Of a stretch of DNA of 64,000 nucleotides, positions 1 to 64,000 are shown piece by piece. The DNA is taken from assembly GCA_042216015.1 (NCBI GenBank), contig JBDGUI010000015.1, forward strand, positions 1 through 64,000. Direction: 5' to 3'. Every line of letters begins with the position of its first letter. Position 1 is the stretch's first letter. The notes beneath the pieces were generated by a model. It was not told where the DNA came from and made no database searches. It was given only the letters and a program-made list of their open reading frames with translations. The DNA comes from Halodesulfurarchaeum sp. (GTDB lineage: Archaea > Halobacteriota > Halobacteria > Halobacteriales > Halobacteriaceae). A program made the position numbers and the translations under genes.

Positions 1-21
1 GTTCAAATCCCTGACGGAGCA
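1..21 (+). tRNA. 3' end of a tRNA, most likely tRNA-Glu (truncated by window edge)
   Basis: GTTCAAATCCCTGACGGAGCA is a T-loop plus acceptor stem 3' strand, matching the haloarchaeal tRNA-Glu 3' end as I recall it; anticodon lies outside the window. Confidence 0.75.
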
Positions 22-208
22 TGCGAGACAGGAGCGTAACCAGTATCTCGGTTCCGCTAGCGGTGAAACCGCAAGCGTTGTAACGTGATACCGAGAAGAA
101 TTGCTTCCGCAATCAATTGATGGATTACTATCCCGTGGCGGCAACGCATCATTGTTTCGAGTCGGGCGCTCCCGAAGGGTTTTGCCTCTCGGTAAAGTAA
201 CGAACCAT

Positions 209-484
209 ATGGCTCGTGCCGATCCGGGACGGACGAACGATCCTGACCGGGAAATTCGTCTGCTGAAGAACCCGGACGGACAGTGGACGGCTCGAGACCT
301 CCGCGTGGAGGTGACCGCTCAGGGGGAGAGTCGTGAGGAAGCACTCGAAAACCTCGATGCCGTCGTTGCGGCCATCGAAAGCGACGGCGGTGATTCTCCA
401 ACCGACGACGAGATTCGGGACCTAGGAGTCGATCCCGATGCCGCTCGATCTCAAGACGACGAACTCCCCGATATCTTGCAGTAG
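209..484 (+). CDS. hicB: HicB-like antitoxin (short, no obvious DNA-binding domain)
   Basis: WTARDLRVEVTAQGESREEALENL partial RNase H-like motif; ATG at 209; adjacent to hicA. Confidence 0.75.
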   Translation: MARADPGRTNDPDREIRLLKNPDGQWTARDLRVEVTAQGESREEALENLDAVVAAIESDGGDSPTDDEIRDLGVDPDAARSQDDELPDILQ

Positions 485-486
485 GA

Positions 487-744
487 ATGGTCACGAGGGA
501 CTTCTCGGGCGAAGACGTGTACAAGGTACTGGTCAACGTTGGTGGTTTTCGGCACGTCAGCACTACAGGGGATCATTTGATTCTGCGATGGAATCCCCCG
601 GAAAGTCACGAGAATACCGAGGCCCGCGTGGTGACCGTTCCAGCACATGACTCGATCAGTATCGGAACACTTCACGACATCGCCGACGATGTTGGGGCGG
701 CAAATTTCGAGGCGTTCTGCGAATGGATCGACGAACACCGGTAA
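487..744 (+). CDS. hicA: HicA family toxin (mRNA interferase)
   Basis: SGEDVYKVL..GF..TTGDH..VTVPAH..I.IGTL..I dsRBD-like HicA pattern. Confidence 0.85.
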   Translation: MVTRDFSGEDVYKVLVNVGGFRHVSTTGDHLILRWNPPESHENTEARVVTVPAHDSISIGTLHDIADDVGAANFEAFCEWIDEHR

Positions 745-1241
745 CAGATCCATTAAGGTTCATTTCTGACGGATGAGACCACTACTCCGATCGATTGATT
801 TGGCTACTACTGCGGAACCGTCAAACTGAAGCGGCCCACTACGTTCGGCATACGGCTACTATCACAGACTGCACGAGAGTGATCCAGCCAGATCACCTGG
901 TTAACGTCGATCAAAACGTGAGTTGATCGGTTTGCCCGTAAAATCCGTGCTCCATTCCCGACGAGCATGCGAGACGCTCGCGGTTTGAGCGTCTCGGGAA
1001 TAGCGAACGGGGAGCGAAGCGACCCGTGAGCAGGCGAGGACCGAACGAAGGGAGCCTCGATCTATGCGAGCGGTGGAACCGCGAGCATGCAACGAGGGGC
1101 AGCGTTTTGCGACGAACGGCACAAGACACGTGCTCGGCCTCGCTCGATATTACGAGCGATGGAAAGGAGCAACGCCAATAGGGGATTGATTCACGCAACC
1201 AATCAGGCGAACAATTCGGTCGACTCGCTCCGGGGACCGGA

Positions 1242-3677
1242 TCACTGGCGGCGGCTTTTGAACCAGCGGGTCACCCGAGAGGTGATGCCGAGATCACGTT
1301 TCGCCATGATCACGGTGCTCTTTGCCCGTCGTCCGACCTCTTCGGGGATGGCGCCGAACACGACCTGCTGGAGCAGTCCCTCCCGAGAGGCCCCGAGAAC
1401 GGTGAGATCGTGGTTCGCCGATTCCTCGACGATGGTGTCAGCGATGTCCTGACCGTCGACGATATCGGACACGGTCTGAACCCCCTCCAATTCGGCAACC
1501 GTCGAATCGAGGATCGAGTCTGCTCGGTCATCGCTATCGGATTCCTCCGAACGGACGTAGATCACTTCGACAGTGGCGTCATTTCGCCTGGCAACGGCAC
1601 GGACAATCTCCGTCGCGAATTGCGCGTGAGGACCGCCGGCAGTCGGCAGGAGGATCGATTCAACGGTCCTCTTGGTGTACTCCCCACCGACGCGCTCGAC
1701 CAGTACGTCACAGCGGGACTTGGTCACCACCTCGTCGACGTTACTTCCAAGGACGAAATCACGACGACGGGGGGTACTCCGCCAGCCCATCAGCACGAGG
1801 TCGATGTCGTCCTGTTCGACCGTGTTCAGAATTGCCTTGGACACGTCGTGACCGATGCGGATTTTGCCACTCACCGGTACGTCAGGGCTCTCTTCGTCCG
1901 CAAATTCGATCGCTCGGTCGATGACTGCACGTTCATCCTCGACGAACTGACGCCCTTCCGAAAGCGGCGTCTGCTGTGGAACTGTGACGACGCTGACCAC
2001 TTCAATCTCGGCGTCCCGCTCTTCGGCGAGATCGAGTGCCGTGCGCATCAATTGCTCGACGGTCGCCGGATTCGCCACCGGGACGAGAATGCGTTGCTCT
2101 CGTTCTCGCCGCTCTTCGGCGGGTGCTTTCTCCGTCGTGACAGTCGGTGTTTCCTCCTCCATCTTTTCTTCCTCCTTTCGCTCGGAGTATCCGTAGTAGA
2201 GCATGAGTCCAAGCCCCATCCAGATGGCCGTCGTCACGAGGGCGATGAACCCGTGGGAGTTCGGACCGAGCCCTATTTTCAGGCCCAGCGCAGAGAGAAG
2301 AAACGGCGTCAACATGAACTGGAGCACGATCCCGATGAGCGGGGGCCAAGGCATATACGGAACCTCATACGTGCGTGGCAGATCTGGATGGGTCTTGCGC
2401 ATCTTGATGACGGTCCAGTTGACCTGCACGAACAGGAGAATGAACATGATGTCCGCCGACGCCGCGACGGCCTCGATCGGAAGGACGACCGCCATCACCG
2501 CGATCAGTATCGCAGAGAGGAAGATCGCCCAGTGGGGAGTTCGCTTCTCCGGGTGGACCTTGCTGAAAAACCCGGGAAGCGCTCGATCCCGGCCCATTGC
2601 GAACGAGACGCGAGAGGAGGAATAGACCGTCGCATTCAGCGCACTCATCGTCGCCGTCAGGCCGGCGACGAGGAGCAGCGGGACGCCGTACGGGACGAAT
2701 TGACCGGCCGCCTCGATGATTCCAAGTTCGCCCAGATTGCCGAGCAGTTTCCACGTGGGAGCCCCGGCTGGAACGCCTGCCTGTGTCGCCAGTTCGGGAA
2801 CGGTCTCAATTCCACCGATCGAAGCGAACGCCACGAGTACGTAAATCGGGACGACGATGATAAGCGAGTAGAAGACGGCCTTCGGAATGTTTCTCCCCGG
2901 GTTGACGACCTCTTCGCCGGACTGCACGATGATCTCGTAGCCCTCGAAGGCGATGTAGGTGAAGCCCATCGCACCGATGATCCCGATGATACCGTTGGGG
3001 GCAAACTGGGGACTATTGAGGAATTTGGCGGGCCAATTCGGCGTGTGAATCGTCGCCAGGATGCCGAACGCGACGAACACCCCGAGAATGGCAACCTTGA
3101 TCATCGTCACGATCACCCCTGCCTTGCCGGTCTCCTCCGCTCCACGATAATTGATATACGCAAACAGTGAGACCATGAGGACCGCCAATATTTTATCGAG
3201 GAATTCACGACCGATGATCCCAAAGAGGTGAAATCCCTCGGACAGAACCCCACCGTAGACCAGAAATTCGGTGAGGAATACCCCAAAGGTGACCGCGTAA
3301 AGCGAACAGGCCACCGCGTGTGCGAACCAGGACATCCATCCCGCATAGAAGCCATTCGGATCGACGAGTGCCTCCTTCACCCAGAGATAGCCCCCACCTG
3401 CCTCGGGAAACGCCGCCCCGAGTTCTGCATAGGAGATCGCCGTGAAAATCGCAACGAATCCGTTGAGAGCGAACGCGAGAATCAACGCAGGCCCGGCGAG
3501 TCCCGCAGCAAAGCCCGTCAGCGCGAAGACCCCGGCCCCGATCATTGCCCCGACGCCAATGAACGTGATGTCGAAAAGGCTCATGTCCCGCGAGAGTTCC
3601 GTCTCGACCTCGCCGGACCCCTCAGTGTCCTCCCTCTTCGTCTCTTGGGTCACACGATCCGGAGACTCATCATCCAT
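1242..3677 (-). CDS. APC-family amino acid permease with C-terminal universal stress (Usp) domains
   Basis: GVGAMIGAGVF, YAELGAAFPEAGGGY motifs and many TM segments; two Usp-like domains (ILVPVANP; ILLPTAGGPHA); start set at MDDES. Confidence 0.9.
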   Translation of the reverse strand: MDDESPDRVTQETKREDTEGSGEVETELSRDMSLFDITFIGVGAMIGAGVFALTGFAAGLAGPALILAFALNGFVAIFTAISYAELGAAFPEAGGGYLWVKEALVDPNGFYAGWMSWFAHAVACSLYAVTFGVFLTEFLVYGGVLSEGFHLFGIIGREFLDKILAVLMVSLFAYINYRGAEETGKAGVIVTMIKVAILGVFVAFGILATIHTPNWPAKFLNSPQFAPNGIIGIIGAMGFTYIAFEGYEIIVQSGEEVVNPGRNIPKAVFYSLIIVVPIYVLVAFASIGGIETVPELATQAGVPAGAPTWKLLGNLGELGIIEAAGQFVPYGVPLLLVAGLTATMSALNATVYSSSRVSFAMGRDRALPGFFSKVHPEKRTPHWAIFLSAILIAVMAVVLPIEAVAASADIMFILLFVQVNWTVIKMRKTHPDLPRTYEVPYMPWPPLIGIVLQFMLTPFLLSALGLKIGLGPNSHGFIALVTTAIWMGLGLMLYYGYSERKEEEKMEEETPTVTTEKAPAEERREREQRILVPVANPATVEQLMRTALDLAEERDAEIEVVSVVTVPQQTPLSEGRQFVEDERAVIDRAIEFADEESPDVPVSGKIRIGHDVSKAILNTVEQDDIDLVLMGWRSTPRRRDFVLGSNVDEVVTKSRCDVLVERVGGEYTKRTVESILLPTAGGPHAQFATEIVRAVARRNDATVEVIYVRSEESDSDDRADSILDSTVAELEGVQTVSDIVDGQDIADTIVEESANHDLTVLGASREGLLQQVVFGAIPEEVGRRAKSTVIMAKRDLGITSRVTRWFKSRRQ

Positions 3678-3919
3678 ATCGAACACAGACAGTCGCGATG
3701 GGAAAAAATCGGCCGGTTTGACGGTGTGGTACGCCAATCCTCGTTCAGGACTGCCTCGGTATGTCATCCGAGCCAAATTCCCGAGAACGTCGGTGGTTCA
3801 CCTCTCCCCAAACGATGAGTATTTTCCGGTGAACCACTGTCACCTGTTCGAGGACGGTCGTTTCGGGTGAAACTAGCACTCTCGACGGGTTTTACTGGCA
3901 CCGTGACCGTACTGCTCGT

Positions 3920-4327
3920 ATGCCCGTCGAAACCGACGACGAAATCCGCGAAATCCTCGACCTCGAAACCGTCGCCGTGGTCGGTTGCTCCACGAGCCCC
4001 GGAAAAGATGCCCACGAGGTCCCGGCGTACCTGCTCGATCAGGGATACGAGGTGATTCCGGTCAACCCGTTTGCTGAGGAGATTTTCGGTCGAAAGGCCT
4101 TCGACTCGCTGTCGGCCGTCCCGACCGGAGTGGACATCGTCGACGTATTTCGTCCCAGTGAGGAGGTAACGGGCATCGTCGAGGAGGCGATCGACCGCGA
4201 GGACGTGGATGTCGTCTGGACCCAGCTCGGGATTCGCGACGACGAGGCCGCCAGGCGCGCCGAACGGGCGGGCAAGCAGGTGGTTCAGGACAGGTGCCTG
4301 AAGATCGAACACGAACGACTCGGGTAG
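3920..4327 (+). CDS. CoA-binding protein (YccU-like)
   Basis: VAVVGCS..PGKDAH.VP.YL, VDVFRPS, WTQLGI, VQDRCLKIEH. Confidence 0.9.
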   Translation: MPVETDDEIREILDLETVAVVGCSTSPGKDAHEVPAYLLDQGYEVIPVNPFAEEIFGRKAFDSLSAVPTGVDIVDVFRPSEEVTGIVEEAIDREDVDVVWTQLGIRDDEAARRAERAGKQVVQDRCLKIEHERLG

Positions 4328-4465
4328 AACGTTCCCCTTGCACTCGAGGACCGTCGTCGATTTTTACGCGTGGGGATGATACGATATCCCCGAGCCCGTA
4401 TTTTGACCGTCAGACCAATTTTGATGGATTTCGCCGTCAAAAACGAAGAGAAAACGGTCTTTCCT

Positions 4466-5200
4466 TCACCGTCGTCGGGCGAATATCCACGCGCCGAGCA
4501 GCCCACATCCACCCACCACCAGCCCCATACCCGGAGTCGACGTGGCGGTGGTTCCAGTGATGGGCCCACCTGACTCGCTCGCGACGAGTTCGAAGCCAGC
4601 GAGTGATCGATCGGGGGCAAAAATCAGCGTATCATCGCTTCGCTCGTCGGGCTGGGGTGTCACCGAGACCACCTCGTAGCCGTCTGGAACGGTGATTCGG
4701 AGGGTTCGGTCGGTCTCGAAGCCGCTCGCGAACGGCTCGGTGAGAGTGATCGTTCCCTCCTCGATCGCCGCCAGGTCGGTGAAGGTGACACCGAGTTCGA
4801 CGATCCCGGTCGAATCAGTCTTTTGCATGGAGACGTCCACCGAATTGACCTCGATCGACCGTCCCGTCGCGTCGGCGCTCGCGTTCGCGACCCGCTTCAT
4901 TCGGGCGGCGAAGCGCGACTCCATCTCCGCGAGCAGGGTCTCGTCGGTCTGCAATCCCTCGAAGGCCTCCCGCTCTGCAGCTTCCGAGAGGTTATAGGTC
5001 ATCACGACAGAGAGGTCGACGGTCCCCGTTTCGTGAATCGCGACGTCGATGGTGGGCTCAGTCGGCGCCGCCTGTGCACGTGCTGGACCGACGCCGATCC
5101 CCAGCGTGGAGAGGGTCACGACCAGCACCAAAGCGATGGGCATCGACCGGTGCACCACCCCTCCGTATCGGTGCAGCATCCCACCGTATCGGTTATGCAT
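4466..5200 (-). CDS. Exported cell-surface protein with PGF-CTERM-like C-terminal anchor
   Basis: Signal peptide (..PARAQA); C-terminal TPGMG + hydrophobic helix + RRR; true start may be 5143. Confidence 0.7.
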   Translation of the reverse strand: MHNRYGGMLHRYGGVVHRSMPIALVLVVTLSTLGIGVGPARAQAAPTEPTIDVAIHETGTVDLSVVMTYNLSEAAEREAFEGLQTDETLLAEMESRFAARMKRVANASADATGRSIEVNSVDVSMQKTDSTGIVELGVTFTDLAAIEEGTITLTEPFASGFETDRTLRITVPDGYEVVSVTPQPDERSDDTLIFAPDRSLAGFELVASESGGPITGTTATSTPGMGLVVGGCGLLGAWIFARRR

Positions 5201-5203
5201 GCG

Positions 5204-6232
5204 TTAGGGCCCCTTGTTGGCCATTTCCGAGTTGCCGGGCATTTCCCCGCCGTTTGGTGCCGATTCGGTCGATCCGGCAGTTCCGTCCGTGGCCCGGTTC
5301 TCAGTGGTGCCAGCTGTCGTCTTCCCGCTCATTCCCGCCCCAGGCCGTTCGTCGTTGCCGTTTCCCGGCCCCATTCGCGTGTCGTTGTCAGCATCGCCAC
5401 CGGGGCCACCTGGGGTCCCGTTCGCGGGCCCCATCCGCGTGCCGTCATCGTCTGGAGGGCCAGCGGGGACACCCTCGGGAGGACCGCCAGGAACGCCCTT
5501 CGGCGGTCCCATCGGCCTCCCGACACTCCTGCCCGCGATTTGCCTGGCAATCGCGGCGACCTCCGGGCCAGTCATGTTCTGGGCGTGCATGCGCAGCTGA
5601 TTGAGCGCCGTCACGTTCACGCCATTGGCCTGAAGCGTCTGGCGGGGAAGCATGGCGGCAGTCCGGCTCGTGCTATTGATCATCCGCTCGAGATTCTCGA
5701 CCCGCGTCACGAGGGCGCTCAGGCGAACCTGGTATTGGCCCTGCGAAATCGATCCATTGGCACGGGACTGATTCAATCGCTCCATCTGGGTTTCGAGTTC
5801 GCTCAAGCGCTCCTGGAGGTGCTCCTGGGTGCGATTGAGTACCTGTGCCTTCGACCGGTTCGTGGCCGCGGCTGCGATCTGGAGGCCGAAAGCGCGGTGT
5901 TCGATCGCCCCTCGGACCTTCGCCTGTTGCACCGCGATGGAGCCGGCGAACAGCACACCCGGCGGCGTTTCGTTCAGGGCCGAGTCGTTCGACCCGTTCA
6001 CCGGGGTGGGAGTCGTCGTATTCTCCATCGTGTCATTCGTTTCATTCACGACGGAGTCGTTCGTCCCGTTCACGGTCGTGGTGTTCGTTGCATCCACGCC
6101 GGTGTCGTTCGTTGGAGTCGGGGAGGTCTGTTCGAGCGTGGTCGAATGGGCTGCCGGTGCGAGCGCCATTGCCGGTCCACTCACGGACACGATCACGGCG
6201 ATCGCCACCAGCACGGCCAGGAGTCGATTCAT
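5204..6232 (-). CDS. Secreted, probably N-glycosylated haloarchaeal protein with coiled-coil and Gly/Pro-rich tail
   Basis: Sec signal peptide; many N-x-T/S sequons; low-complexity GP-rich C-terminus. Confidence 0.7.
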   Translation of the reverse strand: MNRLLAVLVAIAVIVSVSGPAMALAPAAHSTTLEQTSPTPTNDTGVDATNTTTVNGTNDSVVNETNDTMENTTTPTPVNGSNDSALNETPPGVLFAGSIAVQQAKVRGAIEHRAFGLQIAAAATNRSKAQVLNRTQEHLQERLSELETQMERLNQSRANGSISQGQYQVRLSALVTRVENLERMINSTSRTAAMLPRQTLQANGVNVTALNQLRMHAQNMTGPEVAAIARQIAGRSVGRPMGPPKGVPGGPPEGVPAGPPDDDGTRMGPANGTPGGPGGDADNDTRMGPGNGNDERPGAGMSGKTTAGTTENRATDGTAGSTESAPNGGEMPGNSEMANKGP

Positions 6233-6332
6233 GACAGTCGGTCGTTTGGCTGTGGGGGGTAAAGGTGGTGCAGATCGTCGGGGCGAATTTCGTCCAATTT
6301 ATCCGGTTTGTGCCCGGTTTTTGCCGGATTTT

Positions 6333-6728
6333 TCAGAAACAGTAGACGAACGGGTAGAGCAGTCCGATTCGATCACCGTCCTCCAACCCAGTGCGAAACC
6401 CATCGAGGTGCTCGTTGAACCGGCCGTTGACGGTCACGCGGGCGTACCGGCGAACCCGCTCGCCCTCGGGGTTTCGATTCCACGTCCCGGGCAACTCCTC
6501 GGGTGGGTCAGCCCAGCCACGCGTGACCTCCTCGCTCTCCTCGCCTGCGAGGACGAGGTCCTCCACGTCGTATTCCTCGAAGAACGCCGAGCAAAAATCG
6601 GCGAGCGTCTCGCCGTCGAAGGTGTATTCGAAACGCGACTCGCCGACGGCCTCGTAGATGTGGCCCGTGCAACGCACGGTGACCGTCGTCGTGGTCCCAT
6701 CCGTGCTTTCCACGTTGGCAGTTTGCAT
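6333..6728 (-). CDS. MoaD/ThiS (beta-grasp, SAMP-like) protein lacking C-terminal Gly-Gly
   Basis: VTVRCTG..T L..; VTVNGR....LDG..T.LEDGDRIGLLYP beta-grasp pattern; ends FVYCF. Confidence 0.75.
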   Translation of the reverse strand: MQTANVESTDGTTTTVTVRCTGHIYEAVGESRFEYTFDGETLADFCSAFFEEYDVEDLVLAGEESEEVTRGWADPPEELPGTWNRNPEGERVRRYARVTVNGRFNEHLDGFRTGLEDGDRIGLLYPFVYCF

Positions 6729-6766
6729 GTTCGTGTGGAGGGGCTCACCGAATAAATGCAGGGAGC

Positions 6767-6778
6767 CGCACATGTTCG
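6767..6778. promoter_or_regulatory. CGAA-N4-TTCG-like palindrome (CGCACATGTTCG)
   Basis: 38 nt upstream of ATG 6728. Confidence 0.65.
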
Positions 6779-6832
6779 TCAAATTGGGGAGCAGGGAGAA
6801 GGGAGCGGGCGCTCACCAACCCCATCGAGAAC

Positions 6833-7954
6833 TCACCGACTGCCGTCCTCGATCGGTGCATATTCCAGTTCCCGGGTTGGCAATGGCCCGTCGTACTCGG
6901 CCGGTTCGTACGGACAGAGTGGATCGCTCTCGAACGGATCGCCCGTGTACGCGTAGGCTCTGGACCGGCTCCCACCACAGACGTTCCGATACTCACAGGC
7001 CCCACACTTCCCCCGGAACCGATCCTCGTCGCGGAGGGCGGAGAAGAGTTGGCTCTCCCGATAGATCTCGACCAGCGAGGATTCTCGCACGGACCCCGAC
7101 GAAAGCGGCAGGAATCCCGAGGGAAAGACCGATCCCGTGTGACTGACGAAGGCGAACCCATCGCCCGCGCGAACCCCTCCTCGACGACCGATCGCGTCCC
7201 GTTTCGCCGGCGATTCCTGGGCGGACTGCCCCCGTTCGATCGCGACCCGGCGGTAGTGTGGGGCCTCCGTGGTTTTCACGCCGAAGGACCGTTCGGCCGA
7301 CTGCTCGAGAAGCCAGGACATCACCGACTCGGCCCGCTCGGGACTGATGGGATCGAGAATTCGTCCCCGACCGATCGGCACGAGAAAGAAGACCGACCAG
7401 AGCACGGCCCCGAGGTCTTCGACGAGATCGGCGATCTCGGGGAGTTCCTCGACGGTCCCCGCCGTGACCGTCGTGTTCACCTGGAGCGGAATTCCCTGGC
7501 TCCGGGCATATTCGGCGGCCTCGACCGTCTGTTCGAAGGTGCCCGGTTCACCCCGAAACGTGTCGTGACTGTTCGCCGTTGCGCCGTCGATACTCACCGC
7601 GAGCCGCTTCAGCCCCGCCCGGGCCAGATCGTCGATGACGGCCGATGTGAGGGAATTCGTTCCGCTGGGGGTGAGTGTCATCCGAAGCCCCAGATCGGTT
7701 CCGTAGTCGATCAACTCCGGGAGGTCCTCCCGAGCGAGCGGGTCCCCGCCGGAGAGGACGACCAGCTGGTGCTCGTCGAACCGGGCAGCCTCATCGAGGA
7801 GTGCCTTCCCCTCCTCGGTATCCAGTTCGAGCGGATGTCGGTCGGGCTGTGCGTCCGCCCGGCAGTGTTCGCATTCGAGATCACACGCCTGTGTCACCTC
7901 CCAGATGAGAACGAAGGGGCGTTCGTCCGTGTCGACGTCACTCGGCGGGCCCAT
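6833..7954 (-). CDS. Radical SAM/SPASM protein, AhbD/NirJ-like (heme biosynthesis-related)
   Basis: CDLECEHC cluster motif, LSGGDPL, SPASM CGACEYRNVCGGSRSRAYA..DPLC; start MGPP. Confidence 0.85.
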   Translation of the reverse strand: MGPPSDVDTDERPFVLIWEVTQACDLECEHCRADAQPDRHPLELDTEEGKALLDEAARFDEHQLVVLSGGDPLAREDLPELIDYGTDLGLRMTLTPSGTNSLTSAVIDDLARAGLKRLAVSIDGATANSHDTFRGEPGTFEQTVEAAEYARSQGIPLQVNTTVTAGTVEELPEIADLVEDLGAVLWSVFFLVPIGRGRILDPISPERAESVMSWLLEQSAERSFGVKTTEAPHYRRVAIERGQSAQESPAKRDAIGRRGGVRAGDGFAFVSHTGSVFPSGFLPLSSGSVRESSLVEIYRESQLFSALRDEDRFRGKCGACEYRNVCGGSRSRAYAYTGDPFESDPLCPYEPAEYDGPLPTRELEYAPIEDGSR

Positions 7955-7994
7955 TGGTTCGTCCGTAGGACGGCCCGTACCAAGGGCACATGGC

Positions 7995-8006
7995 CGAACA
8001 TATTCG
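7995..8006. promoter_or_regulatory. Palindrome CGAACATATTCG
   Basis: 40 nt upstream of radical SAM ATG. Confidence 0.75.
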
Positions 8007-8087
8007 TCGAACGGGCCTCGATTCGATCTCTCGGTCGGCGATGAGATTCGCAAACGAACTGCACGGACTCTCCTCAGAACTCCCGAT

Positions 8088-8513
8088 TCACGCCGGTTTC
8101 GCCTCCTGAAGCGCCGATTCGACGTGATCGAACTGCAATTCGAACTCCCGCTTTCGCTGTGATTTGATCATCGTGCCATCGAGCACCGGGGCGAGCACGC
8201 CACCGAGGGTGAACTCGGTCGTGGCGATGGCCTCACATCCCTGCTCGGTCCGTTCGAGGCGGTACTCCGTCCACATGCGGTCGAAGATGCCCTCGGTCTG
8301 TTCGAACGCCAAAAGCGACTCGCTCTCGACTCGATCCAGCGTGAGTTCGAAGGTCGCAAATCCGATATCCCGCGAGACCGAGTAGGAGCCCCCCTCGACG
8401 TGGACCCTGTCGAAGCCGGACGCACGGACGAACGCCGAAATGTCACCCAGAATGACCTCCCTGACGGCCGATTTCGGGGCTGTGAACGGGCGTTTCACCG
8501 TGACGGATTCCAT
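8088..8513 (-). CDS. SRPBCC/START-fold (polyketide cyclase-like) protein
   Basis: 141 aa; LAFEQTEGIFDRM.T.Y.L, C-terminal helix typical of the helix-grip fold. Confidence 0.7.
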   Translation of the reverse strand: MESVTVKRPFTAPKSAVREVILGDISAFVRASGFDRVHVEGGSYSVSRDIGFATFELTLDRVESESLLAFEQTEGIFDRMWTEYRLERTEQGCEAIATTEFTLGGVLAPVLDGTMIKSQRKREFELQFDHVESALQEAKPA

Positions 8514-8550
8514 GGAAGTCCTACTCGCTCCTGGCCCCCATAGGTTCCGG

Positions 8551-8562
8551 CGAACCAGTTCG
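8551..8562. promoter_or_regulatory. Palindrome CGAACCAGTTCG
   Basis: 37 nt upstream of ATG 8513 (minus strand). Confidence 0.65.
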
Positions 8563-8601
8563 GTTGGACCGATACGGATTTATCCTCGAAACGACACCCT
8601 C

Positions 8602-8613
8602 CGAACATATTCG
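8602..8613. promoter_or_regulatory. Palindrome CGAACATATTCG
   Basis: 30 nt upstream of ATG 8644. Confidence 0.75.
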
Positions 8614-8643
8614 GCGGGCGCTCGGACCCACTCCACACCATCC

Positions 8644-9291
8644 ATGCCCCAAGCGACACTGAGGATAACGATCCCCGAAACGCTCTGGATCGGATCGATG
8701 ACCCGCGAGTATCCAAGCGCCGACTTCAGGGTTCTCTCGGCTGTCTCCGGGGATGAGACGGGAGTCGGCCTCGTGGAGATAACTGCCTCCGACCTTGACG
8801 CGGTGGTTTCGGCGTTCGAATCGGTCCAGGAGACCCGTGAGTTGAACGTGCTCGGCCGGGAGGGGGACACCGGACTGGTGCAATTCGAAACCACGGAGCC
8901 GACGCTCCTCTTCCCGATCGTCGGGTCCGGCATTCCCCTGGAGATGCCCTTCGAGATGCGAAACGGGGAGGCGATCTGGGAGATCACGACCTCACAGGAG
9001 CGCCTCTCGCAGTTGGGCGAGGAACTCGAGGCCTTCCAGATACAGTACACCGTCAAAGAGATCAGATATCACCTCGAGACCGAGACGCTGCTGACCGACC
9101 GGCAGTTGGCCATGATCGAAACCGCCCACGAGGCCGGCTATTATGACACCCCTCGAACCGCGACGTTGACCGAGGTCGCAGCGGCAGCCGGTATCGCCAA
9201 ATCGACCTGTAGTGAGACCCTCCAGCGAGCCGAGGGAAAGATCGTCGACGAGTTCCTCGCAGAGGAGGATTCGGTGGGCGAATTCCAGTGA
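8644..9291 (+). CDS. HTH-10 (Bat-like) transcriptional regulator
   Basis: C-terminal LTDRQ..AHEAGYYDTPR..TL.EVA...GIAKSTCSE.L.RAE. Confidence 0.9.
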   Translation: MPQATLRITIPETLWIGSMTREYPSADFRVLSAVSGDETGVGLVEITASDLDAVVSAFESVQETRELNVLGREGDTGLVQFETTEPTLLFPIVGSGIPLEMPFEMRNGEAIWEITTSQERLSQLGEELEAFQIQYTVKEIRYHLETETLLTDRQLAMIETAHEAGYYDTPRTATLTEVAAAAGIAKSTCSETLQRAEGKIVDEFLAEEDSVGEFQ

Positions 9292-9299
9292 CAGAGAAA

Positions 9300-9311
9300 G
9301 GAACATGTTCG
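9300..9311. promoter_or_regulatory. Palindrome-like GGAACATGTTCG
   Basis: 37 nt upstream of ATG 9349. Confidence 0.65.
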
Positions 9312-9348
9312 GCGTTCAGCCCACCTGTACGCCCTCCATTTGTTCCCC

Positions 9349-9810
9349 ATGGCACTCTTCAAGGGCGAGCCCGATCGAAGCCAGGGCTTCGACGAGTACG
9401 ACGAGTTCGTCCCGGAACACGTCCCCGGGCCGGGACCGGCGATACTCGATCACGACGTGTTGTCCGGGGAGGAGCACGTGCGAGTCCATCAAATCGCCCG
9501 CGATGTCTTCGAGAAGCGGGGGGTCTATGACAGCACGTTCGGCTACAATCTGGCGAAGTTGAACCTGGACCACCGCCATCCAGACGCCGGATTTCGGTAT
9601 GGCGTGACCGATGACGGAACACTCATCGCGGAGTTCACCCCCACGACCCCGTTCTGTCCACAGAGTTCGGTCCTGACGACCGCCGCCCACCGCGCCTGGA
9701 ACGGCGAAGGGGAGGAACACGAGTTCGAGTTCGTCGAGATCCGAATCGACCCGATGCACCAGCACAGCGAGGCGGTCAACGAGAAGTTGCGAACGATGGA
9801 TTCGGCGTGA
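9349..9810 (+). CDS. DUF59/SufT-like metal-sulfur cluster assembly protein
   Basis: VYDSTFGYNLAKL and FTPTTPFCP resemble the DUF59 DPE..TxxxCP signature. Confidence 0.55.
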   Translation: MALFKGEPDRSQGFDEYDEFVPEHVPGPGPAILDHDVLSGEEHVRVHQIARDVFEKRGVYDSTFGYNLAKLNLDHRHPDAGFRYGVTDDGTLIAEFTPTTPFCPQSSVLTTAAHRAWNGEGEEHEFEFVEIRIDPMHQHSEAVNEKLRTMDSA

Positions 9811-9829
9811 ATGACGAAGATCCAGCTGG

Positions 9830-11170
9830 TCAGTTCTCGCGTTCAGATCGTCTGAAGGTGATCAACTCGACGACTTCGGAAATCGTCTCGGGCCGGTGAT
9901 TCCAGACGACGAGCCCCATGTTGATCGCAAACAGGATGACACCACCCCCGAATACGTTCCCCCCGACGACGATGACCCAGGTCGGCGCCCCCAGCACTTC
10001 CCCGACCCAGAGTGTCAGCAGTCCGATCGCGAGAAGGGCGAATTCGACGCGAGCGAGCCCCGAGTGATACAGGTCGTCGATCATGGGGACCGGTTCGTAG
10101 CCCAGTCTGTCGCTGTACTCGTGAAACCAGACGATGAAGGGGACGACGTGATAGAAGGTCCCGACGACCGTGAGAGTGAAGAACCCGACGAAAAGCAGGT
10201 GAGTTGCCCGTGGACTGCCGAATCGGAGAAAATAGGACAGCGGATCGGCCAGCCAGCGCGGCGTCGTGAGTGCCACCCATCCGAGGACGGAGAGGCCAAC
10301 GAGCCAGTACCGCCGAAGCATCGGTCCCCTCGCCACCTGTGCGCCCCAGAGTCGCCGGATGAGAATCAGCGCGAACGCCGAGAGACCCGCAAGCACGAGG
10401 GTGGCCCCGAACCGACCGAAGATGGGAGCCTCCAGCAATCGACCGAACGCCAGCACGAACACGCCCACCGGGAGGGAGATCATCTCCACGTGGGCGAGGT
10501 GGGTATCGATCCGGCTCGGGGCAGCCTGCGTGAACATCGGGCCGAGCTGGTACAGGGCACCGACGATGGTGAGCGAGACGAACCCGAATACCGTGAGGGT
10601 GAGATGGGCCAGCAACAGGCCACTCGCCGAGATCGGAAGGGGATCGAGAATCCGATAGGCGAACGACGTCGCCAAAAGCCAGCCGAACACGGTCGCGAGC
10701 AGGAGCGACCCGACGGCGAGAAGGAAATGGGCCTCGGTGATGTCCATCTCGCTCACCGGGGGCATCGACCGGACGATCGTGTAGCCAAAGAGCCAGAACC
10801 CGAGGAGGAGAATACCAGCCGTCACGGGAAACCACGCGTAGGCACTCGAGAAGAAGACGCCGACGATCCCACTCACCCCGAGGACGACGAGCCAGAGACT
10901 CACGAGCGAGAGGCGTTCGGAGTACAGTTTCCTCCCCGACCAGACGGGCACGAACTGGATCATCGCTCCCATGATGGTGAGCCCCAGCCACCCGGCCAGC
11001 AGGAGGTGGAGTGTCCCCACGCTGCTCGCGCGAATCGGGAGCACCAGTGGCCCGAGACTGGCAACCCCACCCCCGATCAACAGCAACAGTGCACCGACGA
11101 GAAAGTGCGCAAACGGCAGCGAGAGCGGCGGTTGTCGATCGACGTCCAGATCGGAGGTGGGTGGTTGCAT
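9830..11170 (-). CDS. Multi-pass membrane protein with conserved His (NnrS/heme-copper oxidase subunit I-like)
   Basis: About 12 TM segments with repeated H-L...G motifs (HLLLAGW, HLTLTVFGF, HLLFVGF, YHVVPF); start 11170 or 11236. Confidence 0.65.
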   Translation of the reverse strand: MQPPTSDLDVDRQPPLSLPFAHFLVGALLLLIGGGVASLGPLVLPIRASSVGTLHLLLAGWLGLTIMGAMIQFVPVWSGRKLYSERLSLVSLWLVVLGVSGIVGVFFSSAYAWFPVTAGILLLGFWLFGYTIVRSMPPVSEMDITEAHFLLAVGSLLLATVFGWLLATSFAYRILDPLPISASGLLLAHLTLTVFGFVSLTIVGALYQLGPMFTQAAPSRIDTHLAHVEMISLPVGVFVLAFGRLLEAPIFGRFGATLVLAGLSAFALILIRRLWGAQVARGPMLRRYWLVGLSVLGWVALTTPRWLADPLSYFLRFGSPRATHLLFVGFFTLTVVGTFYHVVPFIVWFHEYSDRLGYEPVPMIDDLYHSGLARVEFALLAIGLLTLWVGEVLGAPTWVIVVGGNVFGGGVILFAINMGLVVWNHRPETISEVVELITFRRSEREN

Positions 11171-11267
11171 CGTGAAATGAGAAGTTAGGCGATGGATGGA
11201 TTCTCGGCGGCGGGAGTTACAAGCATTCCCATCCATTCTCGGCACGAAATGGAGGAAGGTGCTCCCC

Positions 11268-11312
11268 CGAATATATTCGCCCCCGGGATCCGCCCTCGAT
11301 CGAATATGTTCG
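11268..11312. promoter_or_regulatory. Two palindromes, CGAATATATTCG (11268-11279) and CGAATATGTTCG (11301-11312), in a divergent promoter
   Basis: Second site is 37 nt upstream of ATG 11350. Confidence 0.75.
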
Positions 11313-11349
11313 GCACAATCGTTGCCCGGTGTCGGGCCAAGCCCGATAC

Positions 11350-11607
11350 ATGGACTTCGAAGGCCTGCTGGAGGGAGATGGCGTCCCAGCCGAGAGCGAT
11401 CCGACGGTGGTCGACGTGCGAGATCTGCCGCCACCCGAACCCCTGCAGGAAACCCTGGGTACCCTCGAGGGGATGGAGGAGGACGGGCTGTTGGTTCAGG
11501 TCAACGATCGCCAGCCCCAGCATCTCTTCCCGATGCTCGAGGAGCGGGGATACGAACACGAGAGCATCGGCGACGATCCGGCCTATACGGCCATCTGGAA
11601 GGCCTGA
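11350..11607 (+). CDS. DUF2249 (SirA/TusA-like) protein
   Basis: VDVRDLPPPEPL..TL..L....LVQVNDRQPQHLFPMLEERGY. Confidence 0.8.
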   Translation: MDFEGLLEGDGVPAESDPTVVDVRDLPPPEPLQETLGTLEGMEEDGLLVQVNDRQPQHLFPMLEERGYEHESIGDDPAYTAIWKA

Positions 11608-11663
11608 TCCGAATTCGATCGAAGCGGTCTATTTCGATCGACTGCTTGTTCCACGCGATCCAT

Positions 11664-12917
11664 CTAGTCGCCCCACTCGATCAACCGTTGCTCGCCCTCG
11701 AGCGCCCGGAGGTCGCTCACCTCGCGAGTGACTTCGAGGGTTCCCCGGTACGTTCCCGACTCCCCGCGGAGCGCGTGGTAGTCGATGACCACGAACGCCC
11801 CGTCGTTCTGGATCCAGAATCGGGCCACGTCCTCTTCGTCGGCCTTGAACGCCTCGAGGATCTCCTCGACCGTGTCCACGCTCTCGGGCGGATGGCAGTT
11901 CTGTACCGTTCGGCCGATGATCGAGCCGGACCGGGGAAAAATCCGCTCCTCGGGGTTGTTGAAGTAGCGGACGCGGTCGTTCTCGTCGACGTAGGTGACG
12001 TCGACCGGAATCGTATCGAGCAGGAGCTGGAGTTGCTCGAGGTCGAGCGTTCCGGTGTCCAATCCGAACGCCACCGAGCCTGCGGACGGTTCGACGTCAC
12101 CACGGGCGTCGCCTGGAGTGGGCGCCGGTTCCGTCTCGGACCCTGTCTCGAGAAGCGGGAACGACGGTTCGATCTCGAAATACCCGATGTCTCTGCTCTC
12201 CCGCTGGATCCGTTCCCACTCGTGGTGGGTCAGGGTCTCGAGTGCCACCGGGAAGAGAATGGATTCCTCCTTGAATAGCAAATTCCGACTCACCGTCGTG
12301 AATCGAGTGACGAGCCGCGACAGCGTCTCCGGATTCGGTCCGGATTCCCCACTGAGGTCCTCGATGGTCGAGCGAAGCGACCGAAGATCGTCGTGAATGG
12401 ACCACATGACCCCGAGTGAGCGGTCGTGTTTCCAGTGTTCCTCGAGGTACGGAAACAGTTCGTTTTCCTTCCGAAGGAAGTGCCGATCGATCCCCTCCAG
12501 GGCGACGATGTGGTCCTGCAGGTCGGTCACCGCCTCGAGCGGCGGGGAGGAGGCCGCCGAGATCTTCCCCGCGGCCGTCTCGAGTGCCTCGACGTGGGAC
12601 TCGATCGCACGATTTTCCCGCAACATGTTGTCTATCGGGTGCCCGCGGTCGGGTCGTTCCCAGTCGTGGGCTTCGAGGGCCGGACGAAACGTCACGAGGA
12701 TCGGCTCGATCTCCTCCTTTACCGCCGGCACCGATATCCCATCTTCCAGTAATTCGTGCTCGACCACCAGCACGTCATAGGGCGTTACCGATTCGATCGC
12801 GGCTTCGTACTCCCCCGCGATCTCCGAGGCGGTGGCCCCCTCGTGAATCCGCCTGACGAACTCGAGGAGTGAGCGAACCCGGGGAGATTGCTCGACGTTG
12901 TCGATGAATTCGGACAT
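11664..12917 (-). CDS. DUF438 / hemerythrin-like / PAS domain protein
   Basis: GHPI..M..EN, H.LRKENELFPYLE, VMWS.HD, KEE.ILFP hemerythrin-like motifs; C-terminal PAS (IGRTVQNCHPP). Confidence 0.85.
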   Translation of the reverse strand: MSEFIDNVEQSPRVRSLLEFVRRIHEGATASEIAGEYEAAIESVTPYDVLVVEHELLEDGISVPAVKEEIEPILVTFRPALEAHDWERPDRGHPIDNMLRENRAIESHVEALETAAGKISAASSPPLEAVTDLQDHIVALEGIDRHFLRKENELFPYLEEHWKHDRSLGVMWSIHDDLRSLRSTIEDLSGESGPNPETLSRLVTRFTTVSRNLLFKEESILFPVALETLTHHEWERIQRESRDIGYFEIEPSFPLLETGSETEPAPTPGDARGDVEPSAGSVAFGLDTGTLDLEQLQLLLDTIPVDVTYVDENDRVRYFNNPEERIFPRSGSIIGRTVQNCHPPESVDTVEEILEAFKADEEDVARFWIQNDGAFVVIDYHALRGESGTYRGTLEVTREVSDLRALEGEQRLIEWGD

Positions 12918-13006
12918 GATTCAAGTGCGTCTCCATAGGTTTGAGATGGGCTAATACCTTCTGCAGGGGGCCTGAGAGGGCCGTCGAGGGCATACTAACG
13001 TTGTGC

Positions 13007-13018
13007 CATACATGTTCG
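13007..13018. promoter_or_regulatory. Degenerate palindrome CATACATGTTCG
   Basis: 39 nt upstream of ATG 13058; lies between divergent genes. Confidence 0.5.
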
Positions 13019-13057
13019 GCTTCACCGTTATGGATGGACACGAGATAGTCCCGGTAG

Positions 13058-13837
13058 ATGGACCGATACCGGTGGCTCCCGCCCATTCCACCCGAGCACG
13101 GGGCCAAAACGCTCCTGCTCGTCGCGCTCGCGACGCCGCCGAGCATCGGCATCGGTGCGGAAGCCCCCGACGAAGCCGGGGTAATCCCCGCTTATTTGCT
13201 CGTGATTGGAATCGGCGCTGGAACGATGCTGTTTCGCGAGGCGACCCGGCAGTTCCTCCAGGCGGCTGCCGGTGATCGGCGCAGAGACGGGGCCATTGCC
13301 GTTTTCGAAGCGGTGATTCTCGTCGGGTTAACGGGCGGTTTGATGGTCCTCGAGGGGACAAGATGGGGACTCCTGCTCCTCCTGCCGATGGGAGGGGCGA
13401 GTGAGGCCTGGCTCACTCGAAACGGGGGTTCGAAACCGCTATTGAAGGCGGGGGGTGGCGTCCTCGTGATTGGAATCCTCGTGCCAGTGGGCCTGCTCCT
13501 GTTAGGATTGACCGACCCCGCGACCCTGGTCGTCGGGTACGGGCTGTTTTCGGGATATCACCTGCTGGCGGTGCTTCGCGTCGGCGCCACGGTAGAAGCG
13601 CTGGAAGCGGTCCGATCGAATGTTCTCCCCGTTCCGACCGCCGCCGTGTTGGTCGCCGTCGTCGGGTACGCCGGCGGTGTCCTTGGAGTCGGAGCGCCGA
13701 TCGTCTTCGGTCTGTCCCTCCTCCGCTCGGGCCACCTGGAGCGGCGGGACGGGAAGCCGTCGCTCAAACGCCTCGGACAGGCAGAAGCAATGCTCTCCCT
13801 CGCCTTCGTGGGAGCCGGCCCATTCCTCCTGGCCTGA
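13058..13837 (+). CDS. YwiC-like integral membrane protein
   Basis: N-terminal IPPEHGA and C-terminal K.LG.AE motifs; hydrophobic throughout. Confidence 0.6.
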   Translation: MDRYRWLPPIPPEHGAKTLLLVALATPPSIGIGAEAPDEAGVIPAYLLVIGIGAGTMLFREATRQFLQAAAGDRRRDGAIAVFEAVILVGLTGGLMVLEGTRWGLLLLLPMGGASEAWLTRNGGSKPLLKAGGGVLVIGILVPVGLLLLGLTDPATLVVGYGLFSGYHLLAVLRVGATVEALEAVRSNVLPVPTAAVLVAVVGYAGGVLGVGAPIVFGLSLLRSGHLERRDGKPSLKRLGQAEAMLSLAFVGAGPFLLA

Positions 13838-13842
13838 CGGAT

Positions 13843-14490
13843 CTAGGCCGTCGTGCTGTCCCCGGACGGATCGTACCAGTCGACGAGATTTCGAATGGCC
13901 CGCCGGAGGATTTCGCTGGCCGTCGACTTGCTGACGCTCGTGCGATCGGCGACCGCCTGGATCGACGCCTCCCGGGGGATCTCGAAGTAGCCCGCCCGGT
14001 GGGCCGCTTCCAGAACCTCGGTCTGGCGAGTCGTCAAACCTGGCCCCGTCGATGTTTCGACGGCGTCGCCGATCCGATCGACGCGAAAGTCGAGGCCGGA
14101 TTCACGCAGGTGAGTGCTGAGCTGGGAGAGGCGATCCTGTGAGGTGGTGAACTCCCAAAGGGCGGTGCCTGCGGTGATGTGAATTGGGGTCTCGAGGGGA
14201 ACGCCCGCGGCCAGGAACGGTTCGAGAATGCTCGTCTCCGCCGTCTCGATCTGAAAGGCCGCCCTGTTGGTTCCCACCGAGAGCAGGTCGACCGCCCTGA
14301 GTTCAGCCCGTTTCTGCAATCGCTCGAGGATCGCACTCGGTTCGGCCGTCTCGGCCTCGATCACCGCGTGGCCGCTCGCCTCGTCCACGAGAATCGTTAG
14401 CACCCGAAAGTCCGTCTCGGAAAACCTGTGAGTGACGTCGTGGACCCAGGTTCCCTGGGGCATCTCGATCGTCAGTTTTGCCACCGGCAT
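13843..14490 (-). CDS. HTH-10 (Bat-like) transcriptional regulator
   Basis: LTTRQ.EVL.AA..AGYFE.PR, STASE.LRRA; paralog of 8644..9291. Confidence 0.9.
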   Translation of the reverse strand: MPVAKLTIEMPQGTWVHDVTHRFSETDFRVLTILVDEASGHAVIEAETAEPSAILERLQKRAELRAVDLLSVGTNRAAFQIETAETSILEPFLAAGVPLETPIHITAGTALWEFTTSQDRLSQLSTHLRESGLDFRVDRIGDAVETSTGPGLTTRQTEVLEAAHRAGYFEIPREASIQAVADRTSVSKSTASEILRRAIRNLVDWYDPSGDSTTA

Positions 14491-14530
14491 TCGATCGTGC
14501 CGACGATCGCAAACCAGGTATAAACGATCA

Positions 14531-14560
14531 CGCACATGTTCGGCTTCGCCCACATGTTCC
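14531..14560. promoter_or_regulatory. Two degenerate palindromes, CGCACATGTTCG (14531-42) and CCCACATGTTCC (14549-60)
   Basis: Each is 40 nt from the ATG of one divergent gene (14490 and 14601). Confidence 0.65.
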
Positions 14561-14600
14561 CGACAATCCATTCCCCTCCCTGGGGCAAAGGCAGGTCCAC

Positions 14601-16181
14601 ATGTCCCGTCTCACTGGACTGCTCGTCGTGGCGGTGCTAACTGGTCTTGCCGTTGGTCCGGGGATGGCCGTCGCAGCCGAGGACCCCCGGTTCGAAACCA
14701 CGATTGGGCAGAACTACGTCGTTCCCGGACAGACCGAATCGCTTTCCGTGACGCTTCTCAACGACGCCGAAGACGCCGATGACCGGGTCGAACCGGCGAC
14801 GAACGTCGTGGTCGAACTCGAACCCGGAGATACGCCGTTTACGGTCACCTCCGGCCCGCGATACCTCGGCACGGTCCGGGACGGACAGCCGCGACAGATC
14901 CGATTCGCAATCGACGTTCCCCAGAACGTCGAGTCGGGTGTCTACACCCTCCCAGTCGAAATCACCTACGAGTACGACGGCGACGAGCGGGAAACGACGA
15001 CCGCGAGCGTTCGAGTGCGAATCGCGGATCGAGCGAAATTCGCCCTCGTCGAAACGACCGGCGACGTCATGGTGAACTCGGACGGGAAGATGACCGTCAC
15101 TGTCGAAAACGTCGGTTCGGAGGGGGCCACAGAAGCGACCCTGCGGATGAAATCCCGGAATGGCGCGATCGCCTTCGAAGGCGCCCAGTCAGGCGTCCGA
15201 TCGGTCGGAGCGTTGGCCCCCGGCGAACGTCGGACGGTGACGTACACGATCACCGCGACTGACCGGGCCAATCCCGGACGCTATCCCGTGACTGGCACCG
15301 TCAGGTACGACAACGAGGACGGCGCGCGGCGGGCATCCAGACCGCTTTCTGGAACCGTCTCCGTGATCCGGGAACAGTCGTTTTCCCTGCGCGTCGGTGA
15401 CGCGGACCTCCGCGTGGACCGGGAGGGAACGATCTCGGTCTCCGTCCGAAATACCGGCCCCAGATCCGTCACGAGCGCGAATCTCGTGCTCCAGAGCACG
15501 GGCAGATCGATTCACCCCGAGCAAACGGAATTCGCGCTCGGAACCCTCGAACCCGGAGAATCGACGAACGCGACCTTCGAAATGACCGTGGACGACGACG
15601 CCATGGCGACGCCCCGACACCTCCGGTTCCAGGTGACCTACCGGGAGAAAGACGGGGACCGAAAAGCCGGAGATCGACACGCTCTACGCGTAAATATCGA
15701 TCCACAGCGCCCCGTCTATGAGGTGGAGCCAGTCGATGCGAGCCTTCCCGCGGGGACGGTCGAATCGGTGAGCGTGAAGATCACCAACCTCGAATCGAGC
15801 ACACTCACCTCGATCAATGCGGAGGCCTACACGGACACCCCCATAACCATCATCGACGATTCAGCCTTCGTGAACGAGCTCGAACCGGGAGAATCGACGA
15901 CGCTCGAGTTCCAGGTTGAGGCCCCTGGAGACGCCCTCAGGAAGGACTATCCCATCTCGCTCGACTTCCAGTACGACCAGCCTGACGGCGAAACGAAGCT
16001 CACCGACACCTACGACGTCCCCGTTTCGATCACCGAGGCGACGACACTCCGGGATCGAGTCGCAGAGTCTCTCGAGGCGATCGACGTCCCGACTGACTCG
16101 CTACTGGGCGTGGTCGCCGGCTTCGGGATAAGCACGTTCGGGTTCGGAACGATCGCCCTCTATCGTCGTCGGCGACGATGA
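14601..16181 (+). CDS. COG1361 S-layer domain family exported protein
   Basis: Signal peptide, repeated Ig/CARDB-like units (VTV.N.G...A; LGTLEPGES), C-terminal TM + RRRRR. Confidence 0.8.
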   Translation: MSRLTGLLVVAVLTGLAVGPGMAVAAEDPRFETTIGQNYVVPGQTESLSVTLLNDAEDADDRVEPATNVVVELEPGDTPFTVTSGPRYLGTVRDGQPRQIRFAIDVPQNVESGVYTLPVEITYEYDGDERETTTASVRVRIADRAKFALVETTGDVMVNSDGKMTVTVENVGSEGATEATLRMKSRNGAIAFEGAQSGVRSVGALAPGERRTVTYTITATDRANPGRYPVTGTVRYDNEDGARRASRPLSGTVSVIREQSFSLRVGDADLRVDREGTISVSVRNTGPRSVTSANLVLQSTGRSIHPEQTEFALGTLEPGESTNATFEMTVDDDAMATPRHLRFQVTYREKDGDRKAGDRHALRVNIDPQRPVYEVEPVDASLPAGTVESVSVKITNLESSTLTSINAEAYTDTPITIIDDSAFVNELEPGESTTLEFQVEAPGDALRKDYPISLDFQYDQPDGETKLTDTYDVPVSITEATTLRDRVAESLEAIDVPTDSLLGVVAGFGISTFGFGTIALYRRRRR

Positions 16182-18742
16182 GCGAGTCCACGGGCATCGC
16201 GGCGAGGATCGCCGACATCGTCGTCGACCGACCGGGAGCGGTGGTACTCGTGTTTTTGCTCCTCACCGCGGGCTTCGGGGCGGGACTTGGGCGGGTTTCC
16301 ATGTCCGGGGGGACCGGTCAATTCACCGAGGCCTCGTCGGCCCAGGCGAGTTACGATACGGTGGAGGAGCAGTTCGGGTCGACGTTTGCCGTCGAGGACG
16401 GCACCACCATCGTGATTCAACGAAACGACAACGTTCTCAGCAAGTCCTCGTTGCTGGGGATGCTCGACGTACAGGTGGGCGTCGACTCCAGAGAGAGCCT
16501 CCGGGTACAGCAGACGACGAGCCCGGCGACGCTTCTCGCCCGTGAACTCGATCCCACCGCCACGTCCCTCGCGACCCAGACCCGAACGATCAAAGAGGCC
16601 ACGCCGGCCGAGATCGACGCCGCAGTGGCTGAGGCGGCTGAGACAGTAGCGTTTCGAAAACTCGTCAGCGAGGACTTCAACCCCAAAACGGCCCGGGCGA
16701 CGGCCGCACTCGCCGTGATCACCCACGAGGTGCCCGGACGCGAAGAGAGTGCCGTCGGCGTCACCGCAGACAGTGCGTTTCGGGAGACCCAGCTGTCGGT
16801 TCGAGCCATCGTCCAGAGCTACGAGGGGGACTTCACCGTGTACGGGAGCGGCATCATTGCCGCGGAGTTCTCACAGATCATCGTCGACTCGCTGCAGATC
16901 GTCGTCCCGGCAGCCGCGGTCTTGATTCTGGGGCTGCTCCTCGTGGCCTTCAGGGACCTCCTCGATTTCCTGATCGGCGTGTTCGTCCTGCTGACCGCGC
17001 TCGTCTGGACCTTCGGCTTCATGGGCTGGGCCGGGATCGCGTTCTCCCAGCTCCTGATCGCGATCCCCCCGCTGCTCCTCGGGGTGGGGATCGACTTTGG
17101 CATCCACGTCATCAATGGCTACCGGGAACGGGCCACGAAGGCCGGGTTCGCGGCCGCGATGAAACCGACGATGACCCAGCTCGTGATCGCCTTCAGCATC
17201 GTGACCGGAACCACGATCCTCGGCTTTGGCGCCAATCTGAGTAGCCAACTCGCCCCGATCAGGGATTTCGGACTCGTGGCCGCCATCGGCATCTTCGTCA
17301 CCTTCCTCGTCTTCGGGATCTACCTGCCGGCCCTGAAGGTGCTCGTGGAGCGGTTCCGCGAGTGGCTTCACCGACGGGGCCCAGCGTCCCTCGGTCACAC
17401 CGGCGTCAAGAGTCCAATCGGGAAGGACGGCAGCGTCCTCGAACCCATGCTCACGGTCGGAATCCGCATCGGACGGCGAGCACCGCGGCTCGTCTTGGGT
17501 GTCGTGCTCGTGACTGCCCTCCTCGCCGGGGGGTACGGTGCGGGGGTCGAAACGAGCTTCTCCGACGAGGATTTCCTCCCGCCGGAGAACATCCCGAAGT
17601 ATATCACGAACGCCCCACAGCCATTCGGGACGGGCACTTACACCGTCACCGAGTCGACGAATTTCCTCGAGGCGAACTTCGAGACGTCCCGCGCTGACTC
17701 CCTGACGATCTACTACGAGCGCCCGATGACCACGGACAGCAGCCTGGAACTCATCCAACACGCGGGAATGGACCCGCCCTCTGTCATCGTTCAGACCGGC
17801 AGGCGGAGCGAGAGCGGAAGCATCCAGACCCTCATCGACAGGTACGCGGCCCGATCGCCCGCCTTCGCTCGGCTCGTTGCCCGGAACGATCGCGACGGCG
17901 ACGGCGTCCCGGACGACGACCTCGAGGCGATATACGCGGCGCTTCGGGATTCCCCGCTCGGGGGCAGGGTGGACCGCTACCTCACCGCCGACAATCGACG
18001 GACGGTCATCTACTACGACGTCGAGAGCGGCGCCACCCAGGCCGCGGTGGCGGCGGCCGGCGACGAGATGGCCTCGCGGCTTCGCGGCGACGCAACGGCC
18101 ACCGGCACCACCTTGATCTTCGCGGACATCGCCGACCTGATCTACGAGTCCGCGATCGTCAGTCTGCTGGCAGCGATCGGAATCACGGCGGCGTTCCTGG
18201 TGGTCGTCTACCACCTGCTCTTCCGTGAGTGGTCACTGGGGCTCGTGAACCTGCTGCCGATCTTGCTCACCGTCACGCTCGTTCTCGCGACCATGCGCGC
18301 CTTCGACATGAAGTTCAACGCGCTCACCGCCACGCTTCTCGCGGTCACCATCGGGATGGGCGTCGATTACTCCGTCCACCTCGTCCATCGATTCAGGGAG
18401 GAACGCGAGCGGACCGGTTCCGTCACCGAGGCGCTCTATCCAACGATGCGGGGGACGGGTGGCGCACTCACGGGCAGCATGCTCACCACCGTTTTCGGGG
18501 TCGGAATCCTGGGAATCGCGATCACGCCGATCCTTCAGACCTTCGGCATCCTGACCGCCCTGAGTATCGTGTACGCCTACCTCACCTCGATGACCGTCCT
18601 GCCGGCCACGTTGCTCCTGTGGGATCAATACCTGAGGAGCGCCACGGGCGAGACCACAGACGCCAAAGCGACCCCCGGTGGAAGAAGGCCCGGAGCGGAC
18701 GAATTCGAGTGGATCGCCGATGGCGAAGCCGGGTCCGACTAA
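16178..18742 (+). CDS. RND superfamily (MMPL/HpnN-like) transporter
   Basis: Two repeats with GVGIDFGIH and GMGVDYSVH; overlaps the upstream stop codon (ATGA). Confidence 0.9.
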   Translation: MSESTGIAARIADIVVDRPGAVVLVFLLLTAGFGAGLGRVSMSGGTGQFTEASSAQASYDTVEEQFGSTFAVEDGTTIVIQRNDNVLSKSSLLGMLDVQVGVDSRESLRVQQTTSPATLLARELDPTATSLATQTRTIKEATPAEIDAAVAEAAETVAFRKLVSEDFNPKTARATAALAVITHEVPGREESAVGVTADSAFRETQLSVRAIVQSYEGDFTVYGSGIIAAEFSQIIVDSLQIVVPAAAVLILGLLLVAFRDLLDFLIGVFVLLTALVWTFGFMGWAGIAFSQLLIAIPPLLLGVGIDFGIHVINGYRERATKAGFAAAMKPTMTQLVIAFSIVTGTTILGFGANLSSQLAPIRDFGLVAAIGIFVTFLVFGIYLPALKVLVERFREWLHRRGPASLGHTGVKSPIGKDGSVLEPMLTVGIRIGRRAPRLVLGVVLVTALLAGGYGAGVETSFSDEDFLPPENIPKYITNAPQPFGTGTYTVTESTNFLEANFETSRADSLTIYYERPMTTDSSLELIQHAGMDPPSVIVQTGRRSESGSIQTLIDRYAARSPAFARLVARNDRDGDGVPDDDLEAIYAALRDSPLGGRVDRYLTADNRRTVIYYDVESGATQAAVAAAGDEMASRLRGDATATGTTLIFADIADLIYESAIVSLLAAIGITAAFLVVVYHLLFREWSLGLVNLLPILLTVTLVLATMRAFDMKFNALTATLLAVTIGMGVDYSVHLVHRFREERERTGSVTEALYPTMRGTGGALTGSMLTTVFGVGILGIAITPILQTFGILTALSIVYAYLTSMTVLPATLLLWDQYLRSATGETTDAKATPGGRRPGADEFEWIADGEAGSD

Positions 18743-18788
18743 CAATATCCCTTCCCTCGGTCGTTGCACCGATAGGATGTCCTGTACA

Positions 18789-19382
18789 TCAGCCAAAACA
18801 GTCCTCACCGGTCGTTTCTCCGAACCGATCCATCGCGGCAGATACCCGCTCTGCCGCCCTGTCGGCACGAGCTTCCAGCTCCGTTCGAATCTCCCCCTCC
18901 TCGAGAAGGTCGAGATTCGGTTCGACGGTCCGAATCGCCGCCCACGCGGCGCTCACGGTCAAATAAAGTGCCGTGTGCAGGTCCTGCCGAACGCTTCCGT
19001 CGATCAGCTCGGCGAGATCGAGAGCCTCCTCGAGAACGGTCACACATGCTTCGGCAATCGAGAGCGGGATGCCAGTCGCCCGGCTCACCGCCCCCGCGTC
19101 GGGGTCCCCCGTTTGTGCTCCAAAAAGCGCATCGATGGCCTGGGCATCCTCGGTCGCCAGCGTGAGGAGGACAGATCGCTTTCGGGAAAGCCGCTCTCGA
19201 GCGAGCGTCAGTTCTCCGGAATCGGTGTCACCGCCCCGCTCCCGGGTGTGAAGGGCAGCCATCTCGGCGAGCGCGGCCCCAAATGCACCCGTCAGTGCGG
19301 CCGCCGAACCGCCGGCAGGGGCGACACGCGTGGAGGCGACCGCCTCGAGGAACTGACCGATCTCGTGTGTGCTGTAATCCAT
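18789..19382 (-). CDS. Cyclodeaminase/cyclohydrolase family protein (FTCD C-terminal-like)
   Basis: FLE.VAS...APAGGSAAAL.GA.GAAL..M, LA.ED..A. Confidence 0.85.
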   Translation of the reverse strand: MDYSTHEIGQFLEAVASTRVAPAGGSAAALTGAFGAALAEMAALHTRERGGDTDSGELTLARERLSRKRSVLLTLATEDAQAIDALFGAQTGDPDAGAVSRATGIPLSIAEACVTVLEEALDLAELIDGSVRQDLHTALYLTVSAAWAAIRTVEPNLDLLEEGEIRTELEARADRAAERVSAAMDRFGETTGEDCFG

Positions 19383-19463
19383 GATCTCGAACCCGCCTGA
19401 TTGCAATTTCGTGCCCATCCACTTCATCCTGGGTCCCGTGGAAGCAGTTTCGCTTCTGTTAGG

Positions 19464-20123
19464 TTACAACTCCGTCGCGAGCGTCTTGATGAGTTTTGCC
19501 TCGACGGCGTTCAGCCGCTGTGAAAGCGCCGATCGCGTCACGTTCAGGTCCTCGGCGAGATCCGACAGCGACGCCTTCCGCGGGGTAGCGTAGTAGCCCC
19601 GACTGACCGCCTCCTCGACCACCTCACGCTGCTTGTCCGTCAACGAGATCTTCTCGGAGAGACGATCGCTTCGCTCGGTTCCGTTCCGCTCTCGTTCCGC
19701 CCCGCTCGTGAGTCGGGTCAATTGCCACTCGTCGCCGCTCTCGCGGAGTCGATCGGATAACTCGTAGAGTCGCTCCCGAGAGTCGATTACGGCGGTGATT
19801 TCGAGCGACCCGTCCGCGACGGAGATTTCGGCGGGGCTGATGCCGGGTTCGCACACGTGGGGACAGGTGCAGGCATCGGTAATCGAGCCGGACACGACGG
19901 TCCGATCGGTTCCCCGCTGGCTCCTGACCGTGAGAGAAACATGACACTGTTCGCCCACCAGCTGCACGTGACCGGTCAGCGCCCTTTCGCCGAACTCACG
20001 GACGGGACATGAGCTATTTGCCACGGGGTCGATTTCCAGTTCGGCCCACAATCGATCCCCCTCGCTCCGCGGCCCGGATTCTGTCGGGTCAAATTCCAGC
20101 GACGTCCGTTGGTGAGTGGCCAT
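19464..20123 (-). CDS. NarO/DmsR-like Cys-containing HTH-10 activator of anaerobic respiration
   Basis: N-terminal CPV..C..CTCPHVC; C-terminal LTDKQREVV..A...GYY.TPR.ASL.DLA. Confidence 0.75.
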   Translation of the reverse strand: MATHQRTSLEFDPTESGPRSEGDRLWAELEIDPVANSSCPVREFGERALTGHVQLVGEQCHVSLTVRSQRGTDRTVVSGSITDACTCPHVCEPGISPAEISVADGSLEITAVIDSRERLYELSDRLRESGDEWQLTRLTSGAERERNGTERSDRLSEKISLTDKQREVVEEAVSRGYYATPRKASLSDLAEDLNVTRSALSQRLNAVEAKLIKTLATEL

Positions 20124-20170
20124 GAATTACGACGTTCGGAACGCTGCGGTCGGATTTGCCGATCGATCCC

Positions 20171-20211
20171 CCAGGCACCGGGGGCGATTCACCAGGCACC
20201 GGGGGCGATTC
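20171..20211. repeat. Tandem 20-bp direct repeat CCAGGCACCGGGGGCGATTC x2 (21-bp period)
   Basis: Identical copies at 20171-20190 and 20192-20211, upstream of the NarO-like gene. Confidence 0.9.
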
Positions 20212-20476
20212 TGTGTCCGCATACCGACACCTGTGGGCCGTGTCCCCGATAAGGTACTGTGCAGATATCTAGAGGCAGGCAAAAATCGACATCTAGTTGT
20301 CTTGAATCGGTTCGAAAAACCGAAAATCACGACGGATATGTCGAGGATCGAAACGGCCCGACGAACCGGACCCTACCGAGTCTTCGGAAGACGACCGCTT
20401 CTCACGAGAGCGGATCGAGGCCTGGAGACCAGATCCAGCGTCTCGATCACGATCGATATCCCTTCTCACCCCCCTC

Positions 20477-23038
20477 TCACTCCCGTCCGGCCTCGAACAG
20501 GGCACCAGCAATTTTCAATTGGGCGTGTCGCAGGTGGTGGTTCACCGTGGAACCCGCGACGCCGAGGTCCGCGGCGAGATCCTCGATGGTGCTCCGCCGC
20601 GGCCACTCGAAGTAGCCGGCGAAGTACGCCGATTTGAACACCTCGAACTGTCGGTCGGTGAGGAGTTCACGGATGGAGTCGGTCGTCTCGGCCCCGAGCA
20701 CGGCCTGTCGTTCACTCTCTGTTTTCGCCACGAAGTCCGCATCGTCGTCTTCGGACTGAACGAATCCGACCGTGGTCTCGATGTCGGTGTTCCGGGGCAC
20801 CTCCAGGGTGTAGGTTCCGCTGCCGTCCTCGATGTCGATACCCTGTAACCGGGCCCGTCGGTGGGCGAATTCCGAGATGACGGACTCCTCGCCGAAGGAC
20901 ACCTTGACCCGATGAGGCGGGTTTTCGACGGCGATCGGGGACACGTCCACGATTCCCGGTTCGGAGCCGGCAAGTTCGAGAACCTCGGTCGGGTCGGCCC
21001 CCTCGACCTGCAGGTAGGCATCGATGGACTCCCGCTTTGGACCCGCGACGACGCCGTCGAGCCAGATGTGACAGCCGAGTTCCGCTGCGGTTCGGACGAG
21101 GGGAAACTCCGTGTCCGTGACGTCGAAGGTGAGTTCGACGACGGTGTCCGCGAAGAGCAGTTTTTTGTCCGTGATGGCGTCGATCGAAAACCCGACGGTT
21201 TTCCCGAGCGTCCGCAATCCGGATCGCTCCCGTTCGCTGAAGGCGTACTCCCGGTTCGTCCGAACCACCAGAACGCCGAAGACGGTTTCTCCGTGCGTGA
21301 GCGGGATTGCGGCGACAGCGTGATCGGTCTCACCGGATTCACTCCCGTCGATTGCGGTGTGGGAGACCGAATGGCTGATCTGCAACTGTCCGGTCTCGAA
21401 TGCGGCCTCGAGGGTGTCATACAGGGGATCGGACGCCTCGATCACGGCCGATTCGCCAGCTCCCTGTCGATCGGCGGTCGTCCGAACAGTGAGTGTGGGG
21501 CCCCCGGCCCGGTGAGCGGCAATCCACGCCGAGTCATAGAGCCCGGAATCGGTGAGGGACGTACACAGAGTGGACTCGATGCGGTCCTGATTCGAGGATT
21601 CGACCAGTTCCTGGGTGATGGCCAGGACGAGATCAGTGATCCGGTTGAGCGATTCGAGTTCGTCACGCTGCTGGCGCAGTGTCCGCTCGCGCTCCTTTCG
21701 CTCGGTGATGTCCTCGATGACGATCATCACGCCCTCGAGGGTCTCTTCCCCGCCCGGGACCGCCGCAAGCGACAGACTCACGTCGACGCGGTTGTCGGAT
21801 TTCGTCCGCCACTGCGCCTCCACGCCGGAGATCGGACCCTCGACGATCGCCGCGGAGAGGAGTTCTCGGAAGGACTCCCGTTCCGGGTCGGGGATCGCCG
21901 GATTCGCCGACCCCTCGACTGCGGCGGCCTCCCAGCCGAATATGTCCTCCGCAGCGGGGTTCCAGCGTTTGACCTGCCCCTTCGGCCCTGCGATGAGGAT
22001 GCCAGCCGGTGAGGCCTGAATCAACGCCTCCAGCTTTTCGGTCGTGGTTCTGAGTTCGTCGATGTAGGCCGGCAGATCGGTCCGCATCTCCTCGAGCGAG
22101 CGCCCCAGTTCACCGGGGATCCGCTCCTCGAAGACTGGGTCGTCGAACTTTCGGCGGGCGAGGGCCTGGGCCTGTCGGGAGGCCGTTTCGTGATAGGCCT
22201 GGACCGCCTCGAACGAACGGGACAGTTGGGCGAGTTCCGAGCGCTGTTTGTGATCGGGTAGCGAGGTGTCCAGAGGCAGGTCCACTCCAGAGACGGATTC
22301 GGTCTCCCCCCTGGCCAATCGACGGCCCACACGGGCGATGTCCACCATCGGCAGCCCGAGGTACCGTCTCGCCGCAAACGCGCCGAGCCCCGCCACGAGC
22401 AGGTCGATGACGAGGAGGACGAAGAGGACCCGCACGAGCACGGCCCGCCGCTGACGGAGGACGACGGCAAATTCGGCGGTGATGGTGTCGCTCAGCGAGA
22501 GCAAGACGTCACTTTGCTGGTTCACGTACCGGAGCGAGCGGCGAAATTTCGTCGTGTCCGGATCCGCGGTCAGCACGGTTTTGACGTGGGGCCGGTACTC
22601 GGTCCAGGCTGTCTGGAGCTGGCCGAGCTCGGGTTCCAGTCGAGGGGGTGCCTCGATTAACTTCTCGCCGCGAAGGATCACCTGGGGGACTCCTCTCGAT
22701 TCGGCATTGGGATTCAGTTTCTGGTCGGGGACGGTTCCGCCCGCCATCAACGACTCGAGGTTCTGCTCGAACCGGTCCCGGGCGACGCGCAGTTGATCGC
22801 GAGCGTAATCGGGATTCTCGCCACGGGAGATCTTGTTCGCGAGACGGGCCATGCGCTGGCTGAGCATTCGCTCCTGTCCGGCGATGTTGACCGAATTGCC
22901 CAACTGCTCGGCCTGCTGGTGGTAGACGTAAATCACCCCGATGTTGAGACTCGCAACGAGAATCATCACCACGAGCAGCAGGGAGACCTTCTCGAAGAGC
23001 TTCAGGCGGGTGTTGAGCGAGGTGAGGAGTCCGGACAT
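20477..23038 (-). CDS. Membrane-bound one-component regulator: TM-PilJ/NarX-type sensor-TM-HAMP-PAS-GAF-Bat HTH10
   Basis: VNIAGQERMLSQRM P/N-box between two TM helices; PAS (WNPAAEDIFGW); GAF; LTDRQ..AY.AGYFEWPR..T..DLA. Confidence 0.85.
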   Translation of the reverse strand: MSGLLTSLNTRLKLFEKVSLLLVVMILVASLNIGVIYVYHQQAEQLGNSVNIAGQERMLSQRMARLANKISRGENPDYARDQLRVARDRFEQNLESLMAGGTVPDQKLNPNAESRGVPQVILRGEKLIEAPPRLEPELGQLQTAWTEYRPHVKTVLTADPDTTKFRRSLRYVNQQSDVLLSLSDTITAEFAVVLRQRRAVLVRVLFVLLVIDLLVAGLGAFAARRYLGLPMVDIARVGRRLARGETESVSGVDLPLDTSLPDHKQRSELAQLSRSFEAVQAYHETASRQAQALARRKFDDPVFEERIPGELGRSLEEMRTDLPAYIDELRTTTEKLEALIQASPAGILIAGPKGQVKRWNPAAEDIFGWEAAAVEGSANPAIPDPERESFRELLSAAIVEGPISGVEAQWRTKSDNRVDVSLSLAAVPGGEETLEGVMIVIEDITERKERERTLRQQRDELESLNRITDLVLAITQELVESSNQDRIESTLCTSLTDSGLYDSAWIAAHRAGGPTLTVRTTADRQGAGESAVIEASDPLYDTLEAAFETGQLQISHSVSHTAIDGSESGETDHAVAAIPLTHGETVFGVLVVRTNREYAFSERERSGLRTLGKTVGFSIDAITDKKLLFADTVVELTFDVTDTEFPLVRTAAELGCHIWLDGVVAGPKRESIDAYLQVEGADPTEVLELAGSEPGIVDVSPIAVENPPHRVKVSFGEESVISEFAHRRARLQGIDIEDGSGTYTLEVPRNTDIETTVGFVQSEDDDADFVAKTESERQAVLGAETTDSIRELLTDRQFEVFKSAYFAGYFEWPRRSTIEDLAADLGVAGSTVNHHLRHAQLKIAGALFEAGRE

Positions 23039-23182
23039 GGCTCGCGAGGGCCGTTCGAATACCGTCGCGGCGGCGAGAAGAAAGTATCGCCGAACGGGAT
23101 CGGAACGCTGTGTGCGGACTGAAATCCGAACGGGTTGTTCCGGACGAAATCCGAACGGTTCGGAACCGTCAACCCTGCCGAG

Positions 23183-23956
23183 TTATCCGTCGGGAACCCG
23201 ATTGAGCATGTGATCATCCGCCGAGGCAGTGCCGGTGCCCTCCTCGAGGAGCGTCTCCACGTCTTCCCCTCTGGCACCGAGGGACCGTGCTGCAGTCTCC
23301 CGGACGACCTCAACCTCGGAATCGTCCTCCAGCGTGGACGTCAATGCCGCTTCCACCGCCTGATCGTCGTCGTACTGACCGAGCAGTTTGACCGCCCACT
23401 CCCGGACGCGGTCGCTCGGGTCCGAAAGCGCCACGAGCAACTCCTCGCGGGCCCCCTCCCGGCGAATCCGCGTGAGCGAAATCAGCGCGTTTCGTCGCAC
23501 GCCCTCGGCCTCATCCTCGAGGAGGGATTCGAAACGCTCCTCGAAGGCCTCTCGAGCCAACCGATCGAGGGCAACCGTGGCCTCGGCCCTGACCCACTGA
23601 TTCTCGTCGGTTTCCAGCACCTCGAGTACCACCTCGGGATCCCCATCGAGTTTCCCGAGCGCCTCGATTGCGAACTGTCGAACCTGGTCGTCCGGGTCGG
23701 TTCTGGCCAGCGAGACCAGTTTCTCCCTGACCGGGTCGCCCACCTCCCGTCCCGCAAGAGCGAGAGACGCCCGTCGTCGAGTGGGCGCGTCGGGGGCCTC
23801 GAGCATTTCCGCGAGGGTATCGACGGGAGCGTCCTCCACGGGCGTGACGTCAGCGGCCGAATAGTCGGCTGGCTCGGCGTTGCCGAGGGTGATGCCCCGA
23901 ACCTCCGTCACGCCATCCCTTCCGACCGCGTCTCGATCGGGAGACTCATCGGTCAT
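23183..23956 (-). CDS. HEAT/PBS-lyase repeat protein of the nar operon
   Basis: Repeated D...VR..A..ALG units. Confidence 0.85.
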   Translation of the reverse strand: MTDESPDRDAVGRDGVTEVRGITLGNAEPADYSAADVTPVEDAPVDTLAEMLEAPDAPTRRRASLALAGREVGDPVREKLVSLARTDPDDQVRQFAIEALGKLDGDPEVVLEVLETDENQWVRAEATVALDRLAREAFEERFESLLEDEAEGVRRNALISLTRIRREGAREELLVALSDPSDRVREWAVKLLGQYDDDQAVEAALTSTLEDDSEVEVVRETAARSLGARGEDVETLLEEGTGTASADDHMLNRVPDG

Positions 23957-24828
23957 CCAGGCACCCCCCGGTCGGAATCGGCCCCGCCGAAAAGAACGAG
24001 GGCGACCAGCACTGCCACCGCACCTGGAACTGTCGTGGGAACCCCGGCAGCGAGGACCAGCAGTCCGGCGAGTGCCAAGGAAATCGCCCCCCGTTCCACC
24101 CCGGAAGCGACGGCCGCCGTGCCACCGACCGCTCCGAGCGCCAGGAGGACGAGCGGGAGGTCAATGATCCCGAGTCCGAGAAGCGAAATCGCTGCCGTGA
24201 TCACTGGCGATAGGAGCCCGATCCCGAAGACCACCGTCCCCGCGAGGACGCCAGCCCCGAGGCTTCGGGCGGAGATGCCCGTGTACGCTGGCGTCCCCGC
24301 AATTGCGAGCGCCATGCTGAGCGATCCGATCCCCCGGGTGAGTGCCGGTTCGACGCCCAGACTCGCGCTCAACGAAGAGAGGACCCCCACCACGAAGGCA
24401 ATGGTCACACCGGACTGCAGGAGTGTCCGTCCGTCGGTGGAGGCGGGGCGATGGGACACGGCCAGCAGCACGCCCGCGACCCCGAGCGCGGCGATCGAGG
24501 GCCCGGTCGCGGTCGGTGAAACGAGTGCCAGCCCGCCAAACACGCCGGCTGCAAGCATGGCGACGCGGACGAGGGGCGCCGACGCGGTGTACCCCAGCGC
24601 GAGTGCGGCCATTGCCGGGCCGGCCAGCGCCGCGGCCTCGATCGGCGCGCCGAGGGGCTGCAGGGGCATCCTGGGCCCGAGGGGCGTGTTCGTCCCGATG
24701 GTGAAGAGGAGCTGTGCCACCGTTGGCACCACCGCGAGCAACCCGGCCCATCGATGGATCGTTCCCCGGTCGCTTCGATCGGGTGCGGGCTCGGCGACGG
24801 TCCGCCCACCGAGAATCGTGCCGGTCAT
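23953..24828 (-). CDS. Uncharacterised integral membrane protein (nar operon)
   Basis: Hydrophobic 291 aa ORF, translationally coupled at both ends. Confidence 0.7.
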   Translation of the reverse strand: MTGTILGGRTVAEPAPDRSDRGTIHRWAGLLAVVPTVAQLLFTIGTNTPLGPRMPLQPLGAPIEAAALAGPAMAALALGYTASAPLVRVAMLAAGVFGGLALVSPTATGPSIAALGVAGVLLAVSHRPASTDGRTLLQSGVTIAFVVGVLSSLSASLGVEPALTRGIGSLSMALAIAGTPAYTGISARSLGAGVLAGTVVFGIGLLSPVITAAISLLGLGIIDLPLVLLALGAVGGTAAVASGVERGAISLALAGLLVLAAGVPTTVPGAVAVLVALVLFGGADSDRGVPG

Positions 24829-25469
24829 TCGGCGTTCACCGCGGGGTTGGATTCGAGGGCCGTGAGATCAGCCCGGACGAAGCGGACCGCGAAGTCCACG
24901 ACTTGCTCGTAGATCCCGGTCTCCGGTTCGCTCTCGACGGCTTGCTGCACGGACGTGACGAACGGTTCCAGGTGCCGATCGAGAAAGTCCGCTCGAGCCC
25001 GTCTGGCATCGGTTTCGCCGGTCGCCGCGAGGCGCGAGAGGTACCCGGCGAACTCCAGTTCGAGCGGGAGATAGTCGTGATGTTCCCGCTCATCCTCGTC
25101 GATCTCGACGTCGAAGTAGTCGTAGGCGCGGGCGAGATCGAGGTTCACGTCGTTCCACGATCGGTCGACGTGTTCTGACTCGTAGAGCGGCACGACAGGG
25201 TCCGGATATCCGACGGCGAAGAGGTCGTTGAATCTGGCACAGAGGAGGTCGTAGTCGTCGTCGGTCTCGACAGCGGGGACCTCCACCTCGAGATCCGTGC
25301 GCTCGAGGATCGCTTCGAGTTCCGCGAAGAGGGTGCCGTTGGCCAGTCCCTCGGCGACCTCCCGGGGAGGCTCCTCGAACAGGCTCGCCAGGACACCATA
25401 GACCGTTCCGCGGGCGAGATCGGCTGTCTCCTCGACCGGGCGCTCGTCGGTGTCTGTCAGCGTTGCCAT
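24825..25469 (-). CDS. narJ: TorD/NarJ-family molybdoenzyme chaperone
   Basis: PLYES.H, E..DYLPLELEF..YL, FLDRHL. Confidence 0.8.
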   Translation of the reverse strand: MATLTDTDERPVEETADLARGTVYGVLASLFEEPPREVAEGLANGTLFAELEAILERTDLEVEVPAVETDDDYDLLCARFNDLFAVGYPDPVVPLYESEHVDRSWNDVNLDLARAYDYFDVEIDEDEREHHDYLPLELEFAGYLSRLAATGETDARRARADFLDRHLEPFVTSVQQAVESEPETGIYEQVVDFAVRFVRADLTALESNPAVNAE

Positions 25470-25473
25470 CGGT

Positions 25474-26295
25474 CTATCGCCCCCGTCGGGCTCGCGCAGC
25501 GATCAGGAGCGCGACCACGATCCCGATTCCCGCGATCGCCCAGAAGAGATACTGGGCGGTCGGCCCGGTGGGCTCCGGGCCGAGCGGGAGGGTGTACCAC
25601 TGGCTGTACGCGTGGTGTCCGGCCCGTTCGTCGTTCGCCCCGTTCCAGACCGCGAAGGCGACCTCCACGTCGGTTTCGAGATCGAAGTCGGCTCGCGCGT
25701 CCTGACCGGTGCGGAGCGAGCGTTCGAAAACGACCGTCCACGTCCCACTCCGGTGACTGGCGCTGGTTTCGATGGTGGTGTTCTCCATCGCGGTGATGCT
25801 TCCGGGATTGTACCCGCCGGCGAGGGCCTCCTCGGGCCCGGAGGCAGCGGTCCAGTACCAGAGGTTCACCGGCGTCGCCTGACTGCCGAGCTGGACGCTC
25901 GGTTCGGTCGAAACGTTCGCGGGGAGCTGGACGGCCGCCCCATCGCTAAAGGCCCGCAGTGACGACTCGGTGGCGTTCACCGTCGTGTCTTTCCACCGCA
26001 TCCAGACGTATATCTTCGAATCCGTGTAGGCAGTTTTGACCGAGACCGCCTCGGTTGCCACCACGTTCGCACCCGGGAGTCCGGATGGAGCACTCGTCAG
26101 GGGAATTTCGCGGCTCTCGATGTCACTCCAGGCCGTCCCGTTCGGTGTCGAGAGTTCCGCGTCCGCCCCCGGTTGATGGCTCACTGGCACCTGGTTCGCC
26201 GGCACGCCGGCAGCGATCGCCGGGAACAGCACGGCGGTGACCAGCACCAGGAGGGCCACCCCGAGGACGGAACCGGTAAAGCGAGTGGGACTCAT
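25474..26295 (-). CDS. Heme b-binding (ethylbenzene dehydrogenase gamma/DOMON-like) subunit with C-terminal anchor
   Basis: Signal peptide; W.D.T, FSDG.AVQ, VAFAVWNG.N.ER. Confidence 0.8.
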   Translation of the reverse strand: MSPTRFTGSVLGVALLVLVTAVLFPAIAAGVPANQVPVSHQPGADAELSTPNGTAWSDIESREIPLTSAPSGLPGANVVATEAVSVKTAYTDSKIYVWMRWKDTTVNATESSLRAFSDGAAVQLPANVSTEPSVQLGSQATPVNLWYWTAASGPEEALAGGYNPGSITAMENTTIETSASHRSGTWTVVFERSLRTGQDARADFDLETDVEVAFAVWNGANDERAGHHAYSQWYTLPLGPEPTGPTAQYLFWAIAGIGIVVALLIAARARRGR

Positions 26296-27344
26296 TTTTC
26301 GAACACCTCCAGCCGATACTGTTGGGCGGGATTCTCACTCGTGAGGATCTCCATGACCTCGCTGTCCCCGCCGCGATTGACCTTCGCCCGCTCTCGCTCG
26401 AGGGTGTTCATCGTGTCGTGGACCCGTTCGCCGAAGAGGTCCTCGAGGTACGAGCGGGGAATGCGATCGATGTCGGTGGTCTCCCCGGCACTGTCGATCT
26501 GCGGGGGTGCAAACGGCGGGATGTAGTAGACGTTCGGATCGGTCCGGTACTCCGGATGGAGCGGCAGCGCGACCTCGTACTGCTCGACCAGCTTGTAGAT
26601 GGGTCCCTGCCGGTCGTCGAGGAAGCCCACCATCCGAAGCTGGGTCGTGCACTCCTCCGCACAGATCGGTCCGTGCACCTCGCCGTCCGGCCCCTCGCCC
26701 TCGAGGCGTGGATAGCAGAAGATACACTTCTCCGAGCTCTTCTTTGCCGTGTTGTAGTAGACCTTCTTGTAGGGACACCCCTCCACGCAGTACCGGTATC
26801 CCCGGCATCGTTCCTGGTCCACCAGGACGACGCCGTCCTCGGCCCGCTTGTAGATCGCCTGTCGCGGACAGGCCTCCACGCAGGTCGGATGCGTACAGTG
26901 ATTGCAGATCCGGGGCAGGTAGAAGTAGTAGGAGTTCGGGTGTTCGCCCGCGCCCTGATCCTCGTCCCAGTTCGGGCCCCACTCCGGAGTCCCGCCCTCC
27001 GGCCGCAGGGCCTCCGTGCTCGGGGACCTGAGTGCCTCCTCGTAATTGAATTCCCACGCCTCACCGTACTCCTCCTTTGCGGGCAACTGCCCGTCTTCGA
27101 CGTCGTTGCGTGAATCGGATTTCCAGCCCCCGCCCTTCTCCTCCCAGTCCTTCGGATATCCGGCACCGGGACGGGTTTCGACGTTGTTCCAGTACATGTA
27201 CTCCGCGCCGTCGTGCTCAGTCCACGTCGTCTTGCAGCCGACCGTACAGGTCTGACAGCCGATGCACTTGTTGAGGTCCATCACCATCGCGACCTGGTGG
27301 TCGATGCCTTCGGCGAGTTCCAGGGTGGGATCAGTGCTGCTCAT
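26292..27344 (-). CDS. narH: Respiratory nitrate reductase beta (Fe-S) subunit
   Basis: DLNKCIGCQTC, YMYWNNVET.PG, PRICNHC.HP.C, CRGYRYCVEGCPY, EKCIFCYPR. Confidence 0.92.
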   Translation of the reverse strand: MSSTDPTLELAEGIDHQVAMVMDLNKCIGCQTCTVGCKTTWTEHDGAEYMYWNNVETRPGAGYPKDWEEKGGGWKSDSRNDVEDGQLPAKEEYGEAWEFNYEEALRSPSTEALRPEGGTPEWGPNWDEDQGAGEHPNSYYFYLPRICNHCTHPTCVEACPRQAIYKRAEDGVVLVDQERCRGYRYCVEGCPYKKVYYNTAKKSSEKCIFCYPRLEGEGPDGEVHGPICAEECTTQLRMVGFLDDRQGPIYKLVEQYEVALPLHPEYRTDPNVYYIPPFAPPQIDSAGETTDIDRIPRSYLEDLFGERVHDTMNTLERERAKVNRGGDSEVMEILTSENPAQQYRLEVFEK

Positions 27345-30181
27345 TCACCCTCACCTCCCTTCTTCTCGACCTCGACGCGGACGTCGCTGTTCACGCCCGT
27401 CGGCCCCCAGAAGTTGGGGAAGAAGTGCAGGTGTTCGCCACTGTCCGCTGGATACTGGATGAGCTGTGTCGGTTTCATCGCCATGGACGTGACGCTGTTG
27501 AAGTTCACGTCGTCGGGGAACTGGTAGTACTCCCAGCCGAAGGGCATCTTCGCGACGCCCTCCTCACCGCTTGGATAGAGTTTCGCCATCGCAGTGAACG
27601 AACTCTCGTCGTTGTAGACCTCCACCTCCTCGCCGTCCTCGATGTCGCGTCGACTCGCGTCTTCGGGATTCAGATACACGAGCGGTTGGCCCCGGTTGAG
27701 TCGGAGCATGTACCGATCGTCACGCCAGGTCGAGTGGATCGAATAGCGACCGTGTGGGGAGTTGTAGCGCAGCGGATATTTCTCGGGGTCCTGTTCGTTG
27801 ATCGGCCCCTTGTGGGTCGGCAATTCCTCGCCGAGATCGAGGAACCAGTCGTGATCGATGTAGTACTGCTGGCGTCCGCTGAACGTCGGCCAGGGCTCTT
27901 TGTCCTGCACGAAATCCATCCATGGGGTGTAGGTTTCCCCCTCCTCGAGGTCCGAGGTCCAGTGATCCCCGGCGGCCTCGAACCGCTGGGGCTGCTCGAC
28001 CGTCTCATCGAAAGTGATCGGGTTCTCGCCGGTTGGGTTCGTCTCCGTCGAGTGTTCGAGGATGAACTCGGAGGCGGCCCGGCCCGAATCGAGCGCACCT
28101 GGCTCGTCCTCGATCCAGTCCCTGACGTAGTCGTCGTGAATCGACGTGAGGTCGATCTGGCGGTCGAAGGAGCGATCCGGGATCGGGTCGAGATCGCGTT
28201 CCCGCGCCTTCTCCTGGATCCGCTCGGCGAGGAGCCGGAAGATTTCCCAGTCGGACTTGGACTCGCCGAGCGGCTCGATTGCCTTCGTGAACGGGTGAAC
28301 GTAGGTGTGCATGTCCGTCATCGAGAGGTCGTACTTCTCGTAGTTCGACGCCGCCGGGAGGACGTAATCGGCCCACTTCGCGGTGCTGTCCATCCGGTAG
28401 TTCACGTCGACGATCAGATCGAGTTTCGGCCAGAGGGTCTCCCTCACGGCGGTACCGCCCTTGGCCTGGTTGAAGTAGTTCCCCCGCCACGCGATGAAGA
28501 TGCTCGGATCTGGTCGGGTGCCGTCCGCACGCTCCTTGGGATACAGTGGCATCCAGTCCTTCGACACCGACTCCTCGATGCGCTCGGCGAGTTCCGGCTG
28601 TTCGTCCATGATACCCGCGTGATAGTACGTCCAGAGCGTCGTCGGCATCCCGCGAACGTTCCCGGTGGGGAAGGAGAGTTTCTTCCACCCGTTGACCGTC
28701 CAGATCTTCTCCTGGCCGACGTAGTGGTCGAGTCCCGTGCCTCGGCGGCCGATGTGGCCGGTTAGCGTGACGAGCAACTGGATCGACCGGTTGCCGAGGT
28801 CGTTGTGGTACCAGTCGTTGACGCCCTTGCCGTGGATGATCTTCCCCCGATCCGCGCGGGCGAACTCCCGGGCGATCCGCTGGATGGTCTCCTCGCCCAC
28901 GCCCGTTACGTCGTAGACGTACGACGGCGTGTAGGTGGACAGTTCCTCGCGGAGTCGGTTCCAGACCGACCGAACCTGAACCGACTCGCCTCCGACGAGG
29001 TCGACGGAACGATCGACGTCGAGGGACGGGTCGAAGTCGAGTTCGATGCTCGCCTCGGGATCGTACTTCCCGGAGCGGTCGCCGAGAGAGGCGGGCGCGA
29101 TCCGGAGTTCGCCCGCTTGATCCTGCATCACGAGGACCTTCTCGTTCCCGGAGAGCCCAGGAACCTCCGAGGCGCGGAGGAGCTTGCCGGTGTCCTCCCG
29201 GACCAGCATCGGCATGTCGGATTGTTCTTTCAGGTGAGCCTCGTCGTATCGCCCCTCCTCGACGATGGTCCGGGCCATCCCGAGTGCGAGGGCGGCGTCG
29301 GTGCCCGGATCCGGCGAGATCCACTCGTCGGTGTGGATCGCCGTCTGGGAGTAATCGGTGAAGACTCCGACCGTCTTGGCGCCCTCGTAGCGAGCCTCGA
29401 GGAAGTACTTGGCGTCGGGGATCCTGGTGACGTCGATGTTGGATCCCCAGGCGATGATATAATCGGCGTGGTACCAGTCCGCACTCTCGGCATTGTCGGT
29501 CTGGTGGCCCCACGTGATGGGCTGGCCCGGCGGCAGGTCGGAGTACCAGTCATAGAAGGAGTGGCTAACCCCGCCCAGCAGGTTGATCATCCGCGATCCG
29601 CTGGCGAAGGAGGCGGGGGACATCGCGGGGATCGGGGTGAACCCGCTGATCGCGTCGTAGTTCCCTGCCGCGACCGTGTCGATCAGCTCCGCTGCGATGT
29701 CGTCCAGGGCCTCGTCCCAGGAGACCTGCTTCCACTTGCCTTCCCCCCGTTCACCGGTTCGCTTGAGGGGATGAGTCACCCGCTGGGCGCCGTGAACGTA
29801 ATTCTTGTAACAGGCACCCTTGTTACATCCCCGTGGATTCGGATCCGGCAGACCGAGGTCGAATCGCGGATAGTCCGCAGCCTGTTCCTCGCGCCAGACC
29901 TGTCCGTTCTTGACGTAGACGTCCCAGGAACAGCTCCCGGTGCAGTTGACGCTGTGGGTACTCCGACCGATCGAGTCCCAGTCCCACTTCTCCCGGTAGA
30001 GGTCCTCCCACTCCCGGTAGGGATAGTTCCCGATCGGATCCTTGGCGACCTGCAGTCGGTCCATCTCCGAGAGCGTCTGTGCGGCCCCGACGCCACTCGC
30101 GCCGATGAGCCCCGCCGCTCCGATTCCCTTCAGGAAGTCTCGACGCCCGGTCGTGTTGTCGTCAGTTGGTTCGTTGCTCAT
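27341..30181 (-). CDS. narG: Tat-exported respiratory nitrate reductase alpha subunit (type II DMSO reductase family)
   Basis: RRDFLK Tat motif; HSVNCTGSC..C FS0 motif; FYDWYSDLPP Asp ligand; start MSNEPT. Confidence 0.9.
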   Translation of the reverse strand: MSNEPTDDNTTGRRDFLKGIGAAGLIGASGVGAAQTLSEMDRLQVAKDPIGNYPYREWEDLYREKWDWDSIGRSTHSVNCTGSCSWDVYVKNGQVWREEQAADYPRFDLGLPDPNPRGCNKGACYKNYVHGAQRVTHPLKRTGERGEGKWKQVSWDEALDDIAAELIDTVAAGNYDAISGFTPIPAMSPASFASGSRMINLLGGVSHSFYDWYSDLPPGQPITWGHQTDNAESADWYHADYIIAWGSNIDVTRIPDAKYFLEARYEGAKTVGVFTDYSQTAIHTDEWISPDPGTDAALALGMARTIVEEGRYDEAHLKEQSDMPMLVREDTGKLLRASEVPGLSGNEKVLVMQDQAGELRIAPASLGDRSGKYDPEASIELDFDPSLDVDRSVDLVGGESVQVRSVWNRLREELSTYTPSYVYDVTGVGEETIQRIAREFARADRGKIIHGKGVNDWYHNDLGNRSIQLLVTLTGHIGRRGTGLDHYVGQEKIWTVNGWKKLSFPTGNVRGMPTTLWTYYHAGIMDEQPELAERIEESVSKDWMPLYPKERADGTRPDPSIFIAWRGNYFNQAKGGTAVRETLWPKLDLIVDVNYRMDSTAKWADYVLPAASNYEKYDLSMTDMHTYVHPFTKAIEPLGESKSDWEIFRLLAERIQEKARERDLDPIPDRSFDRQIDLTSIHDDYVRDWIEDEPGALDSGRAASEFILEHSTETNPTGENPITFDETVEQPQRFEAAGDHWTSDLEEGETYTPWMDFVQDKEPWPTFSGRQQYYIDHDWFLDLGEELPTHKGPINEQDPEKYPLRYNSPHGRYSIHSTWRDDRYMLRLNRGQPLVYLNPEDASRRDIEDGEEVEVYNDESSFTAMAKLYPSGEEGVAKMPFGWEYYQFPDDVNFNSVTSMAMKPTQLIQYPADSGEHLHFFPNFWGPTGVNSDVRVEVEKKGGEGE

Positions 30182-30366
30182 GAGTTTTCGGTGATGAAGA
30201 CAGTGCTCACTCCCAGCAACACGCCGACGAGGGCGAGTGCCAGCCCGGGAGCGGATTCGATGCCAGTTTCGAGTCCGACCGCGATGAGGGCCACCCCGCC
30301 GAGCTTGGTCCCTGCGTCGAGCAGGCGATAGCGGCAATGTCCTCCCGAAAGCGACCGGGATTTCAT
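30178..30366 (-). CDS. Small two-TM membrane protein of the nar operon
   Basis: [25 protein letters not shown]..; overlaps both neighbours by ATGA. Confidence 0.65.
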
Positions 30367-31679
30367 GCCCGCCCACCTCCGGATCGGCCGCCAAGAATCG
30401 CATAGGTCAGGAGACCGCCTGCTATCGGGACGAGTAGTATCGCCCAGCGCAGGTACGGCGTCAGGACCGTCGTCGACATGCCAAGCGCGCTCCCGAGCAG
30501 GTTGTTCATCCCGGCCAGCGAGGCCACGAGGATCATCGAGATCGCCCCGATGCCGACTGCCGTCCGTCGCGGGGCCTCGAGCGGGCTCTCGGTGAAATGC
30601 TCGGGCGCGTCCCGCTGGTCGATGAAGGGCCACAGGACGACCGCGCCGATCACGACCGTCGGGAATGCGATCCCGCCCCAGAACTCCGCGGAGAGTTCAA
30701 TCCCAGCGACGTGAATCGTCGTCCAGCCGGGCAGGACCTTGAGGAAGCCGTACACCCACATCAGGAACCAGTCAGGCATGACCACTCCCGGCGTGCTCGC
30801 CGGATCGTTTGGTCCGTAGGCCACGATATTGTGGACCGGCAGGAATCCGGCGAGCAGGGAGAGCACTCCGACCGTGAGCAGGAAGACCACCGCCCCGACC
30901 GCCGCCTGATTCGGGTAGGCGGGGAGTCCCAGGACGACCGAGTCGTCGTCCTCGGCCACGTCGGCGCCGGCCGCCTCGTCCGCGGTCCGCTCGCCCTCCG
31001 TGTGCTTCTGTCGGACAAGGATGGCCATGTGCACGGCGAGTAGGGCCATGATCGCCAGTGGGATGAGCAACACGTGGAGGAAGAACAGGCGCGGGATCGT
31101 CCCGGAGGCGGGGAATTCTCCCGCGAACACGAGTTTCGCGACGAAGTCACCCACCACCGGGATCGAGGTACTGAGGTTGTACCCGATCCCCGTCGCCGTC
31201 GCCCCGAACTCGTCGAACGGGAGGGCGTATCCGGTGTAACTCGCACCCATCGCCAGCACCGCAAGGAGCACGCCCACGACCCAGTTGATCTCCCGTGGAT
31301 TCCGGTACGCGGCCGTGAAGTACACCCGGAACATGTGAAGGGCGAGCGAGGCGATGAACAGGTGAGCCGCCCAGTGGTGCAGCCGACGAATGAACATCCC
31401 GAACGGAATCCCGTAGGTGATGTGCAGGACGCTCACGAACGCCGCCGGGAGTTTCTCGCCCTGGAACTGGTCGACGACGCCCTGGTAGACCACCTCCGTC
31501 GTGCTCGGTTCGTAGAAGGTGCCGAGGTAGATCCCAGAGAGGACGATGGCGACGAAGGAGAACAGGGCCACCTCGCCGAGGAGGAACGAGTCTTCGGCCG
31601 GGAACGCCTTTCCCAGCAGGCCCCGCTCGTCCTCGAGGTGCAGACGCTCGCTCACCCAGGAACGAACGCTCACGGTCAC
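30363..31679 (-). CDS. narC: Cytochrome b (bc-complex type) of the nar operon
   Basis: [32 protein letters not shown] (PEWY-like). Confidence 0.88.
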
Positions 31680-32263
31680 CCACCCCCCGGACCGATCGGT
31701 CCCTCGAAATTGCCCGTTGCCATGAGAAACCCGTCACTGGAGAGCGTGATCGGCAGCTGGGGCAGCGGGCGCGGGGCCGGTCCATCGATCACCCTCGCCC
31801 CGTTGGTCGGGTCGTACTTCGCGAAGTGGCAGGGACAGACCAGCGTGCCGTCCTCCTCGGCCTCCGCGACCATGCATCCCGCATGGGTGCACACCTTCGA
31901 GTACGCCGCATACCCCGCGATGGTGAACGCCAGGTTCGTCGGCTCCGCGTAGGCCGATTCCTCGCGTCTGACGAGCAGCGTCGGCGCATCGGAGACCCCG
32001 GGGTGGCTCTCGGGAAACACGGTCATCCTGGATCCCACCTCCAGTGCGTCGGCCCTGAGCCGATCCCCGTTCTCGTCGACGAGATAGGTGCCCTCGGAGT
32101 AAATCTTGCCCGTGAACTCCCGGGAGAGCACATCAGTCATTCCCGTGGCTGGCACCGAGAGCGCGAGCGCGGTCGAGACACCCCCGAGACCCAGTGCGGC
32201 CTTTGCCACGTCACGTCGCTGCCACTTGCCGATCGTTTCGTCGGTGTCAGATTCCTTAGCCAT
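31676..32263 (-). CDS. narB: Rieske [2Fe-2S] protein
   Basis: CTHAGC and CPCH..Y motifs, [10 protein letters not shown] motif near N-terminus. Confidence 0.88.
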
Positions 32264-32825
32264 GATGTCGCTCCTCCGCCACGATGACGTGTGGCACGAA
32301 CCAGGCCGAATAGGCGGCGACCCCACCCGCGAGTGTCAGAAACATGCCGGTTACGTAGAGCCCGATGTACTGCGTGCGTGCCAGCGTGGAGAACTCGAGG
32401 ATCGCGAGTGCGGCGAAGGCAACCGTCGCCGCGATCGATGCCACGACGACCCAGAGCCCCTCCTTGCTCTCCACGGCCCCCACGAATTCGGCAAGAGAGC
32501 GGGAGTCGGTCTGAAACCAGGGTCGAACTCCGTCCCCCGTGACCTCGCTTCCGGGCTCCGTCGTCCCTGGGCCATGCATGAATCGATGGAATCCCGCGAG
32601 CAGGACCGTGAGCAATCCGAGCGCGATCCAGATAACGACCCCCACCTGTGCCGGGGTGAACTCGTCGGGCGTGTCGATGATCGATTGCAGGGGACGCATG
32701 TCGGTTTTGCTCGTGTCGATCTCGACTTCGCCCGCCGCCTCACCGGTCGGCTGGAGGGCGGCAAACCACGTGGGGGCCAGGACGGCGAGGACCACGAGGG
32801 CGATTGCGATTGTCCGTGTATTCAT
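32256..32825 (-). CDS. Membrane protein, first gene of the nar operon
   Basis: Four hydrophobic segments; overlaps the Rieske start. Confidence 0.7.
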   Translation of the reverse strand: MNTRTIAIALVVLAVLAPTWFAALQPTGEAAGEVEIDTSKTDMRPLQSIIDTPDEFTPAQVGVVIWIALGLLTVLLAGFHRFMHGPGTTEPGSEVTGDGVRPWFQTDSRSLAEFVGAVESKEGLWVVVASIAATVAFAALAILEFSTLARTQYIGLYVTGMFLTLAGGVAAYSAWFVPHVIVAEERHHG

Positions 32826-33214
32826 GGCTCAACGATCACTCGTTGGCACCCGCTTCGGCCGATTCGGGGCCCGATCACCCTGAGAGACGGGCCGATGGGC
32901 GAGGTGCGGATCGATAATTGGTCGGCGCTGTCCATAGAAGAATTACGACGGACATTGGGATATGATTGATTCTTTAATATAAAGGGGGTTTTTGAGTGGG
33001 AAAACACCAATATCCAGGCTACAATGTCCCGAAAAACCGATTCTTGACAACGAATTCGTATTGTAATCTATATGTTATATTTGCAGAAACCAACGACTGG
33101 AATTCCCCCCCCCCGTTGTCTGCCATCGCCTCGATAGGAGTGGTATTCACCGTTCGGTCAATCACTCACCCGAGCTGTCACATCACACCCGTCGTTCACA
33201 TTCCCGGGGCACAC

Positions 33215-33448
33215 TCAGATCTTTGGGATGGTGGCGTGGAACTCGTTTGGTCCCCGCTTTTCAACTGTATACCCGTCGGCGTCGAAGGCATCGACCTCGG
33301 CGTCTAGCTGGTAGTATAGCGGCCGTGGATCGTGATCGTTGATCAGGTGCAGCGTTTCGCCCGACTCGAGATCGTCGAATTCGTCCATGACCTTCGGGTG
33401 CCGCTTTGCCGGTGGCAGATCGCGAAGGTCCAGTGTCACGGCCGCCAT
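33215..33448 (-). CDS. DUF2249 protein
   Basis: LDLRDLPPAKRHPK....FD.L..GE.L.LINDHDP.PLYYQ. Confidence 0.85.
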   Translation of the reverse strand: MAAVTLDLRDLPPAKRHPKVMDEFDDLESGETLHLINDHDPRPLYYQLDAEVDAFDADGYTVEKRGPNEFHATIPKI

Positions 33449-33486
33449 ACGCAATGGCAGGGCCGAACCCCCGATGGCCATTGCCC

Positions 33487-33498
33487 CGAACGTATTCG
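33487..33498. promoter_or_regulatory. Palindrome CGAACGTATTCG
   Basis: 38 nt upstream of ATG 33448. Confidence 0.7.
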
Positions 33499-33811
33499 GT
33501 TCCATCCCGGCCGAGGCGAGATCGGCCCCGACACGCCGGTGAATCCGGGCGGGTTCGACGTCCACCTTTACACCTGAGCAGCTGGTCGATCGACGGGCAT
33601 TGGGTTCAGTCATCGCGTGTCCTGGCGCCTCGAAACGTGTGATCTCGGAATCGATTCGGAACACGCCGGACCACGGCGCCCCCTCAACCCTGCAACCGCC
33701 TCGAGAGATGTCCCGGGCCTACCGTCGATCGATTCGACAAATCAGTAACCCGACCGAGCCCCAATGGGTGATTCCCGATGGACCGGAATCAGTGATCTTC
33801 GATGGGCGGGA

Positions 33812-34234
33812 TCAATGGACCACCACGACCGGGATCTCCGAGCGCCTGACGACCTTCTCCGCGACGCTCCCGAACATGATCCGACCCACGCCCGAAATCC
33901 CCCGGCTGCCGATGACGATCTCGTCGACGTCGTTTCGCTGGGCGTAGGCGAGGATTTCGTCGACCGGATCGCCGGTCTCGAGGGCGGTCTCGATGATCCC
34001 GCCCATCTCGGCGGCCTTCGATTCGACGTCATCGAGGAGGTCCTCGGCCTCCTCCGTCTGGTGTTCTACCTGCGGAAGGGATTCCGGATCGCTCGCGGAC
34101 GCGGCGAAATACCCCGTCGGCACCTCGACCACGTGCAACGCGGTGATGTCCTCTTCGGGGAAGTGGTCGATCGCGTAGCGCAATGCCTCCTCCGCGTGGG
34201 TCGAGCCGTCGACCGGGACGAGTATTTCACCCAT
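33812..34234 (-). CDS. Universal stress protein
   Basis: ILVPVDGS, IVIGSRG..G..FGSVAEKVVR. Confidence 0.92.
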   Translation of the reverse strand: MGEILVPVDGSTHAEEALRYAIDHFPEEDITALHVVEVPTGYFAASASDPESLPQVEHQTEEAEDLLDDVESKAAEMGGIIETALETGDPVDEILAYAQRNDVDEIVIGSRGISGVGRIMFGSVAEKVVRRSEIPVVVVH

Positions 34235-34643
34235 GATTCATTGTAGGGCCGACTCCAGTATTAAGGTACCCTCGATACTGGCCGGGTGCCATCCGGTGCT
34301 CCGGAAAATCCGGTCGGTCCCGGGTAAACGAAGCCACCACCGCCGAGTGTTACCCGGAGACGACGGTCCCAGATGCATATCGAAAGGGAAGGTGGTCGAT
34401 CCGTGGCAAATCGGTTTGAACCGAGACTCGTCTCTGCAAGCGGCCTGTGCGTTCTGTCGAATACACCCGAGGCCAATTCTCGGCAGGGAACACCGGGAGT
34501 ACCAGTTGGTTAAGAGTCCAATTCGAAGGTAACGAAGACGAGTGAGCTGTCTTCCCAATACTGCACACGACAGGGAGAAACGACGGCTCGGCCGGTGTGA
34601 GACGTTCGAATAGGCCTGCTACAGCCCAACTCGATCCCCCAAC

Positions 34644-35051
34644 ATGACGTACACAGTCACCACGACCGTCGACGCACCGTTCGAAGACGTTCTCGACGCA
34701 GTCACGACCGCCCTCGACGCGGAGGGATTCGGCATCCTCTCGGATGTCGACGTCCAGTCCACCTTCCGGGAGAAATTGGACGTCGAGATGGACCGGTACC
34801 GGATTCTCGGGGCCTGTAATCCCCCGCTTGCGAACGAGGGCATCGCCGCCGAATCCGACCTGGGTGCGCTGTTGCCGTGTAACGTCGCGATCTACGAGGC
34901 CTCGGCCGGGGACGTCGTCGTGAGCGCGGTCGACCCCGAGGCGCTGCTCGACCTGCCCGACAATCCCGCCCTCGACCGAATCGGATCGACGGTGAAAGAG
35001 CGATTGGATCGGGTGATCGACGAGGTCGAGACCCGATTCGACCCGGCCTGA
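34644..35051 (+). CDS. DUF302 domain protein
   Basis: EGFGIL.D.D, YRILGACNP.LA, LLPCNV. Confidence 0.9.
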   Translation: MTYTVTTTVDAPFEDVLDAVTTALDAEGFGILSDVDVQSTFREKLDVEMDRYRILGACNPPLANEGIAAESDLGALLPCNVAIYEASAGDVVVSAVDPEALLDLPDNPALDRIGSTVKERLDRVIDEVETRFDPA

Positions 35052-35111
35052 GGAGAAGCATCCGGAATGCCGTGTGCCTTATCCATCCCCTGCCCCTAAC
35101 TCGGGTGAGGA

Positions 35112-35291
35112 ATGGGCATCTTCAACCGGATCGGCCGAACGGTCGAGACGTTCAAACAGCGGGCCGAGACGGCGGCCGAAGAGGCCGCGGCGTACCAGTG
35201 TAGGGCCTGTGGATCGCGTTTTCACGTCGATCACGAGACCTGTCCCGACTGTGGAGCCGACGCCGTCGAATTGATCTCGGACGAGGAGTGA
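35112..35291 (+). CDS. Small CPxCG-related zinc-finger protein (59 aa; not in ORF track)
   Basis: MGIFNRIGRTVETFKQRAE..YQCRACG..TCPDCG..; GGTGAGG RBS-like sequence just upstream. Confidence 0.75.
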   Translation: MGIFNRIGRTVETFKQRAETAAEEAAAYQCRACGSRFHVDHETCPDCGADAVELISDEE

Positions 35292-35323
35292 CAGCACCCG
35301 GGGCCGATGAGAGTCTTCGACGA

Positions 35324-35521
35324 TCAGGCGGCGAATTCGTACCCAGCGCCCTCGACGGCCTCTTTGAGTGCCGCCCGTTCGGTCTCCCCCTCGATCACGA
35401 CCGAATCGGCCGACCGATCTGCCGTCGCCGACGAGATTCCCTCGAGCGCTTCGAGCGCGTCTTCGACCTTCTGTTCGCAGTGCCCACAGGTCATACCCAG
35501 GACCGATATCGTCCGTGTCAT
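35324..35521 (-). CDS. copZ: Copper chaperone (HMA domain)
   Basis: GMTCGHCE..V..AL, AGY. Confidence 0.85.
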   Translation of the reverse strand: MTRTISVLGMTCGHCEQKVEDALEALEGISSATADRSADSVVIEGETERAALKEAVEGAGYEFAA

Positions 35522-35882
35522 TGCATGCTAACCGAGGGGGTCCTGATTGGAGGGATTTGTCGTTCAGAATCCGGGGCGAGAGCCCGATCGAAGAATCGAA
35601 TGTAAAGTCCGCACGTGCCGGCGAAAAACGCCCCAGAGAGGTCTGTCGGGGGAGCCCGAGACGCCCGCTCGGGCATTTCGAGGCGATCGACCCGGCTATT
35701 CCCGGCCACGAGTGACGCGTGAGGACTGACGATAATATCGTCGGGGCGTGGAGCTTCGAATGGGTCGGACGAACCAGCATTCCCCGGCCGTTTCGCTTTG
35801 GTATCGAAGGTCTCGTCCGTCAAAACCCGAAGGACCGAAGCAACAAACGGCCTAAGGATCGGACCCCTTCTCATACCCACCA

Positions 35883-38492
35883 ATGGAACCCAGGACTGCT
35901 CACCTCAATATCACCGGGATGTCCTGTGCGAACTGCTCGGCATCCATCGAGGACGCCGTCGCATCACTCGAGGGAGTCAGCGACGTAAATGCAAATTACG
36001 CCACCGACGAGGGATCCGTCGAATACGATCCCGAGGCGGTGTCGCTCTCGGAGATCTTCGAGGCGATCGAGGACGCCGGGTACGGGGCCGTCACGGAGAC
36101 CAGGTCGATCGCCATCACCGATATGACCTGTGCGAACTGTGCGGAAGCGAACGCGACCGCGCTGGAGGAGACCCCCGGCGTCATCCAGGCGGACGTCAAC
36201 TACGCGACCGACGAGGCACAGGTCACCTACAACCCCGAGGACGTCTCGCTCGAATCCCTCTATGACGCAATCGAGGGTGCCGGATATTCCCCGGTGCGCG
36301 AGAGGGAGGGGGAGAACTCGGACTCCGAAGAGAGTGCCCGCGACCTCGCCCGCCAGGCCGAGATCCGCAAGCAGCGCCGGTTGATACTGTTCGGAGCCGC
36401 GCTTACGGCGCCGCTGCTCTTCTTCCTCGCCGATCGGTTCCTCTTCGGCGGTGCAATCGTTCCGGAAACGGTCTTCGGGATCGAACTCGGCTGGATCGAG
36501 TTCCTGCTCGCCACGCCGGTTCAGGCCGTCCTCGGCTGGCCCTTCTATAAGAACTCCTACAGCGCGCTCGTCACCAACGGCCGGGCCAACATGGATGTCC
36601 TCATCGCGCTTGGCTCCTCGACGGCCTATCTCTATTCCATCGCCGTGCTGGGGGGGCTCATCGCCGGTGGCCTGTACTTCGACACGGCCGCACTGATCCT
36701 CGTCTTCATCACGCTGGGCAACTACCTGGAGGCGCGCTCGAAGGGGCAGGCCAGCGACGCACTCCGGAAACTCCTGGAGATGGAGGCCGAGACGGCCACC
36801 GCCATCGGACCGGACGGATCCGAATCGACCGTTCCGCTCGAGGAGGTCACGGAGGGAGACCTGCTCAAAGTCCGGCCGGGGGAGAAAATCCCGACGGATG
36901 GGATTGTGGTGAGCGGCCAGTCCGCCGTCGACGAGTCGATGGTGACCGGCGAATCCGTGCCCGTCGAGAAGCAAGAGGGTGACGAGGTTGTCGGCTCGAC
37001 GATCAACGAGAACGGTGTCCTCACCGTCAAGGCGACGAAGGTCGGCGAGGAGACCGCACTCAAGCAGATCGTCAAGACGGTCAAGGAGGCCCAGTCCCGC
37101 CAGCCCGACATCCAGAACCTCGCAGACCGCATCTCCGCGTACTTCGTCCCGGCCGTCATCGGAAACGCCGTTTTCTGGGGCACGGTCTGGTTCCTGTTCC
37201 CCGAGACGCTTGCCGGCTTCGTCGACTGGCTGCCGCTCTGGGGCCAGGTCGCCGGGGGACCGGCCGTGGTTGGCGGTGGGGTGTCGGTCTTCGAGTTCGC
37301 CGTGATCGTCTTTGCCTCCGCCGTCCTGATCGCCTGCCCCTGCGCGCTCGGACTCGCGACCCCCGCGGCGACCATGGTGGGGACGACCATCGGGGCACGA
37401 AACGGGGTCCTGTTCAAGGGAGGTGACGTCCTCGAGCGCGCAAAGGACGTCGACACGGTCGTCTTCGACAAGACGGGGACACTCACCGAGGGGGAGATGG
37501 AGTTGACCGACGTGATCGCGTTCGACGAAACCGGTACCGCCATTGCCGATGGCGGAAACCTCGCTGCAGCGGAGGGATCAGTCCCCGACCAGGATCGATT
37601 CTCGGAGGACGAGGTGCTCGGGCTTGCAGCCGCTGCTGAGCAGGGCAGCGAACACCCCCTCGCTAGAGCGATCGTCGAGGGCGCGACGGATCGCGGGATC
37701 GAGATCGGCAAGGCGTCAGCGTTCGAGAACGTCCCGGGCCACGGCATCCGGGCGACGGTCGACGGTCGGGCGGTGCTCGTCGGCAACCGGAAGCTGCTCG
37801 AGGAGGAGGGCATCGCCACGGACCCGGCAAGCGAGTTCATGGAGCGCCTCGAGCGGGAGGGGAAAACGGCGATGCTCGTGGCGGTCGATGGCTCGCTTGC
37901 GGGCATCGTCGCGGACGCGGACACGGTCAAGCCCCAGTCCAAGCGGGCCGTAACGGCCCTCCAGGACCGCGGCATCGACGTGATGATGATCACCGGGGAC
38001 AACGAGCGCACCGCTCGTGCCGTCGCCGGGCAGGTCGGGATCGACCCGGAAAACGTCAGGGCGGAGGTGCTTCCCGAGGACAAGTCCGATGCGGTCGAAC
38101 AGATCCAATCCGAGGGTCGGTCGGCCATGATGGTCGGCGACGGGGTCAACGACGCCCCGGCTCTGGCCGTGGCGGCGGTCGGGACGGCACTCGGATCGGG
38201 AACGGACGTGGCGATCGAGGCGGCCGACGTCACCCTGATGCGCGATGACCCCCTCGACGTCGTGAAGGCCATCCGGATCTCGGATGCAACCCTCAAGAAG
38301 ATCAAGCAGAACCTCGGCTGGGCGCTCGGATACAACACCGCGATGATTCCGCTTGCCTCACTGGGGCTCCTCCAACCCGCCCTGGCGGCCGGGGCGATGG
38401 CCTTCTCGAGCGTTTCGGTGCTGTCGAACAGCCTGCTGTTCCGGCGGTACACGCCCGACCACGACTACCGACTCCTCGATCGGTTTCGATAA
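35883..38492 (+). CDS. copA: Copper-exporting P1B-type ATPase
   Basis: Two MxCANC HMA domains, [33 protein letters not shown]. Confidence 0.95.
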
Positions 38493-38501
38493 CCGAGGAG
38501 G

Positions 38502-38837
38502 TTACCTGCTCGCCCTCGAGTGCCCGTCCCGTTCGAGCGCGGGGACGACGGCCCGTTCGATCGCCGCGGCGTACTGCATGAGCGTCGTTCCGAGTACGCT
38601 CATCACCAGGACGTACCCCACGCTGAACGCATAAATCGTCTCCCCGACGCTTTCGGCAACGGTCCCGCCCGCTCCGGAGAGCGCGAGTGTGGCAATGATC
38701 AGGGTGAATTCGCCCCGCGTCACCATTCCAAGCCCGACTCGGGTCGAACGGCGGACATCGAGGTCGTAGATCCGTCCCCCGAGATACCCGCTCACCAGTT
38801 TCGTCGGGGTGGTGAGGAGGACGGCCACGAAGATCAT
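38502..38837 (-). pseudogene. 3' fragment of a CPA2/KefB-like cation:proton antiporter
   Basis: TKLVSGY.GG, VGLGMVTRGEFTLIIA; only the last TM helices are present. Confidence 0.7.
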
Positions 38838-38988
38838 CGATGAGGTCGAATACGTGGAATTGGCGACACTGAACCGGTTCAACGACGAGTTCATGGAGTC
38901 CATGTTTCTCCCACACCGATATCCCGAGCGCTATCCGAGCGTGAAACGGCGGCTCGAAGAAACCAGGGAATCGCTCGAGGAGTTCTGA
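38836..38988 (+). pseudogene. 3' fragment resembling the C-terminus of a RACo/ASKHA (DUF4445) corrinoid activator
   Basis: IDEVEYVELATLNRFNDEFMESMFLPHRYPERYPSV; no start or N-terminal part. Confidence 0.5.
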
Positions 38989-39388
38989 GAACGAAGATTC
39001 GTCCCCGAGTCGGGGGATGGGAGTGGAGACACGGACAAAAAGCTGGTTCCGATCGAGGCGAGGTTAACGATCGAATATCGGAGGGCCGTGGGTCGAATCC
39101 TCACGACTCTCCCGCTGGTTCACGTCGGACAGGGTCGTCACGGATATGGGTCGTCGAGAGAAAGGTGTGATCAGCACAGGCCTTTGAACGAAACACCGAG
39201 GGAAAACCGCGAATTTGTGAAGAGGAATTCGTTTCCCTGCCTCACAATCCGGGTTAGTTTGCTTTCAGAGGCCCATCAGCTTCGGTTGATCCCCACGTAA
39301 GGGTTTAGAGGCTGAGAAACGCCGATACGGCGGATAGCAGATCTAAACGGGAACCACATTAAATCTCCATCCGGTAGAGGTAGCTGGC

Positions 39389-39640
39389 ATGAACGGCCAG
39401 GATCTGTTCGAAGAGATGGCTGACAGAAACGGCCAGGATCTGTTCGAAAGCTATCGTCCACGCGTGGGGGCAAGCTATCGTCCACGAGTAGGGGCAGATC
39501 CAGTTCCCGGGTGGCCCGGACTGGTCGATCCAGCGTGGGCCAGTCCCATTGCTCCGGTGGGCATCAACTCACGAACCGACGCCGACTCCCAGGACTGCTT
39601 TTCTCCACGGACGCCCCGGACAGCCTGTCGCTGTCGGTGA
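39389..39640 (+). CDS. Putative leader peptide (uORF) ending CRCR upstream of the Cys/Met operon
   Basis: TATA-like TTAAAT at 39359-64 (-30 to -25 from ATG); internal duplications NGQDLFE x2 and SYRPRVGA x2. Confidence 0.5.
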   Translation: MNGQDLFEEMADRNGQDLFESYRPRVGASYRPRVGADPVPGWPGLVDPAWASPIAPVGINSRTDADSQDCFSPRTPRTACRCR

Positions 39641-39692
39641 ACCGGTCCGGCCAGGCACCGCTTCGAAATGACGCCCAAAACCCACAGCTCCA

Positions 39693-40679
39693 ATGACATC
39701 ACAGACGACGCGATTCGATTCAGTGCTCGAAACGATCGGCCAAACACCACTCGTCGAGCTGGAGACCGGACCAGACGAGGGCGACGTGTTCGCAAAACTC
39801 GAGACGTTCAATCCCGGGGGCAGCGTGAAGGACCGCATCGGAAAATACATCCTCGAACGACTGCTCGAAACTGGCGATCTCCCACCCGGTGGGACGATCG
39901 TCGAACCCACCGCCGGAAACACCGGAATCGGGATGGCGCTCGCGGCGAGTCAACTCGGCGTCGAGCCCGTCTTCGTCGTCCCGACCGGATTCAGCGAGGA
40001 GAAAGAGACGCTCATGGCCGCCCTCGGCGGCGAGATCGTTCACACCCCAGGTGATGACGGGATGCAGGGGGCGATCGATCGCGCCCACGAAATCGCCAGG
40101 GATCGTCCCAACGCCGTCGTTCCGCAGCAATTTGCCTCGTCGTACAACGTCGAGGCCCACGCCGAGACGACGGGGCCCGAGATCATCGACGCACTCGACG
40201 GGGAGATCGGGGCCGTCGTGGCGGGGGTGGGGTCCGGGGGAACGCTCATGGGGGTGGCCCGGGCGCTCGAGGAGGCCGACATCGAGGCGGCGATCGTCGC
40301 CGTCGAACCGGAGGGATCGACCTTCGGCCAGCTTCTCGGCCGGGATCCCGAGGAGGCCCCGTACAAGACCGAGGGGATCGGCACCCACGAGCCGGAACTC
40401 GCCGAGCTCGTCGACCCGGATCGGCTCGACGAGATCGTCGCCGTTTCCGACCGGGCTGCCCACGAGGAGGTCACGCGGCTGGCCCGGGAGGAAGGACACC
40501 TCGTCGGTTCGAGTGCCGGTGCCGCGAGTGTCGCCGCAGCCGAGGTCGCCGCACGGCTCGAGTCCGGCGGGATCGACACCCCTGCCGATACGGTCGTCAC
40601 GATCTTCCCCGACAGTGGTGAGCGGTACCTCTCGAAGGGGCTGTATGACAGCTTCGAGAACTGGGAGGGAAAGGCATGA
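39693..40679 (+). CDS. PLP-dependent cysteine synthase / cystathionine beta-synthase (MccA-like)
   Basis: KLETFNPGGSVKDR, EPTAGNTG, GSGGT, TEGIG, FPDSGERY. Confidence 0.9.
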   Translation: MTSQTTRFDSVLETIGQTPLVELETGPDEGDVFAKLETFNPGGSVKDRIGKYILERLLETGDLPPGGTIVEPTAGNTGIGMALAASQLGVEPVFVVPTGFSEEKETLMAALGGEIVHTPGDDGMQGAIDRAHEIARDRPNAVVPQQFASSYNVEAHAETTGPEIIDALDGEIGAVVAGVGSGGTLMGVARALEEADIEAAIVAVEPEGSTFGQLLGRDPEEAPYKTEGIGTHEPELAELVDPDRLDEIVAVSDRAAHEEVTRLAREEGHLVGSSAGAASVAAAEVAARLESGGIDTPADTVVTIFPDSGERYLSKGLYDSFENWEGKA

Positions 40680-41848
40680 CCGAGAAGAATTCCCAACCCG
40701 ATCCGACGTTCGAAACGGCGGCGATCCACGGCGGCCTCGAACCGGACCCGGAGACGGGAGCGGTCATGACGCCCATCTATGCCTCCTCTACCTTCGCCCA
40801 GGACGCCCCCGGCGAGCACCGGGGCTATGAGTACTCCCGATCGGGGAACCCGACGCGCTCGGCGCTCGAGGCGAACCTGGCCCGCCTCGAGGGAGGGTCC
40901 CACGCTCGGGCCTTCGCGAGCGGGCTCGGGGCGATCAACACCGTCCTCAACCTCCTCCAGTCCGGGGATCACGTGGTGGTGGGCAACGACGTCTACGGGG
41001 GAACCCACCGACTGTTCCGGGAGGTCTACGAGGACTACGACCTCGAATTCGACTTCGTCGAGATGACAGAGTCCTCTTCGGTCGAGGCGGCGGTCGGGCC
41101 ATCGACCGAACTCGTGTGGGTCGAAACGCCGACGAATCCGCTCCTTCGAATCGTCGACATCGAGGCGATAGCCGATATCGCTCACGACGCCGACGCGCTC
41201 CTCGCGGTCGATAACACCTTCGCGACGCCGTTCCTGCAGCGACCGCTCGAACTCGGTGCCGACGTCGTCGCACACTCGCTGACGAAGTACCTCGGCGGCC
41301 ACTCTGACGTGATCGGCGGCGGACTCGTCACCGACGACGAGAAGATCGAGGAGCGACTGGGATTCTATCAGAACAGCGTCGGGGCCACGCCGGGACCGTT
41401 CGACGCGTTCCTCGTCCTTCGCGGGATCAAGACGCTGCCGGTTCGGATGGAGCGCCATTGCGAAAATGCGGTGGCACTCGCCGAGTGGCTCGAGGGCAAG
41501 CAATCCGTCTCGCAGGTCCTCTATCCCGGCCTCGAGTCACACCCACAGCACGAGTTGGCCGCCCGTCAGATGGACGACTTCGGCGGAATGGTCGGCCTCG
41601 AATTCGATCTTCCCCTCGAGACGGTCGAGGAGATCGTCTCGGAAACCGCGGTGTTCACGCTCGCGGAGAGTCTCGGCGGCGTCGAAAGCCTCATCGAACA
41701 GCCCGCGACCATGACCCACGGGGCGGTCCCACGGGAGGAGCGACTCGACGCGGGCGTGACCGACGGGTTGGTCCGGTTGAGCGTCGGCCTCGAAGGGATC
41801 GAGGACCTGAAACGGGATCTGGATCGGGCCATCGTCGAAGCCACGTAG
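40676..41848 (+). CDS. Cystathionine gamma-lyase/synthase (MccB/MetB-like)
   Basis: [43 protein letters not shown]. Confidence 0.92.
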
Positions 41849-41875
41849 CGCAGGGTGGACCTCGAAAGTCCCCAT

Positions 41876-42739
41876 TCAACCCGCGAGGAGCCGCCAGAGG
41901 AAGAGAATCGTTCCCGCCCCGAGGAAGGTGCTCGCCACGGCACTGAGCTTGGTCCGATGGAGGTCCCGCGAACACTGAATCGACCCGTGTCCGGTCGAAT
42001 CGGCGTGGGACCCCCCGTGTGAACATCGGGGAAGCATGTCGATGGCGACGTGGGCGAACACGCCGGTCGAAATCCCGTAGACGACCGCCTTCACGACCGG
42101 CCCGAGTGGGGGAGTCAAAACGGCCAGCGGAATCGCCGAGATCGCCACGGCGGCGGCCGGAATGACCATCACGACCGTCGGCAGTCCGGACTGTTTGACG
42201 GATTCCGAGCCGGTGAACCCGGCAGGGAACTTGTGGGCGAGGATCCCGAACCCGAAAAGTGCCGAGAGCTGGGGAAGCGAGCCGTAGACCACGCCCATGA
42301 TCGATCCGGCCGCGAGCGCGTGGAGCGTGAGTTCGCCGGCGGCCGCGTTCAGCGGCAGGTCGCGGTGGGACAGGAGATGGCCCAGTTCGTGACCCGCGTA
42401 GCCGATCAGGTAGCCGAAGGCGATGGCAAATCCACCGGAGGTGGGATTGGCCCCGATAGCTTTGGGTGCGAGCAACGCGCCGGCGCTGCCGAGCATCGCC
42501 CCGCTCGAGAGGCCGTAGGCCCAGACCTGTCGCAGCTCGGACTCGAAGTCGACGACGTGACTGATCGACACGCCAGCGAGCATCGCGAGAAAGCCGAAGA
42601 CGACGACGCCGGTCAACTTCGTCCGCCCGGAGAGGAATCCGAGCGCGATCACCCCGAGAAAGACCAGAACGGTGAGACCGCTCGCGAGGAGCGGAACTCT
42701 CCCGTTGGGAGCTGAGCTCGAATCGGCCGCCACTACCAT
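41876..42739 (-). CDS. ZIP-family divalent metal transporter
   Basis: LSSGAML, LTLHALAAG, ILAHKFPAG, GVFAHVAIDMLP; His-rich stretch. Confidence 0.8.
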   Translation of the reverse strand: MVVAADSSSAPNGRVPLLASGLTVLVFLGVIALGFLSGRTKLTGVVVFGFLAMLAGVSISHVVDFESELRQVWAYGLSSGAMLGSAGALLAPKAIGANPTSGGFAIAFGYLIGYAGHELGHLLSHRDLPLNAAAGELTLHALAAGSIMGVVYGSLPQLSALFGFGILAHKFPAGFTGSESVKQSGLPTVVMVIPAAAVAISAIPLAVLTPPLGPVVKAVVYGISTGVFAHVAIDMLPRCSHGGSHADSTGHGSIQCSRDLHRTKLSAVASTFLGAGTILFLWRLLAG

Positions 42740-42987
42740 GGGCGATCACGTGAGTTGCCGTCTCCGACCGTCGAAGTGGGACTCCAACGCCCGGTACCCT
42801 CGTTCGCGCGTGTGAAGGGTCCTCCACAGCGGAAACTGCGCTGTGCCATTCGGTAATAAGGAGATGTCGCCACGGGGTAAAAATGGATATCGATGGAACA
42901 GCGAGGGTATTCGGGCAGGAATCCCACTCACATCGAGATTGTCGCGAACCCGAAACCCGGCGATTCGGCCCCGAGCTTTGCATCGGT

Positions 42988-45414
42988 TCACGGTCGGGAA
43001 GAAGTGCCGGGGACGTCAGCACCGACCTCCCGTTCCGCGGCTGTGGCCACGATCGCCTGCCCGTACGAAATGCCGGCATCCCCAGGGGGGACACGCTCGT
43101 GATCGACGTACTCGAATCCAGCCGCCGAGACGTGCCGGTCGATCCGGTCGGATATCGCCTCGTTGTACGCCACCCCGCCGGAGAATCCGATCGCCTCGAT
43201 TCCCCGACGTTCCGCCTCCCTGACGGCCATATCGGCCAACCCCCTTGCCAGCACATCCTGGGCCGTCGCGGCAACCGCGGCCGTCGATTCGGTCTCGGCG
43301 AGCTCGTCCAGCCGGCGGGCCAGCGTACGAACGTCGAGGACACGCGTCCCATCCCGTCGGCAGAACGGGGGATCCAATTCCAGGGGCGTCACACCTGCGG
43401 CTGCGGCCTCGAGCCTGATCGCCGGTTCTCCTTCGTACCGCCGTTCGGGACAGACGCCGAGTAGCGCACTCACGGCGTCGAGAAACCGGCCGGCACTCGT
43501 CGTGACCGGTGCGTTGACCCCCGCCTCGAGACTGTCCAGAACCGTCCCCGCTTCGATCTCATCGAGCGGGGTCCTGAGGGTCAACAACCACTCGATACGA
43601 TCCGGATCGTCGAGGAGGCTCGCGAGAATTCGCGTGGGACGTTCGATGGCCGCCTCACCCCCGGGAAGCCGGAACGCGTCGAGGCCACCGACGCGCTCGA
43701 AATCCGTCCGCGTCGCATCCAGTACCTCACCACCCCAGATCGTCCCGTCCGAGCCGTATCCGGTTCCATCCGCGACGATCACCACCGCCCGATCGAGGTC
43801 GTGCTCGCCGAGCAGCGAGGCCGCGTGTGCGTGGTGATGCTGGACCCTGATCGGCCCCTCCGGGGTGGATCGGTCCCGCGAAGCCGACCGTGGCGCCCGG
43901 TCCGTACGGATCCGATCTGCGTACTCCGCGGCGAACCGGCTCGTGAGGAAGTCCGGATGGGCGTCGCAGGCGACGAGGGCGGGCTCGACGCCGAGCAGGC
44001 CAGTAAGGTGGTCGACCGTCTCCCGGAGAAATTCCTCCGTCGTGGGGCCATCGACGTCGCCTAGATGCTGAGAGGGAAACACCTCGTCGTCCCGTGCAAC
44101 CGAGATCGTATTGTCGAATTCGGCCCCGACCGCGAGAATCGGGGGCCCGTCACCCCGTCGGGGAAGGGGCTGGGGAACCCACCCCCGGGACCGACGAAGG
44201 AAACGACGTGACCCGTCGACGGATCGGACGACGCTGTCATCACACCGGGCGACGATCTCGCGATCGTGGACGAGCGCGGCGTCGATGACCGGACCGAGCG
44301 TGTCGAAAATCGAATCGCCGGTCACGCACATCGGCTCCCCCGGCATGTTTCCGCTGGTCATCACGAGCGGGCCGTCGAGTTGGGGCCTGGAATCGGAGGT
44401 GGATTTCGAATCGGGATCCGGCTCGAACAGGAGGTGATGGAGTCCGGCGTAAGGGAGCATCACGCCGACCGTGTGCAGACCGGGAGCAACCTCCTCCAGC
44501 TGCCCGTCGTCGTCCCGGTCGAGGACCACGATCGGTCGCCGAACGTCCTCGAGCAACTCCCGTTCGGCCCCGGAAATCGACGCGAACGAACGGACGGTAT
44601 CGAGCGTGGGGGCCATCACCGCGAATGGCTTCGCTGGCCGATTGGTCCGCTCTCGGAGCCGGGCGACGGCCTCGGGATCGGTCGCGTCGCAGGCGAGATG
44701 TGTCCCACCGACGCCGCGAATCGCGAGGATGTCGCCACTCGCCAATCGCGCCGTGGCCGATTCGAGTGCCGCCACCCCGGTCGCCCGCTCCGTCGAGCCG
44801 TCCGCGGTCGGTTCCTGCAGCGAGAGCGTCGGTCCACACTCGGGACAGGCGATCGTCTGGGCGTGATAGCGGCGATCCGACGGGTCCTCGTATTCCGATT
44901 CGCAAGCCGGACACATGGGAAAGGCGTCCATCGAGGTCCGTGGACGGTCGTAGGGTAGTTCGCGAATGACGGTATACCGGGGGCCACAATCGACACAGGA
45001 CGTCGCCCAGTACCGGTGATATCGCGAGTCGGGATCGCGAATGTCCTCGAGACACGACTCACAGATGCCGGTGTCAGGTGGGATGGTCCCGGTTCCCCCC
45101 GCCGTGTCGACGGAGTCCAGGATCCGAAATTCGCCCGGGTGTTCGAGGGATTCGCCAGGGGATACCGACGAACGGTCGACCTCGACCGACTCCACCCGGG
45201 AGAGCGGCGGGGGGGAGGTCCGGAGATCGTCGAGGAAGGCGTCAATTGAAGCGGCGTCCCCCTGAAGGAAAATCTCGACGCCCGCGTCACCGGTGTTCCT
45301 GACTGTTCCCGATAGGCCGTGATCGGTGGCCCGTCGATACACGAACGGTCGAAACCCGACCCCCTGCACGACTCCCTGTACCTGTACCGACGCCCGAATG
45401 CTGGAATCGGTCAT
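42988..45414 (-). CDS. hypF: Hydrogenase carbamoyltransferase HypF
   Basis: GVVQGVGFRPFVY acylphosphatase domain, Zn fingers, QHHHAH, DGTGYG.DG.IWGGE, PPGDAGISYGQ. Confidence 0.95.
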   Translation of the reverse strand: MTDSSIRASVQVQGVVQGVGFRPFVYRRATDHGLSGTVRNTGDAGVEIFLQGDAASIDAFLDDLRTSPPPLSRVESVEVDRSSVSPGESLEHPGEFRILDSVDTAGGTGTIPPDTGICESCLEDIRDPDSRYHRYWATSCVDCGPRYTVIRELPYDRPRTSMDAFPMCPACESEYEDPSDRRYHAQTIACPECGPTLSLQEPTADGSTERATGVAALESATARLASGDILAIRGVGGTHLACDATDPEAVARLRERTNRPAKPFAVMAPTLDTVRSFASISGAERELLEDVRRPIVVLDRDDDGQLEEVAPGLHTVGVMLPYAGLHHLLFEPDPDSKSTSDSRPQLDGPLVMTSGNMPGEPMCVTGDSIFDTLGPVIDAALVHDREIVARCDDSVVRSVDGSRRFLRRSRGWVPQPLPRRGDGPPILAVGAEFDNTISVARDDEVFPSQHLGDVDGPTTEEFLRETVDHLTGLLGVEPALVACDAHPDFLTSRFAAEYADRIRTDRAPRSASRDRSTPEGPIRVQHHHAHAASLLGEHDLDRAVVIVADGTGYGSDGTIWGGEVLDATRTDFERVGGLDAFRLPGGEAAIERPTRILASLLDDPDRIEWLLTLRTPLDEIEAGTVLDSLEAGVNAPVTTSAGRFLDAVSALLGVCPERRYEGEPAIRLEAAAAGVTPLELDPPFCRRDGTRVLDVRTLARRLDELAETESTAAVAATAQDVLARGLADMAVREAERRGIEAIGFSGGVAYNEAISDRIDRHVSAAGFEYVDHERVPPGDAGISYGQAIVATAAEREVGADVPGTSSRP

Positions 45415-45429
45415 CGAGCGCGGAGTGGG

Positions 45430-46356
45430 TTACTCCCCATCCTCCACCCCGCCTGTGTGACTGTGGGGCAGCCGATCCGGAATCGATCGCTCGGTACCGT
45501 GGGCGTGCACGTTCGCCTCCTGTGTCTGTCGGTGCGATCGCAGGAAGGCGGCGAGATCGTTCATCCCGTCTCCCTCCCTGGCGTTCGTCTCGAAGACCGG
45601 AAGCTCCGGGGCCGTTCGCTTGATGTCCCGCCGAACCCGATCGAGATCGGTCCCCACTGCCTCGGCGAGGTCGATCTTGTTGATCACTGCGGCGTCGGCA
45701 GCCTGGACGAGGAGCGGGTGTTTGGAGACGACGTCATCGCCCTCGGTCGTGCTGACGACCAGGATCCGGAGACTTGCCCCGAGAGGGAAGTCGGCCGGAC
45801 AGACCATGTTGCCCACGTTCTCCACGTAGAGCGTATCGAGGGTTTCGAGGTCGAAACCCGCAAGCGCCGTCCCAACCCCCTCGGGATCGAGATGGCACTC
45901 CTTGCCCGTGTTGATGTTTTCGACTGGAATGCCGTACTCCCGGAGTCTGGTTGCGTCGTCCTCCCCGGCCACGTCGCCGACGACGGCCCCGATCCGTTCG
46001 TCCGCTGGTGCCCGCTCGAGCAATTGCTCGATCAACCGGGTCTTTCCGCCCCCCGTGCTTCCGACGAATTCGACGGCGAACACGCCGTGTTCGTGCACCA
46101 GTGTCTCGTGAAGTTCACCGGCCCGCTCGCGGATCGCGGCGAGCACGTCGGCCTCGGCGTCGCTCTCCTCCAGGTCCAATCCGAAGTCCTCGTGGCCCAG
46201 TCGATGGGCCCGGACGGGGTGCCGTGCCTTCCCCTCCCGGCCCATCCAGGCCACGTTCTGCAGTCGAACCAGGAGGGATTCGACTGCCGCGGAGAGGGGA
46301 TGCTGCCGATTCGACGGGACGATGCGGGCCAATCCAGTCTGTGTGTCGTGGTACAT
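45430..46356 (-). CDS. hypB: Hydrogenase nickel-incorporation GTPase HypB
   Basis: GSTGGGKT, TGKECHLD, ENVGNMVCPADF.LG, NKIDL. Confidence 0.93.
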   Translation of the reverse strand: MYHDTQTGLARIVPSNRQHPLSAAVESLLVRLQNVAWMGREGKARHPVRAHRLGHEDFGLDLEESDAEADVLAAIRERAGELHETLVHEHGVFAVEFVGSTGGGKTRLIEQLLERAPADERIGAVVGDVAGEDDATRLREYGIPVENINTGKECHLDPEGVGTALAGFDLETLDTLYVENVGNMVCPADFPLGASLRILVVSTTEGDDVVSKHPLLVQAADAAVINKIDLAEAVGTDLDRVRRDIKRTAPELPVFETNAREGDGMNDLAAFLRSHRQTQEANVHAHGTERSIPDRLPHSHTGGVEDGE

Positions 46357-46362
46357 GAATCA

Positions 46363-46788
46363 CTACGAGTGCGGTGGGCGGGGATCCGGCTGGGGGTTGC
46401 TCTCGCCCGATTTCGGGACATCGGCCTGCTCGGGCACCTCGATGCTCGCGAGTCGACACTCCCTGCCGCGGTCGAGTTCGGCCCTGCCCCCGCAGTTCGG
46501 ACAGCGGATATCGGGGGCAAAGCCGGCGGCGAGTGCCAGTTCGTCTGGCTCGCCGCGGAAGCCACAGTCACAGACGGCGATCGGATCGACCGTCTCGGTC
46601 CGGATCGTGGCGCCCGCTGCGAGGGTATCCTCGGCGATCGCCTCGAGACAGAAGACGAGCTGGTCCGGATTGACGTGGGTCGCCCGACCGATTTCCAGGG
46701 TCAGCTCGTCGATCCGGTCGGCGTCGTGTTCCGCGGCTGCGGCGAGGGCCCGTTCGAGGATTGCGTGAGCGACGCTTACCTCGTGCAT
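46363..46788 (-). CDS. hypA: Hydrogenase maturation factor HypA
   Basis: MHE start, CDCG..CPNCG, G.E. Confidence 0.93.
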   Translation of the reverse strand: MHEVSVAHAILERALAAAAEHDADRIDELTLEIGRATHVNPDQLVFCLEAIAEDTLAAGATIRTETVDPIAVCDCGFRGEPDELALAAGFAPDIRCPNCGGRAELDRGRECRLASIEVPEQADVPKSGESNPQPDPRPPHS

Positions 46789-47897
46789 CAGCAGATCCGG
46801 GGGAGTGCCTCCCCCTCCGGCTCGGTGAGATACCGGCGGCCGAATCCCGTATCGAGGACGACTCGACCGGCGTGTTCCTCGACGGCGTGACCGACGATCT
46901 CGGCGTCTTCACCGCCCGTGCAGCCACGGACCGCCTCGAGTACCGATTCGGCGTCCTCGGCATCGACGCCGAAAACGACCTTCCCCTCGTTCGCCACCGA
47001 GAGCGGGTCGATCCCCAGCACTTCGCCCGCGGACGCGGTCGCCCCGGAAACGGGGATGGCCTGCTCGTCGAGTTCGATGCCCACGTCGCCCTTCTCGGCC
47101 ATCTCGGTTGCGGCGTTCGCGAAGCCGCCGCGGGTCGGGTCCTTCATCGCCGAAATCCGCCCCGCGTCCATGGCCGCGCTGACGATATCGTTCACCGGCG
47201 CGACGTCGCTCCGGAGGTCGCCGGTGAAGTCGAAGCCCTCGCGTGCCGACAGGAGCGCGATTCCGTGGTCGCCCAGTTCGCCGCTCACGATGATCGCGTC
47301 GCCGGGTTCCAGGCCGGCATCGCTGACGGCCGTGTCGCGGCCGACGTAGGCGACCCCCGCCGTGTTGACGACGATTCCGTCCACCTCGCCGTTTCCCATC
47401 ACCTTCGTGTCACCCGTCGAAATCGTCGTCCCTGCCTCCGCCGCCGTCTCGGCCATCGATTCGACGACCCGTTCGACGTCGGCAGTCGGGGTCCCTTCCT
47501 CGAGAAGGAGCGAGCAGGTCAGGGCGACCGGCTCGGTGGCCCCCATGACGGCCAGATCGTTCACCGTGCCAGCCACAGCGAGACGGCCGATGTCCCCGCC
47601 CGGGAAGAATCGGGGCGTGACGACGTGACTGTCGGTCGTCACCACGAGGGAGCCCGCTTCGTTCACCGGATGGACGGCCCCATCATCTAGTTCGGGGAGT
47701 CCCACTTCCCCCTCGCCCGCTTCCCGGGCGTTTACGGCGCCTCCAGCCCCCGTCGTCCCGGGGTCCTCCCCATAGCCAGCAAACCGGGGGACGACGAGCT
47801 CTTGCAGGAGCGAGCGCATGGCCCCACCGCCGGCACCATGGGCCAGCGTCACGACGTCTTCGGACTCCGCCGACTCTGGTGGTGTGTGTCCGGTCAT
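46788..47897 (-). CDS. hypE: Hydrogenase maturation protein HypE
   Basis: HGAGG, TTDSHVV.P.FFPGGDIG, DPTRGG, C-terminal LPRIC. Confidence 0.95.
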   Translation of the reverse strand: MTGHTPPESAESEDVVTLAHGAGGGAMRSLLQELVVPRFAGYGEDPGTTGAGGAVNAREAGEGEVGLPELDDGAVHPVNEAGSLVVTTDSHVVTPRFFPGGDIGRLAVAGTVNDLAVMGATEPVALTCSLLLEEGTPTADVERVVESMAETAAEAGTTISTGDTKVMGNGEVDGIVVNTAGVAYVGRDTAVSDAGLEPGDAIIVSGELGDHGIALLSAREGFDFTGDLRSDVAPVNDIVSAAMDAGRISAMKDPTRGGFANAATEMAEKGDVGIELDEQAIPVSGATASAGEVLGIDPLSVANEGKVVFGVDAEDAESVLEAVRGCTGGEDAEIVGHAVEEHAGRVVLDTGFGRRYLTEPEGEALPRIC

Positions 47898-47899
47898 CG

Positions 47900-49006
47900 T
47901 TAGAGGTCCGGATGGCCGCCGTACTCGTGCCAGATCTTGCAGGTACCCTCGCTGCTCACCATGCAGGCGCCCACGGGATTGCCGGGCGTGCACTCCTCGC
48001 CGAACAGGTCACACTCGTCCGGGTCCGCCTTCCCCGCCATGATGTCGCCACAGATGCACTGCTCGGTGAGCGGATCCGGGCCGCCGGTGGCCGGCTCGAC
48101 GTCGAAGCGTTCTCTGGTGTCGTACTCGGCGTACTCCTCCCGAAGCACGAGGTTCGCTCCGGGGATCTCGGCGATTCCGCGCCACTCCCCCGAGGTCGTC
48201 TCGAAGACCGACCACATGGTCTCGAGGGCGTCCACGTTCCCCTCCTCGGTCACACAGCGGGGGTAGGCGTTCTCCAGGCCGGCAACGTCCGCTTCGATGT
48301 ACTCGAGGAGTCGTTCGACCCCCAGGAGCACGTCGACCGGTTCGAAGCCCCCGACGACGATCGGCAGGTCGAACTCCTCGACGAACGGCTCGAACAGGCC
48401 ATATCCGGTGATCGTGGCGGCGTGCCCGGCCGCGAGGAAGCCGTCGATGTCCACGTCCGGCATCTCCGCGACGACCTCCATCGCCGGCGGGACGTACTTG
48501 TGCGCCGAGAGAACCGAGAAGTTCTCGGGTGGGTCTGCAGCCAGAATCGCCGCCGTCGGTGCCGCCGTGGTCTCGAAGCCCGTCGCAAAGAAGACGACTT
48601 CCCGATCGGGGTGCTCCTCGGCGAGTTCGACCGCCTCGCTGGCGGAGTAGACGACCTCGACGTCGGCGCCGTCCGCGCGGGCGTCCGCGAGGCTCTTTTC
48701 CGTTCCGGGGACACGGAACATGTCCCCATAGGTCGCGACGATGGCGTCCTGCTCTGCCACTGCGACCGCCTCGTCGACCTCCGGCATGTTCGTCACACAG
48801 ACGGGACAGCCGGGGCCCATCCGGACCGAGAGCCCCTCTGGAAGCAGGCTTCGGAGGCCGAACTTCGCGATGGCCTGTTCGTGGGAGCCACAGACATGCA
48901 TCAGCGTCACGGGCTCGTCGATCTCCGCCATCAGGGACTCGAGGCGGTCGGCCAGCCGTTCGGCCTGCTCCGGGTTCCTGAACTGGAGCGGTTTACTGCT
49001 ACTCAT
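47900..49006 (-). CDS. hypD: Hydrogenase maturation protein HypD
   Basis: MHVCGSHE, GPGCPVC, GFETT, P.GACMVSSEG.C. Confidence 0.95.
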   Translation of the reverse strand: MSSSKPLQFRNPEQAERLADRLESLMAEIDEPVTLMHVCGSHEQAIAKFGLRSLLPEGLSVRMGPGCPVCVTNMPEVDEAVAVAEQDAIVATYGDMFRVPGTEKSLADARADGADVEVVYSASEAVELAEEHPDREVVFFATGFETTAAPTAAILAADPPENFSVLSAHKYVPPAMEVVAEMPDVDIDGFLAAGHAATITGYGLFEPFVEEFDLPIVVGGFEPVDVLLGVERLLEYIEADVAGLENAYPRCVTEEGNVDALETMWSVFETTSGEWRGIAEIPGANLVLREEYAEYDTRERFDVEPATGGPDPLTEQCICGDIMAGKADPDECDLFGEECTPGNPVGACMVSSEGTCKIWHEYGGHPDL

Positions 49007-49403
49007 CGATATCTGGCCTCGGCCCCGCCCCGTCCTCTTCGGTCCCGGTCCGTGCGTCACCCGGTCCCTGGGTGAGGCGATTCGTCGAGGTAACGGGCTG
49101 GTCGTCCTCGTCCAGGGCAGCCGGCCTGTCGCCGAACTGGAGCGTGGCATCCGTCGCACCGATCTCCTCGAGGGCGTCCTCCTCGTCGCCGCTCAACAGC
49201 GACTCGTAGAGTTCCATCGTCTCTGCGACCTCGTCGTCGGGAATCTTCCTGATCGCGAACCCGGCGTGGTTGAGGACGTAGTCCCCGACCTCGACGTCGT
49301 CGCCGACGATGTCGAGTCGAACCGCCTTCTCGACGTTCCAGAACTCCGCCCGGGCCGTCTGGCCGTCGATCTCGACGATCTCGCCTGGAATGCCCAGACA
49401 CAT
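48999..49403 (-). CDS. hypC: HypC chaperone with acidic C-terminal extension
   Basis: MCLGIPG, VGDYVLNHAGFAI. Confidence 0.93.
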   Translation of the reverse strand: MCLGIPGEIVEIDGQTARAEFWNVEKAVRLDIVGDDVEVGDYVLNHAGFAIRKIPDDEVAETMELYESLLSGDEEDALEEIGATDATLQFGDRPAALDEDDQPVTSTNRLTQGPGDARTGTEEDGAGPRPDIDE

Positions 49404-49609
49404 CAGTTCTCACCCCCCTCCTCTCGGGAAACGGCCCCCGTCGAGTCGAGTGTGCCGTCGACCTCCACCTGCATGTTCCAGGGGTCATTGCCGAGGAGCC
49501 TGTCGGGGCGGATCGCCCCCCTGACCTGATGGCCAGCCTCCTCGTGATCGGGAATATCGGCCTTCTCGATCTCGGTCTCGCAGTCGGTGCAGTACCAGCG
49601 GGCGGTCAT
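49403..49609 (-). CDS. Small putative C2H2-type zinc-binding protein leading the hyp genes
   Basis: WYCTDC-x11-HEEAGH; stop overlaps hypC start. Confidence 0.6.
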   Translation of the reverse strand: MTARWYCTDCETEIEKADIPDHEEAGHQVRGAIRPDRLLGNDPWNMQVEVDGTLDSTGAVSREEGGEN

Positions 49610-49679
49610 GTGGAGATCACGCTCCGTGTGGTGGGTTCGCCGTCGGTTCTTCCGGGTTGGATCGGGATGTGCATAGTAT

Positions 49680-49691
49680 TGTACATGTTCG
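49680..49691. promoter_or_regulatory. Degenerate palindrome TGTACATGTTCG upstream of the hyp genes
   Basis: Matches the ACATGTTCG core of the regulon sites; about 70 nt upstream of 49609. Confidence 0.4.
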
Positions 49692-49743
49692 GCAATCCGT
49701 TGTGTCGGGTCGATTCTGTCTCGGCCACGGCATCGAATGGGGC

Positions 49744-50271
49744 TCACGATGGGGATTCGGGCACTTCCTCCTGAATGTGTTCCACGAGGTGGGGAACAGT
49801 TCGTTCGATCGGTTCGCTCAGTTCCATCGACATCTCGATCCTGGCCGGCTCGACCCCGAGGATGAGGACCTCATCGGGGATGTCATAGGCGTTGCGGCCG
49901 GCCTCGAGCGCCTCGGCGAAGGAGAAGTCATGCATCGTCATCTCCGGTATCTCGCCGGCGAAGGCCCCGTCGACGAAGCGGTACTGGTGAATGGTTCCCG
50001 GGTCGGCGCCGGTCGCGATCGCGTCGATCACGATCGCCCGTTCGCAGCCGCTCATCGCCTCGAGGGCGAAGAAGGCTGTCGTGCCGGCGTTGGCGAAGAT
50101 GACGTCCTCGCGATCGCCGAGGACCGATTCCTCGAGCGTCTCGACGACTCGGGCACCGACGCCATCGTCGCCCATGATCTGGTTGCCGACGCCGACGATC
50201 GCCAGACCCGAGTCGTCCGCGTCCGACCGGGTGAGCGCCGACGTTCCCCCCGAATCGACGGATCCAACCAT
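49744..50271 (-). CDS. Hydrogenase maturation protease (HyaD/HycI family)
   Basis: GVGNQIMGDDGVG, IDAI..G..PGTI, MH. Confidence 0.92.
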   Translation of the reverse strand: MVGSVDSGGTSALTRSDADDSGLAIVGVGNQIMGDDGVGARVVETLEESVLGDREDVIFANAGTTAFFALEAMSGCERAIVIDAIATGADPGTIHQYRFVDGAFAGEIPEMTMHDFSFAEALEAGRNAYDIPDEVLILGVEPARIEMSMELSEPIERTVPHLVEHIQEEVPESPS

Positions 50272-50274
50272 GGG

Positions 50275-51300
50275 TCAGGGCTCGTCGTCTCCGGTCGTGC
50301 TCTCTCCGCCTTCCGAGTCGGAACGAGCCAGCTGCTCTTCGAGTTGGGGATCCGTTCCAAGGAGCCGGGCGACGCCGGCGAGCGGTCTCGAGAGGGCGTC
50401 TTTCGATCGGGAGATGCCCCTGGACGGTGGTTTCGTCTCTTCGTCGACCCGCCAGCCCAGCAGTTTCCCGTGGATCATCGTGTAGAGCAGATCGTGATTC
50501 GACGGCATGAGCGGGAAGTAGGCGTGCAGGAGAATCGAGGCCACGAACACCGCAGTCGAGATGAGGTGGAGCCGGAGCATCCCCTCGAACGTCAACCACC
50601 CCTCCATGAATCCGAGCGCCGAGAGCCACCAGGCCGGATCGGTCGCGAGTTGCTTCCAGAGGGCGAATCCCGAAAGCGTCAACACCCCGACACCGAGCCA
50701 GGTCGCATACCAGAAAGCGGTCTGAGTTGGATGGTGAGCCACCCACTCCCCCTTTTCCTCGTCGTAGGTCCGGCGCGCCTGCTTGTAGCCGGGAATGTAG
50801 CTCGCGAGACCGAGAAACGCGAGCGCAATGATGATCTGTTCTTTTACCTGCTTGACCGTGACAATGGGGGACTTCCCGTCCACGACGAACGAATAGAACG
50901 GGTACAGGAGGAAGGCAAAGACCACGAGCAGGCCCCCCGCCCACACGTGACTGAGAAAGGCCACGTGGTAGCCGCCGAAGATTCCGATCTTCAGTGGCCC
51001 GTAGGTACCGAGCCACTTCGTCAGCCCGGTGACCGTCGCGATCACCATGAGGAGGACCATGAGCCAGTGCGAGAGGATCGTCCCCCAGCTGTGGAAGTCG
51101 AGATACGTTCGATCCTCCTTGTTCAGGTACTCGAAGCGCTCGTGTTCGTCGGCGAGCGAGAGCCAGGTCCGCGCGAGCCAGCCGTCAGCCTCCCCCTCAC
51201 CACCGGTATCCGAGGCCACCCCGCCATCGGGACGGGCGGTCTCCTCGTTCGTGTCCAGGCCGCGTTCGCGGTCCGGACCGCGTGTTCCCGCCCCAGTCAT
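50275..51300 (-). CDS. Hydrogenase-associated cytochrome b subunit
   Basis: SHW..TG, SHVWAG, LHL..HAY heme-ligand His pattern; start MTGAG overlaps the large-subunit stop. Confidence 0.85.
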   Translation of the reverse strand: MTGAGTRGPDRERGLDTNEETARPDGGVASDTGGEGEADGWLARTWLSLADEHERFEYLNKEDRTYLDFHSWGTILSHWLMVLLMVIATVTGLTKWLGTYGPLKIGIFGGYHVAFLSHVWAGGLLVVFAFLLYPFYSFVVDGKSPIVTVKQVKEQIIIALAFLGLASYIPGYKQARRTYDEEKGEWVAHHPTQTAFWYATWLGVGVLTLSGFALWKQLATDPAWWLSALGFMEGWLTFEGMLRLHLISTAVFVASILLHAYFPLMPSNHDLLYTMIHGKLLGWRVDEETKPPSRGISRSKDALSRPLAGVARLLGTDPQLEEQLARSDSEGGESTTGDDEP

Positions 51301-52838
51301 CAGAGCCCTCCGGTGAGGTCCGGTTGGACCGGTTGAACCGAGGTTTCGAACTCCTCGTTCGGGCTTTGCAGGTGCACAGCACAGGCCAGACACGGATCCA
51401 TCGAGCGGATGGTTCGCAACACGTTGATCGGGTTGTCCATGTCCTCGACCACGTCGCCGACGACACCCTCCTCGAGGGGACTTGGTTGTCCTTCGGCATC
51501 ACGCGGCCCGAGGTTCCAGATCGTCGGCGTGATGATCTGGTAGCGCTCGATTTCGCCGTTCTTGACGTCCATGTAGTGCGAGAGGGTGCCGCGGGACGGT
51601 TCGAACAGCCCGACGCCCTTGCCGGTGAAGTCGTCGGTCCAGTCATCGGCCATGAACGACTTCGACGGGTCGATGGCGTCGAGCCAGGTGAGCACCTGAT
51701 CCCGGACGACCAGTGCCTCCTGGGCCCGGGCGATGAGCCGGTTGAGCGTGTTGCTCTTTGCTTTCCCCCCGCCGAGCGTCGCCCGCAGGTCGAAGGGGTC
51801 GAGATCCGAGATGACCATCCGGGCCAGGGGACCGACCTCCATCGATTCGCCCTCGAACCGGGGGGCCTTGCCCCACGAGTACGCCTTCTCCTTGTCCGGG
51901 GCCGGGTTCGGGGGTTGGGCCTCCGTCGGCGCGCCGGCGGATTCGTCCGTGAACCAGGTGTACTCGGTGTCCTCCGTGATGCCGGCGACCACCTCCTCCT
52001 TGGTCAGTTCCTCGACGGCCCCGTCGCGATAGACCCCGCGGGTGAGGAACAGGTCGCCGGACTCGGGCTGCTCGAAGATGCCGTTGCTGTAGAATCGGCC
52101 CGGCCCCTGACCGATGTCCGCGGCCCCGGCCTCGGCCGCGGCGACGAGAATCGAGACGATGTCGTGCAGTCCGGGACCCAGCGAGGGGTCGAACTCGCCG
52201 TTTTTCACGTTCTCGATGACCTGCGGGACGGCATCGGTCGGTCCGAGCCAGTTGCTCACTTCCCCGACGTACGATTTCACCGACTCGATCGTGGTCTGAT
52301 CGGGGCTGGTGGCCATTCCCCCCGGGACGTAGGATACCGGGTGCGGGGCACGCCCGCCGAATTCCGCGAGGGCCTTCATGACCTTTCGCTGGTTTTCCAT
52401 CGCCGCCATGTACCCGTCACCCTCTAGGGGATCGAGCCGTTCGAATCCGGTTCCGGCCACGGCGTCGCTATAATCGGGACCCGCGAGGGCGAACAGGTGA
52501 ACGGCGTGGTTCCAGAGGTAGAAGATCCCCTCGACGGCGTCACGGAGCAGGACCGCGTTCTTGGGCGGACCCCCGAAGTCCACGTCGTCGGATTTCATGG
52601 CCGCGTCCTCTGCTGCCTTCGAGGAACAGAGCCGGTGACAGAGGAAACAGACCCCACAGACCATCCCCGTGATCTGTGGCGCATCAGATGGAGGCCGGCC
52701 GAGCGTGACGATCTCGGCCCCCCGGAACATTTCCATGTGGCTTTTGGCCTCCGTGACCGTTCCGTCGGCGTCTACCTGCAGGGTGATCCCGTGATGGCCC
52801 TCGATTCGTGTCGTCGGATCGATTTCGATTTCTGGCAT
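51300..52838 (-). CDS. [NiFe] hydrogenase large subunit (group 1)
   Basis: IDPTTRIEGH, CGVC, RG.L.H, DPCLACAVH plus cleavable C-terminal extension. Confidence 0.95.
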   Translation of the reverse strand: MPEIEIDPTTRIEGHHGITLQVDADGTVTEAKSHMEMFRGAEIVTLGRPPSDAPQITGMVCGVCFLCHRLCSSKAAEDAAMKSDDVDFGGPPKNAVLLRDAVEGIFYLWNHAVHLFALAGPDYSDAVAGTGFERLDPLEGDGYMAAMENQRKVMKALAEFGGRAPHPVSYVPGGMATSPDQTTIESVKSYVGEVSNWLGPTDAVPQVIENVKNGEFDPSLGPGLHDIVSILVAAAEAGAADIGQGPGRFYSNGIFEQPESGDLFLTRGVYRDGAVEELTKEEVVAGITEDTEYTWFTDESAGAPTEAQPPNPAPDKEKAYSWGKAPRFEGESMEVGPLARMVISDLDPFDLRATLGGGKAKSNTLNRLIARAQEALVVRDQVLTWLDAIDPSKSFMADDWTDDFTGKGVGLFEPSRGTLSHYMDVKNGEIERYQIITPTIWNLGPRDAEGQPSPLEEGVVGDVVEDMDNPINVLRTIRSMDPCLACAVHLQSPNEEFETSVQPVQPDLTGGL

Positions 52839-52860
52839 GGTCTTCTATGAATTCCCGTGA

Positions 52861-53958
52861 TCAGTCGCTTTTCCCCTCGGCTCGCTCCGTCTCTTCGGCC
52901 GCTTCGAAGTTGCCGTATCCCATCGCCCGGCGCCCGAGATGCGCGCCGATTCCGGCGGCTCCGGCGATGACGGCGGCGCCTCCCACGTCGGTGGCGTCGA
53001 CCTCGCCGAGAATCGCGCTTCCCTCCATTTCCTGCTGGAAGGGGGTGAACCGGTCCCAGAAACCGGGCTCCATACACCCGATGCAGGGGGCACCGACGTT
53101 GAGACAGACGGTGGTCCCGTCGTTCCAGAGTCGTTGCTGGTCATCACAGTAGGTGTAGGGCCCCTTGCAGCCGGTTTTCAGGAGACAGCCCTCACCACCC
53201 GGTTTCTCGGCGAACTCCCCGCGGTCGAACTGGCCCCGATGGATGCAATTGTCGTGGACCAGCGGTTCGTAGAAGGGTTTCGGTCGGTTGTATTCGTCGA
53301 GTTCGGGGATGTGACCGTTCAGGACGGTCGCGAGGGTCAACAGAACGTACTCGGGGTTGGGTGGACAGCCGCTCAGGTTGACGACCGGGAGCCCGGCACC
53401 GCCGGTGAAATCCTCCCCGAGAAGGCCACCGATCTCCCGCTTCTCGAACTGCAACCCCTTCGCCCCGGTGACATTCTCGCCGAGGCCGTAGAGACGCTTT
53501 TTGTTCTCCGCGGCCGGCCACCCGCCGAACGAGGCACAGTTGCCGACGCTGACGACGATATCCGCCTTCGGGGCGAGGTCGGTGACCCAATCCTCGGCCG
53601 ACTTGCCTCCGATCATGGCTGCCTCCGGAATATCCGTCGGAATCGCCCCCTCGACGACGAGGATGTCTGGGTCCTTGCTCATCGACTCGATCGCCGACTC
53701 GCCCGCCTTGGCCATGATCGTCGGATGGAAGGTGACCTCGAGCCGAAAGGCGTTCAGGGCGTCCTCCAGGGTCGGGTACTGGGCCTGCAGGGTCGAAATC
53801 GTACAGCCCGTACAGGATTGCCCCTGGAACCAGACGACCTCCTTTGTCCCATCGGTCGCCTGCTCGAGGGCCCGAGCGATATCTGTCGAGTACTGGGTGA
53901 TGACTCCCCCGGCAGCGGTGGTGCCCGCGAGGCGGAGGAAGTTACGACGGGTTGTCAT
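52861..53958 (-). CDS. [NiFe] hydrogenase small subunit, Tat-exported with C-terminal anchor
   Basis: TRRNFL, CTGC, GNCAS.GG, GCPP, HDNC, CLLK.GC, CIGC. Confidence 0.95.
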   Translation of the reverse strand: MTTRRNFLRLAGTTAAGGVITQYSTDIARALEQATDGTKEVVWFQGQSCTGCTISTLQAQYPTLEDALNAFRLEVTFHPTIMAKAGESAIESMSKDPDILVVEGAIPTDIPEAAMIGGKSAEDWVTDLAPKADIVVSVGNCASFGGWPAAENKKRLYGLGENVTGAKGLQFEKREIGGLLGEDFTGGAGLPVVNLSGCPPNPEYVLLTLATVLNGHIPELDEYNRPKPFYEPLVHDNCIHRGQFDRGEFAEKPGGEGCLLKTGCKGPYTYCDDQQRLWNDGTTVCLNVGAPCIGCMEPGFWDRFTPFQQEMEGSAILGEVDATDVGGAAVIAGAAGIGAHLGRRAMGYGNFEAAEETERAEGKSD

Positions 53959-54288
53959 AGTTACAGGGTCACATGTATCAAAACCATCGGTAGTTCATTA
54001 AAAGCGGACTTTCGTTCTCAGCTGTTGCGAACACCCACACATCTGTCGTTCGGTTGCCCATATCAATACTCCAAGAGACGGGCGTAAGGAAGCTATCGTC
54101 CGGAGAAGACAGGTGATACGAACAATCAATAGTGTGTTATATTGTAATTTTCATACAACACATTTGGCCTGAGCCGGAGCTGGATTTTTGGTACCCACAT
54201 AACCTACCGTCAAGATACCAGGTGCCCAATAGACGGTAATTCGGGTTGTCTGACGGGAGATGCAGGGAAGAGCCAGAACGTCATGGTC

Positions 54289-54978
54289 TCAACAGCGACG
54301 GTTCCCGATGATCCCCTCGAAGTTTTCGAAAACCCGTGTCGCGACGCTGGCCTCCTCGTACCTCGATTCGGTGATTCCCGAGAGGACTTCCTCGATGCGC
54401 TCCTCGGCAAGATCCTTTCGCTCGGTGACCTCGATCGCCGTCTCCATGTCGTATTCCGGGTGGAATTGCACCCCATAAGTGAGTCCCAGGCGAAACGCCT
54501 GATTGCCGACCTCGTTTTCGGCGAGTGACTCGGCACCGTCGGGCAGTTCGTACACGCGATCCGAGTGAGTCTCGAAGGCCACGAATTCCTCCGGAATTCC
54601 CTGGAGAAGACGGCTCTCTCGAATTCGTTCGATCGTCTTGTAGCCGAGCTCGTACCGGTCCATCGCCACGATCCGCCCGCCGAGTGCCTGGGCGAGGAAC
54701 TGATGACCCCAACAGATCCCGAGAGTCGGGATGCCGCCGGCGTGGACCCGCCGGGACCAGGACGTGAGCTCGTGAATCCACTCCCGGTCCTCGTACACCG
54801 AGCACTGTGAGCCGCTGATGAGCACCCCGTCAAACGTCCATTCCTCGGCCGTGGGCGGTGGCGGAATGTCCCCCTCGCTGACTTTGAACGTGGTCGTTTC
54901 AGCGGTCGTCATCCGCTCCAGATTCTCCCTGGCTGGCGTTTCACCGATGGACGCGTCGATGATCGCGATGTGGATCAC
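54289..54978 (-). CDS. Type 1 glutamine amidotransferase (GuaA-like)
   Basis: ISGS, LGICWGHQ, GVQFHPE; start uncertain (GTG 54978). Confidence 0.88.
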   Translation of the reverse strand: MIHIAIIDASIGETPARENLERMTTAETTTFKVSEGDIPPPPTAEEWTFDGVLISGSQCSVYEDREWIHELTSWSRRVHAGGIPTLGICWGHQFLAQALGGRIVAMDRYELGYKTIERIRESRLLQGIPEEFVAFETHSDRVYELPDGAESLAENEVGNQAFRLGLTYGVQFHPEYDMETAIEVTERKDLAEERIEEVLSGITESRYEEASVATRVFENFEGIIGNRRC

Positions 54979-55096
54979 GCGAAAGTCTATGCGACCGACC
55001 CGTATTATATTGTGGATTGGTCCCACAGCCGTCCGATATCGTGCTCCGTCGGGCCGCTCCGAGATGTTTAACCGACCGGGTCACGAACGGGGCCCC

Positions 55097-55543
55097 ATGT
55101 CGTTGACACTCGTCGGTACCCGTCTCGCCACCCCCGGTACGGAGTTCGTGTACCGGGGTGAGGCTGCCGGGTGTGACGGGTGTCCGTACCGCAAGCAGTG
55201 TCTCAATCTCGAGGAGGGAACCCGCTATCGGATCACCGAAGTGCGGGATGGCGGCGAAGTCCTGGACTGTGCAGTCCACGACGATGGCGTGCTGGCGGTG
55301 GACGTGGAGACGGCACAGGTCACGGCAAACGTCCCCTCGAAGGGGGCCTATGCCGGCAGTCGGGTGACCCTCGCCGGTCCCTGTCCACACACCGAGTGCC
55401 CGAGTCACGACCTCTGTGAACCGCTCGGTGCCGACATGGACGCCGAGTATCGAATCGTCGAGGTCGAGGGGGAGCCACCCCACGAGACGTGTCAGTTGAA
55501 CCGCGCGCTCACGAAGGCCACGCTCGCACCGACGAATCGCTAA
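55097..55543 (+). CDS. UPF0179 family archaeal Cys-rich protein
   Basis: TLVGTRLA..G.EF.Y.G....C.GCPY..QCLNL..G, C.VHD, C.H.EC. Confidence 0.8.
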   Translation: MSLTLVGTRLATPGTEFVYRGEAAGCDGCPYRKQCLNLEEGTRYRITEVRDGGEVLDCAVHDDGVLAVDVETAQVTANVPSKGAYAGSRVTLAGPCPHTECPSHDLCEPLGADMDAEYRIVEVEGEPPHETCQLNRALTKATLAPTNR

Positions 55544-55602
55544 GCTGACCGGCGGTTTCCGAATCGTGGTCGTGTCGGTCCGCTGATAAGTGTCAGGGGT
55601 TC

Positions 55603-56391
55603 TCAGACTGGGGACACCGACCCCTGTCTCTCGCCCCGGTACCCGAAAATGTCCCGGTAGCCGTAGGCCGAGAGGAGCACCGGCCAGAAGGAGCGATCCG
55701 CGTGGATCGGTCGTCCGTCCGCGGCCGCAAACACGTCGCCCTCCTCGACGTGGGAGAAGTTGGCCACATACACCTCGTAACTCCCCGCTTCGGGTTTCTG
55801 AATCGGCGATCCGAGCTCGAAAAGCGGGTGTTCGACTGGATCGAGTTCACCCGGAAGCGCCCCCGTCGCGATCAGGAACTCCCGTGCCAGTCGCTTCGCG
55901 TTCTCGGTCGCCGCCTCGCTCCCCTGGTAGCCCGCCTCGATCTCGATCGCCGTGGCGGTCGTATCGAAGATCCGACCGTCCTCCGGCGGTCCGGCGTCGA
56001 CGACGGCCTCGACCGAGAGGCGGGAGACGATCGGCTCGACCCCCGCAGTCACCCCCGAAACGATCGCGAAGGGGTCCGCGCTCGACTGCGTCGAGTGAAT
56101 CGAAAGGACCGTCTTGCCTCGGATCTGGCGTTCGAGGGTCCCCGCGAGAGTGGCCTCGTGGGCGCTCCCCACGGCCACGTAATCGAACGATCGGTTGAGA
56201 TCGGCGTCGATGTACCGGACCTCCCGCTCGAGGGCCTCCTCGTTTGCCACGATTAGCTTGACCGGGCGTGAAACCGTCGGTCGTTCCTCGAGGAGCCACT
56301 CGACGGCCCGCTCGCCGCAGGGTTCATCGCCATGGACGCCCCCGACGATCACGAGTTCCGGATCGCCGGACCCGAGCTGTGCGACTCGCAT
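55603..56391 (-). CDS. Succinylglutamate desuccinylase/aspartoacylase family protein
   Basis: GGVHGDEP.G, R....DLNRSF, SIHST, IEAG. Confidence 0.88.
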   Translation of the reverse strand: MRVAQLGSGDPELVIVGGVHGDEPCGERAVEWLLEERPTVSRPVKLIVANEEALEREVRYIDADLNRSFDYVAVGSAHEATLAGTLERQIRGKTVLSIHSTQSSADPFAIVSGVTAGVEPIVSRLSVEAVVDAGPPEDGRIFDTTATAIEIEAGYQGSEAATENAKRLAREFLIATGALPGELDPVEHPLFELGSPIQKPEAGSYEVYVANFSHVEEGDVFAAADGRPIHADRSFWPVLLSAYGYRDIFGYRGERQGSVSPV

Positions 56392-56566
56392 CACTTCCCC
56401 GTCAGAGAGAGGCGAGTAAAAAGGGCGTGACTTCGTTGCCCATGCGATCCCTCGATCGACGGCCCCTGCCACACAAAAGTCGATGATTGGAGCCTCACGA
56501 AGGTCGACGGCCCCGGTTTCGCGACCCGCGATGGCCCCGACTCCCCAACGGCCGAATACCGAAGCC

Positions 56567-57055
56567 TCACGAAAGCGCAGCCGCGTATTCGAGATCCACA
56601 TCCCTCGCGGTCGGATAGGCCCCGTCGAGGGCAATCTCGAGAGATTCGACCCTGGACGGTTTGTGCCGGATGGCCGTGATGTCGCCTCGAAGCGTCTCGA
56701 CGTCGACCCCATAGAATCGAGCGGGAATCCCGACCAGATAGCCGTGGGCCGAATCCAGAAGCTTCCGGAGGCCGGCTTCGTTCCCGAAGTCGACGTACTT
56801 GTACATCCCCGCGGCCACCTGGGTCATTCCCTGGAGGAAGGACTTCTCCATGGTCCCGTTGCCGTAGTTGAACCACTCGTCCTCGAAGCAGTCGTGGGCC
56901 GCGTGATACTCGCCAGCGTTCACGAGACGGACCCCGTGGATCGTGGCCCGCCGGAGGGTGTCGTGTTCCCATCGAACCTCCCCGGGCAGCCACCCCGGCG
57001 GGTTCCGGCCCGACGGCGGTGGCTCGACCGACGGATCACGGGTGTGCTCGTCCAT
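56567..57055 (-). CDS. DUF309 domain protein
   Basis: N.GEYH.AHD.FED.W, FLQG..Q.A.G. Confidence 0.85.
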   Translation of the reverse strand: MDEHTRDPSVEPPPSGRNPPGWLPGEVRWEHDTLRRATIHGVRLVNAGEYHAAHDCFEDEWFNYGNGTMEKSFLQGMTQVAAGMYKYVDFGNEAGLRKLLDSAHGYLVGIPARFYGVDVETLRGDITAIRHKPSRVESLEIALDGAYPTARDVDLEYAAALS

Positions 57056-57197
57056 GCAGCCAGAAAGGCAACAGATATCGGTGTACCCTCGGAAGGGCGA
57101 TGGTTTCGCCGGTAATCGATGCCCAAGTGGCGGACCCCACCATCCTCGCCGGCCTTCGCAACGCTAAAGCGAGTCGGTTCCCAACCGCAATTCGCGT

Positions 57198-57281
57198 GCG
57201 AGGGTAGCCAAGCTCGGAAACGGCGGCGGACTCAAGATCCGCTCCTGTAGAGGTCCAAGGGTTCAAATCCCTTCCCTCGCA
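57198..57281 (+). tRNA. tRNA-Leu (CAA)
   Basis: GCGAGGG/CCCTCGC acceptor stem, GCGGA-CTCAAGA-TCCGC anticodon arm, long variable arm, GGTTCAAATCC. Confidence 0.95.
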
Positions 57282-57485
57282 CTGCAAAGTGCAGAAGACC
57301 CGGAGCGGTCTTCCCTCGCAAACCTTCTCGGGAAACAAAATCGGACAACGACTATTGACGATCATATCTATTTCCCTTCCCTCGTGCTCGCGAGCACCCC
57401 GAGCGAGCGCCTGGAAGACGAACGGAGTGAGTCTTCCAACGGCACTGCAAAGTGCAGAAGACCCGGAGCGGTCTTCCCTCGCAAA
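57279..57485. repeat. 44-bp direct repeat (57279-57322 and 57442-57485), each ending in the tRNA 3' sequence CTTCCCTCGCA
   Basis: GCACTGCAAAGTGCAGAAGACCCGGAGCGGTCTTCCCTCGCAAA identical twice. Confidence 0.9.
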
Positions 57486-57925
57486 ACGGGGTCGGGCGGT
57501 GAGACCTCGACGGCGAACGGGGCAGGACGACCCGACCCGCCCCTTTTTCCATGGCTGCTTCGCAGTCTCCACTCGCGGCGGCTAAGCCGCCGTTCGGGGT
57601 TCGTGGGGTCTTCGATCACATTCTGTCGAAAGACTAAAGAGAGGCCACAAGCAGAGGTGCCCATCAGGTGGAGTGCCGACAGGACTGGTTCACGACCGTT
57701 CCTGTCGCGGCAGGGGTTCGAATCCATTCCCCGGTTCTCACGAGCGAATCGAGAGCGTGGAGTATGCAAGCGTGGAGGGAATGAAAGTGCGGGGCCAAGT
57801 GGGGTCGTGGATGTGAACCCAGATTCTCACGGATCGGTCCCCCACCATCCCGGGAAGATTGATCCGGGTCGCGCCCGTACGTCGATTGGCCACAGTCGCG
57901 GATCCACAGCCCCCGCGAGATCTGT

Positions 57926-58945
57926 ATGACTGGCCAAGACACCCACGCCCGAGACCGATCCGATCGGCTCGACGCACCGCGTCGCGAGTTGCTCCGACGG
58001 ATCGGGATCGGCGCCATCGCCGGGGGTTTCGCCCGGGTGTTCTACGAGTATACGGGATTCGGTCACCTCACGGCCACGAATCTCAGACGACAGGACCTCG
58101 AGCCCCTTCTACGGGACCGGCTCGAACCGTCCCCGTTCTCCGTCCCGGTCGCCGATGGGCGATTCTGGTTCACCGGCGAGGAGTGGAACAGCGCGGCGGC
58201 GGAAAACGGAGCCGAGCGGGGATCCGTGGCCGGATCGACGCGGCAAACTGACGGGCATCACGACCACCTGACGGACCGATTCAGCAGGGATCTACGGGCA
58301 CTCAGGAGCGGCGATTTCACCGTCCCCGTGCTGTCACTGTCCGATTTTCTCGATCGAGGTGGGGAGGGACGTACCCGACCGCTCGCCGTCGCCGCGCTTC
58401 GGGGAGAGGGGTTCCAATCCCCGGATCCGGAAATGATTCGACGGTTCACTGGAGTGGATCCGGCCGACATCCGGGCGGTGATCGATGGACTCGGGTCGGG
58501 ATTTAGGGCCCACACTCATTTCGATGCCAGGCGGTACCTTGCCGCGGCAATCGAGCGGTACCTCCTGCTCGAGACGATCCCGGTGGCCGATCCGTCCCGC
58601 GACCCGACGGATTTCGAAGCGATCCTCACGGGATCGACGGGCCTGTACTGTTACGAATACGCGCTGCGATCCATCGAAGCGTTTCACGCAATCGAGCCCA
58701 CCAGACAGTCGATCCCGGTCTTCGGGGGAATCGTCATCGACGACCGCCACAATCACGCGTACACGGCACTCGGGACCGTGCTCCGGGAAGCGGGCGGACT
58801 TCGGCTCCCGTTCACCTTCGTCGATTACTTCTATACGGCCCTCTTCGACTCGCTCCGGGCGGGGTGGCTGGTGGGAGAGGAGATCGGCGCGTACGACCGA
58901 TTCCACCGGGCCACCCGTGTGCACTATGACAACGTTTACGGGTGA
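57926..58945 (+). CDS. Putative Tat-exported protein with possible Cys-His-Asp triad
   Basis: PRRELLRR + hydrophobic segment; GLYCYEYA..HNHAY..FVDY. Confidence 0.6.
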   Translation: MTGQDTHARDRSDRLDAPRRELLRRIGIGAIAGGFARVFYEYTGFGHLTATNLRRQDLEPLLRDRLEPSPFSVPVADGRFWFTGEEWNSAAAENGAERGSVAGSTRQTDGHHDHLTDRFSRDLRALRSGDFTVPVLSLSDFLDRGGEGRTRPLAVAALRGEGFQSPDPEMIRRFTGVDPADIRAVIDGLGSGFRAHTHFDARRYLAAAIERYLLLETIPVADPSRDPTDFEAILTGSTGLYCYEYALRSIEAFHAIEPTRQSIPVFGGIVIDDRHNHAYTALGTVLREAGGLRLPFTFVDYFYTALFDSLRAGWLVGEEIGAYDRFHRATRVHYDNVYG

Positions 58946-59052
58946 GGACGGCGGAATTTGCACATCACGACACGACTAAAACGGGCCGACTACTCAGAAC
59001 GCTACATGGAAGACGCTACCGTCGCCACCCGCCACGGGGACGGTGGGTGTTC

Positions 59053-60093
59053 ATGATCACGCCCACCGCAGCCGTCGTCGGGGCGAGTGGCTTCGCCGGC
59101 GGGGAGTTGTTGCGCCTCCTCGACGGCCATCCGAATCTCGCCCTGGTCGCGGCCACGAGTCGGCAGTTTACCAACCGCACCGTCGGATCGGTTCATCCGA
59201 ATCTCCGGCACCTGGACCTCCGGTTTTCGGACCCCGGCGAACTCGAACCGGTCGACGTGCTGTTCACCGCGACGCCCCACGGTGTCTCGATGGAGCGGAT
59301 CGAGGAGTTTCGAACCGTCGCTGACACCGTCGTCGACCTCAGTGCAGACTTCCGCCTTTCGGACCCCGCGGAGTATGACACCTGGTACGACGGACACGTC
59401 GCCCCCGAACTCCTCGAGGAGTCGGTCTATGGCCTGCCCGAACTGGGGCGAGAGCGGCTCGAAGGCGCCTCGCTCATCGCGACCGGCGGCTGTAATGCGA
59501 CCGTCACGATCCTCGGCCTGTATCCGTTCGTCGAACACGGACTCATCGCCCCCGGGGATCGCGTCGTGGCCGACCTGAAGGTCGGCTCCTCGGAGGGCGG
59601 AGCGGGCGGCGGTCCCGCCTCCTCGCACCCCGAACGCTCGGGCGTCGTCAGACCCTATGCCCCGACGGGACACCGCCACGAGGCCGAAATCGAGGAGCAA
59701 CTCGACCGAGGAGTCTCCTTCACCGTCCACGCCGTCGACATGGTCCGCGGAGCGGCGGCAACCAGCCACCTGTATCCGGGTGAACTCCCCGAGAAGGCCG
59801 ACATCTGGAGGGCGATCCGCGAGACGTACGACGGGGAACCGTTCGTCAGGATCGTTACGGGGGGCGGTGGAATCTATCGATACCCCGAGCCCAAGGCCGT
59901 CGCGGGGACCAACAACGCAGAGATCGGCTTCGAGATCGACGAGCGGAACGACCGGATCGTCGTCTTCAGCGCCATCGACAACGTGATGAAGGGGGCTGCC
60001 GGACAGGCGGTCCACGCCGCGAACGTCGCACTCGGGTTCGAGGAGACCGCCGGGCTGGAATTCACGGGACTGCACCCGGTCGGTTCGCCATGA
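59053..60093 (+). CDS. argC: LysW-gamma-glutamyl-phosphate reductase (ArgC/LysY)
   Basis: VVGASGFAGGELLRLL, ATPHG, DLSADFRL, GCNAT, IDN..KG.AGQA. Confidence 0.93.
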   Translation: MITPTAAVVGASGFAGGELLRLLDGHPNLALVAATSRQFTNRTVGSVHPNLRHLDLRFSDPGELEPVDVLFTATPHGVSMERIEEFRTVADTVVDLSADFRLSDPAEYDTWYDGHVAPELLEESVYGLPELGRERLEGASLIATGGCNATVTILGLYPFVEHGLIAPGDRVVADLKVGSSEGGAGGGPASSHPERSGVVRPYAPTGHRHEAEIEEQLDRGVSFTVHAVDMVRGAAATSHLYPGELPEKADIWRAIRETYDGEPFVRIVTGGGGIYRYPEPKAVAGTNNAEIGFEIDERNDRIVVFSAIDNVMKGAAGQAVHAANVALGFEETAGLEFTGLHPVGSP

Positions 60094-60914
60094 CGGTCGT
60101 GGTGAAGATCGGCGGGGCCCGCGCAGTCGACCCCGGGGGAGCGCTGGCCGATGTCGCTGGACTCGTCGAACGCGGTGAATCAGTAGTCGTGGTCCATGGG
60201 GGCTCGACCGCGGTGGACGAGACCCTCGAGCGGCTGGGAATCGAACCGGAGTACGTCGAAACCCCGGCGGGCGTCGTTGGCCGATTCACCGACGCCGAGA
60301 CGATGGAGGTCTTCAAGATGGTGTTCGGGCGATTGAACCTCGACCTCGTCACCCAACTCCAGGACATCGGGGTGGATGCCGTGGGCCTCTCCGGCCCCGA
60401 CGGGCGGGTCCTCGAGGGGAAGCGGAAGTCCGCCGTCAGGGTTCTCGAGGACGGGAAGCGGAAGATCCGTCGCGGCGATCACTCGGGCACGATCGAGTCG
60501 GTGAACGACGAGTTGCTCGACCTGCTCCTCGAGGCCGGGCACATTCCGGTGGTCTCGGTTCCGATGTACGCCGAGGAGGGGACCGCCGTCAACAGCGACG
60601 CCGACCGGGCGGCGGCCGCCGTCGCCGGGGCACTCGAGGCGACCCTGGTCGAACTGACGGACGTGTCAGGGGTATATACGGACCCAGAGGATGCCGGGAC
60701 GCGGATCGAGTCGGTCGAGACGCCGGCGGAATTCGACGACCTGGAAGCGGCAGCGGAGGGATTCATGGGTCGAAAGGTGATGGCCGCGAGAGAGGCACTC
60801 GAGTCGGGCGCCGAACGGGTCGTGATCGGCGACGCCAACGCCGAGGAGCCGATCACGCGGGCCCTCGACGGTGACGCCACGACGGTCGAACCGGGGGCGG
60901 TCCGGGAGCCATGA
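60090..60914 (+). CDS. argB: LysW-glutamate kinase (ArgB/LysZ)
   Basis: VVKIGG, VHGGS, NSDADRAA, TDVSG, M..KV. Confidence 0.92.
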   Translation: MTVVVKIGGARAVDPGGALADVAGLVERGESVVVVHGGSTAVDETLERLGIEPEYVETPAGVVGRFTDAETMEVFKMVFGRLNLDLVTQLQDIGVDAVGLSGPDGRVLEGKRKSAVRVLEDGKRKIRRGDHSGTIESVNDELLDLLLEAGHIPVVSVPMYAEEGTAVNSDADRAAAAVAGALEATLVELTDVSGVYTDPEDAGTRIESVETPAEFDDLEAAAEGFMGRKVMAAREALESGAERVVIGDANAEEPITRALDGDATTVEPGAVREP

Positions 60915-62044
60915 CCGAGTTCGTCTTCTCCCCGAAGCCGATCCGGATCGAATCCGGAGATGGGGCCACCCTCCGTGCGGAGTCGGGCACGGAGTACCTC
61001 GACATGGGCGCGAGTTACGCCTGCACGCCGCTCGGACACTCCCATCCCGCAGTCGTCGAGGCGCTCACCGCCCAGGCCGAACAGTTGACCTACGTGCAGG
61101 GATCCTACCCCGTCCAGGTCCGCGAGGACCTCTATGACCTGCTCGCGGAGCTGGCACCGGATCCGATCGACCGGGCGTGGCTGAGCAACTCCGGGACCGA
61201 GGCCAACGAGGCCGCGATCAAGTTCGCTCGTCACGCGACGGGCCGCTCGAAGATCGTCGCCATGAAGAACGGCTTCCACGGCCGAACGCTTGGTTCGCTT
61301 GCTGCCACCTGGAAGCCGAAGTACCGCGAGGGGTTCGAACCCGTCGCCGGCGACTTCGAGTTCGTCGGCTACGACGACGAAACCGAACTCCGTGAGGCGG
61401 TCGATGGGGAGACCGCCGCCGTGATCCTCGAACCGATCCAGGGAGAGGGTGGGATCAACCCCGCCAGTGAATCGTTCCTGGCGGCCGCCCGAGAGGCGAC
61501 CGAATCCGTCGGGGCGGCCCTCATCTTCGACGAGATCCAGACCGGGATCGGCCGGACCGGAAGGATGTGGGCTGCCGACCAGTCCACGGTGACCCCGGAT
61601 ATCCTGACCGCAGCGAAGGGCATCGCCAACGGGCTCCCGCTCGGTGCGACGCTCGTCCGGGAGTGGATCGCGGAGGACGCGGGCAATCACGGCTCGACCT
61701 TCAGCGGCGGGCCGGCCATCGCGGCCGCCGGCAAGACCACCCTCGAAACGATACGGGATGAGGGGCTGCCGGCTCACGCCCGGTCACTGGGCGACCAGTT
61801 CCGTGCCGACCTCGAGGCCGAACTGGGCGATGCGGTCCGGGAGGTCCGGGGCGAGGGGCTCATGGTCGGCGTGCAGGTCAAGCGGGGTGCCAACCGGGTC
61901 GTCCGGGATCTCGCGATGGAGCATCGGATACTCGCGCTTCCGGCGGGCAGAACCGTGGTCCGGTTCTTGCCGCCCCTGATCGTCGAGGAGGCGGACGTGG
62001 AGCGGGCCGTCGATGCGCTGGGCGACGTGATCGGTGGGGGCTGA
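60911..62044 (+). CDS. argD: LysW-ornithine/acetylornithine aminotransferase (ArgD/LysJ)
   Basis: NSGTEANEAA.K, FHGRT, EPIQGEGG, DEIQTG.GRTG, AKG. Confidence 0.93.
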   Translation: MTEFVFSPKPIRIESGDGATLRAESGTEYLDMGASYACTPLGHSHPAVVEALTAQAEQLTYVQGSYPVQVREDLYDLLAELAPDPIDRAWLSNSGTEANEAAIKFARHATGRSKIVAMKNGFHGRTLGSLAATWKPKYREGFEPVAGDFEFVGYDDETELREAVDGETAAVILEPIQGEGGINPASESFLAAAREATESVGAALIFDEIQTGIGRTGRMWAADQSTVTPDILTAAKGIANGLPLGATLVREWIAEDAGNHGSTFSGGPAIAAAGKTTLETIRDEGLPAHARSLGDQFRADLEAELGDAVREVRGEGLMVGVQVKRGANRVVRDLAMEHRILALPAGRTVVRFLPPLIVEEADVERAVDALGDVIGGG

Positions 62045-62045
62045 T

Positions 62046-63065
62046 ATGTCCGAGACCTCGGCATCTGAGGCACGTTCGCTCCTCCGCGAGATCGTCCAGA
62101 CGCCCTCGGTCTCGGGGTCGGAGAACGAGTGTGCCGACCGGCTGGCCACCTTCTTCGACAACCACGACAGGGAGGTCTGGATCGACGACGTGGGAAACGT
62201 TCGGGCTCCGGCGGACGATTCCGTGCTGTTGACGTCCCACGTCGACACGGTACCCGGATCGGTCCCGGTCCGGGTCGAGGACGGCGTACTCTGGGGGCGG
62301 GGGAGCGTCGACGCGAAGGGGCCGCTCGTGGCGATGGCCGTGGCGGCGGTGCAGGCCGGAGTGAGCTTCGTCGGCGTCGTGGAGGAGGAAACGACCTCCC
62401 GTGGCGCGAGACACCTCGTCGAGCATCGGGACGAGCCCGACGCAGTCATCAATGGCGAACCGTCGGGCTGGGACGCAATCACCGTCGGCTACCGGGGGAT
62501 GCTTCGGGGTGAGTACACCGTCACCACGGAGGTCGGACACACCTCCCGGCCGGAACCGAATGCCATCCAGCGGGCGATCTCGTGGTGGCAGGCGGTCGAA
62601 GGGGAATTCGCGAGCGACACGGAATCGGTCTTCGAGCGGGTGACGCCGAAGCCGGTCTCCATAGAGGGGGGGACAAGCGCAGACGGGTTCGACTTCGAGG
62701 CCTGGGTTGACGCCCAGTTCCGGATTCCGCCGGCCGAAACCACCGATTCGATCGCGGAGACGGTGGAGGCACTGGGGGCGGGATCGATCGAGTGGACGGA
62801 CGCCATCGAACCGATCTTTGAGAATCCCCGAAACCGGGTCGCGACCGCCCTCCGCCAGGGAATCCGGCGGCTCGACGGCGATCCGAGCCACCTCCGAAAG
62901 ACCGGGACGAGTGACATGAACGTCTACGCCCAGTCCTGGGACGTCCCGATGGCGACCTATGGACCCGGCGATTCCGCACTCGATCACACGCCCGAGGAAC
63001 ACCTCGAGCTCGAGGCCTTCGACCGCGCCACCGACGTGTTGACCATCGCCGCACGGTCGCTCTGA
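62046..63065 (+). CDS. argE: LysW-ornithine hydrolase (ArgE/LysK, M20 peptidase)
   Basis: SHVDTVPG, GRGSVDAKG, EEE, GEPS, KTGTSDMN, YGPGDS.LDH. Confidence 0.9.
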   Translation: MSETSASEARSLLREIVQTPSVSGSENECADRLATFFDNHDREVWIDDVGNVRAPADDSVLLTSHVDTVPGSVPVRVEDGVLWGRGSVDAKGPLVAMAVAAVQAGVSFVGVVEEETTSRGARHLVEHRDEPDAVINGEPSGWDAITVGYRGMLRGEYTVTTEVGHTSRPEPNAIQRAISWWQAVEGEFASDTESVFERVTPKPVSIEGGTSADGFDFEAWVDAQFRIPPAETTDSIAETVEALGAGSIEWTDAIEPIFENPRNRVATALRQGIRRLDGDPSHLRKTGTSDMNVYAQSWDVPMATYGPGDSALDHTPEEHLELEAFDRATDVLTIAARSL

Positions 63066-63163
63066 GTCGCTGACCGAGTGGGCCAACCGGGGCCGACCGA
63101 TTCGCTGGCCAGGATCGGGGGAGACCAAAACGCTGATGCCCGTGTTTTCCCACTCCATGACTG

Positions 63164-64000
63164 ATGGAATTTCCGAGTACCCGAATCGAGAAACTCTGGA
63201 CGGCGGGTGTCGCAACGATCCTCGCGATTCTCGTCGGTGGGTCGGTCCTCTTTCCGAATCTGGTGTACGCACGCTTCATCTGGCAGTACTTCTGGGGACC
63301 GGTCGTCGCTGACGCCCACCACGCCACGGCGGCGGCCTGGAACGGCGGGAACCCGCTCTTCTTCGATTCGGTCGCTGCGGCGGCGGGGGCCCCGGGACCG
63401 ATCGCCCAGCCGGGCTATACCGTCGTCTCGGAGATCGGCTACGGCATCACGCTCCTGATCGCTCTCGGCGGGGTCGTCTTCCTCCTGAATCGGCTCGACT
63501 TCGAGGTAAAGGTCGGCCTCATCTATCCACTTTTCCCCTTCCTGCTCTTCGGCGGGGCTCTCCGGGTACTCGAGGACGCCCAGAACAGCCTCGCCGGTAG
63601 TGACTCGGCGCTGGTTCCCTTCCCCTGGAACGCACTCCTGATCAGTCCACTCATCTACTTCACCGTCTTCTTCATCACCCTGGGAACGCTCCTTCTCGCC
63701 CTCAGACTTCGGAAATCGGGCCACACCGAGTCGATCGAGTGGCCCATCGCCGTCGTGGGGAGCGGATTGCTCGGAGTGACCCTGGCCGCCATCGGCTGGC
63801 TCTCGGTGACCACCACCGAAGTGGAGTTTCACCCGAGTTTCACGGTCCTGACGATCGGGGGATCGGCTTTCATCGCCGCCGTCGGCTGGTGGGCGATCCG
63901 GCGATACGTTCCCGAAGTCGCCAGTGGAACCCCCGTCCTCGGTGGCCTGATCCTCTGGGCACACGCAGTCGATGGACTGGCGAACGTGCTGGCCATCGAC
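63164..64000 (+). CDS. DUF63 family membrane protein (partial, runs off window)
   Basis: MEFPST..FIWQYFWGPVVADAH..PGYT.VSEIGY..FGGALRVLED..ISPLIY. Confidence 0.75.
   Translation, partial: MEFPSTRIEKLWTAGVATILAILVGGSVLFPNLVYARFIWQYFWGPVVADAHHATAAAWNGGNPLFFDSVAAAAGAPGPIAQPGYTVVSEIGYGITLLIALGGVVFLLNRLDFEVKVGLIYPLFPFLLFGGALRVLEDAQNSLAGSDSALVPFPWNALLISPLIYFTVFFITLGTLLLALRLRKSGHTESIEWPIAVVGSGLLGVTLAAIGWLSVTTTEVEFHPSFTVLTIGGSAFIAAVGWWAIRRYVPEVASGTPVLGGLILWAHAVDGLANVLAID

Follow-up and report, generated by a model that had tools for sequence, protein, structure and literature searches.

A transmembrane PilJ-Bat protein beside a haloarchaeal nar operon as a candidate one-component nitrate sensor

The nar operon and the two genes that follow it

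The window, the whole stretch of 64,000 nucleotides that was analysed, contains a gene set that we assign by protein families, Tat motif and NarG identity to a haloarchaeal periplasmic-type nitrate reductase, and nitrate reduction is predicted for its products. The genes lie on the minus strand in the order narA-like gene, Rieske, cytochrome b, NarG, NarH, haem-b subunit, NarJ, a 291-aa gene and a HEAT-repeat gene. The gene upstream of Rieske (32256-32825) is conserved just there in 5 loci with 44-69% identity. The Rieske iron-sulfur subunit (31676-32326) was recognized by Pfam Rieske and by NCBIfam, and the cytochrome b subunit (30363-31679) by Pfam Cytochrom_B_N_2 (160 bits). NarG (27341-30181; TIGR03479, 1233 bits) is of the periplasmic type and bears the Tat motif GRRDFLKG; its start is probably Met75 of a longer open reading frame, homologues being about 945 aa long. 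It is 68-75% identical to proteins named nitrate reductase alpha by their source (Halarchaeum nitratireducens, Halorhabdus and others), and 70% and 69% identical to proteins of Haloferax and Haloarcula, respectively, which bear the generic name molybdopterin-oxidoreductase. Then follow the 4Fe-4S subunit NarH (26292-27344; Pfam Fer4_11), the haem-b gamma subunit (25474-26295; Pfam EB_dh; TIGR03477, 168.5 bits) and the NarJ-type chaperone (24825-25469; Pfam Nitrate_red_del; TIGR03482, 153.5 bits). With a Tat-signal DMSO-reductase type II NarG, NarH, a haem-b subunit, NarJ, Rieske and cytochrome b, the set has the composition of a pNar operon. The last two genes are both conserved in loci L031, L032, L042 and L050: the 291-aa gene (23953-24828), which travels with the operon and has no family match in Pfam or NCBIfam, and the HEAT-repeat gene (23183-23956; Pfam HEAT_2, 135 bits). 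On the other strand, we dismissed two long open reading frames, 23135-24865 and 32539-32883, as shadows of conserved genes.

The focal gene (20477-23038, minus strand) lies directly downstream of this operon and is co-oriented with it, and the family assignments of its neighbours confirm what the first-pass annotation had said of its position. Behind it lies a partner gene (19464-20123, minus strand) for a 219-aa protein with a Cys-rich DmsR_N-like N-terminus and an HTH_10 domain (64.3 bits), which is NarO/DmsR-like by its domains. The DmsR_N score is 22.9 bits, below the Pfam cut-off of 27; that of the orthologue in locus L043 is 37.6 bits, above the gathering threshold (GA). C39, C60-H61, C85 and C87 are conserved in 7/7 full-length orthologues, and a Pfam scan of the partner gave no transmembrane segment or sensor domain. 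The first-pass annotation had set the sensor against NarO, which, according to PMC11218638 and PMC10062603, is indeed the only denitrification regulator so far described in haloarchaea. It had overlooked the partner, which follows the sensor in 8/8 loci; the sensor seems to work beside this NarO-like protein.

The focal protein: layout, kinase twin and sensor half

The focal gene encodes 853 aa from an ATG start, as defined by the open reading frame and its translation, Pfam and 16 clusters of the same architecture. The protein consists, in order, of TM1, an extracytoplasmic PilJ domain, TM2, a HAMP-like region, PAS, GAF, BAT and HTH_10 (Pfam and hydropathy). The frame is intact with a GC3 of 0.80, and the full architecture is found in the 16 other database clusters, with 52-82% identity over the first 300 residues. 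It is therefore no chance frame.

Hydropathy gave two TM-like segments, residues 10-41 and 192-225, around a 160-residue loop; three Lys/Arg residues stand ahead of TM1, and ARRYLG right behind TM2. We place TM1 at about residues 18-38 (22925-22987, this and all following domains on the minus strand), in a model helix of residues 14-72, and TM2 at about residues 200-222 (22373-22441), in a continuous model helix of residues 163-242. The PilJ four-helix-bundle domain between them (about residues 39-199; 22442-22924) was recognized by Pfam, by profile against the PDB and by Foldseek. Its Pfam match (PF13675, residues 41-163, E 7e-12, 45.8 bits against a GA of 26.6) is the only one in its genome. 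The two helices are predicted to expose this PilJ-type bundle outside the cell, where the Tat-exported NarG works.

Residues 223-336 (22031-22372) form a HAMP-like region with a signalling helix, a segment common to haloarchaeal methyl-accepting chemotaxis proteins (MCPs) and a histidine-kinase twin. The Pfam HAMP match (residues 225-278) reached 19.5 bits, under the GA of 25, so that HAMP-like is the right term; in profile searches against the PDB, the HAMP of NarQ and of Af1503 matched the region at E 0.015-0.06. Behind it lie the PAS domain (residues 337-449; 21692-22030; Pfam PAS_4, PAS and PAS_9, spanning 334-449; TIGR00229, 64.5 bits), the GAF domain (residues 489-620; 21179-21574; GAF_2, 37.3 bits; GAF_3, 36.8 bits), the BAT domain (residues 631-778; 20705-21148; PF15915, 96.7 bits) and the HTH_10 DNA-binding domain (residues 793-844; 20507-20662; PF04967, 65.7 bits), all over the Pfam cut-offs and in Bat-type order. 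Pfam detected no HisKA-type dimerisation domain, no HATPase_c and no MCP signalling domain (PF00015) in the 853 aa. Two TM helices around a motif-bearing extracytoplasmic domain (the motif, VNIAGQERMLSQRM, occupies residues 50-63), then HAMP, PAS, GAF and HTH_10, had been proposed at first pass; open reading frame, hydropathy and domain scan recovered them all, HAMP weakly and below GA, and BAT in addition.

The histidine-kinase twin, P0140, is 50% identical to focal residues 1-336, where the match ends, and carries a histidine kinase core (HisKA-type plus HATPase_c). Only 2 of the 150 best-ranking representatives (out of 1.84 billion) had BAT/HTH_10. As the similarity to P0140 stops at residue 336, the output appears to have been swapped: a NarX-like kinase or McpN-like transducer may have had its output exchanged for a Bat module at this residue. 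With the input half in common, the focal protein and P0140 form a natural pair for comparing how one HAMP relay can drive two kinds of output.

When solved structures were searched with the single sequence of the whole focal protein, the only hits were weak ones to PAS domains and McpN at E 0.2, and a profile search was therefore needed. The profile of the family alignment (A1) matched PilJ at E 4.7e-7, McpN at E 1.3e-5 and NarQ at E 0.015. In it, the N-box-like motif VNIAGQERMLSQ (residues 50-61; 22856-22891, minus strand) aligns with ETINVAGAQRMLSQKMAR of McpN and AINIAGSLRMQSYRL of NarQ. Arg57 aligns with McpN R61 and with the NarQ residue changed in the R50K entry 5jeq. R61 of McpN binds nitrate, and the R61A mutant loses this binding, according to the accessible part of PMC6381276, which also gives the N-box pattern as [IVL]-[ND]-x-A-G-x-Q-R-M-L-[ST]-Q. 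The focal motif departs from the strict pattern with a Glu at the fixed Gln before the Arg and fits 9/10 fixed positions. Both Arg and motif are kept in 17/17 family members, as are 9 of the 10 fixed positions; 8/17 fit the strict N-box, and 9/17, the focal protein included, carry the Glu. The NarX/McpN-type box named at first pass thus stands as to its conserved Arg and nine of its fixed positions, and fails at the Gln. Alignment A1 also revealed that the bundle contains an insert specific to this family, about 20 residues long (residues 103-123).

An AlphaFold2 model of residues 1-300 had a mean pLDDT of 77.7, above 90 over most of the bundle, and the modelled sensor half is a four-helix bundle. 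In Foldseek, NarQ fragments comprising sensor, TM and HAMP took the top six places (E 6e-5 to 9e-4), with TM-scores by target length of 0.48-0.66. The ligand-binding domain of McpN came next, scoring 0.71-0.72 on the same measure. This ranking is in line with the expectation that the model would best match NarQ and McpN. A dimer model of residues 39-200 scored 0.79, and the best of 3 controls 0.00; the mark for this score is reached by 20/30 proteins solved as one-chain pairs and by 1/23 solved as single chains, and the pass may stem from likeness, since NarQ and McpN dimers are already solved. The runs share at least 98% of contacts, with a partner pLDDT of at least 89. In the model, the axis is lined by G54, Q55, R57 and M58, with the two R57 residues in contact and E56 outside the interface.

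Distribution of the sensor, its linkage to nar and promoter elements

The sensor family comprises 17 clusters among 5.8 billion proteins, all sharing the architecture. The sensor touches the nar operon in 6/8 loci and does so in two orientations: it is co-oriented with nar in three of them (the window, L031, L032) and divergent from it in the other three (L041, L042, L050). L043 has no nar within 10 kb of sensor and partner, and the L050 sensor copy carries a frameshift at a stretch of five G. A NarG orthologue (71-80% identity) is present in 8/8 sensor-bearing genomes and in at least 86/401 of the sampled Halobacteria, and the relatives G010 and G113, without the sensor, are also without this NarG. 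The linkage of homologues to nar, put forward at first pass as a check, is borne out by these counts. On the other hand, only 3/86 sampled NarG-bearing genomes have the sensor; with 83/86 doing without, nar expression has no general need of it, and so small a family gives no general answer for haloarchaea.

Of the five sampled genomes that encode a PilJ-type receptor or kinase, only one has NarG as well. A wide family, drawn from 124/401 genomes matching residues 1-300, was rejected as consisting mostly of matches to the HAMP region of MCPs: among the matches listed, with 27 further ones outside them, all but ten cover only about residues 185-300. In 22 further loci (L009-L030) there are stretches with 31-46% identity to residues 213-342, and 6/6 scanned proteins (five from these loci and one other) were MCPs.

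The partner has an upstream region of its own of 210-350 bp, with a TCTAGA-type double element in 7/7 loci. In the window, these operator-like elements (20260-20305, unstranded) form a conserved block in the 7/7 aligned intergenic regions (alignment A2). The only TCTAGA-type sites in the window, with up to 2 mismatches allowed, are those in the partner promoter. No DNA element common to the nar promoters and other promoters of the locus was found, six nar promoters compared by a crude k-mer search showed no signal beyond that of shuffles, and twin 13-mers ahead of the sensor gene showed no conservation in the orthologous loci. The Haloferax mediterranei denitrification motif CGAAYATDKTYG is enriched in the window and absent from the nar and sensor promoters.

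Proposed function, alternatives and comparison with known systems

We moderately favour the view that the focal protein controls nar as a transmembrane one-component nitrate sensor, paired with the NarO-like redox regulator; its ligand, DNA target and activity are all predictions. The bundle would dimerise and bind nitrate, perhaps nitrite too, at the axis of the dimer, with an Arg57 on either side. The signal would travel along TM2 and the HAMP-like region and reach the Bat-type output with no phosphotransfer, and the output may activate the nar operon, the adjacent NarO/DmsR-like gene or both. The Cys-rich partner could supply an anoxia or redox input, by which the pair would give a 'nitrate AND low oxygen' logic. 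Haloferax mediterranei nar promoters need both low oxygen and nitrate (PMC10062603, accessible part), and the denitrification papers, as far as their text is available, describe the sensors of N-species in haloarchaea as unidentified (PMC11218638, PMC10062603).

A fuller picture, which we advance tentatively as possible rather than probable, is that the focal protein is, in these lineages, the missing nitrate input of haloarchaeal nar control. In it, a membrane-anchored Bat-type activator would read external nitrate through an N-box PilJ dimer, relay the signal through HAMP without phosphotransfer and be hard-wired with the Cys-rich NarO-like redox regulator into a nitrate-AND-anoxia switch. 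It would have been made by a kinase-to-Bat swap at one helix junction, giving a matched one- and two-component pair on the same input cassette.

We consider it unlikely that the sensor acts through a cascade, controlling the adjacent NarO/DmsR-like gene, whose product would then activate nar, with no direct action on nar. The pair of sensor and partner is invariant (8/8 loci) while nar adjacency is not (6/8, none in L043), the conserved double element belongs to the partner promoter, and in Haloferax volcanii the activation of nar is ascribed to NarO (available text of PMC11218638 and PMC10062603). However, the element could equally be an autoregulatory site of the partner, the persistence of adjacency despite a change of orientation points to a direct link with nar, and the partner is likened to Haloferax volcanii NarO by domains and Cys/His pattern only.

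Rather improbable, in our judgement, is an outer domain that binds no nitrate, having another ligand or a structural role, with nar regulated via redox, oxygen or a small molecule read by PAS and GAF, as thought for Bat. The focal PAS matches FixL weakly and has a Phe where FixL has its haem-ligand His, which speaks against this reading. The broken strict N-box and the lack of NarG in 4/5 other haloarchaea with PilJ-bearing receptors would suit it. Nitrate binding is moreover not universal among PilJ domains, the PilJ receptor itself binding none (PMC6381276, in the part available), and PAS and GAF are sensor modules themselves (PMC11218638 on Bat, likewise in part). Yet the Arg and nine fixed positions are kept throughout the family, nearly half of which has the strict pattern, Glu56 lies outside the modelled dimer interface, and the top structural matches are the two solved nitrate sensors.

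Another oxyanion system (perchlorate, chlorate or selenate), with the sensor reading that anion, is highly improbable. Among solved structures, the perchlorate reductase PcrA matches the alpha subunit best (742 bits; E. coli NarG, 481 bits). Against this stand the 68-77% identity to NarG orthologues across haloarchaea, several of them, that of Halapricum included, source-named nitrate reductase alpha, the order of Rieske and cytochrome b, which is presumably the haloarchaeal nar layout, and the relative G010, which lacks both sensor and operon. Cultured isolates of a related named genus failed to grow with nitrate, a genus-level comparison of growth only, but selenate gave no growth either (PMC5437934, available part). 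The PcrA match and this lack of growth with nitrate also count against the nitrate-sensor reading that we favour. Release of the PAS-GAF-BAT-HTH part from the membrane on a signal, to act as a soluble Bat-like factor, has only the 630 cytoplasmic residues behind TM2 and the likeness of the output half to soluble Bat-type regulators to recommend it, and is barely credible given that neither a protease gene nor a cleavage motif turned up in the locus, that the intact HAMP-like relay common to the kinase twin argues for conformational signalling and that a membrane-bound archaeal regulator, ArnR, is known (PMC6396743, accessible text).

Returning to the nitrate-sensing regulator of nar, the earlier interpretation is supported in part: all the computational checks that it proposed turned out as predicted, with nitrate binding and transcriptional activation still predictions from sequence and models. 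Its claim of an undescribed architecture holds for the archaeal architecture and context; the idea of a PilJ-regulator fusion is not new in general, since N-box PilJ domains are stated to occur in transcriptional regulators (PMC6381276, in part). No archaeal PilJ regulator was found in the accessible literature on PilJ domains, nitrate, archaea and HTH_10 regulators. The sensor is a new variant of known parts that was not found in most NarG-bearing haloarchaea sampled. The gene provides a concrete candidate sensor of nitrogen oxyanions, at least in a few anaerobic lineages, and is predicted to be a likely kinase-free switch for nitrate respiration. If so, it would be a rare archaeal transmembrane receptor wired straight to a DNA-binding domain.

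Compared with the NarX/NarQ kinases (E. coli; PDB 5iji), the focal protein has the same N-in topology, with TM1, a periplasmic four-helix bundle, TM2 and HAMP, and the same motif with the nitrate-binding Arg, and NarQ is the best structural match of the modelled residues 1-300. Sequence likeness to NarQ is weak even with a profile. Instead of HisKA, HATPase and a response regulator, the focal protein has PAS-GAF-BAT-HTH_10 on the same chain; a kinase version of the same sensor half exists in P0140. McpN of Pseudomonas aeruginosa (PDB 6gcv) shares the PilJ family and the equivalent N-box Arg, placed on the dimer axis in our model as well, whereas the focal protein differs by the lack of an MCP signalling domain, the Gln-to-Glu change and the extra loop of about 20 residues. 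After its own family and P0140, the nearest relatives of the sensor half are haloarchaeal PilJ-MCPs (L033-L036), which carry the signalling domain PF00015.

Bat is a soluble protein associated with the bop regulon. The focal protein has the same order of PAS, GAF, BAT and HTH_10 (Bat as described in the available text of PMC11218638), but is extended at its N-terminus by 336 residues that hold two TM helices, the outer sensor and the HAMP-like relay, and sits with nar. NarO of Haloferax volcanii and DmsR of Halobacterium salinarum share the HTH_10 family and the theme of anaerobic respiration; in the accessible parts of PMC11218638 and PMC10062603, NarO is described as an oxygen sensor and not a nitrate sensor, and the former gives NarO and DmsR no PAS and GAF. 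The gene after the sensor, as judged from its sequence, resembles this type. In ArnR, the HTH is N-terminal and the TM helices are C-terminal. Like the focal protein, ArnR and ArnR1 of Sulfolobus acidocaldarius are membrane-anchored archaeal transcription factors (PMC6396743, in part). The domains of ArnR, their order and its target, the archaellum, differ. NasR (NIT-ANTAR) and NreA (GAF) are bacterial nitrate sensors with no dedicated kinase domain on the sensor itself; in contrast to the focal sensor, they sense in the cytoplasm as soluble proteins, through unrelated folds and with RNA-binding or kinase-modulating outputs.

Architecture of the sensor protein

The open frame at 20477-23038 on the reverse strand begins with ATG, encodes 853 residues and displays a GC3 of 0.80; it is a real gene. 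Hydropathy indicated two membrane segments in its product, residues 10-41 and 192-225. A short, basic N-terminus and the ARRYLG just after the second segment predict that the intervening 160 residues face outward. Pfam identified PilJ at residues 41-163 (45.8 bits, cut-off 26.6), PAS at 334-449, GAF at 489-620, BAT at 631-778 (96.7 bits) and HTH_10 at 793-844 (65.7 bits), and the motif VNIAGQERMLSQRM occupies residues 50-63. The first-pass annotation had claimed a TM-PilJ-TM-HAMP-like-PAS-GAF-HTH architecture with this motif, and the open frame, hydropathy and Pfam results bear this out. Its wording "HAMP-like" was also correct, as the HAMP match at residues 225-278 is below threshold (19.5 bits vs 25).

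A profile of 13 N-terminal sequences was compared with solved structures, and matched the periplasmic region of PilJ (E 4.7e-7), McpN (E 1.3e-5) and NarQ (E 0.015). The sensor motif lined up with ETINVAGAQRMLSQKMAR of McpN and AINIAGSLRMQSYRL of NarQ. Taking into account that the NarQ R50K entry aligns at the same position, Arg57 is the equivalent of NarQ R50. The corresponding McpN residue, R61, is described as hydrogen-bonding nitrate at the dimer axis, with binding lost in the R61A mutant (PMC6381276). When residues 1-300 were modelled with AlphaFold2 (mean pLDDT 77.7, exceeding 90 across most of the bundle), they formed a four-helix bundle between two long helices continuous with the membrane segments. 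Four-helix bundles are common and the fold alone therefore says little; the motif and the ranking of structural matches, in which the best six Foldseek hits were NarQ sensor-TM-HAMP fragments and the McpN domain came next, are more telling.

Modelled as two copies, residues 39-200 passed with a score of 0.79 (0.00 for the best of three controls). Among proteins of solved structure, 20 of 30 one-chain pairs reached the mark, as against 1 of 23 single chains. The runs agreed in at least 98% of contacts, with partner pLDDT of at least 89. The predicted axis consists of G54, Q55, R57 and M58, with R57 touching R57, and mirrors the McpN contacts G58, A59, R61 and M62. As NarQ and McpN dimers have already been solved, this pass may reflect mere likeness.

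The published N-box reads [IVL]-[ND]-x-A-G-x-Q-R-M-L-[ST]-Q (PMC6381276). The sensor carries Glu in place of the fixed Gln, and was therefore not filed as a strict member. The same Glu was found in 9 of 17 family members, the other 8 following the strict pattern, and the Arg was kept in all 17. In the model, Glu56 would lie outside the dimer interface. The domain would very probably work like an N-box member despite the Glu.

The nar operon and the partner gene

Upstream of the sensor gene, on the same strand, a gene for a conserved 189-residue membrane protein (32256-32825), the first upstream of the Rieske gene, is followed by genes for a Rieske protein, cytochrome b, a type II DMSO-reductase alpha subunit, a 4Fe-4S beta subunit, a haem-b subunit, a NarJ-type chaperone, an unknown 291-residue protein and a HEAT-repeat protein. 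The alpha subunit is 68-75% identical to proteins named nitrate reductase alpha at source in Halarchaeum nitratireducens, Halorhabdus, Halapricum and others; Haloferax (70%) and Haloarcula (69%) proteins that it also resembles carry a generic molybdopterin-oxidoreductase name. Its true start is probably Met75, since its relatives have about 945 residues, and the Tat motif GRRDFLKG follows this residue. These sequence features mark the subunit as a NarG of the periplasmic type.

The HEAT-repeat and 291-residue genes (23183-24828) accompany nar in the window and in four loci of other genomes (L031, L032, L042 and L050). The gap between the HEAT-repeat and sensor genes is 144 bp in the window and about 2.1 kb in a locus of the same genus (L031:11851-14000, identical to L040:7851-10000). 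Within the 144-bp gap, two exact copies of CCGTTCGGATTTC are present 25 bp apart (23121-23133 and 23146-23158); no further site with one mismatch or less was found elsewhere in the window, and the pair is not conserved in the orthologous loci checked. Two long open frames with high GC3, 23135-24865 and 32539-32883 on the forward strand, lie opposite conserved genes and were rejected as shadow frames. By eye, the nar core promoters have an AT-rich palindromic box in common, CTTTATATTAAAG in the window (32826-33214) and CCGGTAATATCCGG or CCTGTAATATACAGG in L031, L032, L041, L042 and L050, often preceded by TTAAA..CCC. The box is probably the TATA region, perhaps with an overlapping operator.

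The partner gene downstream of the sensor (19464-20123, reverse strand) encodes 219 residues with HTH_10 and a weak Pfam match to DmsR_N; the L043 orthologue scores above the DmsR_N cut-off. The partner follows the sensor in all eight loci, the L042 copy being weak (29% identity), and C39, C60-H61, C85 and C87 are conserved in 7/7 full-length orthologues. By its domain make-up, it would belong to the NarO/DmsR type, described as Bat-like regulators without PAS and GAF; NarO of Haloferax volcanii is reported to be an oxygen sensor and nar activator (PMC11218638, PMC10062603). Upstream of the partner (20124-20476), a double TCTAGA-type element beside a TATA-like box is conserved in 7/7 loci, with no other occurrence in the window at two mismatches or less.

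The window is also enriched in CGAAYATDKTYG, a semi-palindrome reported at Haloferax mediterranei denitrification promoters: 19 strand-matches were found at one mismatch or less, vs 3.7±2.4 in shuffles, none of 100 reaching 19. The sites, at 6767-14542 and 33487-33498, are at or near the 5' ends of genes for a 149-residue protein, a radical SAM/SPASM protein (TIGR04053), an HTH_10 regulator (8440-9291), a 156-residue protein, a 534-residue membrane protein with a weak COX1 match, a hemerythrin/DUF438/PAS_10 protein and a DUF2249 protein. None is located in the nar or sensor promoters, and these genes seem to form an N-oxide-type regulon of their own next to nar. Across the genome, which is 86.6% complete, the haem-copper oxidase family gave a single strong match (G000:C8:10670-12007, 173 bits, 768-residue open frame) that may be a quinol-type nitric oxide reductase, and no copper nitrite reductase turned up. 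A NiFe hydrogenase cluster (42988-53958), with small and large subunits and HypF, HypB-like, HypD and HycI maturation genes, fits a hydrogen-using anaerobe.

Distribution and relatives of the sensor

Eight loci with a full-length sensor were examined: the window, L031, L032, L041, L042, L043, L044 and L050. The gene follows nar co-oriented in the window, L031 and L032, and is divergent from the first nar gene in L041, L042 and L050, the L041 contig ending inside cytochrome b. No nar genes were found within 10 kb on either side in L043, and adjacency is not assessable in L044, whose contig stops 188 bp upstream. In L050 (10001-12576), five consecutive G following the SVTLRG codons mark a frame change in the sensor gene, whose copy here is either broken or misassembled. 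Besides its intact NarG, this genome contains a second NarG-like stretch, fragmented and a few kb away.

All eight sensor genomes, a set that is not independent since three belong to one genus, contain a NarG orthologue (71-80% identity). Neither sensor nor NarG orthologue was found in a genome of the same genus and another of the same family, with best NarG matches of about 32% and 30%, respectively. Among 401 sampled Halobacteria, at least 86 have NarG, a floor because the first look was stricter. Only 3 of these 86 carry the sensor, and this scarcity counts against a general role. Of five sampled genomes encoding a PilJ-type MCP or kinase, just one had NarG.

Searching a word index of 5.8 billion proteins with residues 1-300 gave 17 clusters, the window's own included, all with an identical Pfam set; where a name is given, the assembly is from Halodesulfurarchaeum, Halanaeroarchaeum or Natrialbaceae. 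When residues 1-230 were run exhaustively with HMMER against 1.84 billion representatives, 678 proteins reached E≤0.001, and local phmmer found a BAT/HTH_10 end in just 2 of the best 150. Pfam classification of 47 of the best 53, six fragments below 300 residues being left out, gave 22 histidine kinases, 16 MCPs, five proteins with PilJ only, and one each with SpoIIE phosphatase, HD-GYP, GGDEF-EAL and BAT/HTH_10.

Ranking third, behind the sensor-family clusters P0004 and P0139, was P0140, a 547-residue histidine kinase (PilJ, HisKA, HATPase_c) with 50% identity over sensor residues 1-336. The likeness stops exactly at residue 336, beyond which the two proteins carry different outputs. The P0140 bundle has the same 20-residue insert as that of the sensor and a strict N-box, and P0140 is likely a haloarchaeal NarX-like kinase. 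In addition, sensor residues 213-342 resemble the HAMP region of haloarchaeal transducers (6/6 checked were MCPs). In its make-up, the sensor thus resembles a fusion, at a single helix junction, of a Bat module with a NarX-like or McpN-like input cassette. In two haloarchaeal proteins that lack an N-terminal membrane region (L038:12789-14375 and L039:13194-14399), PilJ is at the C-terminus, after HAMP and, in L038, also after an MCP signalling domain; this PilJ would be cytoplasmic.

Proposed action and known systems

We consider it somewhat probable that nitrate binds outside, between two Arg57 residues, where the Tat-exported NarG would also meet its substrate; that the signal passes the membrane via the second membrane helix and the HAMP-like relay; and that the Bat-type output switches on nar and/or the partner gene, the partner supplying a low-oxygen input. 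The nar promoter of H. mediterranei is reported to need low oxygen and nitrate together (PMC10062603). A cascade variant of the sensor's action seems unlikely, and the remaining probability is shared by a different ligand, a different oxyanion system and activation by cleavage. Little is given to a perchlorate-type enzyme beside the sensor, which has in its favour that perchlorate reductase PcrA is the best solved relative of the alpha subunit (742 bits vs 481 for E. coli NarG).

In the literature covered, mostly outside subscription journals, we found no published account of an archaeal PilJ-Bat architecture or of a haloarchaeal nitrate sensor. The component parts of the sensor are already known. 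The McpN paper states that N-box domains occur in transcriptional regulators (PMC6381276), and ArnR provides a precedent for an archaeal membrane-bound one-component regulator (PMC6396743).
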